NCBI GenBank assembly: GCA_032718475.1
Contig: JAUCBJ010005698.1
Coordinates: forward strand, 1-64,000
Reading direction: 5' to 3'
Source: Nemertoderma westbladi
Taxonomy: Eukaryota > Animalia > Xenacoelomorpha
Length of the DNA stretch: 64,000 bases
Position 1 is the first letter of the stretch. Each line of letters starts with the position of its first letter. Shown here piece after piece: positions 1 through 64,000 of the stretch. Made by a program: the position numbers and the translations under genes. The notes under the pieces were generated by a model. The model did no database searches. It saw nothing but the letters and a program-made list of their open reading frames with translations, and was not told where the DNA came from.

Positions 1-35
1 TTGTAACCGCAGGTTCTGGTTGAACCCAAATCCCC

Positions 36-921
36 GGTCGGATATTGAATTCGACTTTAGTAACCTATGGTTTAGTGCTGGTAACTTGCGGTTCAACCAT
101 GTCCTACCATTGGTTTTTTACCAGAAATCCCTGGTCGGATATTGAATTCGACTTTAGTAACCTATGGTTCAGTGCTGGTAACTTGCGGTTCAACCATGCC
201 CTACCATTGGTTTTTTACCAGAAATCCCCGGTCGGATATTGAATTCGACTTTAGTAACCTATGGTTCAGTGCTGGTAACTTGCGGTTCAACCATGCCCTA
301 CCATTGGTTTTTTAGCAGAAATCCCCGGTCGGATATTGAATTCCACTTTAGTAACCTATGGTTCAGTGCTGCTAACTTGCGGTTCAACCATGCACTACCA
401 TTGGTTTTTTAGCAGAAATCCCCGGTCGGATATTGAATTCGACTTTAGTAACCTATGGTTTGGTGCTGGTAACTTGCGGTTTAACCATGTCCTACCATTG
501 GTTTTTTACCAGAAATCCCCGGTCGGATTGAATTCGACTTTAGTAACCTATGGTTCAGTGCTGGTAACTTGCGGTTCAACCATGCCCTACCATTGGTTTT
601 TTAGCAGAAATCCCCGGTCGGATATTGAATTCGACTTTAGTAACCTATGGTTTAGTGCTGGTAACTTGCGGTTCAACCATGTCCTACCATTGGTTTTTTA
701 CCAGAAATCCCCGGTCGGATATTGAATTCGACTTTAGTAACCTATGGTTTAGTGCTGGTAACTTGCGGTTCAACCATGTCCTACCATTGGTTTTTTACCA
801 GAAATCCCCGGTCGGATATTGAATTCGACTTTAGTAACCTATGGTTTAGTGCTGGTAACTTGCGGTTCAACCATGCCCTACCATTGGTTTTTTTTAGCAG
901 AAATCCCCGGTCGGATATTGA
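36..921. repeat. Subterminal tandem array, ~97-bp unit, ~9 copies
   Basis: Unit gaattcgactttagtaacctatggtt...ccccggtcggatatt repeats head-to-tail; contains aacctatggtt and accattggtt palindromes. Confidence 0.95.
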
Positions 922-1465
922 ATACGATTGGGCTGGTAACATAAAACACACGTAGAATTATATTGTAATCTAATTATATTCAAATAACAAAATTGAATTA
1001 AAGTAAATCAAATTATGAAAACACAGCGCATCAATCATTACAATTATAAAATACATACAGCGCATGGGGTGAGTATGTAAAATGGCACCACTGAACTATT
1101 ATAACTATAAAATCAATCTATTTAAAAAATATACAAGATCCAAACGTTTTTATCTTAACATTGATTTGCTGCGGTGGAGACTATATTGCATGCCAAAGCA
1201 TGTGTATATATAGAAAATATGTGTACTCTGGCAAACAACAAATCAAATTATAAAACCACATCGCATTGAGTGAGTGTATATTTAAACTACTAAACTATAT
1301 TATAGGTAAAAAACACTAAACCACTAAAACTGCTATATAGGTAAAATTAAATCAATTTAAAAAAGGTATTTTTATATTCATTTTTGTAAAACAATATCAA
1401 TAGGTTTTGCAGTGCAATGCAAAATATATGCATACTGCGGGAAAAGGTGTCTGAAAAAAACCCAG

Positions 1466-3796
1466 CTATTGAAGTTCCTCAAAGGTAAATTTGCAATTGA
1501 CAAAATAATGGTTCTTGTACGATAAGCACCGCAATTCCATAGGCAACCTCGGATAAAAATATGACAGCCATATTTTATGTATTGATGGTGCATCATTGGG
1601 ATTTAAATATATTTCATAAGCTGAAATGTGTGAATTATAGCACAGCGTTTCTAACTTTTGAACAGTAAATAGTGCATCGCTTTCATCTTTAAGTACTTCT
1701 AATTTATTTACAAGTCCAAAACAAGGCATTCCAAATGCATTATAATCAGAGGTAAATATAATACTCTTTCCAGTTGTATAAATATTACCAAGGTAAGCTA
1801 TCTTTCTAAAACAATGCATTTGGGTTGATTCACAATTATTTACACTATTTATTCCCCTCACACTTTCATAAAGAAATCCGGACCCGTTGCTTGTTAATTG
1901 ATAACACAATTGCTCTTGTAAACGACTACTTAGGAATTTTGGTAAATTTTTATAACATTGTTGGGACTTAGTCCAACGTTTAAGAACTGAATGTTTCGCT
2001 TCAAAACGCATCGCCCAATGCGTGCACGGTGGGCCAAAATTTATGATATCATCAACCAAGTGTAACATGTAATGCAACTTAGGAAAAGATTTCTTATAAC
2101 ACTTAATAAAAGCATTACCATGCTCTTCCACAAGTGCTTCGAGAAGACAAATGTCACCTGGAGATATAAAATAAGACATACAAATTTGTACAATCCTATA
2201 TAGAAACATTAGACATTGCCATTTCGCATTACTTTCCTTAAAATACTCACCAACAGCTACTGGTAAAACATTTAAAAGGACATATGTCTGAATGGCAGAC
2301 TGGCGTAGGGTGTACAACCCTTCAGAGGTTAATTGTTTATATTGTATCTTTGCGGGAATATCTGTACATTGTCTATTTGAATAGTTATAATGACTGATTT
2401 TGTTGTTAAGTTCATCAATCGACAATATATGTCTGGTTACAATCAAATCTTGAAGTATTAGTTTAATTTCAACAATAACCACGCCTTCAAAGAAATCATG
2501 ATGAAAATCATGTACTAAACAAGTTGTTAAAGAAAAGTTCGGAATATCTGACAATGGACTGGGACCATTAATACCAAACATAACTGAGTTGGCTTTCCGT
2601 GTGGAAATTGGACTGTCACTGTCCATAACCAATTTCAGTTGACTTGTATAAAGCTCTTCTGTTCTCAATTCTAACTCTGAACTTTTTATTTTAATTGGTA
2701 TTTCGATATTTTTTATCATGCAACTGCGGCAAAAACACTGCGCCGAAGCACTTTGTTTAAATCCGCCAATTAAGGCTGATGCAGGGTTATCGGCGACCAA
2801 ACACAATAAAGTTCCATAACACTTTAAATTATTAAATGTGTAACCTTCACCTAAAATTTTCATAGCTCTTATGAAATCAGACAAAATTTCATTCATATAC
2901 AAGGAAACGTCAACACTAAAACAAACAGATTGCAAAAAAATACAGTTTAATTTCGATCGAAATTGTGGACGGATATTTGCGAGTGACCAATAAAATAAAC
3001 CGAGTTTATGCTTTTTTACATAAGACCCTAATGGATTACAAAATTCAACATCGTCATAATAGAGAATGAACTGTAACAATGTTGCTAGGTTATTTGAGTT
3101 TTTAGCCAATGGATGGTTCTTAAAAAAATCCCCATCTGATATATCGCAAAAATAATTTTCCAAATCAGGTTCCAAGTTACGTTTTTGTTCTATTTCATTC
3201 AATATTTCTGGGTTTGTTAACAATTGAGCAAGTTGTTCAAGTACGGGGACAAAACAAAACGAGGAACTATTGGGAAGTTGTACTGACCTGGGGTCAATTA
3301 ACCCACATTCGGAAACATAAAAACTATGTCTAAGAAATGGCGTAGAAAGTTTTTGAAATGCTGACTCCTGATTTTGAGGGATAGGATTATGGATGAGGTC
3401 TGGAATAGTTTTCACTACAATATTTACAGCATTTTCCGTCATATTTCCATTATGCTTGCAGTTTAAAATAAATTTTGCCGTTTCCATGCACTCTGAATCC
3501 ATTTTATTGCAAAATATCGGCAAAGGTAAATATTTCTTAGAGTACTCAGCTTCTGAGGTAAAATCCGGGGGAAGGGTTAGGGTACTAGTACCAGGTTCTT
3601 CCACTCTAAGTCTAGCAGGTGCAAAGCAGTTTTTTGGAATATCGTTTGCTAAAATGCTGTGTTTTCGAAACATATGTGATCTTAAACCAGAGTATGTACG
3701 AAACTTACTTCCACATACTGAATCTACTCTATCAGTTACGTTGCACACAACATTGAATGTATGTGAATATTTGTAGGCCCGTAGGTAATTTTCCAT
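1466..3796 (-). CDS. EnSpm/CACTA-like transposase (776 aa) with N-terminal C2H2 zinc finger
   Basis: Motifs typical of animal EnSpm transposases: LYYDDVEFCNPLG..KHKLG.FY, ADNPAS..IGGF..CRSC, HDFHHDFFEG, PKLHYMLH, FGPP..WAMRFEAKH. C2H2 motif CGSKFRTYSGLRSHMFRKH. Uninterrupted ORF; upstream exons cannot be excluded. Confidence 0.88.
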   Translation of the reverse strand: MENYLRAYKYSHTFNVVCNVTDRVDSVCGSKFRTYSGLRSHMFRKHSILANDIPKNCFAPARLRVEEPGTSTLTLPPDFTSEAEYSKKYLPLPIFCNKMDSECMETAKFILNCKHNGNMTENAVNIVVKTIPDLIHNPIPQNQESAFQKLSTPFLRHSFYVSECGLIDPRSVQLPNSSSFCFVPVLEQLAQLLTNPEILNEIEQKRNLEPDLENYFCDISDGDFFKNHPLAKNSNNLATLLQFILYYDDVEFCNPLGSYVKKHKLGLFYWSLANIRPQFRSKLNCIFLQSVCFSVDVSLYMNEILSDFIRAMKILGEGYTFNNLKCYGTLLCLVADNPASALIGGFKQSASAQCFCRSCMIKNIEIPIKIKSSELELRTEELYTSQLKLVMDSDSPISTRKANSVMFGINGPSPLSDIPNFSLTTCLVHDFHHDFFEGVVIVEIKLILQDLIVTRHILSIDELNNKISHYNYSNRQCTDIPAKIQYKQLTSEGLYTLRQSAIQTYVLLNVLPVAVGEYFKESNAKWQCLMFLYRIVQICMSYFISPGDICLLEALVEEHGNAFIKCYKKSFPKLHYMLHLVDDIINFGPPCTHWAMRFEAKHSVLKRWTKSQQCYKNLPKFLSSRLQEQLCYQLTSNGSGFLYESVRGINSVNNCESTQMHCFRKIAYLGNIYTTGKSIIFTSDYNAFGMPCFGLVNKLEVLKDESDALFTVQKLETLCYNSHISAYEIYLNPNDAPSIHKIWLSYFYPRLPMELRCLSYKNHYFVNCKFTFEELQ

Positions 3797-3902
3797 TCTC
3801 TGATTTATAAAATGTGCAATCTATCCAGATAATTTATGCCTTCCAGGAACTGATCGGAGAGGAACGGAACGGAGATTCTGTTAGGATAAAATAATAAGAA
3901 AA

Positions 3903-4932
3903 TACCATCATATATATAACTAAAATATAAGATAGAAGTCCCATAGCATAATTTGGTTTGCGAGAAACAACATCCACATCATGTAAGTATCACTCACTTG
4001 TAATGCTAAAGTTTATGATTGATATTGATCAGTATCTATTGGTTTAAAACTATATATATATATGAAAAAGACGAGTTTCTGAAGTCAGCGATACCATCAT
4101 TTCATATAAGCATAAAATATAAGATAGAAGTCCCATAGCATAATTTGGTTTGCGAGAAACAACATCCACATCATGTAAGTATCACTCACTTGTAATGATT
4201 GATATTGATCAGTATCTATTGGTTTAAAACTATATATATATGAAAAAGACGAGATTCTGAAGTCAGCGATACCATCATATAGAAGTCCCATAGCATAATT
4301 TGGTTTGCGAGAAACAACATCCACATCATGTAAGTATCACTCACTTGTAATGATTGATATTGATCAGTATCTATTGGTTTAAAACTATATATATATGAAA
4401 AAGACGAGATTCTGAAGTCAGCGATACCATCATATAGAAGTCCCATAGCATAATTTGGTTTGCGAGAAACAACATCCACATCATGTAAGTATCACTCACT
4501 TGTAATGATTGATATTGATCAGTATCTATTGGTTTAAAACTATATATATATGAAAAAGACGAGATTCTGAAGTCAGCGATACCATCATATAGAAGTCCCA
4601 TAGCATAATTTGGTTTGCGAGAAACAACATCCACATCATGTAAGTATCACTCACTTGTAATGCTAAAGTTTATGATTGATATTGATCAGTATCTATTGGT
4701 TTAAAACTATATATATATGAAAAAGACGAGATTCTGAAGTCAGCGATACCATCATTTCATATAAGCATAAAATATAAGATAGAAGTCCCATAGCATAATT
4801 TGGTTTGCGAGAAACAACATCCACATCATATGTAAGTATCACTCACTTGTACGTATATAATGCTAAAGTTTATGATTGATATTGATCATTTTCTATTGAT
4901 TTAAAACTATATGAATATGCCGAATTTCTGAA
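3903..4932. repeat. Tandem repeat, ~155-190-bp unit, ~6 copies, between the two transposon ORFs
   Basis: tagaagtcccatagcataatttggtttgcgagaaacaacatccacatc recurs at ~3933, 4125, 4280, 4435, 4590 and 4780. Confidence 0.95.
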
Positions 4933-4933
4933 T

Positions 4934-6142
4934 TTATTTTTCGATGGCCTCAGCTAGTGCTCGGGCAAAACATTTGCCAGATTTCTTGGCCGCATACAAA
5001 TCGAAATTATCGCCAGAATACGGTTCTATATATATATCTCTGACCCATGAAAAGTTATGGGTTCCATAAAAGTATACCCAGTAGTAAGACCCCTCCTTTT
5101 GAGGAGCGTAATTGCTTAGCATTGGTTTAGCAATTAGGCCTGGCCACATAGTATCCTTTACCCGTAGACGGGCCCACACCTGATCGTGGAATGTGAATCG
5201 ATTCCCTGATGGAAACTGCCACACCTTATCATACTCGATGTCTGAGGATGACTGCGGATCCTTGTCGACAGCAGCATTAGTCTCATTAACATGGTCGTTA
5301 TCTGACTCTGGCTCGGGAGTGGAATCATTGGACTCATCAGACAATGAAACCGTATCGTCAGTTTCGCCTTGTTCAGAAGGAGGCCCATGAAAACCACTGT
5401 CATCCTTACGGGGGTTATCTTTACCACTCTCGGAGGCCTTGGCAAGACATTCAGAACTATTACTATTTTTAGTGGAGTTATATCTTTTTTTGTTGTGGCG
5501 CCTCTCTGCAAATCTGCCCCGAAATACGACTTTACGGTCTCTCAGCCTCTTATGTTTAATTAGGAATTCCGGATACACATTACAAACAGAATCTGCAATG
5601 GACTCTAAATCAAAAATCTGCCGTTTCTCATAATCATCAACAAGGAGACGTACAGCACTCCTAAATTTCGGGGACAGTGCAGACAATGGGCCAGACACTT
5701 CAAACTTTAACACTGGGACGAGTTTTACATTTCTATCTGTGGGAGAAGGCTGGGGTAGGTAGTAATCACAACCGTCTATGGTTGTCTTAGCTAAATTTTG
5801 ACGTCGAAGATCAGCCTCCTCTCGATTAAATGATTGACTATTTGGGGTCGAACCCAGATCACAACTGGATGTTGAAGAGGCAGAATTGGGTACATTCAAA
5901 TCTGATTCGTGTGATACCTTCTGCCTTTTACTTGTCGGAGTAACTACATTGCCAGTGTATATTTCATTTTCTTTGAAGCAACCTGGGCATATACGCCAGT
6001 GTGGCTTCATAATGAAAGAGCAACATTTTATTTCTTTCTTGGCATATAATGGTATGCTACATGACGGACATATTTTCATGCGCAAATCAAGTTCTTCCCC
6101 ACAGTCACAAATTGGTTCATGTAAAGATTGTAAACTTGACAT
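4934..6142 (-). CDS. Transposon accessory protein (402 aa): N-terminal double zinc ribbon, acidic linker, C-terminal PWWP domain
   Basis: CDCG..CPSC..CC..CPGC at the N-terminus. C-terminal FTFHDQVWARL..MWPGLI..YWVYFYGTHNFSWV..IEPY matches the PWWP fold. Same strand as the transposase and inside the element ends. Confidence 0.8.
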   Translation of the reverse strand: MSSLQSLHEPICDCGEELDLRMKICPSCSIPLYAKKEIKCCSFIMKPHWRICPGCFKENEIYTGNVVTPTSKRQKVSHESDLNVPNSASSTSSCDLGSTPNSQSFNREEADLRRQNLAKTTIDGCDYYLPQPSPTDRNVKLVPVLKFEVSGPLSALSPKFRSAVRLLVDDYEKRQIFDLESIADSVCNVYPEFLIKHKRLRDRKVVFRGRFAERRHNKKRYNSTKNSNSSECLAKASESGKDNPRKDDSGFHGPPSEQGETDDTVSLSDESNDSTPEPESDNDHVNETNAAVDKDPQSSSDIEYDKVWQFPSGNRFTFHDQVWARLRVKDTMWPGLIAKPMLSNYAPQKEGSYYWVYFYGTHNFSWVRDIYIEPYSGDNFDLYAAKKSGKCFARALAEAIEK

Positions 6143-6414
6143 TGCTATACTAAGTAATGGTATGAAAATAAATTCCGCAATAACACTAGAGATAAATACA
6201 CTTAATATGAGATGGTCCTGATTATAGTATTATGCAACATTAGATACCGATAAGTCAGTGTCAGTCAGTCAGTGAGTACTGAGTATAGGTATGTGAAACG
6301 ATGGGTTCTGCGTCTTTACTGCATTATGCTTTTATGTTCTTTGGTCCTGCGAGTTAGGTCGTGGCGTGCGAAGGACAAACGACCTAATGAGAATGACCTA
6401 GGACTTAACACAAC

Positions 6415-7300
6415 AGGGAGTTAGTAGGAATGGAAATAGGGGTTGTTATTCCCTGCAACAGGAGGTTAATAGGCATGCAACCTGGGGTTGTGCATACCAA
6501 AGGAAGGTTAGTAGACATGCAACTGGGGGTTGTGAATACCACTGCAGCACTGTACCAACTTAAGGTCCGGTTATTTAGAGCAGCAGTAGTTCCAGTACCG
6601 GTACTCCTCTATGGGAGTCCATGCTGGGCTCTAACTGCTGAGGACACCAAATCTCTGGACGGCACATTCACAAGAATGCTACGCCTGGTTCATTGTGTCA
6701 AGTTCAATGCACACATCTCCAACCAGACACTATATAACATTGGAGGTGTCTCATTGGTTCCCCCAAGCTTGACACTAGAACAAAATCGCCTCCGCTTTGC
6801 AGGACATTGCTTTCGCTGTGAGGACCAGCCAGTGCATAATCTTGTACTTTGGCAGCTTGTACAGGGTGCCTTTGGGACAGTTGGTTGTAGTAATACTGTC
6901 ATAATAAGACATGTGTGCGGCTTTAGGTTGACAACTTCAACTTATGCAACTGGGGGTTGTGCATACGAACGGGAGGTTAGTCTGTTAGTAGGCATGCAAC
7001 TGCAACTGGGGGTTGTGCCATGCAACAGGAGGTTAATAGGCATGCAACTGGGGGTTGTGTCATGCAACAGTAGGTTAATAGGCCTGCAACTGGGGGTTAA
7101 TAGAGTAATACAGTAATAAGGCCTGCAAGTGGCTGAATGGGGGTTGTGCATACCAACTGCAGGTTAATAGGCATGCAACTGGGGGTTGTGTTGTGCATAC
7201 CAGCATACCAACGGGAGGTTAGTAGGCATGCAACTAGGGGTTGTAGGCCTACCATACCATGCAACAGGAGGTTAATAGGCATGCAAAGGCAAAGGGCTGA
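6415..7300. repeat. Degenerate ~41-bp minisatellite interrupted by an RTE fragment
   Basis: Unit like atgcaactgggggttgtgcataccaacaggaggttaataggc recurs at 6420-6540 and 6944-7290. Confidence 0.8.
6556..6855 (+). mobile_element. RTE-clade LINE fragment (C-terminal part of ORF)
   Basis: KVRLFRAAVV..LLYGSPCW..DGTFTRMLR..RLRFAGHC; near-identical to the copies at 22027-22160 and 34587-34876. Confidence 0.9.
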
Positions 7301-8108
7301 CGGGGGTTTTGCAATGTAACAGGATAATATAGTTAGGCTTGGGTGCCTTTGGGACAGTTGGTTGTAGTAATCCTGTTATAATAAGACACGATGTGTGCGG
7401 CTTTACGTTGATGACCGCTGCACACTGCAGGCGATGGACAGGTGGACCAAAAATGAGCACATTATTAGCCATAGAAGAGAACACGCATTGCGTGCGTCAG
7501 TGCGTGCCGGCAGGCAGGCATCTGGCGAGTATAGTTATATAGTAGGTCTACCATCTACCGCTACCGGTCAGCCTCAGCCGGTAGCGGTCTGGCGGTAGGC
7601 CGTACTGTACTGTAGTACCGGTAAGTAGGCTAGCTTTATTGCAGGAAGCACATAAGTGTTCCATAAGTATTCCGGCACTGTGCGCGCAGTGCAGTCTTGA
7701 ATGCCGTAGCCGTACGCAGAGATGGAGCTAAACAGATGAGAGCAAAAGCTTATCTCATTATCTGCCTAGGTGCTGTGCTAGGTCTATGAAACCAGTATCA
7801 AACCAACCCAGCAACCTGTCAATTACTGGTAGGATTATACAGTCTGGGCAGTATACTGGCAGACTGGTATGTCAGTGTCAGTATGTACAGATGTAGGCTA
7901 CTGACAGACTGACGTTTTATGAATGAATACACTAATTCAGCAATCAAATGAGCAAGAATACTGGACCTACATTTTTATTGAACAGTGGTGCTTGGGCATG
8001 TAGTTGTATCTTTATCATGAATCATGCCAGCTGTAATAAGAGTATTACGGGTTTTATTATACAACTCAGGGTTAGTGAGGTTACTGGCAGCAATTAAGAA
8101 CGTGAGAC

Positions 8109-8637
8109 TGTGGGGCGAGCCACGAAGTGAGCGAAGCCTTAGCATATGGGTACCATTAACGAGTTGTCTGTCGTCGTCGTCGTAAATTTTTGATCGCTAA
8201 TAACTCGGTTATTCCTTGATGAAATTTGGACGAACGAACGCAACGAGTTTACAGTGGATACGAGTATCCATCTGCCATAAATCAGCAGTTACTCTCACAG
8301 TTTCGAGACTTTGCGCAGTTATAAAGGTCGTTAGTCTCCCTTTAGGGAAATTATTTTAAAACAAAACAGGACGAGCGCAACGAGGCCAATGAAGGATAAG
8401 GGTACTGTAATACTAAAAATGTCATACTTAACTTAAATAGCCCTAGTTAGAAGGTTTACAAATGACAGTTAAAGTGTGTAAGGAAATGGATCTCTATTTT
8501 TACAACTAGTTTATCACAAACCATCAAAGCATCGCCTTCTTCTTAGGAAAGAGGGTATTCGTATATCTAATAGAGATTAGTATAATGTACTTTCTAATTT
8601 AGGCTCTCGTGCCGCGCGAAGGCCCCACGAACGTGTG
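8109..8637 (+). mobile_element. Non-coding interspersed element (HINE/DINE-1-like), copy 1, bounded by TGTG
   Basis: Highly similar to 20892-21491; gtggggc...gccccac subterminal inverted repeat; (GTC)n microsatellite near the 5' end. Confidence 0.85.
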
Positions 8638-8689
8638 TTTGTATGTATAGTAATAACCTGCAGTTGTGAAAATACAACCATTTTACATT

Positions 8690-9330
8690 TCTTAGAAACC
8701 GCCGGTTTGCAAACTATATGTGTTTATTAACAAGAACCAACAGTTTAAAAATAAAACCGACATTTTTACTTTTCATAGAAACCGCCGGTTTGCAAACCAT
8801 ATGTGTTTATTAACAAGAACCAACAGTTTGAAAATAAAACCGCCATTTTTGTATTTCATAAAAACCGCCGGTTTGCAAACTATATGTGTTTATTAACAAG
8901 AACCAACAGTTTGAAAAAAAAACCGCCATTTTTATATTTCATAAAAACCGCCGGTTTGCAAACTATGTGTTTATTAACAAGAACCAACAGTTTGAAAATA
9001 AAACCGACATTTTTACTTTTCATAGAAACCGCCGGTTTGCAAACCATATGTGTTTATTAACAAGAACCAACAGTTTGAAAATAAAACCGCCATTTTTATA
9101 TTTCATAAAAACCGCCGGTTTGCGAACTATATGTGTTTATTAACAAGAACCAACAGTTTGAAAATAAAACCGACATTTTTACTTTTCATAGAAACCGCCG
9201 GTTTGCAAACCATATGTGTTTATTAACAAGAACCAACAGTTTGAAAATAAAACCGCCATTTTTATATTTCATAAAACCGCCGGTTTGCAAACTATATATG
9301 TATTTCTTAATAACAACCGCTGGTTTGAAA
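8690..9330. repeat. Subterminal tandem array, ~83-bp unit, ~7 copies
   Basis: Unit aaaccgccggtttgcaaactatatgtgtttattaacaagaaccaacagtttgaaaataaaaccg...; contains AACC-GCC-GGTT. Confidence 0.95.
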
Positions 9331-10493
9331 TAAGAATAACCACTTTTTTAATACAACCAGCACATTCTTTGCAGAATTCCCAAATGACCACCGGTTTCAA
9401 ATCAGGTAATATAACAAATATTTCTTGAACCAGCGGTTTCAAATCGTAACCGGTGGTTCCTACCAGCCATGTTTTTATCATCCATACTAACCCCCGGTTT
9501 AACAATCACTACCACCAGTTCCTAACCATAACCAATGGTTAAAAAATCGACCGGCACTTACTTTTTTCAGTGTAGAAATATTAAAGCTATTCCCTTATTC
9601 TTATTTTTGGAGGAAGAGGTTAAAACGTTACACGTTTGTATTTCACCAATAGCCAAGACATACTTATGTCGATAGATATATATTATAATGTCGCTTGTAA
9701 GTTTCTTGTCTGTATGTATATTTATTTAGTGTGAGTGGATTATGATCGGTGACTGACTATGCATGTACCATAGCTACAAGAATATCGTCACCAGTTACTA
9801 AAACCTAGTCAGTAGGTTAGGATATCTTTATTATTTCTCATAGTTTCGCCGCTGGTTTTGGTTTACAATGAGTTTCCGATATATACTTTTATTTCATTGA
9901 ACTTCCAAAGTGTTTTGTGTATCACGTTATAGTTGCGCAGCTTTAGCAGCAAAGTTAAAAAAAAACAGATAAATTTCCAAGAATTTAACATAAACAATTT
10001 CATGACAATGCATTTGAAACACTGTAAACAACACAATTTAAACCAGAAATAATTTCATATAAACGTGGCCTAAATAATACTAGGGAGTTTGTTAAAAAAG
10101 TTCGAGAGCACATTTAAAGTAAACATGAAACACCGTATTAAATTTACACAGATATTATGAATATAAGGTTAAGATATATAAACAAACAAACAATATTTTC
10201 TATTACAACCGGCGAATACTGAAAGTTAGTTCAATTGTTTTTCCATAAAAGCCAATTTGAATTTCTGATAAAGGAGTCAGCATCTAGTAAACTAAGATAT
10301 TCGTAAACAAACATAGGCCTGTGTTCTTGTCACCATTTTGTATTTATAGTAAATATGTATTAGCGTTAAATGTGTAAAGTTGTCTTCTAGCATGTGCCAT
10401 GTATGTATATGTTTATTATAGTCTAATGCGGGGCTAACAATACTAAATGAAGTATATATGTTGTGTTGGAAACACAAATTATATAAAAGCCGC

Positions 10494-12650
10494 TTACCAT
10501 CCCTCGTACGAATCTTGATAGAAAGCCGCGTCATCTCCGAACTTCTTCTTAGCCGGAGCCGGAGCTTGGGCCGAAGGAGCAGCGGGTTGGGCCTGCGGGG
10601 CCTTCCTCTTGATCCCGGCCCTGGCGCCTCGCATCTCCAACGCGTTCATGGCCCCCCCGCGCGGCACCATACCTCCACGCATGGCCCCACGTTGCGGGTA
10701 GCCCCCATAGCCCCCGTAACCCCCACCACCGCCCCCTCCTCCGTACCCCATTGCACTCTGCCCCCCCATCATGCCCCCTCCGTACATGGCCCCCCTGGCT
10801 ACCGCGCCGCCGCCGCCCCGGGCTGGACCCCCCCTGGGTAGACCCCCCCGACCCGAGGGGGCCATCCCCCTGCTGCCCCCCATCGGACCCCCGCGCCCAG
10901 GGTACGCCCCCCGCCCACGCATGGTCGCGCTCGGCCGTTGCTGCTGGTAATAATCTCCGCCACCGTAACCGCCACTGTAATAATAATTGTACCCATAGCC
11001 ACCGTCGCCATAACCACCAGCATACGGATCTTGGTAACCCCCGTAACCGCCATATCCTTCATTACCATAATAGTAATCGTCATAGTAACCAGGCGCTGGA
11101 CCTTGACGCCCTCTACCGGGACCTTGTCCGTAGACCAGATCCGCCATCATCTTCCGCTCAGCTTCGGCTCGCTTCCTCGCATCCATGCGAGCGTTCTTCC
11201 GTTTCTTCAACTCATCGCTGGAGGGTTTGGCGAGGTAACACGAGATCTCATGATCATCTATGTTCAGACCATTCATAGCTTCGATAGCCTTCTCCGCGCT
11301 ATCTCTCTCATTGAAATGGACGAAGGCGTAATCCTTGATTTTCCTAACTTTCTCCATTTCCCCGAACTCTTTAAACTTTTCTTTCACTGTTTCCTCTGAG
11401 GTTGTAGAACTCAACCCCTTCACGTAGACAACCTTCACCTTAGACATGACCTCGGCGTCGGGTTCGTCCTCCGCGTCGGCCCAGTCTACCGCTACCGTGT
11501 GGCCCTGGAAGGGCACCACCTTGCCATTGGAGATTTTCTTGACCGCGATGGATGCAGTTCTATGACAATCAAAATCGACGAAACAGAATCCGCGGTTCTT
11601 CTTTTTGTCGTCAATCTGGGGGTAGACTATGACATCTTTAACTCCCTCTAGGATGTCGGTGAGGGCAGCAAGGATCTGCTCGCGGGTCTTGTGTTTCGGA
11701 ATCGAAGCTATGAATATACGCGTATTAGGTCGGGAGACATTGACGGTAATCTTTCTATCTCTGATGGTGTAATTGTTAAACTTCTTGCAGGCTGCATCAG
11801 CCGCTTCCTGCTCACAGAAGGTGACAAAACAGAATCCCCTATTCAATGAAGTCATTGGATCGAGCATCAATCTCAGATCATATATCTTACCAGCTTCTTC
11901 AAATATTGGTACCAACTCGTCCTCAAACACATCCCTCGGGAGTCTGCCCACAAACACATTGCACTGGCCTGTAGGTTCGCTTTCCACCCCAGGAGCAGGG
12001 CCATACTTACGCTGGCCTGTTGTAACCTCAATTGGATAATTAGTACGATCGCATAATTCCTTTAATTTATCGGGATCGGGGCCGGGTTTCTTCACTTCTT
12101 CAGCAGGTCCGGGGGCAGCTGATAAACCCCCCCTTTGACGGAATGACTTTATCATGCCACACAAGAACGCACTTTTGTTCTTGATGCGGGTTACATCAGA
12201 TCCTTTGTACTGCTGTAAAACAGAAACAGCTGATTCGGGGTCCATATCATTCAAAGCATCAGTAGCCCTAATATCTAACTCCTCAGACGTAAGGGCCCCG
12301 ATCTTGGAGCATGAATCTAATACATCAGCTACTGAAGCGTGAAACCCAATGCCAAGAAACACATCATAAGCATCACTGTGTGTTTCGCTTTCAGCACCAT
12401 TTTCTGTGGGAGGGTTATCAGTATCAGTGGTTTCCATTTTCACGATGTCTGATGGTTCTACTTTGATGCTGTCTGCTTCATCGACACCAGGTTTAACCAA
12501 ACCATTCTCCACATAGTGATTATAGAGCCGTTGGCAGAGTTCAGCCTTTAACCCTTCAGTTGGTAGTCCAGCATCAGTCAGGCTTTGCTTGATTTCAGGT
12601 ACAGTTAACCTCTTGATTGATGCCAATGAGTAATCTAATTCTGCTGCCAT
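10494..12650 (-). CDS. SYNCRIP: hnRNP R/Q (SYNCRIP/Syp-like) RNA-binding protein, 718 aa, with N-terminal SAP domain; intronless CDS
   Basis: NURR domain (ELDIRATDAL..NKSAFLCGMIKSFR), TGQRKYGP, three RRMs (VFVGRLPRDVFEDEL..NRGFCFVTF; KKKNRGFCFVDF..VDWAD; VMSKVKVVYVKGL..KIKDYAFVHF), YGG/RGG tail, terminal FYQDSY. SAP motif LTVPEIKQSL..GL.TEGLKAELCQRL. Confidence 0.95.
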   Translation of the reverse strand: MAAELDYSLASIKRLTVPEIKQSLTDAGLPTEGLKAELCQRLYNHYVENGLVKPGVDEADSIKVEPSDIVKMETTDTDNPPTENGAESETHSDAYDVFLGIGFHASVADVLDSCSKIGALTSEELDIRATDALNDMDPESAVSVLQQYKGSDVTRIKNKSAFLCGMIKSFRQRGGLSAAPGPAEEVKKPGPDPDKLKELCDRTNYPIEVTTGQRKYGPAPGVESEPTGQCNVFVGRLPRDVFEDELVPIFEEAGKIYDLRLMLDPMTSLNRGFCFVTFCEQEAADAACKKFNNYTIRDRKITVNVSRPNTRIFIASIPKHKTREQILAALTDILEGVKDVIVYPQIDDKKKNRGFCFVDFDCHRTASIAVKKISNGKVVPFQGHTVAVDWADAEDEPDAEVMSKVKVVYVKGLSSTTSEETVKEKFKEFGEMEKVRKIKDYAFVHFNERDSAEKAIEAMNGLNIDDHEISCYLAKPSSDELKKRKNARMDARKRAEAERKMMADLVYGQGPGRGRQGPAPGYYDDYYYGNEGYGGYGGYQDPYAGGYGDGGYGYNYYYSGGYGGGDYYQQQRPSATMRGRGAYPGRGGPMGGSRGMAPSGRGGLPRGGPARGGGGAVARGAMYGGGMMGGQSAMGYGGGGGGGGYGGYGGYPQRGAMRGGMVPRGGAMNALEMRGARAGIKRKAPQAQPAAPSAQAPAPAKKKFGDDAAFYQDSYEGW

Positions 12651-13058
12651 GATTAAAACTCAAAAGCAGGTATTCCAAATATAAATAGCCGAATTTTTAG
12701 ATTGCACACTGTATTTAGGCCTCCTAGAGATAAATAAACAGTAAACTGGTAAACACAATTATATCTATTGGTTGCCAATCTGACAGTACAGCAGTATGAG
12801 TAGAGTGTAGTGATTTAAGTCCGAAAATATTTGGTTTCAGGCCTACTCAGGTTCTACAAAGTACCGGTAAGAAGACTAGAGGCAAGTGGACAGTTACAGA
12901 TGCAATTCTAATGTTTTGAAATTCAAATTGAGCAGCAAATTTCAACAGTATGATCAGGAAGAAACAAAAAGGAAAGAAATCAAAACAATAAACGAGAGTT
13001 AGGAATATTGTAGCTGTAAGAAACGAAATGGGGTTAGCGACTCGAAATTTGTTTAAAG

Positions 13059-14015
13059 TAGGGATGTGCCGGATTGACCTTTTTCAAACCGGCCAGACCG
13101 GAACCGGATTTGTAAAAAAAATCCGGCCGGAATTCCGGCCAAAGCCGAATTTTTGTATATACAACCAAAACCATTTGCACCATAACCTACGCCGATTGGA
13201 TATTTGCTAATTTGATATAATGGGTTGATTTGATGTTGTTAAAATGTAAAATATGAAAATGAAATGAAATAAAGTGCAAATTGAAAAATTGAAAAGAACG
13301 AAGTAATAATAGAATAATAGCTGTACCGGTCTGCCGGTAGTGTTTTTATACTCTCTGAGTTAAATGGGATTTACTAGAGTTTCTAAATTACCTGTCGAAT
13401 AATATATAAACTGGTCATTCACGGCGGTAAGCTTAATCTCAATTTATAACAATACCTAGACCTAACACCAACGCTTGCGTGCTTGGACAATATACAGATA
13501 TAATATTTATTGACTAGTTAATAATTAGGCCTAGTACAGTATATGGGCTGGGCATAAGTGTACTAATTAATTAAATGTTAGTGAGGCTGAAGCCAACCAA
13601 ATACAAAGATTCTTGGCAAAAAAGTAGTCAGTAAGCTCAGCATATCGATTGTCATAGATAGTCATCATAGTACTGTAGTAGAGATAGTCATAAAATTATA
13701 GCTCTGCTTTAGACTTTATCATAATTCATTACATGAATAATTAAGATGATACAAACTATCTAAAAAAATGGTATTGTAGTCCATTGTAGAGTTGTAGGCC
13801 TATTTGCTTACCGGTATGTTTAAATTTGTGTGAATTTGAAAGAAAATTTATTTTGATGTTTTTTTTGAAAATTTATATTAATTGTAAATTGTGTTAACAA
13901 TTAGTTGAAATGGAAATCCGGCCAAAAAATTGAAATCCGGCCGGAGCCGGAACCGGATTTTTTTCTCTAAATCCGGCCGGAATTCCGGCCCGGCCGGATA
14001 TCCGGCACACCCCTA
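13059..14015. mobile_element. Non-autonomous hAT element (MITE)
   Basis: TIRs TAGGGATGTGCCGGAT / ATCCGGCACACCCCTA; perfect 8-bp TSD GTTTAAAG (13051-13058 and 14016-14023); CCGG-rich subtermini. Confidence 0.93.
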
Positions 14016-15190
14016 GTTTAAAGTGACGTCACTTTCACTAAATCAGGTTTCCGAAACGAAAATTTCTGAAACTAGTATTACATTTTAAAGGGAAAATGGT
14101 AGGCCTATATGGAGAAGACATTATACAGTTAGGCTATACAGTCTGACAGTCATAAACACGTAACCGAAACCCAACCCCAACACCTGTGCATCTCAGATAT
14201 GCAAATTCGGAGGACAGATTGAAACCGACACAAACTACTGGTTGACTGGATTCAAATCACATGGAATCCACCACGTTTTATGTAAAAAACGAAAATCATC
14301 CCACCTAATTAGCTCTGATTATAATTAGACTTTCGGTAGAAGTTGGAAGCCTCTGTGATTGTGTGTGCCTGTGAAACCTGCATGCGATACCACGCACATA
14401 TTTCCTCTTTTGTCCTACTGTCCTACTCCTACCATACTACAGTACTACCAGACTACCGGTACCATATATCCTAGATTGTCCTAGGCTGACAGGCTGACAG
14501 GGGGAGATTGAATGACAACGGGGTGGGATTGAATTTCTTTGTGTATTTTCATCCAGTCAGCCAGTCTCCATCCATCCTATTTTCATACGTCATACAGCTG
14601 TACAGTCATACCAGCACCAGGCAGGCCTCAATATATATTTTTTCATTTTAGTTACCCGGTCCGGCTCCGGCTCCGGTACTTTTTTAATTTACCCGGTCCG
14701 GTTCCGGCTCCGGCAAAAATCTGCCTCCGGTCTAACGATAGTAGTACCATGTGCCATGATCTGATGATAAAACCTTATCAGTTGTACGATAAACACAAAT
14801 TAAACGTGAGGGTGTTTTACCAATAACTGAATAAGGTCGATGGCAATTAGGCCTAATTCACAATCCGAATAAGATTGCACTATACTGCTATAGCCTGACA
14901 GCCTGATAGCAGGTACCGGTAGGTACCTTAAAACATTTAATTCTATCATCTATATCTCAGTAGGCCTACTGCAGTTGGCAGTACGGTATCTAGTCAGATA
15001 GCCTACTCAGCTACTGCAGTACCAGAGTACTGCAGTACTGCTATCAGGCCTGCAGGCTGCAGGGCTGTCAGGCAGGCTATACAGCTATACTGCTATACTA
15101 TAAGACTGATCAGCTGATAGGCAGATGCAAGGCATACCATACTGCATACTGCCATACACCCATACCGGTCTCGGTCTACCGGTACTGGTA

Positions 15191-16322
15191 CCGTAATACG
15201 GGGTGACTTGATACAGTTTTTGCCTTTAACTGTGAATATCTTCTGAAGTTTTTATCCTACACAGATGGAATAAAAATAAAATTTTATAGTCGGGATGAGT
15301 ACTACACCACTAGACTAAAGCACTATTTCAGGTGCTTAGTCTAGTGGTGTTTTTTTCTTAAAAACCAGCTGTATCAAGTCACCCCACATAATGGGGTGAC
15401 TTGATACACAAGCAAATTTTCCGCAATAATACCACTCTGTGAATGAGTTTGGATCATGTTGTAGGCTGTGGGGGTGACTTGATACTCCAAATAACTCCAT
15501 TTTTTATGGCAAAATATTTCATATTTAACAAGTTAAATTGCACTTTAAAAACGAAAAAGACCTTCATTGCATAGTGACATCCTGACACCAGTAAGTAAGA
15601 CAATACATTATAGAAAAAACTGGAAACTAAAACAATGAATTTAAGCACAAATTTTGCAAATTTAAGGTTTAAGTAAAGATAAAATATTTTAGAAAATTTA
15701 ACATATAACAATATTTAACAAGTTAAATTGAAGTTTAAAAACGAAAAAGACTTTCATTGCATTGTGACATCCTGACACCAGTAAATAAGACAAAACATTT
15801 TAGAAAAAACTGCAAACTAAATCAATGAATTTAAGCACAAATTTTGCCAAATCAACGTTTATGTCACAGGTATCAGAACATTTTCGCCTACAATATACCG
15901 TATATATGTATTAAGTCACCCCATTTTAAGATACACTTTAAAAACATGGGCACTCCACGTTCCACCCCCAATTCATATGAAAATTTGTAAATTTTTTTTA
16001 GGATCATAATATTCAAACTCATCTATTAGCATCTGTAAAAATAATTTTTGAACAACATTAACCCAAAGTGTCAAAAATTCAACCTATATTTTGACATTAA
16101 AAAAAAGTGAATTTTTGAAAAATTCATTTTTGGCTCTAGTTATCACAAATGCGAAGCAATGACAAAATTTATATTACTATTTGATAGACAATTTATTCAG
16201 ACATCTTCTAATATTTCAATTTTTATCATAACATCACGCAATCACCCACAATCCGTTAAAGAAAAAAAGTATAACTTGCTGTATCAAGTCACCTCAATGT
16301 ATCAAGTCACCCCGAATTACGG
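15191..16322. mobile_element. Non-autonomous pogo/Tc1-mariner-like MITE
   Basis: TIRs CCGTAATACGGGGTGACTTGATACA / TGTATCAAGTCACCCCGAATTACGG, flanked by TA on both sides; internal GGGGTGACTTGATAC copies and a ~190-bp internal duplication. Confidence 0.92.
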
Positions 16323-17891
16323 TACTGCGGAACCTTGCTGACTTCTGCCTGTGTGGCCTTGGCGCTTGACGGTTTCCTTACCAGTCAGCCGGTAAGCGGT
16401 AACGGTACCGGTACCTACTGTACAGCTGTAGGCTGGTCATGGCACCTGGCTGCCTGGTACTGTGGTAGGCTCAGGCTGTAGGCATAGGCTGATAGGGGAT
16501 GATAGGCCTACCGCTTACACCGTACTGCCGTACGGCACCCTGCTGCCCTGTTCTGCCTGTTGCTATAGGCCTACGGTACGATACTGCGATAGGTGGTAGG
16601 CCTCTTCCAGACTTCTACACAAGCTGACAAGAAGATCGCGAGATTGGTACCGGTACTTGAAGTGTAGATGTAGAATTGAAATTACTAAACAGCTAAATGC
16701 TGAAATGTACAAGCATTGTTAAGGGAAGCAGCATGGGGTGTGCCAGTTGCCAGTACAGCAGTAACCAGTAACAAACATTGACATTGAAACATTAACCAAT
16801 CATTAACAAGGTGGGTTGTTAGTTGCCTTTATTTCTCTAGCATTCACCTCACAACCACTGACCGACCAATCACGTGTTAATTGGGATTGCCAGTTACTGT
16901 AGTAGTTAGTAGCATTTAGTAGCATCCCATGCAAGGATGGTATATCACCAATAGTTTGTTCCAGGTCAAGCAAGGACATCTCCCTCTGAGAGTTGTCCTT
17001 TTGTTAGGAAGAAAAAAAGGGGGGGGGGGGGGGTGTGGGGGTGTGCCGCCTGGCTGCAAGTAAAACATTGGCGAATCTATCTATTCTTCTTTCCTTTGAA
17101 TGACTTGAATAAGTAATAATTTGACTTTCTTCACCTTGTTTCTTTTTTAAAGAAGAAATATTTTTTATTCTAGAAAATGTTTTATACAAAGGCCTTGTTA
17201 GTATTTGAAAAGCATGGAATGGATATAATACGTGTATAAAATGAATAAAATAACATTTTAAAAATTTTGAAATTTTTCAATTAAATTATCATGAAAGCTA
17301 GTAAAATTTATGGTAGTTTATAAAAAATAAAAGCAGTGATAAAAGTAATTTTCACAATAAATTTTTTTTCCAATTTTCAATCTTTATTGTTTCACTAGCT
17401 AATAAAAAGTACTAGCTAACACAAAATCAAAATTTCTAGCTACAATAGCTCTCTTACAGTTTGCCGTGCCACCTATTGCTATAATGGCACGGTCAAGTGT
17501 AATAGGTCTGAGGAGCTCTCTTACAGTTTGCCGAGCCACCTATATATTCAATATAATTCAAAAAAATATAATTGTTATAATTATATAATATATATTTACG
17601 CAAGTGATACCGTAATTTACTATTCGTACAATTACATTTTGTTACGTCTTGTGTACCTAATGTTTTTATTGTTTGTTACTAAACCGGGTACACTTCCTTC
17701 ACTTCCTTCTAGTTTCCCTAATTATGATGTGATAGATTAAAAACTATCATTTTATTATATCGAAAAATTGCTAAAATGACAAGCTAGCTAGTTTTTGTTT
17801 CTTGTTTTTTAAATGTTCTAGAACATTGTCAATCCAATTCATATAAAAATGTTGTTCTAGAACAAATATTTTTTGTTCTAGAACAAACCCT

Positions 17892-19448
17892 TATCTGCTC
17901 CCCGAAGGTAGGGGTGGGTGCTAGTCCTATCTGCTACCCGAAGGTAGAGGTGGGCGCTACTCCTATCTGGTACCCGAAGGTAGGGTTGGGCGCTGCTACT
18001 CCTATCTGCTACCCGAAGGTAGGGTTGGGCGCTACTCCTATCTGCTACCCGAAGGTATGGTTGGGCGCTACTCCTATCTGCTACCCGAAGGTAGGAGTGG
18101 ACGCTACTCCTATCTGCTACCCGAAGGTAGGGGTGGACGCTACTCTTATCTGCTATCCGAAGGTAGGGGTGGGCGCTACTCCAATCTGCTACCCCAAGGT
18201 AGGGTTGGGCGCTACTCCTATCTGCTACCCGAAGGTAGGAGTGGGCGCTACTCCTATCTGCTATCCGAAGGTAGGGGTGGACGTTACTCCTATCTGCTAT
18301 CCGAAGGTAGGGGTGGACGTTACTCCTATCTGCTACCCGAAGGTAGGGTAGGCGCTACACTCCTATCTGCTACCCGAAGGTAGGGTTGGGCGCTACTCCT
18401 ATCTGCTATCCGAAGGTAGGGGTGGACGCTACTCTTATCTGCTATCCGAAGGTAGGGGTGGGCGCTACTCCAATCTGCTACCCCAAGGTAGGGTTGGGCG
18501 CTACTCCTATCTGCTACCCGAAGGTAGGAGTGGGCGCTACTCCTATCTGCTATCCGAAGGTAGGGGTGGACGTTACTCCTATCTGCTATCCGAAGGTAGG
18601 GGTGGACGTTACTCCTATCTGCTACCCGAAGGTAGGGGTGGGCGCTACACTCCTATCTGCTACCCGAAGGTAGAGGTGGGCGCTACTCCTATCTGCTACC
18701 CGAAGGTAGGGGTGGGCTCTATTCCTATCTGCTACCCGAAGGTAGGGGTGGGCGCTACTCCTATCTGCTACCCGAAGGTAGGGGTGGGCGCTACTCCTAT
18801 CTGCTACCCGAAGGTAGGGGTGGGCGCTACTCCTATCTGCTACCCGAAGGTAGGGGTGGGCGCTACTCCTATTTGCTACCCGAGGGTAGAGGTGGGCGCT
18901 ACTCCTATCTGTTACCCGAAGGTAGGGGTGGGCGCTACTCCTAAATGCTACCCGAAGGTAGGGTTGGGCGCTACTCCTATCTGCTATCCGAAGGTAGGGG
19001 TGGACTTACTCCTATCTGCTACCCGAAGGTAGGGGTGGCCGCAACTCCTATCTGCTACCCGAAGGTAGGGGTGGCCGCAACTCCTATCTGCTACCCGAAG
19101 GTAGGGGTGGGCGCTACTCCTATCTGATACCCGAAGTTAGTAGTGGGCGCTACCCCTATCTGCTACCCGAAGGTAGGGGTGGGTGCTACTCCTATCTGCT
19201 ACCCGAAGGTAGGGGTGGGTGCTACTCCTATCTGCTACCCGAAGGTAGGGGTGGGCGCTACTCCTATCTGCTACCCGAAGGTAGGGGTGGGCGCTACTCC
19301 TATCTGCTACCCGAAGGTAGGGGTGGGCGCTACTCCTATCTGCTACCCGAAGTTAGAGATGGGCGCTACTCCTATCTGCTACCCGAAGGTAGGGGTGGGC
19401 GCTACTCCTATGTGCTACCCGAAGGTAGGGGTGGGCGCTACTCCTACC
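17892..19448. repeat. 36-bp minisatellite, ~43 copies, each with a CTACC-CGAA-GGTAG hairpin
   Basis: Unit gctactcctatctgctacccgaaggtaggggtgggc, tandem with no spacers. Confidence 0.97.
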
Positions 19449-19586
19449 CCAAGAGTTTAGCTCCCACTAATTCAACCGGTCAACCGGTTTAATGGTTTAA
19501 CCATAAAATAAGACAGTAATCCGGGTTGTGATTAAAGCTAGAAATATTTTTATTTTCGCAATAAGGAAGGCAGTTGGATAGGTCAA

Positions 19587-22500
19587 TTAATTAAAAGTGG
19601 ATTTGACTGCACATGATATAGGATTCAATGTCTTGTCCAAGTTATTAAAGACAATCCAGTTGTTAACACCAGTTTCTATTGCTTCCTCTAGAATCGTGGG
19701 GAAATAACTCTTTAAGGCATCAACAAGCTCTTCTTTGGATGTTAATATAGTTTTATTTATGACACCGGACTGGTCTTCAATTGCCAGTAGATTGTCTTTA
19801 ATATACAAAGCTCTTCCATTAGGGAACATTATTGCCCTGATGGTCTTCCCCATCCAGGGATTGGTTGGTAGTAGCATTGATCTACACACGTTCGTAATTA
19901 TATAGTCAAGCGATCTAAAATAAATAAATTTAATAATTAATAACTTAATTGCATTCAAAACTTGAAACAATACTTTATTTACTCAACTAATTCTAGATGA
20001 CATATAGAATAATGGGAAACACTGACCGCGACGAAAATGGTCGAGTGGACGAAAAGGTGAAAAATTTCTACCACAATCTACAAGCAGCTACTGATGGAGT
20101 GGATCAGCATACATTCTTAACTTTCCTGTGAGACTTTAATGCAAGTCTGTAACACTCATCCACATCGCCCTCGGTCTATAGCGATAGTGTTAAACGAAAT
20201 TCCGTCCATCTTCAGGATTTCATCTCTGGAAACAGATTTTTTTCGGCTGTAACCCAGTTCAAGAAGAAACTGGAAAGCTGTAGACTCATAGTGGACCCAG
20301 TGGTCACTACTACTACTAGGATCGGCATGTTGCATTGCAGCTGCATTCTCAAGAATGCTGTGCCGGCCTGTCGACAAAATAGCCGCCAATGGAGTAGATG
20401 GTGTCCCCCTGAGGTCTTTAAAATACCTGAGTGTTTAGAGCTCATCTATCCCATCATAGTAGACATATACAGAACAACAAGAGTCCCACAAGACATGAAA
20501 ACAAATAAGTTGATGCCAGTTCCCAAGAAGGGCAACCTAACACTCTATGGTTCTTTTCGGGGAATCTCATTGATCTCGATTGCTGCAAAGCTATACAATA
20601 GAATTCTATTAAATCGCATCAGGGATCCCATTGAGAGACTGCTGCGTGGAAATCAGAATGGGTTCCGTAAAGGTAAATGTCGTGGGACCATGGAGCCCAT
20701 TTTGGCACTTAGAAGAATAATTGAAGAGTTATCAAATAAGAAAGACAGGCATCTGGCTGTTATCTTTGTTGACTTCTTCAAGGCCTTTGATTCAGTCTCT
20801 CGATCACGTATGTTCAGCATCTTTCATTATATGGGATTCCTGATGAAATTATTGCAGCAATCAGAACAGTATACGTTGGTTTGACGACGTTTGTGGGGCG
20901 AGCCACGAAGTGAGCGAAGCCTTAGGGTGCCATTAACGAGTTGTCTGTCGTCGTCGTCGTAAATTTTTGATCGCTAATAACTCGGTTATACCTTGATGAA
21001 ATTAAATGAAACTTGGTACGTATGTAGTCCGGAAAAAGTTTAGAAAGAATCGGAAGTTTGGTAAAAAACGAACGAACGCAACAAGTTTACAGTGGATACG
21101 AGTATCCACCTGCCATAAATCTGCAGTTGCTCTGACATTTTCGAGACTTTGCATAGTTATAAAGGTCGTTAGTCTCCGTTTAGGAAAATTATTTTAAGAC
21201 AAAACAGGACGAGCGCAACGAGGCTAATCAAGGAGAAGAGTATTGTAAAACTTAAAATGTCGTACTTAACTTTAATAGCCCTAGTTAGAAGGTTTACAAA
21301 TGACAGTTAAAGTGTGTAAGGGCAAACTGAAATGGATCTTTGTTTTTACAAATAGTTTATCACAAACTGATAGCATCGCCTTCACTCATATATATTTTGG
21401 GAAAGACGGTTTTCGTATATCTAATAGATATTAGTATAATGTACTTTCTAATATAGGCTCTCGTGCTGCGCGAAGGCCCCACGAACGTGTGTCTACTGTT
21501 GACGATGACACATATCCATTCGCAGTGTTATGGGGAGTCCGCCAAGGAGACACACTTGCGCCATTCTTATTCATAATTGTGGTTGTCTATGTTCTACGCA
21601 TGTCCTTAGATCATCATAATGAAGATGGGGTGATGATAACTCCACCTACTGGCTCCAGAAGTCGAGGAAATCCTGCCAAGTACCTAACTGATCTAGACTT
21701 TGCTGATGACTTAGGAGTACTCTCAGAATCACTAAAGGGAGCCCAACGGCTCCTCAGCTCATTAGAACATGCTGTTTCTAGTGTTGGTCTTTTTGTTAAC
21801 TTGTGGAAGACCAAAATTTTGACAGTTAACTTTGAAAGTCCACAGTAAATCTCTGATTGGATGAACATAAGCTCAAAGGACAGTATGCTTGGGCATGTGG
21901 AAGACTTCTGTTACCTGGGATCATGGAGCTGGAAGTCAGGTGAGGACCTTCGAATACGTAAGAGAAAAGCATAGGCAGCCTTGAATAGGCTTTCCAGGAT
22001 TTGGAAGTCACAGATAATTAATCGGAAACTTAAGATCCGATTATTTAGAGCAGCAGTAGTTCCAGTACTCCTCTATGGGAGTCCATGCTGGGCTCTAACT
22101 GCTGAGGACACAAAATTTCTGGATGGCACATTCACAAGAATGATACGTCGAGTTCACTGTGTCGAGTAAAAGGTATCTTTGAAGGGACTTTACCTTTTCC
22201 GTACAGCAGTAGAACCCGTAGTGCCATCATACCTAGCATTAGACGTATCCACAACACCTAACCTTGGAGTCATATTGAACTCGAATCGCCGTTTCCCCCA
22301 GTGTCAACAATATCTTACCTTGGAGTTATACTGAAATCGTATTGTCTTGTCCAGGTCTCAACGCCATCATTATCGACATGTTTGGCTTCTCTGTAAATTC
22401 GACCATTGGCTCGTCTCAGACGATAACTCAGAAACGAATGGTGAAACGTTTCTGTGACGCTGTCCTCCGGAAAACCTAAAGAGAAGGCGGTGAAAGTCGG

Positions 22501-24141
22501 GGACCCGGCACCGCAGTCTACTAAGATCCGGTCTCCGTTGGCCGCCGTTGCTATGGGAATTACGTGAGCGTCAACCTCTTTATCCCATATCCCGTGAGCC
22601 ATAGTGAGGTCGTTATTAATGCCCAGGGCTTGTAGAACGTGAGACAACGATGAGTTGAGCAGATAGCACCCACTGCCACGCTTACCTAACAGAACGGACG
22701 GCGCCAATTCTTTTATTCCAAGTAGTCTAAATATAATAAACAATAGATAAATACACAACTAATACTGTAGTTTTCCAATTTGAGTGTCGGGTGATATTAA
22801 GATATATATATTTTATTCAAAAATGTAAATATTTTTCAGCCGGGGAGTTTTATTGTATGAAACAATATTGCTTTACTTTATGTTATGGATAACATAAAGG
22901 ACATAACTTTACAATTTATATTACACTTGTAAACAATTAACATTTCAACGAGTTGTTTCACATTTTAAACAATTCAGAATACTATGATCATAGTTTGTTA
23001 GTAGACATGTTGGCGATGGGTTTTAAATTGTTTATGAATGCATTCAAACTTTATTGAAAGTGATTGACAGCGGATATAAAACAGAAATCAAACTCATCAA
23101 AATTTATAATCGTAATATATTATATTTTATAAATATAATTAAAATTCAGTAGATATCGGAATATATTATTAATAAACTAACTTTTCAGGTTGTCTGTCAA
23201 ACACCCCTGGGTTCGCCAAACAGTCCACATTATGCCAGGGAATCTTCATATGAACGTTGTAGACAATATCGTCCAAAAGGCCTTTTAAGTCATTTGTAAC
23301 ACGACCGCTACTGAACTCGATTCCGAGTGTTTCCTGCACGAATCTCTCCGCTTGTTGACGCGTTACAGCAAAATCTTGTAGGTGGTCAGAGTTTCTACGT
23401 AGTTGATTGGTAACCAAACCGCTACTACGGACACCAACTGGTTGGTAGGAGTTTCTAAAAATTATAAGAAAATATTGAAATTTTCTGATTTCAGCTCCAC
23501 CTCGGCCGTGCTGCACCATCAGAACTAATTTTATATACTTAAACGTAAACCAAGAACATACAATAAGCCGACTGGAGAAGGAAGCTTCATTCTAAGATGA
23601 TATTAATTACCAGTGAACTTCAGGAATAAGTTATGTTATACCCAGCCAGAGTTGTTTCTTCGATGAACATTGAAGGACCAGCCAGTGCATAATCTTGTGC
23701 TTTGGTAGCCTCATGGCTGCATGGAGTGAATAAGCATGGTGGACAGCCCATGACTTTCTTGAGACGCATCTTAAAGGACACTGGCCTTGAAGATGCGACA
23801 TTTCTGCGCCCACAGTTGTAGTAAATATGCACGCGGGGTAATAATTAATTACTCTTGGGTTAAAAAGAATATGTCCGGTGTTACGTGGTCGCAAATATTA
23901 TTGAGTTCTTGTTATTATTTTACATAAAAGCGAATCTACCTTACTTTACTGTTTGTTTGTTTGTTGCCCCGGCAATGTGTAAACAAAAAGCGAGAATTAA
24001 TGATAAACCCCTTTATAGACTCCACTATCATTTATTGTCAACTATGGAACCATTACCCCTACACTGAATATTACAGGTAGTAGTTTAGACAGTAATTGGA
24101 GGATAAAAAGAGACTAACCTGGGAGACTTTCTCAAATACAT
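19587..24141 (-). CDS. NAT: Arylamine N-acetyltransferase family protein, ~343 aa; exons 24141-24119, 23454-23182, 22726-22319, 19914-19587
   Basis: IPWHN (cf. IPFEN), KRGSGCYLLN (catalytic Cys), DAHVIP (His), ILVDCGAG (Asp). All three introns are GT-AG and phase 2; joined length 1032 nt is in frame. The short first exon is the least certain. Confidence 0.85.
20018..22169 (+). mobile_element. Decayed RTE-clade LINE in NAT intron 3 (antisense to the gene)
   Basis: EN remnant (DFNA) and RT motifs PVPKKGNL..FRGISL..KLYN, QNGFR, FVDFFKAFDSV, GVRQGDTLAPFLF, LDFADD; frameshifts and deletions; split by the 20892-21491 insertion. Confidence 0.93.
20892..21491 (+). mobile_element. Non-coding interspersed element (HINE/DINE-1-like), copy 2, bounded by TGTG, inserted in RTE RT
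   Basis: Removing it plus one TGTG restores the RT frame YVGLTTFVSTVDDDTYPF..GVRQGD; similar to 8109-8637. Confidence 0.9.
23672..23798 (+). mobile_element. Short RTE 3' fragment in NAT intron 1
   Basis: Matches 34841-34958 (gaccagccagtgcataat...aaggacactggcctt). Confidence 0.85.
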
Positions 24142-24248
24142 AACGGAGGACGGCGGACTGAAACCACAATATCTTCACATTATATTCTTAATTAATCATT
24201 ATTCAATTTCAGTGCCAGTTTCATTAAATTACAATTTATTTCAAATTA

Positions 24249-24415
24249 GTATCAATAGTACTGTATCAATAGTACTGTATCAATAGTACTGTATTAAAGT
24301 ACTGTATCAATAATACTGTATTAAAGTACTGTATCAATAATACTGTATTAAAGTACTGTATCAATAGTACTGTATTAAAGTACTGTATCAATAGTACTGT
24401 ATTAAAGTACTGTAC
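24249..24415. repeat. 13/14-bp alternating minisatellite (27-bp dimer)
   Basis: tactgtatcaatag / tactgtattaaag repeated. Confidence 0.9.
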
Positions 24416-25825
24416 AATCAGAATTGGATGATATTGGTCTAATAAATTCGATTGCACTGTGCGTGTATGGTTACAGTAGGAGTGATCAATGAATGATTAT
24501 TATTATATTACATCTCAGCTGGCGCGCATTGTCATTGAACCTTGAGCCTGCTATGGAACTGACCAATAAATGGGCTGGCTTTTGTATCGGGATCTCAGTT
24601 AGCTCTCTGGGCTGACAATAATTGCACCAATGGGTTGCGATCCCGTTACGTGACGTCAGTTGTATTGGGTCACAATGTTACTTTTACATTTCCACTGGAA
24701 TACAGTTTACTATTGTAGTAGCCTAGTGCAATTTAGCTGGTTATCAACTTACCGTTGCTACTGTATTGTCCGTGGCCGTGGCGGGGGTTTCCAGGCAACA
24801 AATGTATCTTCCGCTTTGCTATTTGTCGTTGACTTCCAGGGCAAATGGACTTGTCGTGACTGGTTGTCGCGGGTTTCACGGTATAATTTGCGGCGGTTCC
24901 ACGGAAAAACCACGCCATTTGGATTTGCCGTCGAAAGTCACCTTATTTAATTCAGGTTGATGGTCACAACTACAAGTAGGTGTAGGTGTGTGTGTGTAGG
25001 TGTAAGTGTAGGCACAGCGTTTATCCCCCAATATATTAAGTAATTATTATTCCCATACTTAAAACTATCATGTCATCTTACTTGCTAGTGTTACGGGGTC
25101 TGATGCCGCTGCGTAGATATTGGGTGACAGCAGATAATAGAATATTATCTGACTATATTTAAGAATACAATTCAGAATAAAACACACATCATCGCATCCT
25201 GCTAAAGCCCAGTAACGTAGAATAACAGCTCTTCCTCGGTTCCACCACTGCCTTAACCTCTAACAACAAGAGGCGTGTCGACGATATCTTATCGCATACA
25301 ACCAGAACCGAGACGCGGCGCGTGTTGTACCTCAAGCGATGTCCGGTAAAGGATCTTCGATGAGTTACTATCACGCGAAGTCGGCGGCACCCAGATCAGT
25401 GGGAACGTCGATACAACCGATCGTTGGCGAGACAATGCTATACTAAAGAAGGACCGCGTACTGCGGTAGACGTAGAACTTAGTGAAAAAGAGTCGGATGA
25501 CATAGACCTTATTTTAGCACATATTGTTTATATATGAATACCCACGTAGATGTATTATATACGCATACATTTTTGCCGAGTTACTTTATCAGGTAAACAA
25601 AATGTTGCAGAATAATATAGTGGATTTCTTAAATAATAAATGGCCTGGAGCAGCGGAAGCAAATACACGCAGCATTCGAATGACCATAACTCAGCTATTT
25701 CCCAACAAAATTCAAATATTTTTACATATTTGGAATCCTTGCACGGTCAGCTTTCCACTAATACCAACCAACAAATCACTAAATGTTTGAAGAATAACTG
25801 CTGTGTAAATTTATTTATTATTTAA

Positions 25826-28800
25826 CTCATAATATATTACAATAACTGCAGTTTAACTTGTGCAATATCGACAGAGACTCTTTTTTCAAACGCTTGTAGC
25901 TAAAGAATGAAAGCGAAAATAAAAATTCTGGCTCACCCAGCGAGGAGGAGGGAGGTGAAATTATCTGATTCAATTTCATGCATCTCCTTTTCTCTTATAT
26001 TGTACATGTCTGCAATGTGGCTGAAAAAGCATAGAAAACGATATACCATCGGAAAGAGGATCATCAAAAGTACATAACAATTTGAAACAAAAGATAATTT
26101 TTTGACGCCCCCTAGCGGCCTGCGTGAGATTTAAAAAATTTCACTAAAAAGACTACTCATCCGTTATTTTCCATTTTTATTTTTCGATACCACATTTTTT
26201 GGAACGAGCGTGTTCATTTTCATCATATTTTCACGCACTTTTTTTTTATTTTCGTTTTCTATTTCTGATAATTAGAAATTTTGTAAAAAAAAATTCAAAA
26301 TTTTTTAAACAATGAAAAAACCCATGTTTTTTGTAATTGTTAATTAAAAAAACGGGGAAATATTATTAAATTAAGAAAAGTGCGTGAAATTTATTGAATG
26401 TCTATTGTGTATTGGTGTCACTGAATTAACACACTATACACCATGTCCTGGTTCATTATTCAGGCACCTCCACCCCCCTCCCCTCCCATATACACCATGT
26501 CCTGGTTCATTATTCAGGCACCTCCACCCCCCTCCCCTCCCATATACACCATGTCCTGGTTCATTATTCAGGCACCTCCACCCCCCTCCCCTCCCATATA
26601 CACCTGTCCTGGTTCATTATTCAGGCACCTCCACCCCCCTCCCCTCCCATATACACCATGTCCTGGTTCATTATTCAGGCACCTCCACCCCCCTCCCCTC
26701 CCATATACACCATGTCCTGGTTTAATATTCAGGCACCTCCACCCCCTCCCCTCCCATATACACCATGTCCTGGTTCATTATTCAGGCACCTCCACCCCCC
26801 TCCCCTCCCATATACACCATGTCCTGGTTCATTATTCAGGCACCTCCACCCCCCTCCCCTCCCATATACACCATGTCCTGGTTTAATATTCAGGCACCTC
26901 CAACCCCTCCCCTCCCATATACACCATGTCCTGGTTCATTATTCTGGCCCCTCCACCCCCTCCCCTCCCATATACATCATGTCCTGGTTCATTATTCTGG
27001 CCCCTCCACCCCCCTCCCCTCCCATATACACCATGTCCTGGTTCATTATTAAGGCACCTCCACCCCCCTCCCCTCCCATATACACCATGTCCTGGTTCAT
27101 TATTAAGGCACCTCCACCCCCCTCCCCTCCCATATACACCATGTCCTGGTTCATTATTAAGGCACCTCCACCCCCCTCCCCTCCCATATACACCATGTCC
27201 TGGTTCATTATTCAGGCACCTCCAACCCCTCCCCTCCCATATACACCATGTCCTGGTTCATTATTAAGGCACCTCCACCCCCCTCCCCTCCCATATACAC
27301 CATGTCCTGGTTCATTATTCAGGCACCTCCACCCCCCTCCCCTCCCATATACACCATGTCCTGGTTCATTATTCAGGCACCTCCAACCCCTCCCCTCCCA
27401 TATACACCATGTCCTGGTTCATTATTCTGGCCCCTCCACCCCCCTCCCCTCCCATATACACCATGTCCTGGTTCATTATTAAGGCACCTCCACCCCCCTC
27501 CCCTCCCATATACACCATGTCCTGGTTCATTATTAAGGCACCTCCACCCCCCTCCCCTCCCATATACACCTGTCCTGGTTCATTATTCAGGCACCTCCAA
27601 CCCCTCCCCTCCCATATACACCATGTCCTGGTTCATTATTCTGGCCCCTCCACCCCCCTCCCCTCCCATATACACCATGTCCTGGTTCATTATTAAGGCA
27701 CCTCCACCCCCCTCCCCTCCCATATACACCATGTCCTGGTTCATTATTAAGGCACCTCCACCCCCCTCCCCTCCCATATACACCTGTCCTGGTTCATTAT
27801 TCAGGCACCTCCACCCCCCTCCCCTCCCATATACACCATGTCCTGGTTCATTATTCAGGCACCTCCACCCCCCTCCCCTCCCATATACACCATGTCCTGG
27901 TTCATTATTCAGGCACCTCCAACCCCCTCCCCTCCCATATACACCATGTCCTGGTTCATTATTCTGGCCCCTCCACCCCCCTCCCCTCCCATATACACCA
28001 TGTCCTGGTTCATTATTAAGGCACCTCCACCCCCCTCCCCTCCCATATACACCATGTCCTGGTTCATTATTCAGGCACCTCCAACCCCTCCCCTCCCATA
28101 TACACCATGTCCTGGTTCATTATTAAGGCACCTCCACCCCCCTCCCCTCCCATATACACCATGTCCTGGTTCATTATTCAGGCACCTCCACCCCCCTCCC
28201 CTCCCATATACACCATGTCCTGGTTCATTATTCAGGCACCTCCAACCCCTCCCCTCCCATATACACCATGTCCTGGTTCATTATTCTGGCCCCTCCACCC
28301 CCCTCCCCTCCCATATACACCATGTCCTGGTTCATTATTAAGGCACCTCCACCCCCCTCCCCTCCCATATACACCATGTCCTGGTTCATTATTAAGGCAC
28401 CTCCACCCCCCTCCCCTCCCATATACACCATGTCCTGGTTTAATATTCAGGCACCTCCACCCCCCTCCCCTCCCATATACACCATGTCCTGGTTCATTAT
28501 TCAGGCACCTCCACCCCCCTCCCCTCCCATATACACCATGTCCTGGTTCATTATTCAGGCACCTCCACCCCCCTCCCCTCCCATATACACCTGTCCTGGT
28601 TCATTATTCAGGCACCTCCACCCCCCTCCCCTCCCATATACACCTGTCCTGGTTCATTATTCAGGCACCTCCACCCCCCTCCCCTCCCATATACACCATG
28701 TCCTGGTTCATTATTCTGGCCCCTCCACCCCCCTCCCCTCCCATATACACCATGTCCTGGTTCATCATTAAGGCACCTCCACCCCCCTCCCCTCCCATAT

Positions 28801-31666
28801 ACACCATGTCCTGGTTCATTATTAAGGCACCTCCACCCCCCTCCCCTCCCATATACACCATGTCCTGGTTCATTATTCAGGCACCTCCACCCCCCTCCCC
28901 TCCCATATACACCATGTCCTGGTTCATTATTCAGGCACCTCCACCCCCCTCCCCTCCCATATACACCATGTCCTGGTTTAATATTCAGGCACCTCCACCC
29001 CCCTCCCCTCCCATATACACCATGTCCTGGTTCATTATTCTGGCCCCTCCACCCCCTCCCCTCCCATATACACCATGTCCTGGTTCATTATTAAGGCACC
29101 TCCACCCCCCTCCCCTCCCATATACACCATGTCCTGGTTCATTATTCAGGCACCTCCACCCCCCTCCCCTCCCATATACACCATGTCCTGGTTCATTATT
29201 CTGGCCCCTCCACCCCCCTCCCCTCCCATATACACCATGTCCTGGTTCATTATTCAGGCACCTCCACCCCCCTCCCCTCCCATATACACCATGTCCTGGT
29301 TCATTATTCAGGCACCTCCACCCCCCTCCCCTCCCATATACACCATGTCCTGGTTCATTATTCAGGCACCTCCACCCCCCTCCCCTCCCATATACACCTG
29401 TCCTGGTTCATTATTCAGGCACCTCCACCCCCCTCCCCTCCCATATACACCATGTCCTGGTTCATTATTCAGGCACCTCCACCCCCCTCCCCTCCCATAT
29501 ACACCATGTCCTGGTTCATTATTCAGGCACCTCCACCCCCCTCCCCTCCCATATACACCTGTCCTGGTTCATTATTCAGGCACCTCCACCCCCCTCCCCT
29601 CCCATATACACCATGTCCTGGTTTAATATTCAGGCACCTCCACCCCCCTCCCCTCCCATATACACCATGTCCTGGTTTAATATTCAGGCACCTCCACCCC
29701 CCTTCCCTCCCATATACACCATGTCCTGGTTCATTATTCAGGCACCTCCACCCCCCTCCCCTCCCATATACACCTGTCCTGGTTCATTATTCAGGCACCT
29801 CCACCCCCCTCCCCTCCCATATACACCATGTCCTGGTTCATTATTCAGGCACCTCCACCCCCCTCCCCTCCCATATACACCATGTCCTGGTTCATTATTC
29901 TGGCCCCTCCACCCCCCTCCCCTCCCATATACACCATGTCCTGGTTCATTATTCAGGCACCTCCACCCCCTCCCCTCCCATATACACCATGTCCTGGTTC
30001 ATTATTCAGGCACCTCCACCCCCCTCCCCTCCCATATACACCTGTCCTGGTTCATTATTCAGGCACCTCCACCCCCCTCCCCTCCCATATACACCATGTC
30101 CTGGTTTAATATTCAGGCACCTCCACCCCCCTCCCCTCCCATATACACCATGTCCTGGTTTAATATTCAGGCACCTCCACCCCCCTTCCCTCCCATATAC
30201 ACCATGTCCTGGTTCATTATTCAGGCACCTCCACCCCCCTCCCCTCCCATATACACCTGTCCTGGTTCATTATTCAGGCACCTCCACCCCCCTCCCCTCC
30301 CATATACACCATGTCCTGGTTTAATATTCAGGCACCTCCACCCCCCTTCCCTCCCATATACACCATGTCCTGGTTCATTATTCAGGCACCTCCACCCCCC
30401 TCCCCTCCCATATACACCTGTCCTGGTTCATTATTCAGGCACCTCCACCCCCCTCCCCTCCCATATACACCTGTCCTGGTTCATTATTCAGGCACCTCCA
30501 CCCCCCTCCCCTCCCATATACACCATGTCCTGGTTTAATATTCAGGCACCTCCACCCCCCTTCCCTCCCATATACACCATGTCCTGGTTCATTATTCAGG
30601 CACCTCCACCCCCCTCCCCTCCCATATACACCTGTCCTGGTTCATTATTCAGGCACCTCCACCCCCCTCCCCTCCCATATACACCATGTCCTGGTTTAAT
30701 ATTCAGGCACCTCCACCCCCCTTCCCTCCCATATACACCATGTCCTGGTTCATTATTCAGGCACCTCCACCCCCCTCCCCTCCCATATACACCTGTCCTG
30801 GTTCATTATTCAGGCACCTCCACCCCCCTCCCCTCCCATATACACCATGTCCTGGTTTAATATTCAGGCACCTCCACCCCCCTTCCCTCCCATATACACC
30901 ATGTCCTGGTTCATTATTCAGGCACATCCACCCCCCTCCCCTCCCATATACACCATGTCCTGGTTCATTATTCAGGCACCTCCACCCCCCTCCCCTCCCA
31001 TATACACCATGTCCTGGTTTAATATTCAGGCACCTCCACCCCCCTTCCCTCCCATATACACCATGTCCTGGTTCATTATTCAGGCACCTCCACCCCCCTC
31101 CCCTCCCATATACACCTGTCCTGGTTCATTATTCAGGCACCTCCACCCCCCTCCCCTCCCATATACACCATGTCCTGGTTTAATATTCAGGCACCTCCAC
31201 CCCCCTTCCCTCCCATATACACCATGTCCTGGTTCATTATTCAGGCACCTCCACCCCCCTCCCCTCCCATATACACCTGTCCTGGTTCATTATTCAGGCA
31301 CCTCCACCCCCCTCCCCTCCCATATACACCTGTCCTGGTTTAATATTCAGGCACATCCACCCCCCTCCCCTCCCATATACACCATGTCCTGGTTCATTAT
31401 TCAGGCACCTCCACCCCCCTCCCCTCCCATATACACCATGTCCTGGTTTAATATTCAGGCACCTCCACCCCCATCCCCCAATTTATCTTCAAATCTTAAT
31501 GAGATTGCATGAAATTAGAAACATAGATAGTTTCACCTCCCTCCTCCTACGTGGGTGAGACATAATTTTTATTTTCGCTTTCAATCACCATGCGCCAAGC
31601 GTTTGAAGAAGTGTCTCTGACGATATTGCCCCAGTTACTCCCATCGCAGTTAATCTTCATCCTGAG
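25826..31666. mobile_element. Putative non-autonomous TIR element with long imperfect inverted ends, enclosing a 5-kb satellite
   Basis: 25856-25986 (gcaatatcgacagagac..tgaaagcgaaaataaaaatt..ggaggagggaggtgaaa..aatttcatgca) is the reverse complement of 31501-31637. Exact ends and TSD not resolved. Confidence 0.75.
26435..31475. repeat. 54-bp satellite, ~94 copies, C-rich on the plus strand
   Basis: Unit catgtcctggttcattattcaggcacctccacccccctcccctcccatatacac with 53-bp variants. Confidence 0.98.
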
Positions 31667-31772
31667 ATATGGGCTTTCGAAAGTTTATTGGTTCAGCATC
31701 ACTGCGCGAGGCGTGTGTCTGCTGATAATGTAGACACCGACACCAGGACTATTCTACAACAAAGCTTGTTGG

Positions 31773-32002
31773 GGAGACAGGGGGGGGGGGGGGGGGACTT
31801 GACGCAACTCCCAAATCTATGAAATAATATTTCGTCTCAATGTTAAATTAACAAATTAGGGAAAGGAGCAGGTTACAGTGGTACGTTATTCTAACTAATA
31901 CAATCAACTAAAGTCAATAGAACAGGTTACAGTTTTATTTTGGAAGCAGCTGTTATTTGCATCAATTTTCTCCTGGGGAGGGATGAATACTGAATGCGTC
32001 GT
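31773..32002. mobile_element. Poly-G-ended MITE-like repeat, degenerate copy
   Basis: Similar to 55083-55317 (gagacaG(n)act.gacgcaa..ctcaatgttaaatt..aatagaacaggttacagttttatttt..gagggatgaat). Confidence 0.75.
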
Positions 32003-32422
32003 CAAAATAACCCTACTTAGCCTTGTAAGATTACCTGCTACTTTAATATTATCTGGCGAGGGTTTTTGGGATTAGATATTCGGTCGGGTAGGGAGGGAGG
32101 TGCTCGCCGCATTAAATATGATATGGCGAATTGTTAACAATTTATTTTATTACCATTTATTCGCACTTCTCAGAAAAGAGTGGGGTTTTTCACATATCAG
32201 CAACTATTAGGCCCACGTGGGGATTCGATTGTTTAGTCGATGTTTAGGCCACATTTCTGGAGCGAAAAGGAAGAGATTGTCGAAATATGAATAGCAAATT
32301 CTGAATTTTCTATTGATATTTTGGTCAACAAAGTTTAGGGAACTTTATCTGTCTATCACATACATTTATTAATTGCTTAATTAATTGCATCGATTAAAAC
32401 AGCTCTAGGTACTCAATCTAAA

Positions 32423-35400
32423 CTACCTAAACCTCCCCTGACCCCTAAGATCCTTCAGTATCGGCCCTGCCCTCCTCCCCAACACCTTTCTCTCCTTCCT
32501 ATGTTTGACCTCGTCATCTTTCAGTCTACGCTGCTTGGGTGACGGCTCAACCGCCACAGTAAACTCACAGTCCCCCATCTGTTTACGCATTCTTGGCAAC
32601 CGCTTCCCAGCAACCCTGTCGCCTAGAGCAACGCCAACCTCCTCCTTAGAACTCCCACCAACGAACGAACTGAAATCTTCCCCGGGTTTCAACTCGTAAA
32701 ATTTCGTTGTATTCTGACGTGACTCCGTAACAGTTTTCGTGTCGACAGATTTCCCGCGAGTTCTATTAGTTGCTTTAGAAACTCGATTTAAATTCTCGGT
32801 TAATTTACTGACATTCTCCCGCGGTTTCTTAGATTCCTCGGAACCATCATCGGACACCTCATAGAACTCGCTTTGTTTATCGGCCTCGGTGAATTTGAAT
32901 TTCCCGCGGTCGCCCCGGGGATTGGCTCGCTTGTAATCCTCGCTGTCTGGGTCCACCTCAAGGTCCGGGTTGCTAAACAACGCCGCGAACCTGGCATCCG
33001 TAACCGGCGTCAACGACTCAACATCCTCCTTCACTCCCCCCATTTCTTCATCTTTCTTCCCTTTCTTTTCCCTGACTAACTTCCGCTCCCGTAAATACCT
33101 CAACGCCATCAACTTGTTGACTCGCGGCAATTTCTTTAATTTAACTCGATTTTCTCTCACCTCCTCGATCTTCGCCTGTATTTTCTCCCGACGGTACCGC
33201 TGGTACGCGAATGGGTCGGCCAGCTGACTAGCCCGTTTGTACAGCCGAATATCGATAAAGTAGCCGTGCATGTAGGGGTAGACGAGGTTGGTGCCAACGA
33301 CGTGAGAGAGCCCGAGGGAGTTGAGTTCGCGAGGAGTTGTAAAGCGGTAGTCGTCGTACACGGAAACCTCGTCGGTCTCCTCTAATTCCTCGGTGAGGCT
33401 GTCCAGGAAGGAGCACCAAGAGGGAGCCGCTCCCAACTCGGGGAGGTAGTAGACCCCGGTCTCGGGGGCCTCGAGAGCGAGGAGGATCAGTCCGGATTCC
33501 GGGAACCGAGCGGCGGCGCGGACCTCGGCCGGAGGCTCGATCGCGGTGAACGGCGCGCCAGAATCCGCGCGCCACAACTTTAGGACTTTTGCGTCGGCGG
33601 AGTAGACGAGTCCGGCCGCCGCCTCGTCGACGAACCCCAGCGAGTGGATCGGGAGGTCGTACTGGTGTTCCTTCCGGAGGAACGGCTTGTCGGAACGCAG
33701 ATCGTAGAGGAGGACCGCCCCGGAACGCGTTCCCACCCCGAGTTCCACGGAGTTGCGGAACGCGAGGGCCGTGGTTCCGGATTCGGAAGGGAGACTTCCG
33801 ACTCGACGCGGCGTCCGGCGCGGGTCCCACAGCTCGACAGTACCGGCACCCGCCGCCAGGAGGCCGTGGCGTGGGTTCAGGGCCAGACAATCGAACCCCC
33901 CCGCGGTCTCGCTGAGTAGCGAACGGAGGAATCGGCCCTGCTCCAGGTTAATCCGGAATATTTCCGGCCCGTCGCCGGCCACGTAAAGGTCGCAGTTGCC
34001 ATGGTGATACAACAGATCACGACCGAAACGCGGAACTCGTAGTTTATAGTATTTACCTGAAGTAAAAAAAACAGTAAATTTATTTGCCATAAAAATATTT
34101 CATTATCGTGACAAACTTCGAAAACTACAAAATAAATTAATTAAAATTAAAAATATTTATATTTTCCCTTATAGCTGATGACAATTAATTAATTAATTAA
34201 CAAACAATACAACAATAATGAAGAACAAAAACAAATGATAGTTAACAGTTTATGTTACAGATGTTACAAGAGTACTCTCAGAATCACTAGAGGGAGCCCA
34301 ACGGCTCCTCAGCTCATTAGAACATGCTGCTTCTAGTGTTGGTCTATTCGTTAACTTCTGGAAGACCAACATTCTGACAGTTAACTTTGAAAGTCCTCAG
34401 CAAGTCTCTGATCGGATGAGCATAAGCTCAAAAGATGGTATGCTTGAGCATGTGGATGACTTCTGTTACCTGGGATCATGGATCCGGAAGTCAGGTGAGG
34501 ACCTTCGAATACGTAAGGGAAAGGCATGGGCAGCCTTGAATAGGCTTTCCAGGATTTGGAAGTCACCGAGAATTAATCGGAAACCCCCTAAGGTCCGATT
34601 ATTTAGAGCAGCAGTAGTTCCAGTACTCATCTATGGGAGTCCATGCTGGGCTCTAACTGCTGAGGACACCAAATCTCTGGATGGCACATTCACAAGAATG
34701 CTACGCCGGGTACATTGTGTCAAGTACAATGCACACATCTCCAACCAGACACTATATAACATTGGAGGTGTCTCATTGGTTCCCCCAAGCTTGACACTAG
34801 AACAAAGTCGCCTCTGCTTTGCAGGACATTGCTTTCGCCGTGAGGACCAGCCAGTGCATAATGTTGTACTTTGGCAGTCTCATGGAGTGAATAAGCATGG
34901 TGGACAGCCCATGACTTCCTTGAGACGCATCTTAAAGGACACTGGCCTTAAAGATGCGGATGATCTAGCAAATGTCATGGGTGATAGGGAGTTGTGGCGG
35001 CGAAATTTTGTCGACAAGCCGACACAGCATTCTTAATATATATGTAATATATATATATATAATGCAGCTGCAATGTAGTATGCCGATCGTAGTAGTATGT
35101 TAAGACAACCAGTTTATTTTATAGTAACCAGTTTATGTTACAGTAACAAGTTTGTTTATGTTACAGTAACAAGTTTGTTTATGTTACAGTAACCAGTTTA
35201 TGTTACAGTAACAAGTTTGTTTATGTTACAGTAACCAGTTTATGTTACAGTATCCAGTTTATGTTACAGTAACCAGTTTATGTTACTGTAACCAGTTTAT
35301 GATACAGTAACCAGTTCATGTTACAGTAACCAGTTTATGTTACAGTAACCAGTTTATGTTACAGTAACAAGTTACCATGTTTATTTAATTGTTTAATGTA

Positions 35401-38400
35401 ATATATTATAATTAAATTGAAATATAAATTATACTGAATTACGAGGTTTACATAAACTGATAAGCCTACCCTATATGAGATAGTTGTTATTTTAGTTTTT
35501 ATATCATCATAAAAAACATAAAAATATGAATGATAAAATAAACGGCCCATGTGAAGAATACCAGACTTTCTGCCGTTATATTTCACTTTGCAGTTACCCC
35601 CATGTGAAGAATACCAGACTTTCTGCCGTTATATTTCACTTTTCAGTTACCCCCATGTGAAGAATACCAGACTTTCTACCGTTATATTTCACTTTGCAGT
35701 TACCCCCATGTGAAGAATACCAGACTTTCTGCCGTTATATTTCACTTTGCAGTTACCCCCATGTGAAGAATACCAGACTTTCTGCCGTTATATTTCACTT
35801 TGCAGTTACCCCCCATGTGAAGAATAACAGACTTTCTACCGTTATATTTCACTTTGCAGTTACCCCCATGTGAAGAATACCAGACTTTCTGCCGTTATAT
35901 TTCACTTTGCAGTTACCCCCATGTGAAGAATACCAGACTTTCTACCGTTATATTTCACTTTGCAGTTACCCCCATGTGAAGAATACCAGACTTTCTACTG
36001 TTATATTTCACTTTGCAGTTAACCCCATGTGAAGAATACCAGACTTTCTACAGTTATATTTCACTTTGCAGTTACCCCCATATGAAGAATATCAGGTTTT
36101 CACCAAAAACGCAGGTTACAGAAGGGCTGAATCTAACCAAAACAATAAATGAATTGGTATATGTACAGATTTTATACGACATAAATAAGCACTAAAAAAC
36201 AGTTAATAAAGATAAATTAAAAAAAAATAATAATCATATATAAAATTTCAATAAAAAGTCGACCGAAAAGTGAAATCCTAGTATTCTTCACATGGGCGAA
36301 AAAACATTTTATTAGTACCGGTACCGGTACGGTACACGGGTACAGGTTACTAACCTTTCACTCACTAAGATACTCATTAGAATAACTAACCCTTCGCCTC
36401 ATTAGATTGAATACCAACTAAGTTACTAACCGTTCACTCACCATGCTGTACATGGAATTCAAGGTTCCTATCCGATTGTAGGAAAACCAGTTTGGAGTAA
36501 TCGTCGGAAAGGAAACGGAACTTAACAGCCTCCGAGTCGAAACAACGTTCGAACTTCATCGATAATTCGTTTACGTCGTAACATCGCATACGCGGTTTGT
36601 ACGTTCCTGTGAATAATACTTCGGTATTAGTTATCAACAATAATCGCGGAAATGTTTCTTACAAGATTTATTTACATACCACCCCGTGTGATACTGTCAC
36701 ATCTACGATGTTAGCCAGATATTTTACAGATATTTTACATATAACCCCTTTTATAATAAATAAAAATAAGGTAGAATAAAACGTCTGTCCTTATCTGATC
36801 TGATCTGATCTGACGGCATCTGATCATATAACCAATCAGGAGAAAGAGATATAGGTAAATAGCCAATAGGGGATCAGGTTGCCATGTTACGTATCAGTAT
36901 CATCATATGAAATAGCAGTACAGCAGTAGGCCTTCAGGCATACCGGTATGCAGCCAATGCAGCAAAGGCATGTTAAAAATGCGATATACAGTAGGATGAA
37001 GGATGGCGGGTATGAAAGTTGTGTGATTGTCCCAGCAAAGATGGATAGTTTCAGATGTAAACTACTTTCGCAGATGTAGTTGGTGTTGAAACATTAAACA
37101 TTTATTAAAAACAATACAGCCTTTCTGCCTTTGCTGCAATATTTTAGTAATCTTTCTTGTTAAGTTTATTAATAGTTAAAGTTATTTATATTAAATATAA
37201 TTAATATTATTAAATAATGATACTGTGCTTATTAGTATATTACATTTAAAATATTTATTGTTTGTTTGTTACGCTAAAGGGAAGGCAGGAATAGGTACAG
37301 TACCTCTGTACAGTACTGTTACTGCCGAATATGGCGAAACACTTTAAAAACATTCCCCATATTACCCTGATTGCCACTGATACAGTGGAGTTTATTATAC
37401 CCAGACAATGAAGGAAGATGGGAAGGTGAGTGGAAGGTGGGAATCAAACGATGTTTTTACCTTCCAATTGAAGGAAAAGAGTAGGTTACAGCGGCGGCAA
37501 TTTCTAACCAAAACAATAAACGATGTTGTTGAAAATTTTCACCCACCGCCGAAAAATACAAGTTTCAGAATTCTTATGGAATTTTTACACATTCCATTGA
37601 ATTCCGAACCCTCACAAATCCGTATAACGCAAGAAACCCCATACTTCCGAAAAATACAAGTTTGAGATGTATAGTTGTTAGGACAATAACAATAAAACAA
37701 TAGATAGGACTATGAGTTGTCACAATCAATTGAACTATTGAATGAATTTTCAAAATTTCTTGCCGGCACCAAATTTTGCACACGGCACCGAAAAATACAA
37801 CGTTGATGATATGCCTGGCTGCCTGGTGCAATTCATAAAAATTCCAACGAGACTAGAACGCCTAAAACACCTATTGCGGAAAAAACATCTTCAAATAATC
37901 AATTTACAAAATTGAAATATTTCAAAATTTGGGGCTGGCACCAAAATTTGGCACCCGTCGCTAAAAACAAGATTAAAATTTCTAGCTTATTTTATATGAA
38001 TTCCTTTTAGTTAGTTTCAGTTAGTCTTTTAGTTAGTAGCATTAGTTTCAGAGAGGGGGGGGGGGGGGGGTGTTATATTGACTGACATGGGCAGAAACTT
38101 CAGTACTCATTTAGCTACCATTTAAGGATGCAATGCAGAGATGCCTCGCTAAACCCTTCAAAGCATTCGTGACGAAACGAAAACTACCTTGGCCCCCATG
38201 TCGGGGTTGAACCCACAACCTCCGTGAGATGTGAATTCAATATAACCACTACACCAAGAGGTAGAATAAAACGTCTGTCCTTATCTGATCTGATCTGATC
38301 TGATCTGACAGCATCTGATTCTATAACCAATCAGGAGAAAGAGATATAATATTTACCTAACTGTCTGTCTGTCTGTTAGGTAAATAGCCAATAGCTGAAT

Positions 38401-41400
38401 AAGGGATCACGTTTCAGGTTGCCTGTTACGTATCAGTATCAGCATATGAAGTAGCAGTACAGGCATATCGGTATGCATCTAAATGCACAAAGGCATGTTA
38501 TTGTATATTAATAATGCGATATAGGATGAAGGATGGCGGGTATGAAAGTTGTGTGATTGTCCCAGCAAAGATGGATAGTTTCAGATGTAAACAACTTTTG
38601 TAGATTTAGTCTGTTAGTTGGTGTTGAAACATTAAACTTTTATTAAAAACAATACAGCATTTGCTGCAATATTTTTTTCGTAAATCTTTCTTGTTAATAG
38701 TTATCATTATTAATAGTTAAAGTTAATTATATTAATTATAATTAATATTATTAATTAAGTACGGTAATGATTCTTATTAATAAATTACATTTAAAATATG
38801 TATGAAATTTAAGAATTTTATTAATTTTACTATTTATTAAAGAATATGGGAAGGTGGATGGGAATGTGGGAATTTATAAACACTTAATACCTTCCAATTG
38901 AAGGAAAAGAGCAGGTTACAGCGGCTGTAATTTCTAACCAAAACAATAAACGACGTTGTTGCCTACAAATTGAGGGAAAGGAGCAGGTTACCGAGACAGG
39001 GTTTTCTAACCAAAACAATAAACGATTTTGTTACCTACCAATTGAGGGAAAGGAGAATATGTTACCGCGGCGGCTTGTTTACACAGTTACACCCGTCACC
39101 TTCTTACTAACCGTCCTACTGACTGATCAATAGATCATCCCCCTCAAAAATAAAGGACATCGCGCACGCGCATAAAAAACTTAATAAAGATAAATTTAAT
39201 AAAAAATATCGACCAATAAAAAATCGACCGAAAAATGAAATCCTGGTATTCTTCACATGGGCGAAGAATACCAGACTTTCTGCCGTTTTATTTCACTTTG
39301 CAGTTACCCCTATGTGAAGAATACTAGGTTTTCACCAAAAACACAGGTTACAGAAGGGCTGAATATAACAGGTTATAAGACATAAATAAGCTCTATAATA
39401 CACTCAATAAAGATAAATTAAAAAAGAATTAAAATCTTCAAATATAAAATTCCAATAAAAGTCAACCGAAAAGTGAAATCCTGGTATTCTTCACACGGGC
39501 GGTATTCTTCACATGGACCGACACCAAAATTAGGCACCAGCCGCTAAAAACAAATTTAAAATTTCTAGCTTATTTTATTTGAATTCCTTTTAGTTCGTTT
39601 CAGTTAGTCTTTTAGTTAGTATCGTTAGTTTCAGAGCGGGAGGTGTTATATAGACACCCCCCCCCCCCCCGGGTTTAAGGGGAATACCGGGGAAACTTCA
39701 CATGCTGACATAGGCAGAAAGTCCAGTACTCATTTAGCTACCATTTAAGGTAGCTAAACATTCGTGCCGAAACGAAAACTACCTTGGCCCCATGCCGGGG
39801 TTGAACCCACAACCTCCGAGAGATGTGAATTCAATATAACCACTACACCAAAGTGCGCTCTGAACCAAGGTGGAACAAGTGTCAGATACCGTCAGATCAG
39901 ATCAGATCAGATCAGATAAGGACAGACGTTTTAGCCATCCTACTACACCAAGGTGGGCTCTGAACCAAGGTGGAACAAGTGTCAGATACCGTCAGATCAG
40001 ATCAGATCAGATAAGGACAGACGTTTTAGCCATCCTACTTTTATAATATATAATATAGATATAATTTGAACAGAATATATTATATTGTATTAAAAAGGTC
40101 GTCTTTCAATTACGTAATCCAACTGGTTATTATTTTAAACTCATAGTAATTTAGGGTATAGATAAACACGTCAATAAACAAATTAATCACTTAATATTAT
40201 AATAATAACTATTTAATTTACAAAAATAAAGTAAATTTTTTTGTCTGAATTTTTAATCTGCATTTTCGAGGAATAGTAAATTCCATATTGTTTTCGAATT
40301 CGAATGTCGAGGAAAAAATGCTTTTATTTTATCTTAATAAAACATTTTAATCCTAAATTTTTAATAATTACCAAAGTAATTTCTGGTATTGAATAAATAC
40401 TGCGAAATCAATAGGATAACATTATAGATCGTTGATTGGATAATTACATTTTAATCAGCATTTTTGGAAGTAATACCGTATAATCTACATTATTGTACGC
40501 AGAAATGACTTCATTTTAAGAAGTTTTGCGGACAATAAATAAGTAATAATGTGTGAAAATAGGTACTGAGATGCTCTCGCGTGAAGTGGCGCAGTGGGTG
40601 GGGGCTCGGGGATGGGGCTGGTCTCCCGTACGCCAATGGCTAGGGGATGGGGCTGGTCTCCCGTACGCCAACGGCTAGGGGCTCGGGGATGGGGCTGGTC
40701 TCCCGTACGCCAACGGCTAGGGGCTCGGGGATGGGGCTGGTCTCCCGTATGCCAACGGCTGGCTAGGGGCTCAAGGATGGGGCTGGTCTCCCATACGCCA
40801 ACGGCTAGGGGCTTGGGGATGGGGTTGGTCTCCCGTATGCCAACGGCTAGACTAAGCAAAGTGTATTATTATTTGCTTTTGGTGTTATCAATTATTGACT
40901 ATGGTTATTATATACTATGGTGGGGGTGTTGTGGCTGAATTAATTAATAATTTTGCATTGTTATTATTAATCCGTTAAATACTGTATATTGTGGTAATTA
41001 TTTAGTAGTAATTACACTGTGTTCTATCTCGTGAAAATAGGTACAATGGTCCTACAGTAAGTTATTAGTTTATTAATTATTTTCTCTCGTTAAAGTTGTA
41101 CTAGTGTAATTACGTTTTATATTGGTTTTAGAGTAGCGTTATGTATTTAATAAATTATACTCTCGAGTTAAATTGGGGTTAAATAAAAAGTGTTAGTGAG
41201 GCTGTTCGCGCTTTCAGACCTTTGGCAGTTTAACCCACCAAATTAAGATGTCTTCTAGATATTAAATCAGTTTTTAGTCTATGACACGTATTTGATTCAC
41301 TACACTAGTCGAAACCAATCCGTGCGCGACCATTCACCCGCTGGATATTCCCGGGAGATTGGGTTCGACGGTTTAATTTTGTTGCTATGTAAGCCTAATG

Positions 41401-44400
41401 TATTATTCGACTGACAGTATTATATAATCTCTGACAATATTATTTACCTTCGGGAATATTAACAGTTCCTTTAGGACGTGGCACTTTATCTACATAAACA
41501 GAGTTATGACTTAAACTACTCACAACGATATGGCTTAATTATAATTCACATATATGGCGCATTCTTTAGGAATTGCTTCTTTAACAGACTCACTCATACA
41601 CAATGCTGCACAATACTGCACACTAATCTGCCAATCTTCACTGATTTTAGTCACATATAAAAGGAACACAGACTGACTCATGTAGGGTCTATCAAATAAC
41701 ATTAGATTCACTTCAAACCACTTTAACATAAGTCACAATCGTTTATCTGTAACCCTTCTCTCTTACCTTCGGTATATCAAGAATATTGGGTTTCGGGGTG
41801 ATTTATCGTTATTCCAATATAATAATTCATCAACCATATTATGAAGAACTGACAGTAAATAGCAGTATAAAACAACAACTGAACACTGATTGTTATGAGT
41901 TTGCAATGTTTCAGCAGTCAGGATGTATGATCAGTCAGCAGTTGATTCCATGAGTCAGGTAGGTTAAAGGATATATGCCCTTTATAATTAAACCTACTAG
42001 TGTAAGACTAAAAACAGTAAAGCACAAAATACTTCCAAGCCGTTCTTTCTTTGGCTCAGGACTGAATGTAAACAATGCACATAGGCATTGCGTCATTTCT
42101 CGGAAATTTTCTGTACAAGGAGCCACAAAAACGCTCCAATTGGCTGACTGAACTGAGAGACGCCGTAGAACAAAGGAAATCAACACGTATGAATGTCAGC
42201 TGTTAACCGTAGTCATAGTAACTACTGTTCAAGAGTAGCTATCACCCCTTTGCGTCACGAATTGCCATAGAATCATAAAATATGCCTTTCACAGTACACA
42301 TACGGAGGAAATAGGTCTTAGATCCTCTAAAAACACCGATACAGCAATAATACGGTCTCTTACACTTATTAAATCAACTACAGAGTATTTTAATGTAAAA
42401 GATAATAAAAATAACGGGGCAATTCAGCAAAGGCTTTTACACCGCTCCCAGAAAATGGGATTTTCAGTCTATAAAATATAAAAATCACAGTTTCTAAAAC
42501 ATAAAGATACTCTAAACAGTTAGTCTTTCTTACGCAGACGGCGTTTACGCAGTTTTTTGAGGCTAGCAAGAGTCTTTTTCTCTTTGGGGGGAGCCACTTT
42601 ACTAGGAGGGCCATAACTCCTGGGTGAAGGGTGCAATATGATTGCATCAGAAGGTGTAGGATTGTGGTCGAGGTATCTGCCGTTTCGATATGCTTCTCCT
42701 CGAGCTTATTTTCCTCCGCTCGTAGCTGGATACGTTCATCCAAAAACTCTCGCAGAGAATAGGATCGTCCAAGTTCGATAACTTCTCAGAGATTCTGGAT
42801 TTCCCAATCGAATTGAGATAAGGCCAATTCGTGTATCGATTGGACTCACTGTTATAACTTACGTTTATCTGAACAAACGCAGGTTTCCTTTTTGATCTTT
42901 ATAAAATAGCGTTTAACTCGTTTCGTACAACGCTCTCCTTCACCTTGATGAGGGGTTGTATCGCGTTAAACGTGGACGACCATACGGTTGGATAGTGATA
43001 TTAGGTGTCCGCGTCACAATCCGGCTAGGTAAGATGGGCGGCTAGCTAGAAATCACTGTCGGAGTGTTACCGATTAATTGTTAGGGTAGCACTAGATCTT
43101 TGAACAGTGAATACAGTCCGCGAGGATCCGCGACACCACCAAGATCGCAGGTCTGAGGTCCAACTAAGGAATGAGGAGGTTTGACCGAGCATTCCGAAAC
43201 TCTGATCATTGGTTTATTTAAGGATCGTCTGAATCGAACGAGCGTAGGTGATACATTGAACAAGTTTCGCTCGAAACTCCTGTAAGTATAGCGAATAAAA
43301 CCGTGTTTAAAGCAACGTCTCCGTGGATGCTTATGTCTTTCCGTTTGTTGGTTGGGTCTTGGGCATTCATCGCAATAATACCCAAAAACGTACGTCTTGT
43401 AGGGGGAACGCGTGTGATCTTTCTCCAGCTTACAATATTCCTCCATCCGTTCGAAGCTATTCGGTACAACAGGTAGCGGTCGATCGGCGGTAAGATACAT
43501 CATAGGGGAATCGGGCCGTTTGAGTTCTACCATGCAGTCATGATGTATACCTTGAGGATATCGAGTTTCTAGATTTTGTTGACTGGCAATATTGCGATAT
43601 GTTTCTATCAGGAATTCCAGATAATCGTTGAAGTCGCTGCGTTTATCCGGCTCCTCAACGTCTTCTCTTTCGATTCGGTTTCGCATAGAATTCTCATGTT
43701 CGATTCTCGGTTTATTGTTCCGCCTCCGCTGGGTATGATATTTAAATAGAACCATTTCCCCTTTGGTGTCTATATCGTCTATATCGTGTAAATCGATAGG
43801 ATGACCAGTAGTTAAGAAGGCCATATACGTACCATTACGCTGCGTATATCGAGCAGCGAATTTTCTATAGTCCAACTCACGCGCGAGCTGCTCTTGGGAC
43901 ATTGGCGGTTCGATATAACGACCATCGTCCTCCGCAGCAGTTGGACTAACGTCGCCGCGTATTAAGCTATCAACAAACGCTTGCAAAAGTAGAGTATATC
44001 GCTCCCCGATACCAAGAACATCTTCTATCAACTCCGTCATGTCTGCTATATATGAGTTTATCCACATTATAAGGAGTTTATATTCAGGCTAGCGAGCGTC
44101 GCTGCCTACTCCAATTAACCCCCGGACAGTACGAGATCCTCAGCGCCGATGTGTCGTCGCCGCTGTACTTTCGCCAACGACGTAGCCGCACAACGACAAC
44201 GACAACCGACACAAGTCACTCGACTGTCCGTCCCAAAGACTTAGATGTACTTCAGGTTTTCCTTGGAGAGTTAGGTTACTTTTACGATTGCGACTAGCTA
44301 CTGTAAACACACCTTAGCAGTAACATTCACCTATAAACTCACAAATACCACACACACAACTTGTCACAAATTACACACATTCGGGCCATTTGTCCGTTAG

Positions 44401-47400
44401 TCAATGCCTTCCAGAATGTCACTGTATTATTATGTATCCTTGGATACTAGTAGTGCGCTATTTATTCTCTATGCTATTCAATGGGACAGGCTTTCTATTG
44501 TTCTTTTAACTCAATTCTAATTCTAGCGTGGTTGTTGCTATGGTGACATTATGCAAAGCTAGCGGTAGAATTAGGGTAGTTCCAATGCATACAGATCTGG
44601 GATGTTATTTAATAGTATTCTTTAATAGTCAATGTTCTGTTTTATACATGACTTTATGAATTTTATCGGCTATTGACTATGTTTGGGAGACTTTCACACA
44701 CTCGTACGCATGATAAGATAAATCTCCGCTCCCTTGATTTATTAATTAATGGAATTTTGGGAACTTTATAAATTGCGTAAAATGGCAATTTATTAAATTC
44801 ATTAAAAGGCATGAATTTAACTTGATTCCCTGAAATTTTATTATTTGATAATTAAATGGACATATTTGGATTCCAGAACATGTCTGGGGACACAAGATCC
44901 TTAATTCTATGACAATTGTCTTTTTAAGAATATCGGTAAATGCTACGATATCTTAATTGACTAGAATTGTTGAAGGATCTGAATTTTACAGATTTTGACT
45001 TATTTGATTTGTAAATATTAACTAATTAATATTTGAGATGGGCACCGATTTATTCCAGAACTTGTCTGGGGACGTTAACCACTGATTCTATAATTTGTCT
45101 TTCAAGTATATCGGTGGGTGCCACGATATCTTAATCGACTAGAATTACAGATGGTCAAAGGGTTTAACAGATTTATTTTGCGTTATACGCTACTGTTAAA
45201 GGGACATCACGCTACTATATGTATTATTTAATATACGGTATGAGAGCAATATCGCACGAAGCAATGTCAGTGTGAAGAGGCAAGTCGTTTCCAAGGTCTA
45301 CCCAGAGCTTGGTTTAGCCGAGACACGAGGATCTGAACTTTGCATTCCTAATACTCTGCCTACCAATAATACTTAAATATAGTAGTGGCTTTATTGTACT
45401 TTAATAAGTACGGACATTTCATCTTACTGTAGTTACGTATTTGTAATGTAATACGGACAGTAAGGAAGAAGGAAAAGAATTATTTCTTGCCGTCGCATTA
45501 AATATAATATATACGTAATTAAGTAATAAACGCGAATATATATTGCACTAATCTACTAAATAATCGCTAAAATAACATTCTACTGAATAAAATTAAAGAA
45601 AACGATTATAATAGAATTACATAGTAATACATACATAAATATAAAAATAATAAAATAATATAAAATAATAGAGTCACACACCCACTCCATATGTTGTTAC
45701 GTTATGGAGTCCCTAGATGTTTGAAGGATTAGGGAGGTGGTCGTGGGAAGAGAATCTTGCCTTCCACAGTTTCCGGAGAGTCCTCCATTCCCTTCCGATA
45801 AACACAAACGACCGACTGGGTGATTGAGTCGCTGCATCCTGAATACAATTCCAGGTTTCCTCTTCGTCCTGGAATAGTGACGATAGAAACATCGCTCAAA
45901 GTATATGACGGCGTCACAAAGCCGATTCCAGGAGCTATAGTGGTCCGTCGCTCTCTGCAGGAGAGGTGAGAGTCTCTGCGAGACGTCTGATGTTCCAGAG
46001 CTCCAATCGCTCTCTCTGATCTTCATGAAGGATCCACTCGCGGAAGGGAGGCCCAGATCCACGGCGTCGTCCCTGGCAACATGTAATACCGACAGATCTA
46101 TCCCGGGTTCAAATAACTCCGATCCACCCGTCCGGGTTTCAGGTTCGACTTTCTCCGCTCCCTTGGCTGGTCTAATCTCAGTCGGAGTAAGATGGGGAGG
46201 CCATTCATTCTCCTTACTCAGGAAGTCGGGTTCACCTAACCGATCTATAGTATCTGTTAGTTCTTGAGGAGTTGCTCCTCTGGAAGCGATGTCCGTTGGA
46301 TTAAACTTCTTGGGGCAATATCTCCATTGATCTACATTGGAGCTAAGATTGTCATTATCTGAGGAGTGTGGTGTTCCCTCAGTTGGGTCGTCTCCCTCAC
46401 TAGTATCGTCTTCCCATTCACTCACCTGGCAGACACGATCTTGAAGCAGTCTTTCCCTGAGCGTTCTACGGGAAGGTCCAGTAAGGTACCAACATACTCT
46501 AGTTCTTACCGCATAGGTCTGTAGGGGCTGCGGTTGAGCAGGCCGTTTCTCTAATGTCTCCAGCGCCTCATGCGCGTTTTGGCCGATGAGTATTTGCACT
46601 CCAGGGTAATCAGTCTGGAATCGAGGTATGTTAAGATGTTGGATGCTCTCATCCTCGTCCCAATTATAAAGGTCTGCTTGAGTAGTAGCGAAGTTCTTTA
46701 TAGCCACCATTTTCACTGACCTTATGCTATGTTCTCCTAGTTCGTCTTGTGGGGTGGACAACGCGCCTACATAATAATCAGCTGTTATTGTAGATTTCCA
46801 AACTTGCATAATGCCTGACATGTTGAGCTTAGTTTGGAACTTGGGTTGTCCAGCAAATATATCTTCGGCTAGCTCTTTATCGATGAATGTTCCTGTGCTG
46901 CCGGAGTCCAGGAGGGCGTTCACTACATAACTCCGTTTAGGTCCGTGCACCCTTACCTGCACCACAGGAAACTCTCGGATTCCTATATTGGAAGTTGGCG
47001 CTTTCCAAGATGGTTGTTGATCGGAAGTAGTTAAGGTAAGGTCGCTGTCTGTGTCTTTCTCATGTACGAGTGCTCGATACACTGCGGTGGTGTTTATTAG
47101 GTAACAGGATTCGTTTTGGTCGGAGAACTCGTCCGTATAGAATCCTTCCATCTCAGATTGATCAGTGTCGTTCACATCACTGAATTGGACATGTAGTTCG
47201 GACTCACTTACCTGACTCGGGCTGTTTCGTTCGAATTCCGTGTGCAACAAGATATGATGTTTTGCGCCGCACTTTGCACACCTTGCGTCGGAGTTACAGG
47301 TTCGCCGTTGGTGTCCTCGTCTGAGGCAATTATAACACAACCGCTTATCCCACATGACTTCACGTCTATCCTCGAGTGATTTCCTCAGGAATTTATCACA

Positions 47401-50400
47401 CGCATTTAAACGGTGGGGCCCGTCGCACAGCACACATTTCGGCTTGATGTTACTTACTTTAACCTGTGCTATGTGGTGCACACTTGTTCTTTCCTCGGGC
47501 TTTCTCACCTGAATTCCTTTAGGAGACGTAGGAGGGGTTTTTTGTATCGGTTCCCTTCTGTCATTGGGTCGAGACTTGGATTTACTTACCTGTTCTTTAG
47601 GCATTTTATTGACATAATAAGGTCTGTCAGTGTCTTTCCCGCTGTCCTCTCCTTGAGAGGTTTGGCTTTCACCGTCGTCGGTATAACATACTGGTGTTAC
47701 CCTTCTCCTAGAAACGGGTTTCTCACTTACCTTGTTTTCCAATGTCTTCTCTCTGGACTGCCTTAGGAGCTGTAATTTCACTTCTCTATCTAAGAATGAC
47801 ATGAGATCAGTCATGGTAGGGTCTCGTCGTTGTTGTTCCATCATATATAACACTTTCTTATCCCAGTGTGTACCTACTCCACCCTTCGGTAAAGCAGAAG
47901 CCACTGCTCTAATAACCATAGCACTCTGATACTCATGAGACTTACCTAGCCAATCTAATTGTCTGCAGATCTCCTGAATTTCATCGGAAAACTCTATAAT
48001 CCCGCTGCTAATAAACTTTCGGGGCGCTACCAACTTTGCATACAAATACCCAGCTATGTTATTCCTATTACCATACCTGATGTTTAGTGTATCCCAAACT
48101 TGTCTTAATCCGTCTGGATGTCCAATAAACCTTAACGCCATTAACTTGGGAGATCCTTCCAAGCACTCGATGAGGTATCTAAGTTTTTCTCCATTAGATA
48201 GTACAGAGTTCTGTATGTTATCTTTGTAATATTCATTAAAAGGTAACCATTTCATCTCATCTCCATTGAACTTGACGATCTCTCCAACCTTTACCGCTTG
48301 CCGGGCTTCGGTTCTAGCCATTTGACGCGTAAAACTTTCTTGGGCCATCGTGCTATTTAATATCGAGTTATCGGTATATAAATTTCTAGGATTATGGTCA
48401 GTTCTATATGGAATATCATTATCAACAGGTCTATAATTACCCTTAATAGGGTTCACTATAGGAGTTTCTACTTCGCTAGTAGTATAAATGCGTGTAGGCT
48501 CCACACCTTGCGCATGAGATACTTCAGACCTAACGGGTTGACACATTGTTACAGAGGGTGGTGGTATACCCTTTTGGGTGTTTACTAATTTATCGCGTTC
48601 AAGCGCGATACTTTGCTGCACTTCTTGCAACTCTAGCCTACTTTCCCTTACTGTGCCCTTGAACTGCTGGACAGTCTCCTGCATCTGTCCGAGCAGGATA
48701 TCCATCCCCCGCCGTCTCTCGTCCACCCATTCGACCGCCGAAGCGGGAGTCGCCAACGTTGTAGCGGGCGGACGAGGGACAACGGGAGACAAATCTGGAA
48801 TATTTCGCTCGGGGTCCAGGACCTGAACTGTCTCTTGGGCAGTTCCACGGGGCACAGGTAGCTTAGTGCTATGCAGAGGGAATTTAGAAGTAGTTTCAGG
48901 GAGCACAGGTGTATCTATCACCGAAGGGGTGATTTCAAGAACAGGCCTAATTATTTCAGGCTCATCTACTATAGTAGGGAGTCTTTCTATTTTAATTATT
49001 TGGTCTGTGGGCTCTGTACTACCTAAGTTGGTGTTATTTAGTTGCCTTCTAACAGCTGGAGGCAAATCAGGCAATTTCTGACGGTGGAATGTTCTTTTAC
49101 GTCTACTTAGACGAGATCTATTTCCTTTGCCTTCAGTATCGGTGGTATCGCCTTCCTCCGATGATGTATATCCCTGTCTTTTGGGAGTAGATCGATCCAT
49201 CATCCGCATATTGCTAGCCGTTAACTGTTTATTTATGCAGTCTTGATTCTCCTGAATGTTTTCCAATTCTAACTGGGTGGTTTCTTCAGTCGCTCTCCGT
49301 TCTGCTTCTGCCACTGCCTCTGCCGCCTTTCTTTCAGCTGCTGCTTCTGCCAAGGTCGCCTTTGCTTCTGCCGCTGCCTCTGCCGCCCTTGCCTCTGCCG
49401 CTGCCTCTGCCGCCCTTGCCTCTGCCGCTGCCTCTGCCGCCTTTGCCTCTGCCGCTGCCGCTTTTGCCCCTGCTGCTGCCTCTGCCGCTGCCACTTTTCT
49501 TTCTGCTTCTGCAGCTACCACTGCTGCTTTCTTTCTGTCTTCTATGCGTTTTTTCTTTACTTGTTCTTCCCTTTCTCTAGCGATGCGGAGTTGTTCATCG
49601 AATTTAGCTTGGTTCGCCGCTAACCTATCCACATCAATCGCATCTAACACAAGTTTGGCTCCTTCACTATTAGGGCTAAGCCCATCTAGTCTTCTCCGCA
49701 ACTCTTCATCACCTACGAAACGCTGATAGTCTGACAGATAGATGTCAATGGCATCCCTCTTATGCGGTTTCTCTGCTGTCACTTCGCTCTCGGTTGTATC
49801 TAGTAGACTGTCTGACAGATTCTGCTTTGCGTCAGACATGCTTATGTATACCGTTGAATGTCTACTGCTGTATTACAGTCTGAGTAAGTCTAGTAACTCA
49901 GTATTAACTGCTAGCCTAGTAATTAATTACCGGTACTGCTACTCAGTGTAGTAGGATATATATATAATATATTAGAATACCGGTATACTTATAGTATATA
50001 TAACTATATAAGTATTATTACAGACTAGGTTTATCACAGAATACCGGTATAATTTTAGCACAAATATATATAAATATATAATAGGCCTATCGGAATACCG
50101 GTATACAGCTTACAGTTTGTAGGATATATAATTCTGAAATAGAATTAATTACAAGTACCGGTATAATTTCAGCCTAGATTTATAGAAATAAAGATAATAG
50201 GCCTATCGTAAATACCGGTATATCAATTATTTCAAATAATTGAATTTCTGTTACTTTAGGGTTACTTGGTTACTTTACTTACTTTATTACCGTTATTTGA
50301 GCAGTAATCCAACTTATATTGAGACCTAATGGTTGTATGGTAGGCCTACGATTTATAAATCGTTAGATTTGATTTATAATATATATATACCCGTTTTAAT

Positions 50401-53400
50401 GGGTTTTGTCAATGTTTGAAATAAATGTTATTATTTCTGGGGAGTAATCACTACACAAAGCGGTGCGCTTTCAGTGAAGTGTTACGTACAGGACACTAAA
50501 ACAAATAATACTAATTTACCTAAGTTACTTAATACTACAAATTACGTACAATTCGGCTGAGATTACAATCTCTAAATAAATGCAAAAATTTACAAAAAAC
50601 ACAAAATACGAATTTTTAGGGTAATTTTACAAGAAGTCTACAAACCAGCCTAACAAAGGGTTAGAATACCGGTCATTACAACGGACAGGGTACTACGGTA
50701 TTTGAAATAATAAGTAGTAGTAAATACACTGCGTTGTCTAGATAGGAAAATACCACCGCCTGACGACCTATAGCCGTATCGCTATAGGTTCTACGTTATG
50801 TATCACGGAGTGTTCCTACCTAGAAGTTAATAGAGCTAATCGAATGTGCCTATCAACCACTTTACAACACAAATATAATGTCTACAATAATTACTTCGGA
50901 AAGTACTGTACACTAAACCCTAAATTAGGTACGAGTACTTATATAACAGATAATCAGTAGTTAAATATACTTGAACAGCTAAAAGAACCACGGCATCTGC
51001 TGGAGTGACCGATGCACAAAATCACCAGTCTTTACCTACGCCGAGCAGCCCGTGTAGTACCGGGGTTAATTTAACTATAACGGTATGTATAACAAACACA
51101 ATTACTGTAGGAACAAACTTGGGGAATGAATGTTGCGGATAATCGCATAAACTCCGAATAATAAATATTACGCTACGCGTACAAACTACTCAAACAAAAT
51201 ACAGACCGAACACTGACAGACTACTATCAAGCCTAAACAAACTACGGTATATGCAGACTCCGAAATGATTAGGGAGTATGCGCTCTAACCCAGTAGTGCG
51301 ACTTATTCTTTAGTTGGGGGATTACCTTACAGCGTTCGCTGCCCCTACTGCCTAATCATACTTAATCGGACAGATGATCTACACACGTGGCAATCCGTTC
51401 AGACCTAATAACAGCCAGACAACTATCCAGCCTACAAATTATCTAAATAAAATTATACGCTACCCGTACAGACTTACACAAACAAAGTACAGACTAAACG
51501 ATGGCAGACCACTCTCAAGCCTAAATAAACCACAGGACATGCAGACTCCGAAATGATTAGGGAGTATGCGCTCTAACCCAGTAGTGCGACTTATTCTTTA
51601 GTTGGGGGATTACCTTACAGCGTTCGCTGCCCCTACTGCCTAATCGTACTTAATCGGACAAGTGCTCTACACACACTGTAATCCGTTCAGACTTAACAGC
51701 AATCAGACAACAGCTCAGCCTACAAATTGTCTGTACAATCTGATCAGGCTTACACGCCTTCTGTTCAATACTGGCCTACAAATAAATAAAACTTGACAGA
51801 AATAAGTAAACCATATAAAGGTATAAGGGGTGATCAATCCCTAATCCCCTAAACAGCCTACCGGTATACAACAATCAAATCGAATAATACTAGTGTACTT
51901 ATACGGAAGTACCGGTTAGAACAGTTAGGCCTACTGACCTACAGAATGTACCGGTTCAGGTTTACCGGTTGACCGGTACTTTCAACTTTATTGCTTACTG
52001 CAACAAAGAAGCTATATCCTTTAATGTTCGCGCTTTCAGACCTTTGGCAGTTTAACCCACCAAATTAAGATGTCTTCTAGATATTAAATCAGTTTTTAGT
52101 CTATGACACGTATTTGATTCACTACACTAGTCGAAACCAATCCGTGCGCGACCATTCACCCGCTGGATATTCCCGGGAGATTGGGTTCGACGGTTTAATT
52201 TTGTTGCTATGTAAGCCTAATGTATTATTCGACTGACAGTATTATATAATCTCTGACAATATTATTTACCTTCGGGAATATTAACAGTTCCTTTAGGACG
52301 TGGCACTTTATCTACATAAACAGAGTTATGACTTAAACTACTCACAACGATATGGCTTAATTATAATTCACATATATGGCGCATTCTTTAGGAATTGCTT
52401 CTTTAACAGACTCACTCATACACAATGCTGCACAATACTGCACACTAATCTGCCAATCTTCACTGATTTTAGTCACATATAAAAGGAACACAGACTGACT
52501 CATGTAGGGTCTATCAAATAACATTAGATTCACTTCAAACCACTTTAACATAAGTCACAATCGTTTATCTGTAACCCTTCTCTCTTACCTTCGGTATATC
52601 AAGAATATTGGGTTTCGGGGTGATTTATCGTTATTCCAATATAATAATTCATCAACCATATTATGAAGAACTGACAGTAAATAGCAGTATAAAACAACAA
52701 CTGAACACTGATTGTTATGAGTTTGCAATGTTTCAGCAGTCAGGATGTATGATCAGTCAGCAGTTGATTCCATGAGTCAGGTAGGTTAAAGGATATATGC
52801 CCTTTATAATTAAACCTACTAGTGTAAGACTAAAAACAGTAAAGCACAAAATACTTCCAAGCCGTTCTTTCTTTGGCTCAGGACTGAATGTAAACAATGC
52901 ACATAGGCATTGCGTCATTTCTCGGAAATTTTCTGTACAAGGAGCCACAAAAACGCTCCAATTGGCTGACTGAACTGAGAGACGCCGTAGAACAAAGGAA
53001 ATCAACACGTATGAATGTCAGCTGTTAACCGTAGTCATAGTAACTACTGTTCAAGAGTAGCTATCACCCCTTTGCGTCACGAATTGCCATAGAATCATAA
53101 AATATGCCTTTCACAGTACACATACGGAGGAAATAGGTCTTAGATCCTCTAAAAACACCGATACAGCAATAATACGGTCTCTTACACTTATTAAATCAAC
53201 TACAGAGTATTTTAATGTAAAAGATAATAAAAATAACGGGGCAATTCAGCAAAGGCTTTTACAGAGGCTGTGCCCAACCAAATACAAATATTCTTGACAA
53301 ACAGTAGTCAGTCAGCTCAGCAAGTAGATGTCACAAAATGATAGCTCTGCTTTAGACTTTATGTTATCATATTTATAATACCAGTAGGAATGAATATGAT

Positions 53401-54381
53401 ACACCTATGAAAAAAATTGTATTGTATTCCATTGTATTTGATTCTGTTTAAATTTGTTTGAATTTATAAGAAAATTTATTTTGATGTTTTTTTTGGAAAT
53501 TTACATTAATTATTGTACATTTTTGATGTAAAAATTGTACAATTCGTTGAAATGAAAATCCGGTCAAAAATTGAAATCCGGCCAGAGCAGGAGTCGGAGC
53601 CGGAACCTGATTTTTTTCTCAAAATCCGACCTCAATTCGGCCTGGCCAGATATCCGACACACCCCTAATCCGCATGCTGCATTGCATTGTGTCATTAAGA
53701 ATGCTATGTCGGCTTATCGACAAAATATTAATATATAAATATTAACTTAAAAACCCTTGAATTTAGTATAAATTGTGATTTTTAATTTGAATTAGGCCTA
53801 AGTAGAACTTAAGTAAAACATGAGTTGAATTACAGAATTAAGTTACATGCAATTAGCTATCAGCTGACGGCAAACAGCTGGTCGGCAGGTTTTATTCGCA
53901 TCGGGAGGCATTCGGAAGAGAACAGAGAACAAGCCTGAAAACGGGAGAAGGAAGGAAAGGGTGCAGTCTCGGTGGGAGGGACATTTGAAAATTATAAATA
54001 GAGTTTGGTGTCATCGGTGGGCCAATATTAACGTAAACGTGGAACAAGCTCGTTGATAAATAATTCAATCTGTCAATACTGCAATAGGGCCTAATTTACA
54101 TCATAAATTATAAATGAGCTCTGAACAGAACATCAGAACCAGATAAATAGGATAACTCCCGAAAACTTACCTGTGGTAACAATATACTGTTTGTCAGGAC
54201 TTACTCCCACTGTATCACAAACTATCGGCATACCGAAATCCTGGAGAAGTTGAATACTTCGTCGCATTTCTGGATGCTGTCGCTTGAGTTTTTGGGCTTT
54301 CTTTGAACCCAGCCATTCGGGTATGGATCGCCCCTTCGAGAGGTTGTAGATCTTAACGTCATTTGGGGCAGAAACTTCCAT
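32423..54381 (-). CDS. NOL10: Nucleolar protein 10 (Enp2 homolog), ~669 aa; exons 54381-54171, 36606-36442, 34056-32423
   Basis: MEVSAPNDVKIYNLS.G.SIPEWL, GTYKPRMRCYD..FERCFDSE..LSDDYSKLVFL, R.PRFGRD, WCSFLDSLTEELEE, YDDYRF, YMHGYFID, NUC153 motif DARFAALF.NPD.EVD. GT-AG phase-1 junctions join in frame (2010 nt). Intron 1 is ~17.5 kb. Confidence 0.96.
34270..35062 (+). mobile_element. 5'-truncated RTE LINE 3' end with (TA)n tail, in NOL10 intron 2
   Basis: LEHVDDFCYLGSW..R.RKGKAW..KVRLFRAAV..FAGHC..MGDRELWR, followed by an AT microsatellite. Confidence 0.92.
35108..35375. repeat. 19/23-bp minisatellite
   Basis: gttacagtaaccagtttat repeated ~13 times. Confidence 0.9.
35545..36298. mobile_element. 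MITE whose left TIR is amplified as a 53-bp tandem array (~10 copies)
   Basis: gcccatgtgaagaatac at 35545 and gtattcttcacatgggc at 36281-36297; unit cccatgtgaagaataccagactttctgccgttatatttcactttgcagttacc. Related rearranged copy at ~39170-39516. Confidence 0.85.
36769..38800. repeat. Two diverged direct copies (36769-37258 and 38260-38800) of a (GATCT)n-headed dispersed repeat; inverted heads at 39880-40040
   Basis: gtagaataaaacgtctgtccttatctgatctgatctg...gaaggatggcgggtatgaaagttgtgtgattgtcccagcaaag is shared by both copies. Confidence 0.85.
38080..38256 (-). mobile_element. tRNA-derived SINE-like element, copy 1
   Basis: Minus strand TGGTGTAGTGGTTA (A box) ... GGTTCAACCCC (B box); body shared with 39704-39850; no intact cloverleaf. 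Confidence 0.7.
39704..39850 (-). mobile_element. tRNA-derived SINE-like element, copy 2
   Basis: Same A/B boxes and body as 38080-38256. Confidence 0.7.
40600..40850. repeat. ~42-bp GC-rich minisatellite, ~6 copies
   Basis: ggggctcggggatggggctggtctcccgtacgccaacggcta repeated. Confidence 0.92.
41203..42441 (-). repeat. 3' LTR of the BEL/Pao element
   Basis: Plus strand tgttcgcgctttcagacc...aaaggcttttaca; direct repeat of 52025-53263. Confidence 0.97.
43081..44067 (-). CDS. Orphan 328-aa ORF in the 3' internal region of the BEL element
   Basis: Open 987-nt ORF in element sense; hydrophilic, no signal peptide or TM segment; CDEC...CFKH putative zinc site; no family recognised. Confidence 0.6.
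   Translation of the reverse strand: MWINSYIADMTELIEDVLGIGERYTLLLQAFVDSLIRGDVSPTAAEDDGRYIEPPMSQEQLARELDYRKFAARYTQRNGTYMAFLTTGHPIDLHDIDDIDTKGEMVLFKYHTQRRRNNKPRIEHENSMRNRIEREDVEEPDKRSDFNDYLEFLIETYRNIASQQNLETRYPQGIHHDCMVELKRPDSPMMYLTADRPLPVVPNSFERMEEYCKLEKDHTRSPYKTYVFGYYCDECPRPNQQTERHKHPRRRCFKHGFIRYTYRSFERNLFNVSPTLVRFRRSLNKPMIRVSECSVKPPHSLVGPQTCDLGGVADPRGLYSLFKDLVLP
45697..49839 (-). CDS. BEL/Pao Gag-protease polyprotein with RNase H C-terminal remnant (1380 aa); RT and integrase absent
   Basis: DUF1759-like KFNGDEMKW..F..LSNGEKLRYL..L.G; three knuckles CVLCDGPHRLNAC, CYNCLRRGHQRRTC, CAKCGAKHHILLH; protease NALLDSGSTGTFI; then QWRYCPKKFNPTDIASRG and YSSWNRL, with no YVDD RT motif and no integrase motifs. 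Confidence 0.93.
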   Translation of the reverse strand: MSDAKQNLSDSLLDTTESEVTAEKPHKRDAIDIYLSDYQRFVGDEELRRRLDGLSPNSEGAKLVLDAIDVDRLAANQAKFDEQLRIAREREEQVKKKRIEDRKKAAVVAAEAERKVAAAEAAAGAKAAAAEAKAAEAAAEARAAEAAAEARAAEAAAEAKATLAEAAAERKAAEAVAEAERRATEETTQLELENIQENQDCINKQLTASNMRMMDRSTPKRQGYTSSEEGDTTDTEGKGNRSRLSRRKRTFHRQKLPDLPPAVRRQLNNTNLGSTEPTDQIIKIERLPTIVDEPEIIRPVLEITPSVIDTPVLPETTSKFPLHSTKLPVPRGTAQETVQVLDPERNIPDLSPVVPRPPATTLATPASAVEWVDERRRGMDILLGQMQETVQQFKGTVRESRLELQEVQQSIALERDKLVNTQKGIPPPSVTMCQPVRSEVSHAQGVEPTRIYTTSEVETPIVNPIKGNYRPVDNDIPYRTDHNPRNLYTDNSILNSTMAQESFTRQMARTEARQAVKVGEIVKFNGDEMKWLPFNEYYKDNIQNSVLSNGEKLRYLIECLEGSPKLMALRFIGHPDGLRQVWDTLNIRYGNRNNIAGYLYAKLVAPRKFISSGIIEFSDEIQEICRQLDWLGKSHEYQSAMVIRAVASALPKGGVGTHWDKKVLYMMEQQRRDPTMTDLMSFLDREVKLQLLRQSREKTLENKVSEKPVSRRRVTPVCYTDDGESQTSQGEDSGKDTDRPYYVNKMPKEQVSKSKSRPNDRREPIQKTPPTSPKGIQVRKPEERTSVHHIAQVKVSNIKPKCVLCDGPHRLNACDKFLRKSLEDRREVMWDKRLCYNCLRRGHQRRTCNSDARCAKCGAKHHILLHTEFERNSPSQVSESELHVQFSDVNDTDQSEMEGFYTDEFSDQNESCYLINTTAVYRALVHEKDTDSDLTLTTSDQQPSWKAPTSNIGIREFPVVQVRVHGPKRSYVVNALLDSGSTGTFIDKELAEDIFAGQPKFQTKLNMSGIMQVWKSTITADYYVGALSTPQDELGEHSIRSVKMVAIKNFATTQADLYNWDEDESIQHLNIPRFQTDYPGVQILIGQNAHEALETLEKRPAQPQPLQTYAVRTRVCWYLTGPSRRTLRERLLQDRVCQVSEWEDDTSEGDDPTEGTPHSSDNDNLSSNVDQWRYCPKKFNPTDIASRGATPQELTDTIDRLGEPDFLSKENEWPPHLTPTEIRPAKGAEKVEPETRTGGSELFEPGIDLSVLHVARDDAVDLGLPSASGSFMKIRESDWSSGTSDVSQRLSPLLQRATDHYSSWNRLCDAVIYFERCFYRHYSRTKRKPGIVFRMQRLNHPVGRLCLSEGNGGLSGNCGRQDSLPTTTSLILQTSRDSIT
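52025..53263 (-). repeat. 5' LTR of the BEL/Pao element
   Basis: Direct repeat of 41203-42441; upstream of gag on the minus strand. Confidence 0.97.
53264..53667. mobile_element. Right part of a decayed copy of the hAT MITE family at 13059-14015, split by the BEL insertion
   Basis: gaggctg..ccaaccaaatacaaa..ttcttg.., atagctctgctttagacttt and terminal gatatccgacacaccccta match 13582-14015; the left BEL flank tgttagtgaggc matches 13576-13587. Confidence 0.85.
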
Positions 54382-55088
54382 TGCCAAGTTTCAAATTAAT
54401 TAAACTAGTTAACTTTGCAATTCGAATCCAGCCATACCGGTACCGGTAACTACTGTCTGACTGTAGCAGTGTGTAGGCCTACTTTAACCTTAACAAGTTA
54501 AGCACAATAAAAAAAATACCGGGCCGGTAATCAGAAAATGGAACAGTGCCAACCAACCCTGCCTGACTGCCAGAATAGAGTCTCATTATCAGATTACTGG
54601 ATATTTCTGGATTATTACTGGATATTTACTACCATGTTGCCATGTGATTCCCGTTCGTATATAATCTGATAACAGGGTCCAGCTGATTATTCTCATAAAT
54701 AAAACTAACCTTTTCTATTGAGTGAGTGACTCTCAGTTATCGTTTTGGGTCTACAATGGCAGAATGGTGAATGGAGTCAATAATGCTGTCAAGGTTTCAG
54801 ATAATTATTGATACCGTTTGCACCGAAACTTTAATCAAAACTTAAACATGAAATATTGTAATTGTATGTTCTGCAAAGTGAGTGATACCAGTACCTAATT
54901 TTTTTGGAATTGGGAGGGGAAATTGAACTTGTTTATTAGCGGATCCAAAGGTTGAATATTTAAATGTAAATAGTTAGGGCTTATGAGACAGTTACCTTAT
55001 GTATATGGTACAATACCTCCTGTATCACCCACTCTCCGTGTGATAAGCAGATTACAATTCAGTGGGCACTGCCGGAGAAAACGAGACA

Positions 55089-55317
55089 GGGGGGGGGGGG
55101 GGGACTGGACGCAAATCCCGCCATGGCGAATTAATATCCCGCCTCAATGTTAAATTCTCAATTTAGGGTAAGGAGTGGAACGATATTTTAAACAAAACAA
55201 TAAACTAAACACAATAGAACAGGTTACAGTTTTATTTTTGCTCGTAAACAGCTGTTATTTGCGGCCAATTTCCCCTGGAGAGGGATGAATTTTTATTGCG
55301 TCCAGTCCCCCCCCCCC
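55089..55317. mobile_element. MITE with poly-G/poly-C TIRs
   Basis: G(n)ACTGGACGCAA ... TTGCGTCCAGTC(n); second family member at ~31773. Confidence 0.8.
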
Positions 55318-56142
55318 TTTCTGGAGTAAACATAAGATATCAACTTTTCTGGCAGCCATCCCATCGCAAGGTTAGCGTTGCGTTAGCTGTGGACGACCGG
55401 GTATGACATATGTTTGATCGATCTAGTAGTAGTAATAGTTGTTGTAGTACATAGTATTCCAGATATCTGAGAACTTGATGTTTTGCCAAAGAATCAACCT
55501 CGGTTTGGGCACTTTTAGTGAGATTAATCCAAATAAAGCTAATTGTAGGGTAATAATAATTTCATCAATGATTGTAGTCTATAGGGTGCTGGGTGGGTAG
55601 AATAAAGCAATAAAACAGGTGGTAGAATTATATATAAATTTAAATTTTAGAATTGTGTATGTGTATACTGCCCTGTATATTGGCAGTAACTGCAAATTTG
55701 AGGAATTAATATATTATACTATATATATCTATATCTATACTATATGTAAGGACTCACTTAGAGTCAACCAATCACACGTAAGGGCGCGCTCACTTAGAGT
55801 CAACCAATCACACATATGGACGCGCTCACTTTGGGTCAAACAATCACACGTAAGCACTCACTTCGAGTCAACCAATCACACGTAAGGGCGCGCTCACTTT
55901 GGGTCAACCAATCACACGTAAGGATGCAGTCACTTAGAGTCAACCAATCACACGTAAGGGCGCGCTCACTTTGGGTCAAACAATCACACGTAAGGACTCA
56001 CTTAGAGTCAACCAATCACACATAAGGACGCGCTCACTTTGGATCAAACAATCACACGTAAGGACGCGCTCACTTAGAGTCAACCAATCACACGTAAGGA
56101 TTCACTTAGAGTCAACCAATCACACGTAAGGGCACGCTCACT

Positions 56143-59100
56143 TGTCATTCGACATTCGACAACGACTTGGTAGAATGTCATGATGATAAAGTAAAACAAG
56201 ACAACTCCTCCAGCAAAACCAGTTGTGAAATTAGAAACTCTGCGGTTCAGTATTCAACACTAAGCCCAAACCGACATGAACACACACATATCAACAAACC
56301 AAAATCATCATCAAAAGGGGAATTTGAGAATGGTCTGTGGAATAATAAGGCGAAGTGCAAGAACAATGTCCCATCTATTCATAAGGTGAATCAGTATTGC
56401 AATCAAAATGATAACTGGAGAAACCATCCCAAAAGTCAAGCTGCTGCAGTTCGGCGTAATCAATAATCATAGCACACCGCACTATTACTCTAGCAGAGAA
56501 AATCTATCAGTTGGAACACACACAAAATCGTCTAATGGAACACAAAGCAGACATAAATACTATACGGAAATGGGAAATATTGGAAGTGAAGTGGGTAACT
56601 CCATATTATATTTAACAGGCATGAACATCTCCTGCTCCAAGGAACAGATAGTCGACTACTGCTCATCAGTGGATATAAAGAGTAATCGAATCTCAACCAG
56701 GATTTATAATGGGCAAAAGAACATGAGATCAGAGACAGGAAGACTAAATGCAGCAAAGCTAACCTCTACTAATTTCTGGCCGTCTGGTTTTGTATGCATT
56801 GACTGGCAGTTTAGACACTATGCATATCAGAGCAGCAGAGGGAAGACCTACAACGCACTGATCTACCACAACCCTTTCACAATCAGCAAGGACAGCATGC
56901 ACCGGTATCCAGGCCAATGGAAAGAATGCAACGAGAGTTCAATAACTATACAAGAAGAGATACAATTGGAGGAGGGCGAATTGAAACCCATAACTATCAA
57001 TAACTCAAAATCATCACTAAATGGCAATGGACTGAAAACTGGAATGTCTGGATCACTCTCCTGTGCAACACTGAACATAGGTGGTCTTGCATCTAACTGG
57101 AAGTATCTGGAAGAGTTCAGGATCATGCAGTAGTAGCTGTACAGGAACACTGGTGTGATCACTTCGAGATAGATAGATATAGATAGATAGATTTATTTAT
57201 ACATTATGTAAAAACAATAACAAATACACCAAACAATGTACCGGTATAAAGGTATTGTCCAACATAACATATAGGATTACCCCTAAAGCTTTGCAGCTTA
57301 TTTCCAAGGGGGTCCTTTATGTTACTTGGTTACAAATACAATATTACACTACGCTAACCTAAAACCAATATAAAACGTAATTACACTATGTACATGTACA
57401 ACTTTACCGAGAGCGTGACAATGCCCGACTCAACGATAAAGATGTAATGTACAGAACAATTTATTATAAAACGTAATTACAGTATAAATAGTAAATAATT
57501 AATAAACTAATAACTTACTGTAGGACTATTGTACCTATTTTTACATTGCACACGGAGATGAGATTTAACTGCAGATTTAAAAGAATGTTGATTATTTAGG
57601 TTTTTAATTTCATTAGGCAGAGCGTTCCAATTTTTTATGCCGTTAAAAAAGAAAGTATCAGATTCAAAGGATTTACAATTCGGGAGGTAGAAGTTTGAAG
57701 CACTAGCTCTGGTACTGTAAGAGTGTGTATCGCGTACTCTGTTGAATTTTTGTTTTAGGTAATTGGGACATTTACCATTATACACTTTATGCACATGGTT
57801 AAGGCGTAGCTGCTTAACTCTACTATCTAAGTTAAGTAGTCCAGATTCAGAAAAGTCATCTGGAGTTAGGTGGTGCCTAGGTTTGTAGTCTTTAATAAAT
57901 CGTACTACTTTATTCTGAGCTACTTGTAATTTACATTTAAGCTGTTTGGTTAAGCCTTCATACCAAGAAGAGCACGCATAGTCCATGTGACACTGTATTA
58001 AAGAAGAGCAAAGTAACTTGCGGGAGTCGGTGTTTAAACTATTTTTATTTCTGTATAGAAACCTAAGCCTACTGTTAACTTTCGAGAAAATATTTTTCAC
58101 TGTACTTTCTCCTGATAAGCAGTTATCCAATGTGGCGCCTAAATATTTAACTTCCTTTTTATTTTCAATCTTATGTCCATTACTAGTGACTTCAAACTTA
58201 GTTACCTTCTTTAACTTTATTTTGGAACCAAACAAAATACTTTCAGTTTTACCGTAGTGAATGGATAGCTTATTATCAACCAACCACTCATTACAGGATT
58301 CTAGAACTGCACTTAACTTTTGGGAAATAAATCAAGATAAATAAGATGACTGAAACATTTCAAAAATGGCTCCCAAACCACCATAGAGCGATCTATTCCA
58401 TTTCAGATAGAATGCAGTCCTCAACATGCAAAAGAGGGATTGGGGGGACCGCCTTAATACTAGATACAAGTCAACTCACTGACATTTCTCCGGTTCGTTC
58501 TGGATGTGATATTGTGGGAGCCCTTGCTAGCTTCAAAAATAGAAGATTACTGATACTTAGTGTATATGCTCCAGACTCCAATAAGGCTAAGAGTGATTAC
58601 TTAGACTTCATCGGTCGCTTAGAAGGAGTTATTGGACCTTATGGGACATACGATAAACTGATTCTGGGAGATTATAACGCAGTGACGAAATTCCTACGCA
58701 TCTTCAAGATGCACTACGTTCAAATTTTACGAAACAATTAAACAAGCTCCCGGAACAAGACTTTTCAGATATAATCTTAGAACTGGATGAGAAATGTGGA
58801 AATTCCGCTGCACCACACATCACAGCTAGCTGTATCCGATGTGCGATCCATAACCTCAACTTGAATAAATCACCAGATCTGAACTCAATGGTTGCTGAGC
58901 ATCTCTTAGCCCTAGATCCATGTTACATTGTTGCAATTCTGCAGACGATCTTCAATACAGCCTTGCGAATTGGTCATTGTCCCGAGTCCTTTGGTGAGAC
59001 CGTTGTTTTCTGTATTTATAAAGGGAAAGGCAAAGACCGTTCATCTCCAAGTTCATATAGACCAATTTCCTCCGTGAATCTCCTATCTAAAATTTTCTAA

Positions 59101-59152
59101 GCAATATGTCTCAAGGATTTTATCTGCAATATTCTGCCACACGATTCATCAA
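56143..59152 (+). mobile_element. Decayed CR1/L2-group LINE (ORF1 remnant, APE endonuclease, start of RT), 3'-truncated
   Basis: ORF1-like LYLTGMN..FWPSGFVCIDW; EN motifs ATLNIGGL, QEHW, GGTALI, LSVYAP, LILGDYNA; pre-RT KSPDLNSMVAEHL, IYKGKGKDR..SYRPIS. Confidence 0.85.
57167..58332 (-). mobile_element. 5'-truncated L2/Crack-like LINE 3' end nested in the LINE above
   Basis: NKLSIHYGKTESILFG, VKYLGATLD, SLIQCHMDYACSSW, LQVAQNK, WNALP..FKSAVKSHL; AATAAA plus (TATC)n tail on minus. Removal restores host frame QEHWCDHFEINKMTETF; short AGATA duplication. Confidence 0.9.
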
Positions 59153-62100
59153 TGAGTCAACCAATCACACGTAAGGATGCAGTCACTAAGAGTCAACCAA
59201 TCACACATAAGGACGCGCTCACTTTGGGTCAAACAATCACACGTAAGGATTCACTTAAGAGTCAACCAATCACACGTAAGGGCGTAAGGGCGCGCTCACT
59301 TAGAGTCAACCAATCACACGTAAGGATGCAGTCACTTAGAGTCAACCAATCACACATTAGGACGCGCTCACTTAGAGTCAACCAATCACACGTAAGGGCG
59401 CGCTCACTTTGGGTCAAACAATCACACGTAAGGACTCACTTAGAGTCAACCAATCACACGTAAGGGCGCGCTCACTTAGAGTCAACCAATCACACGTAAG
59501 GGCGCGCTCACTTAGAGTCAACCAATCACACGTAAGGGCGTAAGGGCGCGCTCACTTAGAGTCAACCAATCACACGTAAGGATGCAGTCACTTAGAGTCA
59601 ACCAATCACACATAAGAACGCGTTCACTTTGGGTCAAACAATCACACGTAAGGGCGCGCTCACTTAGAGTCAACCAATCACACGTAAGGGCGCGCTCACT
59701 TTGGGTCAAACAATCACACGTAAGGACTCACTTAGAGTCAACCAATCACACGTAAGGGCGCGCTCACTTAGAGTCAACCAATCACACGTAAGGGCGCGCT
59801 CACTTTGGGTCAAACAATCACACGTAAGGACTCACTTAGAGTCAACCAATCACACGTAAGGGCGCGCTCACTTAGAGTCAACCAATCACACGTAAGGGCA
59901 CGCTCACTTAGAGTCAACCAATCACACGTAAGGACTCACTTAGAATCAACCAATCACACGTAAGGGCGCGCCCACTTAGAGTCAACCAATCACACGTAAG
60001 GGCACGCTCACTTAGAGTCAACCAATCACACGTAAGGGCGCGCTCACTTTGGGTCAAACAATCACACGTAAGGACTCACTTAGAGTCAACCAATCACACG
60101 TAAGGGCGCGCTCACTTAGAGTCAACCAATCACACGTAAGGGCGCGCTCACTTTGGGTCAAACAATCACACGTAAGGACTCACTTAGAGTCAACCAATCA
60201 CACGTAAGGGCGGGCTCACTTAGAGTCAACCAATCACACGTAAGGGCGCGCTCACTTAGAGTCAACCAATCACACATATGGACGCGCTCACTTTGGGTCA
60301 AACAATCACACGTAAGGACTCACTTAGAGTCAACCAATCACACGTAAGGGCGCGCTCACTTAGAGTCAACCAATCACACGTAAGGATGCAGTCACTTAGA
60401 GTCAACCAATCACACATAAGGACGCGCTCACTTTGGGTCAAACAATCACACGTAAGGACTCACTTAGAGTCAACCAATCACACGTAAGGGCGCGCTCACT
60501 TAGAGTCAACCAATCACACGTAAGGGCGCGCTCACTTAGAGTCAACCAATCACACGTTAGGATGCAGTCACTTAGAGTCAACCAATCACACATAAGGACG
60601 CGCTCACTTTGGGTCAAACAATCACACGTAAGGATTCACTTAGAGTCAACCAATCACACGTAAGGGCGCGCTCACTTTGGGTTAAACAATCACACGTAAG
60701 GACTCACTTAGAGTCAACCAATCACACGTAAGGGCGCGCTCACTTAGAGTCAACCAATCACACGTAAGGATGCAGTCACTTAGAGTCAACCAATCACACG
60801 TAAGGGCGCGCTCACTTTGGGTCAAACAATCACACGTAAGGACTCACTTAGAGTCAACCAATCACACGTAAGGGCGCGCTCACTTAGAGTCAACCAATCA
60901 CACGTAAGGATGCAGTCACTTAGAGTCAACCAATCACACATAAGGACGCGCTCACTTTGGGTCAAACAATCACACGTAAGGGCGCGCTCACTTAGAGTCA
61001 ACCAATCACACGTAAGGGCGCGCTCACTTAGAGTCAACCAATCACACGTAAGGGCGCGCTCACTTAGAGTCAACCAATCACACGCAAGGGCTCGCTCACT
61101 TAGAGTCAACCAATCACACGCAAGGGCTCGCTCACTTAGAGTCAACCAATCACACGCAAGGGCTCGCTCACTTAGAGTCAACCAATCACACGCAAGGGCT
61201 CGCTCACTTAGAGTCAACCAATCACACGCAAGGGCTCGCTCACTTAGAGTCAACCAATCACCCGTAAGGATGCAGTCACTTAGAGTCAACCAACCACACA
61301 TAAGGACGCGCTCACTTTGGGTCAAACAATCACACGTACGGACTCACTTAGAGTCAACCAATCACACGTAAGGGCGCGCTCACTTAGAGTCAACCAATCA
61401 CACGTAAGGGCGCGCTCACTTAGAGTCAACCAATCACACGTAAGGACTCACTTAGAGTCAACCAATCACACGTAAGGACTCACTTAGAGTCAACCAATCA
61501 CACGTAAGGACTCACTTAGAGTCAACCAATCACACGTAAGGACTCACTTAGAGTCAACCAATCACACGTAAGGGCGCGCTCACTTTGGGTCAAACAATCA
61601 CACGTAAGGACTCACTTAGAGTCAACCAATCACACGTAAGGGCGCGCTCACTTAGAGTCAACCAATCACACGTAAGGATGCAGTCACTTAGAGTCAACCA
61701 ATCACACATAAGGACGCGCTCACTTTGGGTCAAACAATCACACGTAAGGGCGCGCTCACTTAGAGTCAACCAATCACACGTAAGGGCGCGCTCACTTAGA
61801 GTCAACCAACCACACGTAAGGGCGTGCTCACTTAGAGTCAACCAATCACACGCAAGGGCTCGCTCACTTAGAGTCAACCAATCACACGCAAGGGCTCGCT
61901 CACTTAGAGTCAACCAATCACACGCAAGGGCTCGCTCACTTAGAGTCAACCAATCACACGCAAGGGCTCGCTCACTTAGAGTCAACCAATCACACGCAAG
62001 GGCTCGCTCACTTAGAGTCAACCAATCACACGTAAGGACTCACTTAGAGTCAACCAATCACACGTAAGGACTCACTTAGAGTCAACCAATCACACGTAAG

Positions 62101-63034
62101 GGCGCGCTCACTTTGGGTCAAACAATCACACGTAAGGACTCACTTAGAGTCAACCAATCACACGTAAGGGCGCGCTCACTTAGAGTCAACCAATCACACA
62201 TAAAGGACTCGGTCACTAAGTCTGTAGTGGTGGTCAAATTAAATATTCAAATACATTTATGAAGTAAGTATCTTTTCAGATCAATTAATTTATTAATGGT
62301 TATTTTTTCCTTTCGATCTATTATTGAAACATGCAATTACAAGAAAGGTCAAAGGTCACCAAATGCGACTAAATGACACTTTGTAAAAACTCACCCATAA
62401 TTACTGCAAGTAATAATGGCCACGAAACAAAAGGTAGAAAAACTAATAACGGGGAACATTTAATTAATTAATTAACACTTAGATTTAATTAAAGACGATT
62501 ACTATGAAATTCCAATTAATGAAAAAGTTTAATAATTATTTGCTGTAACTTTATGACATAATCGTAACGAAGTTGGTTTACATCAGCCCTGACCCTGAAG
62601 GTGCAAAATTGTTTACGTTCTAAATTTTGAGAATTAAGTTAATCGGTAAACAAGAATAAATAAATCAATTTAGTATATCAAATTCATATTTACGAGCAAA
62701 ATCCAAAGAAAAATAAATATAATCGTCAAAATAACATCGGCCAATAAAAACATAAACATTGTAGCGAACTAAATCAATAAGCTAAGTTGTTAGTTAAAAG
62801 TGAAAGTAATTAAAGTAAATCCTTGATTATATTTAATTAATAAATAGCACCAATAAACAAAATATATTTTAATTTAAAGTAAACATGTAAAACAAGCAAC
62901 TAATCACTATAAATATTATATTCGAACAACTAAATCAACAAAGTGAATTCATTAACATAAGTATATTAAAGCACAGCTTTATTAGCGAAAATTAATTAAC
63001 TTGATGGCGCCCGGTGGTTTCTAGAACGTTTTTA

Positions 63035-64000
63035 TCACCTTTTTTTGGATTTTATTCTTGAGTTTTTACCCTTAAATTCTTCTATAAGTTCCTGCTGTGC
63101 CGCCAGTTTTTCGTTCATCGCCACCAGATGCTCGCTCATCATACTGAGCTGCTGCTCGTAACTGCCGCGAGTCCCGTTGAGTTCGTCCCGAAGGGCGACG
63201 CACTCGGCGTTCAGCGAACCGCACTCGCGCTCGGCCTCGACGCGTTTCCGCTCGTCCAACGCCAGTCTGCGGTGCAGCGTGCGGCACTCGGTGTGCAGAT
63301 GGACGCAACGCGACTCGGAGCTCTGAACGCGGACCGCCAACTCCTCGAGACGCCGAGAGTGGTGGGCGACTAGCAGAGCTTCCCGCGGGGCGACGTCATC
63401 CTCGAGGAACACTTCGCCGGAGGGTCGGGAAGGAGTCATCGAACCCAAGGAAGAGTAGTCGGTGATTAGGTTGGAGTTCCTCCGGTGTTCCGGTCCGACT
63501 TCCGGGCCGTCGCGCCCCTTAGCGGTGAGTCTCTGCAGCAGTTGGGCCTCGACCATCCAGTGTTGTTTCTGCTGCTCCAGCAGTCGTTGTCGTTCGTTTC
63601 CGCGCTCCGTCATGTCGGTTAGCTCCGCGCAACGGATACGGAGTTTCTCGAGACTCTCGCGGTTGGAGACGGCCTCGAGGTGGGGGATCGAATTGGAGTC
63701 GTTGGTGGTGGCGTGGAGGATAAACCGACGGGTCTGGGAGAGGAGTGAGGGGAGTAGGGAGGGGGGGAGGGAGGAGGAGGGGAGGGATGAGTTTCCAACG
63801 CAAGAATCTTCCAGGAACCCTCGAGTTCGAACCGGAAGCGACCCGGAACGGAGGAGCTCGGAGGAGTTCAGCTGTACCAACTCGGAGAGGCGGCTCAGCG
63901 ACTCCGCGAGGGCCGACAGCGCGGAGAACAAACAACGGTTGGTGGAGGAGAGTTGGGAGGAGGTGGTCGGCAACTCCTCCTCCAACTCGAGTTTATTCCT
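63035..64000 (-). CDS. PPP1R21: Protein phosphatase 1 regulatory subunit 21 (KLRAQ1), C-terminal part; 5' end outside the window
   Basis: LRDELNGTRGSYEQQLSMMSEHLVAMNEKL matches the conserved TTKRSYEDQ C-terminal motif; upstream coiled coils with KQHWMVEAQLL and REALLVAHH. Confidence 0.9.
   Translation of the reverse strand, partial: RNKLELEEELPTTSSQLSSTNRCLFSALSALAESLSRLSELVQLNSSELLRSGSLPVRTRGFLEDSCVGNSSLPSSSLPPSLLPSLLSQTRRFILHATTNDSNSIPHLEAVSNRESLEKLRIRCAELTDMTERGNERQRLLEQQKQHWMVEAQLLQRLTAKGRDGPEVGPEHRRNSNLITDYSSLGSMTPSRPSGEVFLEDDVAPREALLVAHHSRRLEELAVRVQSSESRCVHLHTECRTLHRRLALDERKRVEAERECGSLNAECVALRDELNGTRGSYEQQLSMMSEHLVAMNEKLAAQQELIEEFKGKNSRIKSKKR

What the first reader, a model, noticed from the sequence alone, without database searches (positions are those of the whole stretch)
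52011..52800. BEL/Pao element with an apparent self-priming site instead of a tRNA PBS
Seen: on the sense (minus) strand the 5' LTR ends ...CGAACA and is followed at once by TTAAAGGATATAGC (52024-52011), not the TGG of a tRNA PBS. The LTR itself contains the exact complement 5'-TATATCCTTTAA-3' (minus 52797-52786; also 41975-41964), extendable by GC across a 1-nt bulge. Pairing stops exactly at the LTR boundary, where a primer 3' end must sit. Known: this geometry defines tRNA-independent self-priming in the Tf1/sushi group of Ty3/gypsy elements, where the first 11 nt of the mRNA anneal to the PBS and are cut off by RNase H. I am not aware of it being described for BEL/Pao. Inference: an independently evolved self-priming BEL lineage. 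Caveats: implied R-U5 is long (~770 nt), the motif is AT-rich, it overlaps a local TAAAGG/CCTTTA hairpin, and the nearest TATAAA is only 5 nt upstream.
Basis: partly seen in the sequence, partly recalled or inferred. Interest (0 to 1): 0.9.

Follow-up and report, generated by a model that had tools for sequence, protein, structure and literature searches.

The report
Self-priming signature in BEL/Pao retrotransposon
A young, defective BEL/Pao jumping gene has no tRNA landing site and instead carries 12 letters there that exactly match a stretch of its own terminal repeat, a layout that distant relatives keep with different letters, so it likely starts copying itself with a piece of its own RNA.

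Summary
The element is a recently inserted, non-autonomous BEL/Pao retrotransposon: identical 1239-bp LTRs, a 5-bp target duplication, Gag-protease kept, RT and integrase missing. No TGG lies within 40 nt of the 5' LTR. The first 12 nt are exactly complementary to LTR 52797-52786 (chance 6-8 of 20000). Ten distant BEL families from metagenome contigs, whose LTR ends I fixed from LTR pairs, also lack a boundary TGG. Nine show a 10-15 nt exact self-complement, all with different letters (cross pairs at most 9 nt, n=110); in six of the nine the match forms only across a predicted LTR intron. So self-complementary primer sites are a real, wider BEL trait, and self-priming is likely (about 0.75 over all forms). 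Not shown: the transcript ends (no RNA data), the cut, or that this copy works as Tf1 does. Its geometry is atypical: 761 nt to the LTR end against 62-216 in relatives, and a TATAAA too close to be the promoter, though well placed as a poly(A) signal. 'Independently evolved' is untested: the element is a long, unplaced branch. Nine literature searches found no BEL report; this scan noted the trait before in other genomes.

The parts
52025..53263 (-). 5' LTR, 1239 bp, TG...CA
   Evidence: 100% identical to the 3' LTR
41203..42441 (-). 3' LTR, 1239 bp
53264..53268 (-). Target-site duplication GCCTC, 5' side
41198..41202 (-). Target-site duplication GCCTC, 3' side
52011..52024 (-). Primer-binding position, TTAAAGGATATAGC; no tRNA-type TGG
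52786..52797 (-). Candidate self-primer TATATCCTTTAA (LTR position 467-478); GC at 52800-52799 extends the pairing across a bulge
   Evidence: exact 12-nt complement, 6-8 of 20000 by chance; folds
41964..41975 (-). Same motif in the 3' LTR copy
52803..52808 (-). TATAAA: 11 nt before the motif start and 17 nt before its end; role (TATA box or poly(A) signal variant) unresolved. The LTR has no AATAAA; ATTAAA at 53216 and 52199
52781..52819 (-). Local hairpin (GTAGG...TAAAGG / CCTTTA...CCTAC) that competes with primer-site pairing
52312..52588 (-). Possible intron 1 in the LTR, downstream of the motif (AAG|GTAAG donor); untested
   Evidence: motif listing only
52077..52269 (-). Possible intron 2 in the LTR (AAG|GTAAA donor); untested
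   Evidence: motif listing only
49840..52010 (-). 2.2-kb leader with a 288-bp tandem duplication (51187-51444 / 51475-51732, 88%)
45697..49839 (-). Single ORF, 1380 aa from ATG: Gag (DUF1759, three Cys/His knuckles), protease (LLDSGST), then a short remnant from late in the BEL polyprotein (residues about 1166-1214); no RT or integrase match
43081..44088 (-). Extra 335-codon ORF between pol remnant and 3' LTR; no Pfam family, homologue or atlas hit
42442..42449 (-). Polypurine tract GGGAGCGG abutting the 3' LTR

Best explanation
This non-autonomous BEL/Pao element has a primer site that exactly matches 12 nt of its own LTR, and it likely primes reverse transcription with that stretch of its own RNA, taken from the 5' copy and predicted to be cut free by a partner element's enzyme. 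Shown: element anatomy, no tRNA-type site, the exact complement, and the same relation with different letters in distant BEL families. Inferred: transcription starts at or upstream of 52797; the motif pairs with the site behind the LTR; RT/RNase H supplied in trans cuts at the 3' end of the duplex, as in Tf1; minus-strand DNA then copies the 761 nt back to the cut. Plus-strand copying of the primer would rewrite the site each cycle, which explains why site and motif change together. This copy carries the primer ready-made, while most relatives appear to assemble it by splicing an LTR intron.
For: Exact 12-nt match at the boundary: 6-8 of 20000 by chance, and the only such position of 9553 in the element. 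The insertion is recent (LTRs identical), so the site worked. In 10 of 10 distant families with LTR ends fixed by LTR pairs there is no TGG within 10 nt of the end. Cognate matches are 10-15 nt exact in 9 of 10 and 11 nt with one G-U in the tenth; cross pairs average 6.09, maximum 9, n=110; 0 of 100000 permutations reach the observed sum. The result survives allowing any GT..AG intron (0 of 100000) and forbidding splicing (36 of 100000). Leader folds give motif:site pairing of 0.8-1.0 for 11 of 12 pairs when the 5' end lies at 52797-52811. Precedent: Tf1 cuts an 11-nt primer with RNase H (PMC7175516, passage); self-priming is also predicted for Tcn1 and for TAR copia elements (PMC6317226, passages).
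Against: No RNA data: start, end and splicing are unknown. If TATAAA at 52808 is the promoter, a start about 30 nt on (recalled spacing) falls just past the motif. In full-leader folds starting at 52830 or further upstream the local hairpin wins and pairing to the site is 0, although two-piece co-folds favour the site at all 18 starts tried. Motif end to LTR end is 761 nt against 62-216 in 10 relatives. The relatives are distant (at most 26% identity) and the element is a long unplaced branch, so there is no covariation within its own family. Host tRNAs and fragments could not be scanned (no genome). My sample held no tRNA-primed BEL as a positive control.
Confidence: 0.5

Rival explanations
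1. Self-priming from the RNA's 3' end: TATAAA is the poly(A) signal, the RNA is cut at about the motif's end, and the trimmed 3' end pairs with the site, the terminal AA matching the TT next to the LTR.
For: TATAAA ends 17 nt before the motif end, within the usual signal-to-cut spacing (recalled). The LTR has no AATAAA. The match is flush with the LTR end and ends in AA. It explains why the hexamer is too close to be a TATA box. An unchecked note of this scan proposes the same for other BEL elements (e1-7468529).
Against: In 6 of 9 relatives an AATAAA or ATTAAA lies 12-94 nt downstream of the primer end, so their primer is not the RNA end. ATTAAA at 52199 offers this LTR a conventional signal with a short U5. 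No clear G/U-rich tract directly follows the motif. The tail would have to be removed.
Confidence: 0.17
2. TATAAA is the real TATA box, so the motif sits in U3 and exists only in the 3' copy of the RNA. It pairs with the site to circularise the genome and either yields the primer by an internal cut or aids strand transfer.
For: Similar TATA-plus-G/C context in relatives that have a TATA box. A start about 30 nt on would lie 6-10 nt past the motif.
Against: In the 3 of 9 relatives with an upstream TATA the primer starts 31-135 nt downstream of it, inside the transcript. With upstream sequence present the local hairpin is predicted to hide the motif. I know no precedent.
Confidence: 0.08
3. A host RNA (tRNA half or other small RNA) primes, and the LTR complement serves another role, such as masking the site or switching between translation and packaging.
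For: tRNA halves prime several Ty1/copia lineages without a TGG site (PMC6317226, passages). A fly BEL element has a tRNA-Tyr site (PMC4580426, passage). The host's RNAs could not be scanned.
Against: A host primer would hold the site constant across families, but the 11 sites compared differ and each matches only its own LTR.
Confidence: 0.17
4. In this one element the match is chance, or a by-product of the local AT-rich hairpin, and it is unrelated to the trait seen in the other families.
For: AT-rich motif, atypical distances, and a scan of very many windows will meet rare events. No close relatives were found.
Against: About 3-4 in 10000 at the one position where it matters, and the same relation in 10 of 10 other BEL families. 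The site matches the motif over 12 nt but shares only 6 nt with the hairpin's other arm.
Confidence: 0.08

Closest known systems
Tf1/Tf2 of Schizosaccharomyces pombe and the Tf1/sushi group (Ty3/gypsy chromoviruses)
   Same: No tRNA site; an 11-12 nt site behind the 5' LTR is complementary to the element's own LTR RNA (PMC7175516 and PMC5341516, passages).
   Different: Different superfamily (BEL Gag and protease). The primer is not shown to be the first bases of the RNA. Primer and site are 761 nt apart. In distant BEL relatives the match starts 2-4 nt after the LTR end and mostly forms across an intron.
TAR lineage of Ty1/copia (Houba, Osr-1) and plant Tcn1 chromoviruses
   Same: Self-priming predicted from sequence alone, and for TAR outside Ty3/gypsy (PMC6317226, passages), so a gain in another superfamily has precedent.
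   Different: Plant elements; the passages read give no splice-built primer and do not cover BEL/Pao.
tRNA-primed BEL/Pao elements (e.g. Achilles of the olive fly)
   Same: Same superfamily and Gag-protease layout, TG...CA LTRs.
   Different: Achilles has an 18-nt site complementary to tRNA-Tyr (PMC4580426, passage). This element and 10 sampled families have no TGG at the boundary. A C. elegans BEL element, Cer7, is recalled as carrying its own tRNA-like primer; not checked.

Membership tests
BEL/Pao (Belpaoviridae) | LTRs with TG...CA ends, 5-bp target duplication, polypurine tract | tested here: met
BEL/Pao (Belpaoviridae) | BEL-type Gag (DUF1759, three Cys/His knuckles) and protease in one ORF | tested here: met
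   PF03564 E=2.4e-11; knuckles and LLDSGST seen; 10 of 10 homologues carry PF05380 and PF03564
BEL/Pao (Belpaoviridae) | RT, RNase H and integrase present (autonomous element) | tested here: not met
   No Pfam RT or integrase hit; BEL polyproteins match only Gag, protease and a ~50-residue late remnant. It is a non-autonomous derivative.
BEL/Pao (Belpaoviridae) | Primer site complementary to a tRNA 3' end (TGG next to the LTR) | tested here: not met
   No TGG in the first 40 nt
BEL/Pao (Belpaoviridae) | Placement in a named clade (Pao, BEL, Tas, Sinbad, Suzu, Sailor and others) | tested here: inconclusive
   Long branch of 2.5-2.8, unplaced; no named reference sequences were on hand
Tf1/sushi group | Ty3/gypsy chromovirus proteins | tested here: not met
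   Proteins are BEL/Pao
Tf1/sushi group | Site behind the LTR complementary to the element's own LTR (works-like criterion) | tested here: met
Tf1/sushi group | [quoted passage not shown] | not testable with these tools
   No RNA data were available for this stretch
Tf1/sushi group | RNase H cleavage releases the primer | not testable with these tools
   Needs biochemistry; this copy lacks its own RT/RNase H
Half-tRNA-primed elements (Osser, Bianca type) | Site complementary to a host tRNA half | not testable with these tools
   No host genome; no tRNA in the window. Family-specific site sequences argue against it.

The most novel reading that the evidence does not exclude
A large part of the BEL/Pao superfamily has replaced tRNA priming with an element-derived primer that most families build by splicing an LTR intron, so host splicing licenses reverse transcription. 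This deeply divergent element is an intron-free form that may draw the primer from its own poly(A) site or from a 5' segment 761 nt away.
Probability: 0.5. Interest if true: 0.85.

Novelty: new variant of a known kind. Interest (0 to 1): 0.66.

Why it matters
Self-priming is shown only for Tf1-type Ty3/gypsy elements and predicted for a few plant lineages. If BEL/Pao elements do it too, the third LTR superfamily has an unrecognised way to start reverse transcription, and tRNA-site filters in LTR annotation would miss or downgrade these elements. A primer formed at a splice junction, as in most relatives here, would tie retrotransposition to host splicing. The claim is directly testable: map the RNA ends and read the RNA attached to strong-stop DNA.

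Tried and rejected
No host genome was held and no sequencing-run data were obtained, so RNA ends, other copies and host tRNAs stay untested. Searches for close relatives found no loci in viral or metagenome contigs; the genome-contig scan did not run. A splice-built primer in this element was rejected: no GT/GC..AG junction in the LTR gives 10 nt or more at offset 0, and outside the motif the best match at offsets 0-6 is 8 nt. A Tf1-like extension helix between 52785-52780 and 52061-52056 has probability 0 in all 9 leader folds, so it was dropped. A blind junction scan on 61 of 79 loci was noisy: 13 of 61 reached 12 nt or more against 3 of 122 cross pairs, 29 of 61 reached 11 against 27 of 122, it includes same-family repeats, and some top scores are not at the true LTR end (L015). 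In 7 loci with only the LTR start fixed, 5 scored 10-11 against 3 of 42 null values at 10 or more; L025 and L053 scored 7 and reached 13 and 12 only after I relaxed the acceptor or the offset afterwards. The careful tree did not finish; quick trees were used, and L013 and L044 dropped out of the first. The extra ORF gave no hit in Pfam, the protein search or the atlas. The sigma-70 scan is irrelevant to a eukaryotic promoter.

Full report
Observation. The minus strand carries a 12,061-bp LTR element. Its LTRs (52025-53263 and 41203-42441) are 1239 bp, 100% identical, start TG and end CA, and are flanked by GCCTC on both sides; a purine tract abuts the 3' LTR. The 5' LTR is followed at once by TTAAAGGATATAGC, and no TGG occurs in the next 40 nt. 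The first 12 nt are the exact complement of LTR positions 467-478 (52797-52786). That 12-mer arose in 6-8 of 20000 simulated LTRs at each of four Markov orders. Among 9553 internal positions only the boundary position has a 12-nt complement in the LTR.

What the element is. One 1380-aa ORF (49839-45697) holds DUF1759 (E=2.4e-11), three Cys/His knuckles and a protease motif. All 10 homologues of the first search carry the Pao-type families PF05380 and PF03564; the deeper search gave 12622 hits, the listed ones at 25-45% identity. Full-length BEL polyproteins match only Gag, protease and a short late remnant; nothing matches RT or integrase. It is a non-autonomous BEL/Pao derivative that moved recently, so it needs a partner's enzymes and its primer site must have worked. 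An extra 335-codon ORF has no detectable relative.

Relatives. No genome is held and no close relative was found. An alignment of 31 full-length BEL proteins retrieved 79 loci from metagenome contigs (the best of 537 confirmed, ranked against one nemertean protein, so the sample is biased to one BEL group), forming 64 families. In 10 loci of 10 different families the LTR end is fixed by comparing the two LTR copies. L031 was left out as ambiguous and added at the point where its two copies diverge, after one search had pointed to that position. None of the 10 has TGG within 10 nt of the end. I scored the longest exact complement of each site (offset 0-5) in each LTR, either contiguous or across a GTRAG..YAG intron. 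Own-LTR scores were 12, 12, 6, 11, 12, 10, 15, 12, 10 and 11; the 6 becomes 11 with one G-U pair. Cross pairs averaged 6.09 with maximum 9 (n=110), and 0 of 100000 permutations among relatives reached the observed sum. With any GT..AG intron, 9 of 110 cross pairs reach 10 or more (maximum 12) but the permutation count stays 0. With no splicing it is 36 of 100000. Seven of the 10 matches (six exact, one with G-U) cross a predicted intron; three are contiguous, as in the window. The sites have different sequences, which a shared host primer would not give. Looser scans agreed but were noisier: 13 of 61 against 3 of 122 at 12 nt or more; 5 of 7 against 3 of 42 at 10 nt or more.

How this copy differs. 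In the 10 relatives the match starts 2-4 nt after the LTR end and ends 62-216 nt before it; here the offset is 0 and the distance 761 nt. Where relatives have an upstream TATA box (3 of 9) the primer starts 31-135 nt after it; here TATAAA is 11 nt before the motif. Where they have a poly(A) hexamer (6 of 9) it follows the primer by 12-94 nt; this LTR has no AATAAA, and its downstream ATTAAA is 587 nt past the motif. No splice junction in this LTR rebuilds the site. Two strong donor motifs lie downstream of the motif; removing both possible introns would shorten the distance to about 290 nt, but nothing shows they are used. Folding is start-dependent. Whole-leader folds give 0.8-1.0 pairing for 11 of 12 pairs with a 5' end at 52797-52811 (6 starts) and 0 for starts at 52830, 52900 and 53263, where a local hairpin wins. 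Two-piece co-folds favour the site at all 18 starts.

Mechanism. Most likely (0.5) the 5' copy of the motif pairs with the site and is cut at the duplex end by a partner's RT/RNase H, as Tf1 does with its first 11 bases (PMC7175516, passage). All steps after the pairing are inferred. A primer from the RNA's own 3' end (0.17) fits the TATAAA spacing and the terminal AA. A U3-only motif (0.08) follows if TATAAA is the promoter. Together, self-priming in some form is about 0.75. A host small RNA with another role for the pairing (0.17) and chance in this copy (0.08) remain. Tf2 shows that start-site choice can include or omit a self-primer (PMC5341516, passages), so more than one start is possible.

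Origin. On Gag-protease trees the element is a long branch (2.81 and 2.5) with at most 26% identity to any row. The free quick tree put it outside the 14 sampled self-complementary loci, but a tree holding them together scored 3.16 log units higher and was not rejected (p-AU 0.628). Independent origin is therefore neither shown nor excluded. The sampled clade also holds sea-urchin and nemertean proteins.

Literature. Nine searches returned no paper that describes self-priming or a splice-built primer in BEL/Pao. I read term-matched passages only, no whole texts or supplements: PMC3601003, PMC6317226, PMC2864245, PMC554778, PMC13524379, PMC6934838, PMC7175516, PMC4580426, PMC3286476, PMC5341516, PMC5443660, PMC8220671. 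PMC3118150 and PMC2774666, two broad BEL surveys, contain no 'tRNA', 'primer' or 'priming'. Self-priming is predicted for Tcn1 and TAR copia elements, and Achilles is a tRNA-Tyr-primed BEL. Older subscription papers, ICTV pages and repeat-database reports were not searched and could hold a prior mention. This scan's own notes report the trait in several other genomes and none in this genome; they are unchecked leads.

Verdict. Real and beyond chance, and part of a wider BEL/Pao trait that I confirmed independently in distant families. The mechanism is inferred, not shown. New variant of a known kind; interest 0.66.

Noticed in passing
L011, L013, L015, L022, L027, L031, L044 (LTR pairs): In 7 of 10 BEL families the primer-site complement exists only across a GTAAG...YAG intron of 76-149 nt inside the LTR; 3 of 10 carry it contiguous.
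   Followed up: yes
window 43081-44088 (-): 335-codon extra ORF between the pol remnant and the 3' LTR, with no Pfam, sequence or atlas match; a second 131-codon frame lies at 42390-42785.
   Followed up: partly
window 52588-52312 and 52269-52077 (-): Two AAG|GTAA donor motifs with similar upstream context inside the LTR, plus AG acceptors just before the gag ATG; may give spliced mRNAs that skip the 2.2-kb leader.
   Followed up: partly
window 51187-51732; 49900-52000: 288-bp tandem duplication (88%) in the leader and many ACCGGT palindromes across it.
   Followed up: no
window 49281-49529 (-): Ala/Glu-rich 27-bp repeat expands the Gag N-terminus.
   Followed up: no
window 10494-12659 (-), 32423-34099 (-), 4934-6229 (-), 1466-3820 (-): Host genes appear as long uninterrupted ORFs: a SAP plus three-RRM hnRNP Q-like protein, NOL10, a PWWP protein and an unassigned 784-codon ORF.
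   Followed up: no
window 20153-20884 (+): Isolated reverse-transcriptase fragment (RVT_1, E=4.5e-11), not matched by BEL proteins.
   Followed up: no
window 26312-31500, 17854-19500, 55697-64000, 35440-36183, 44-1020, 8587-9359: Large tandem arrays with 54-, 36-, 32/36-, 53-, 97- and 83-bp units.
   Followed up: no
L072:2523-3360: Two candidate LTR ends: one followed by TTGGTCCCGAG with a 10-nt contiguous self-match, one with an 11-nt spliced match; the true end is unresolved.
   Followed up: no
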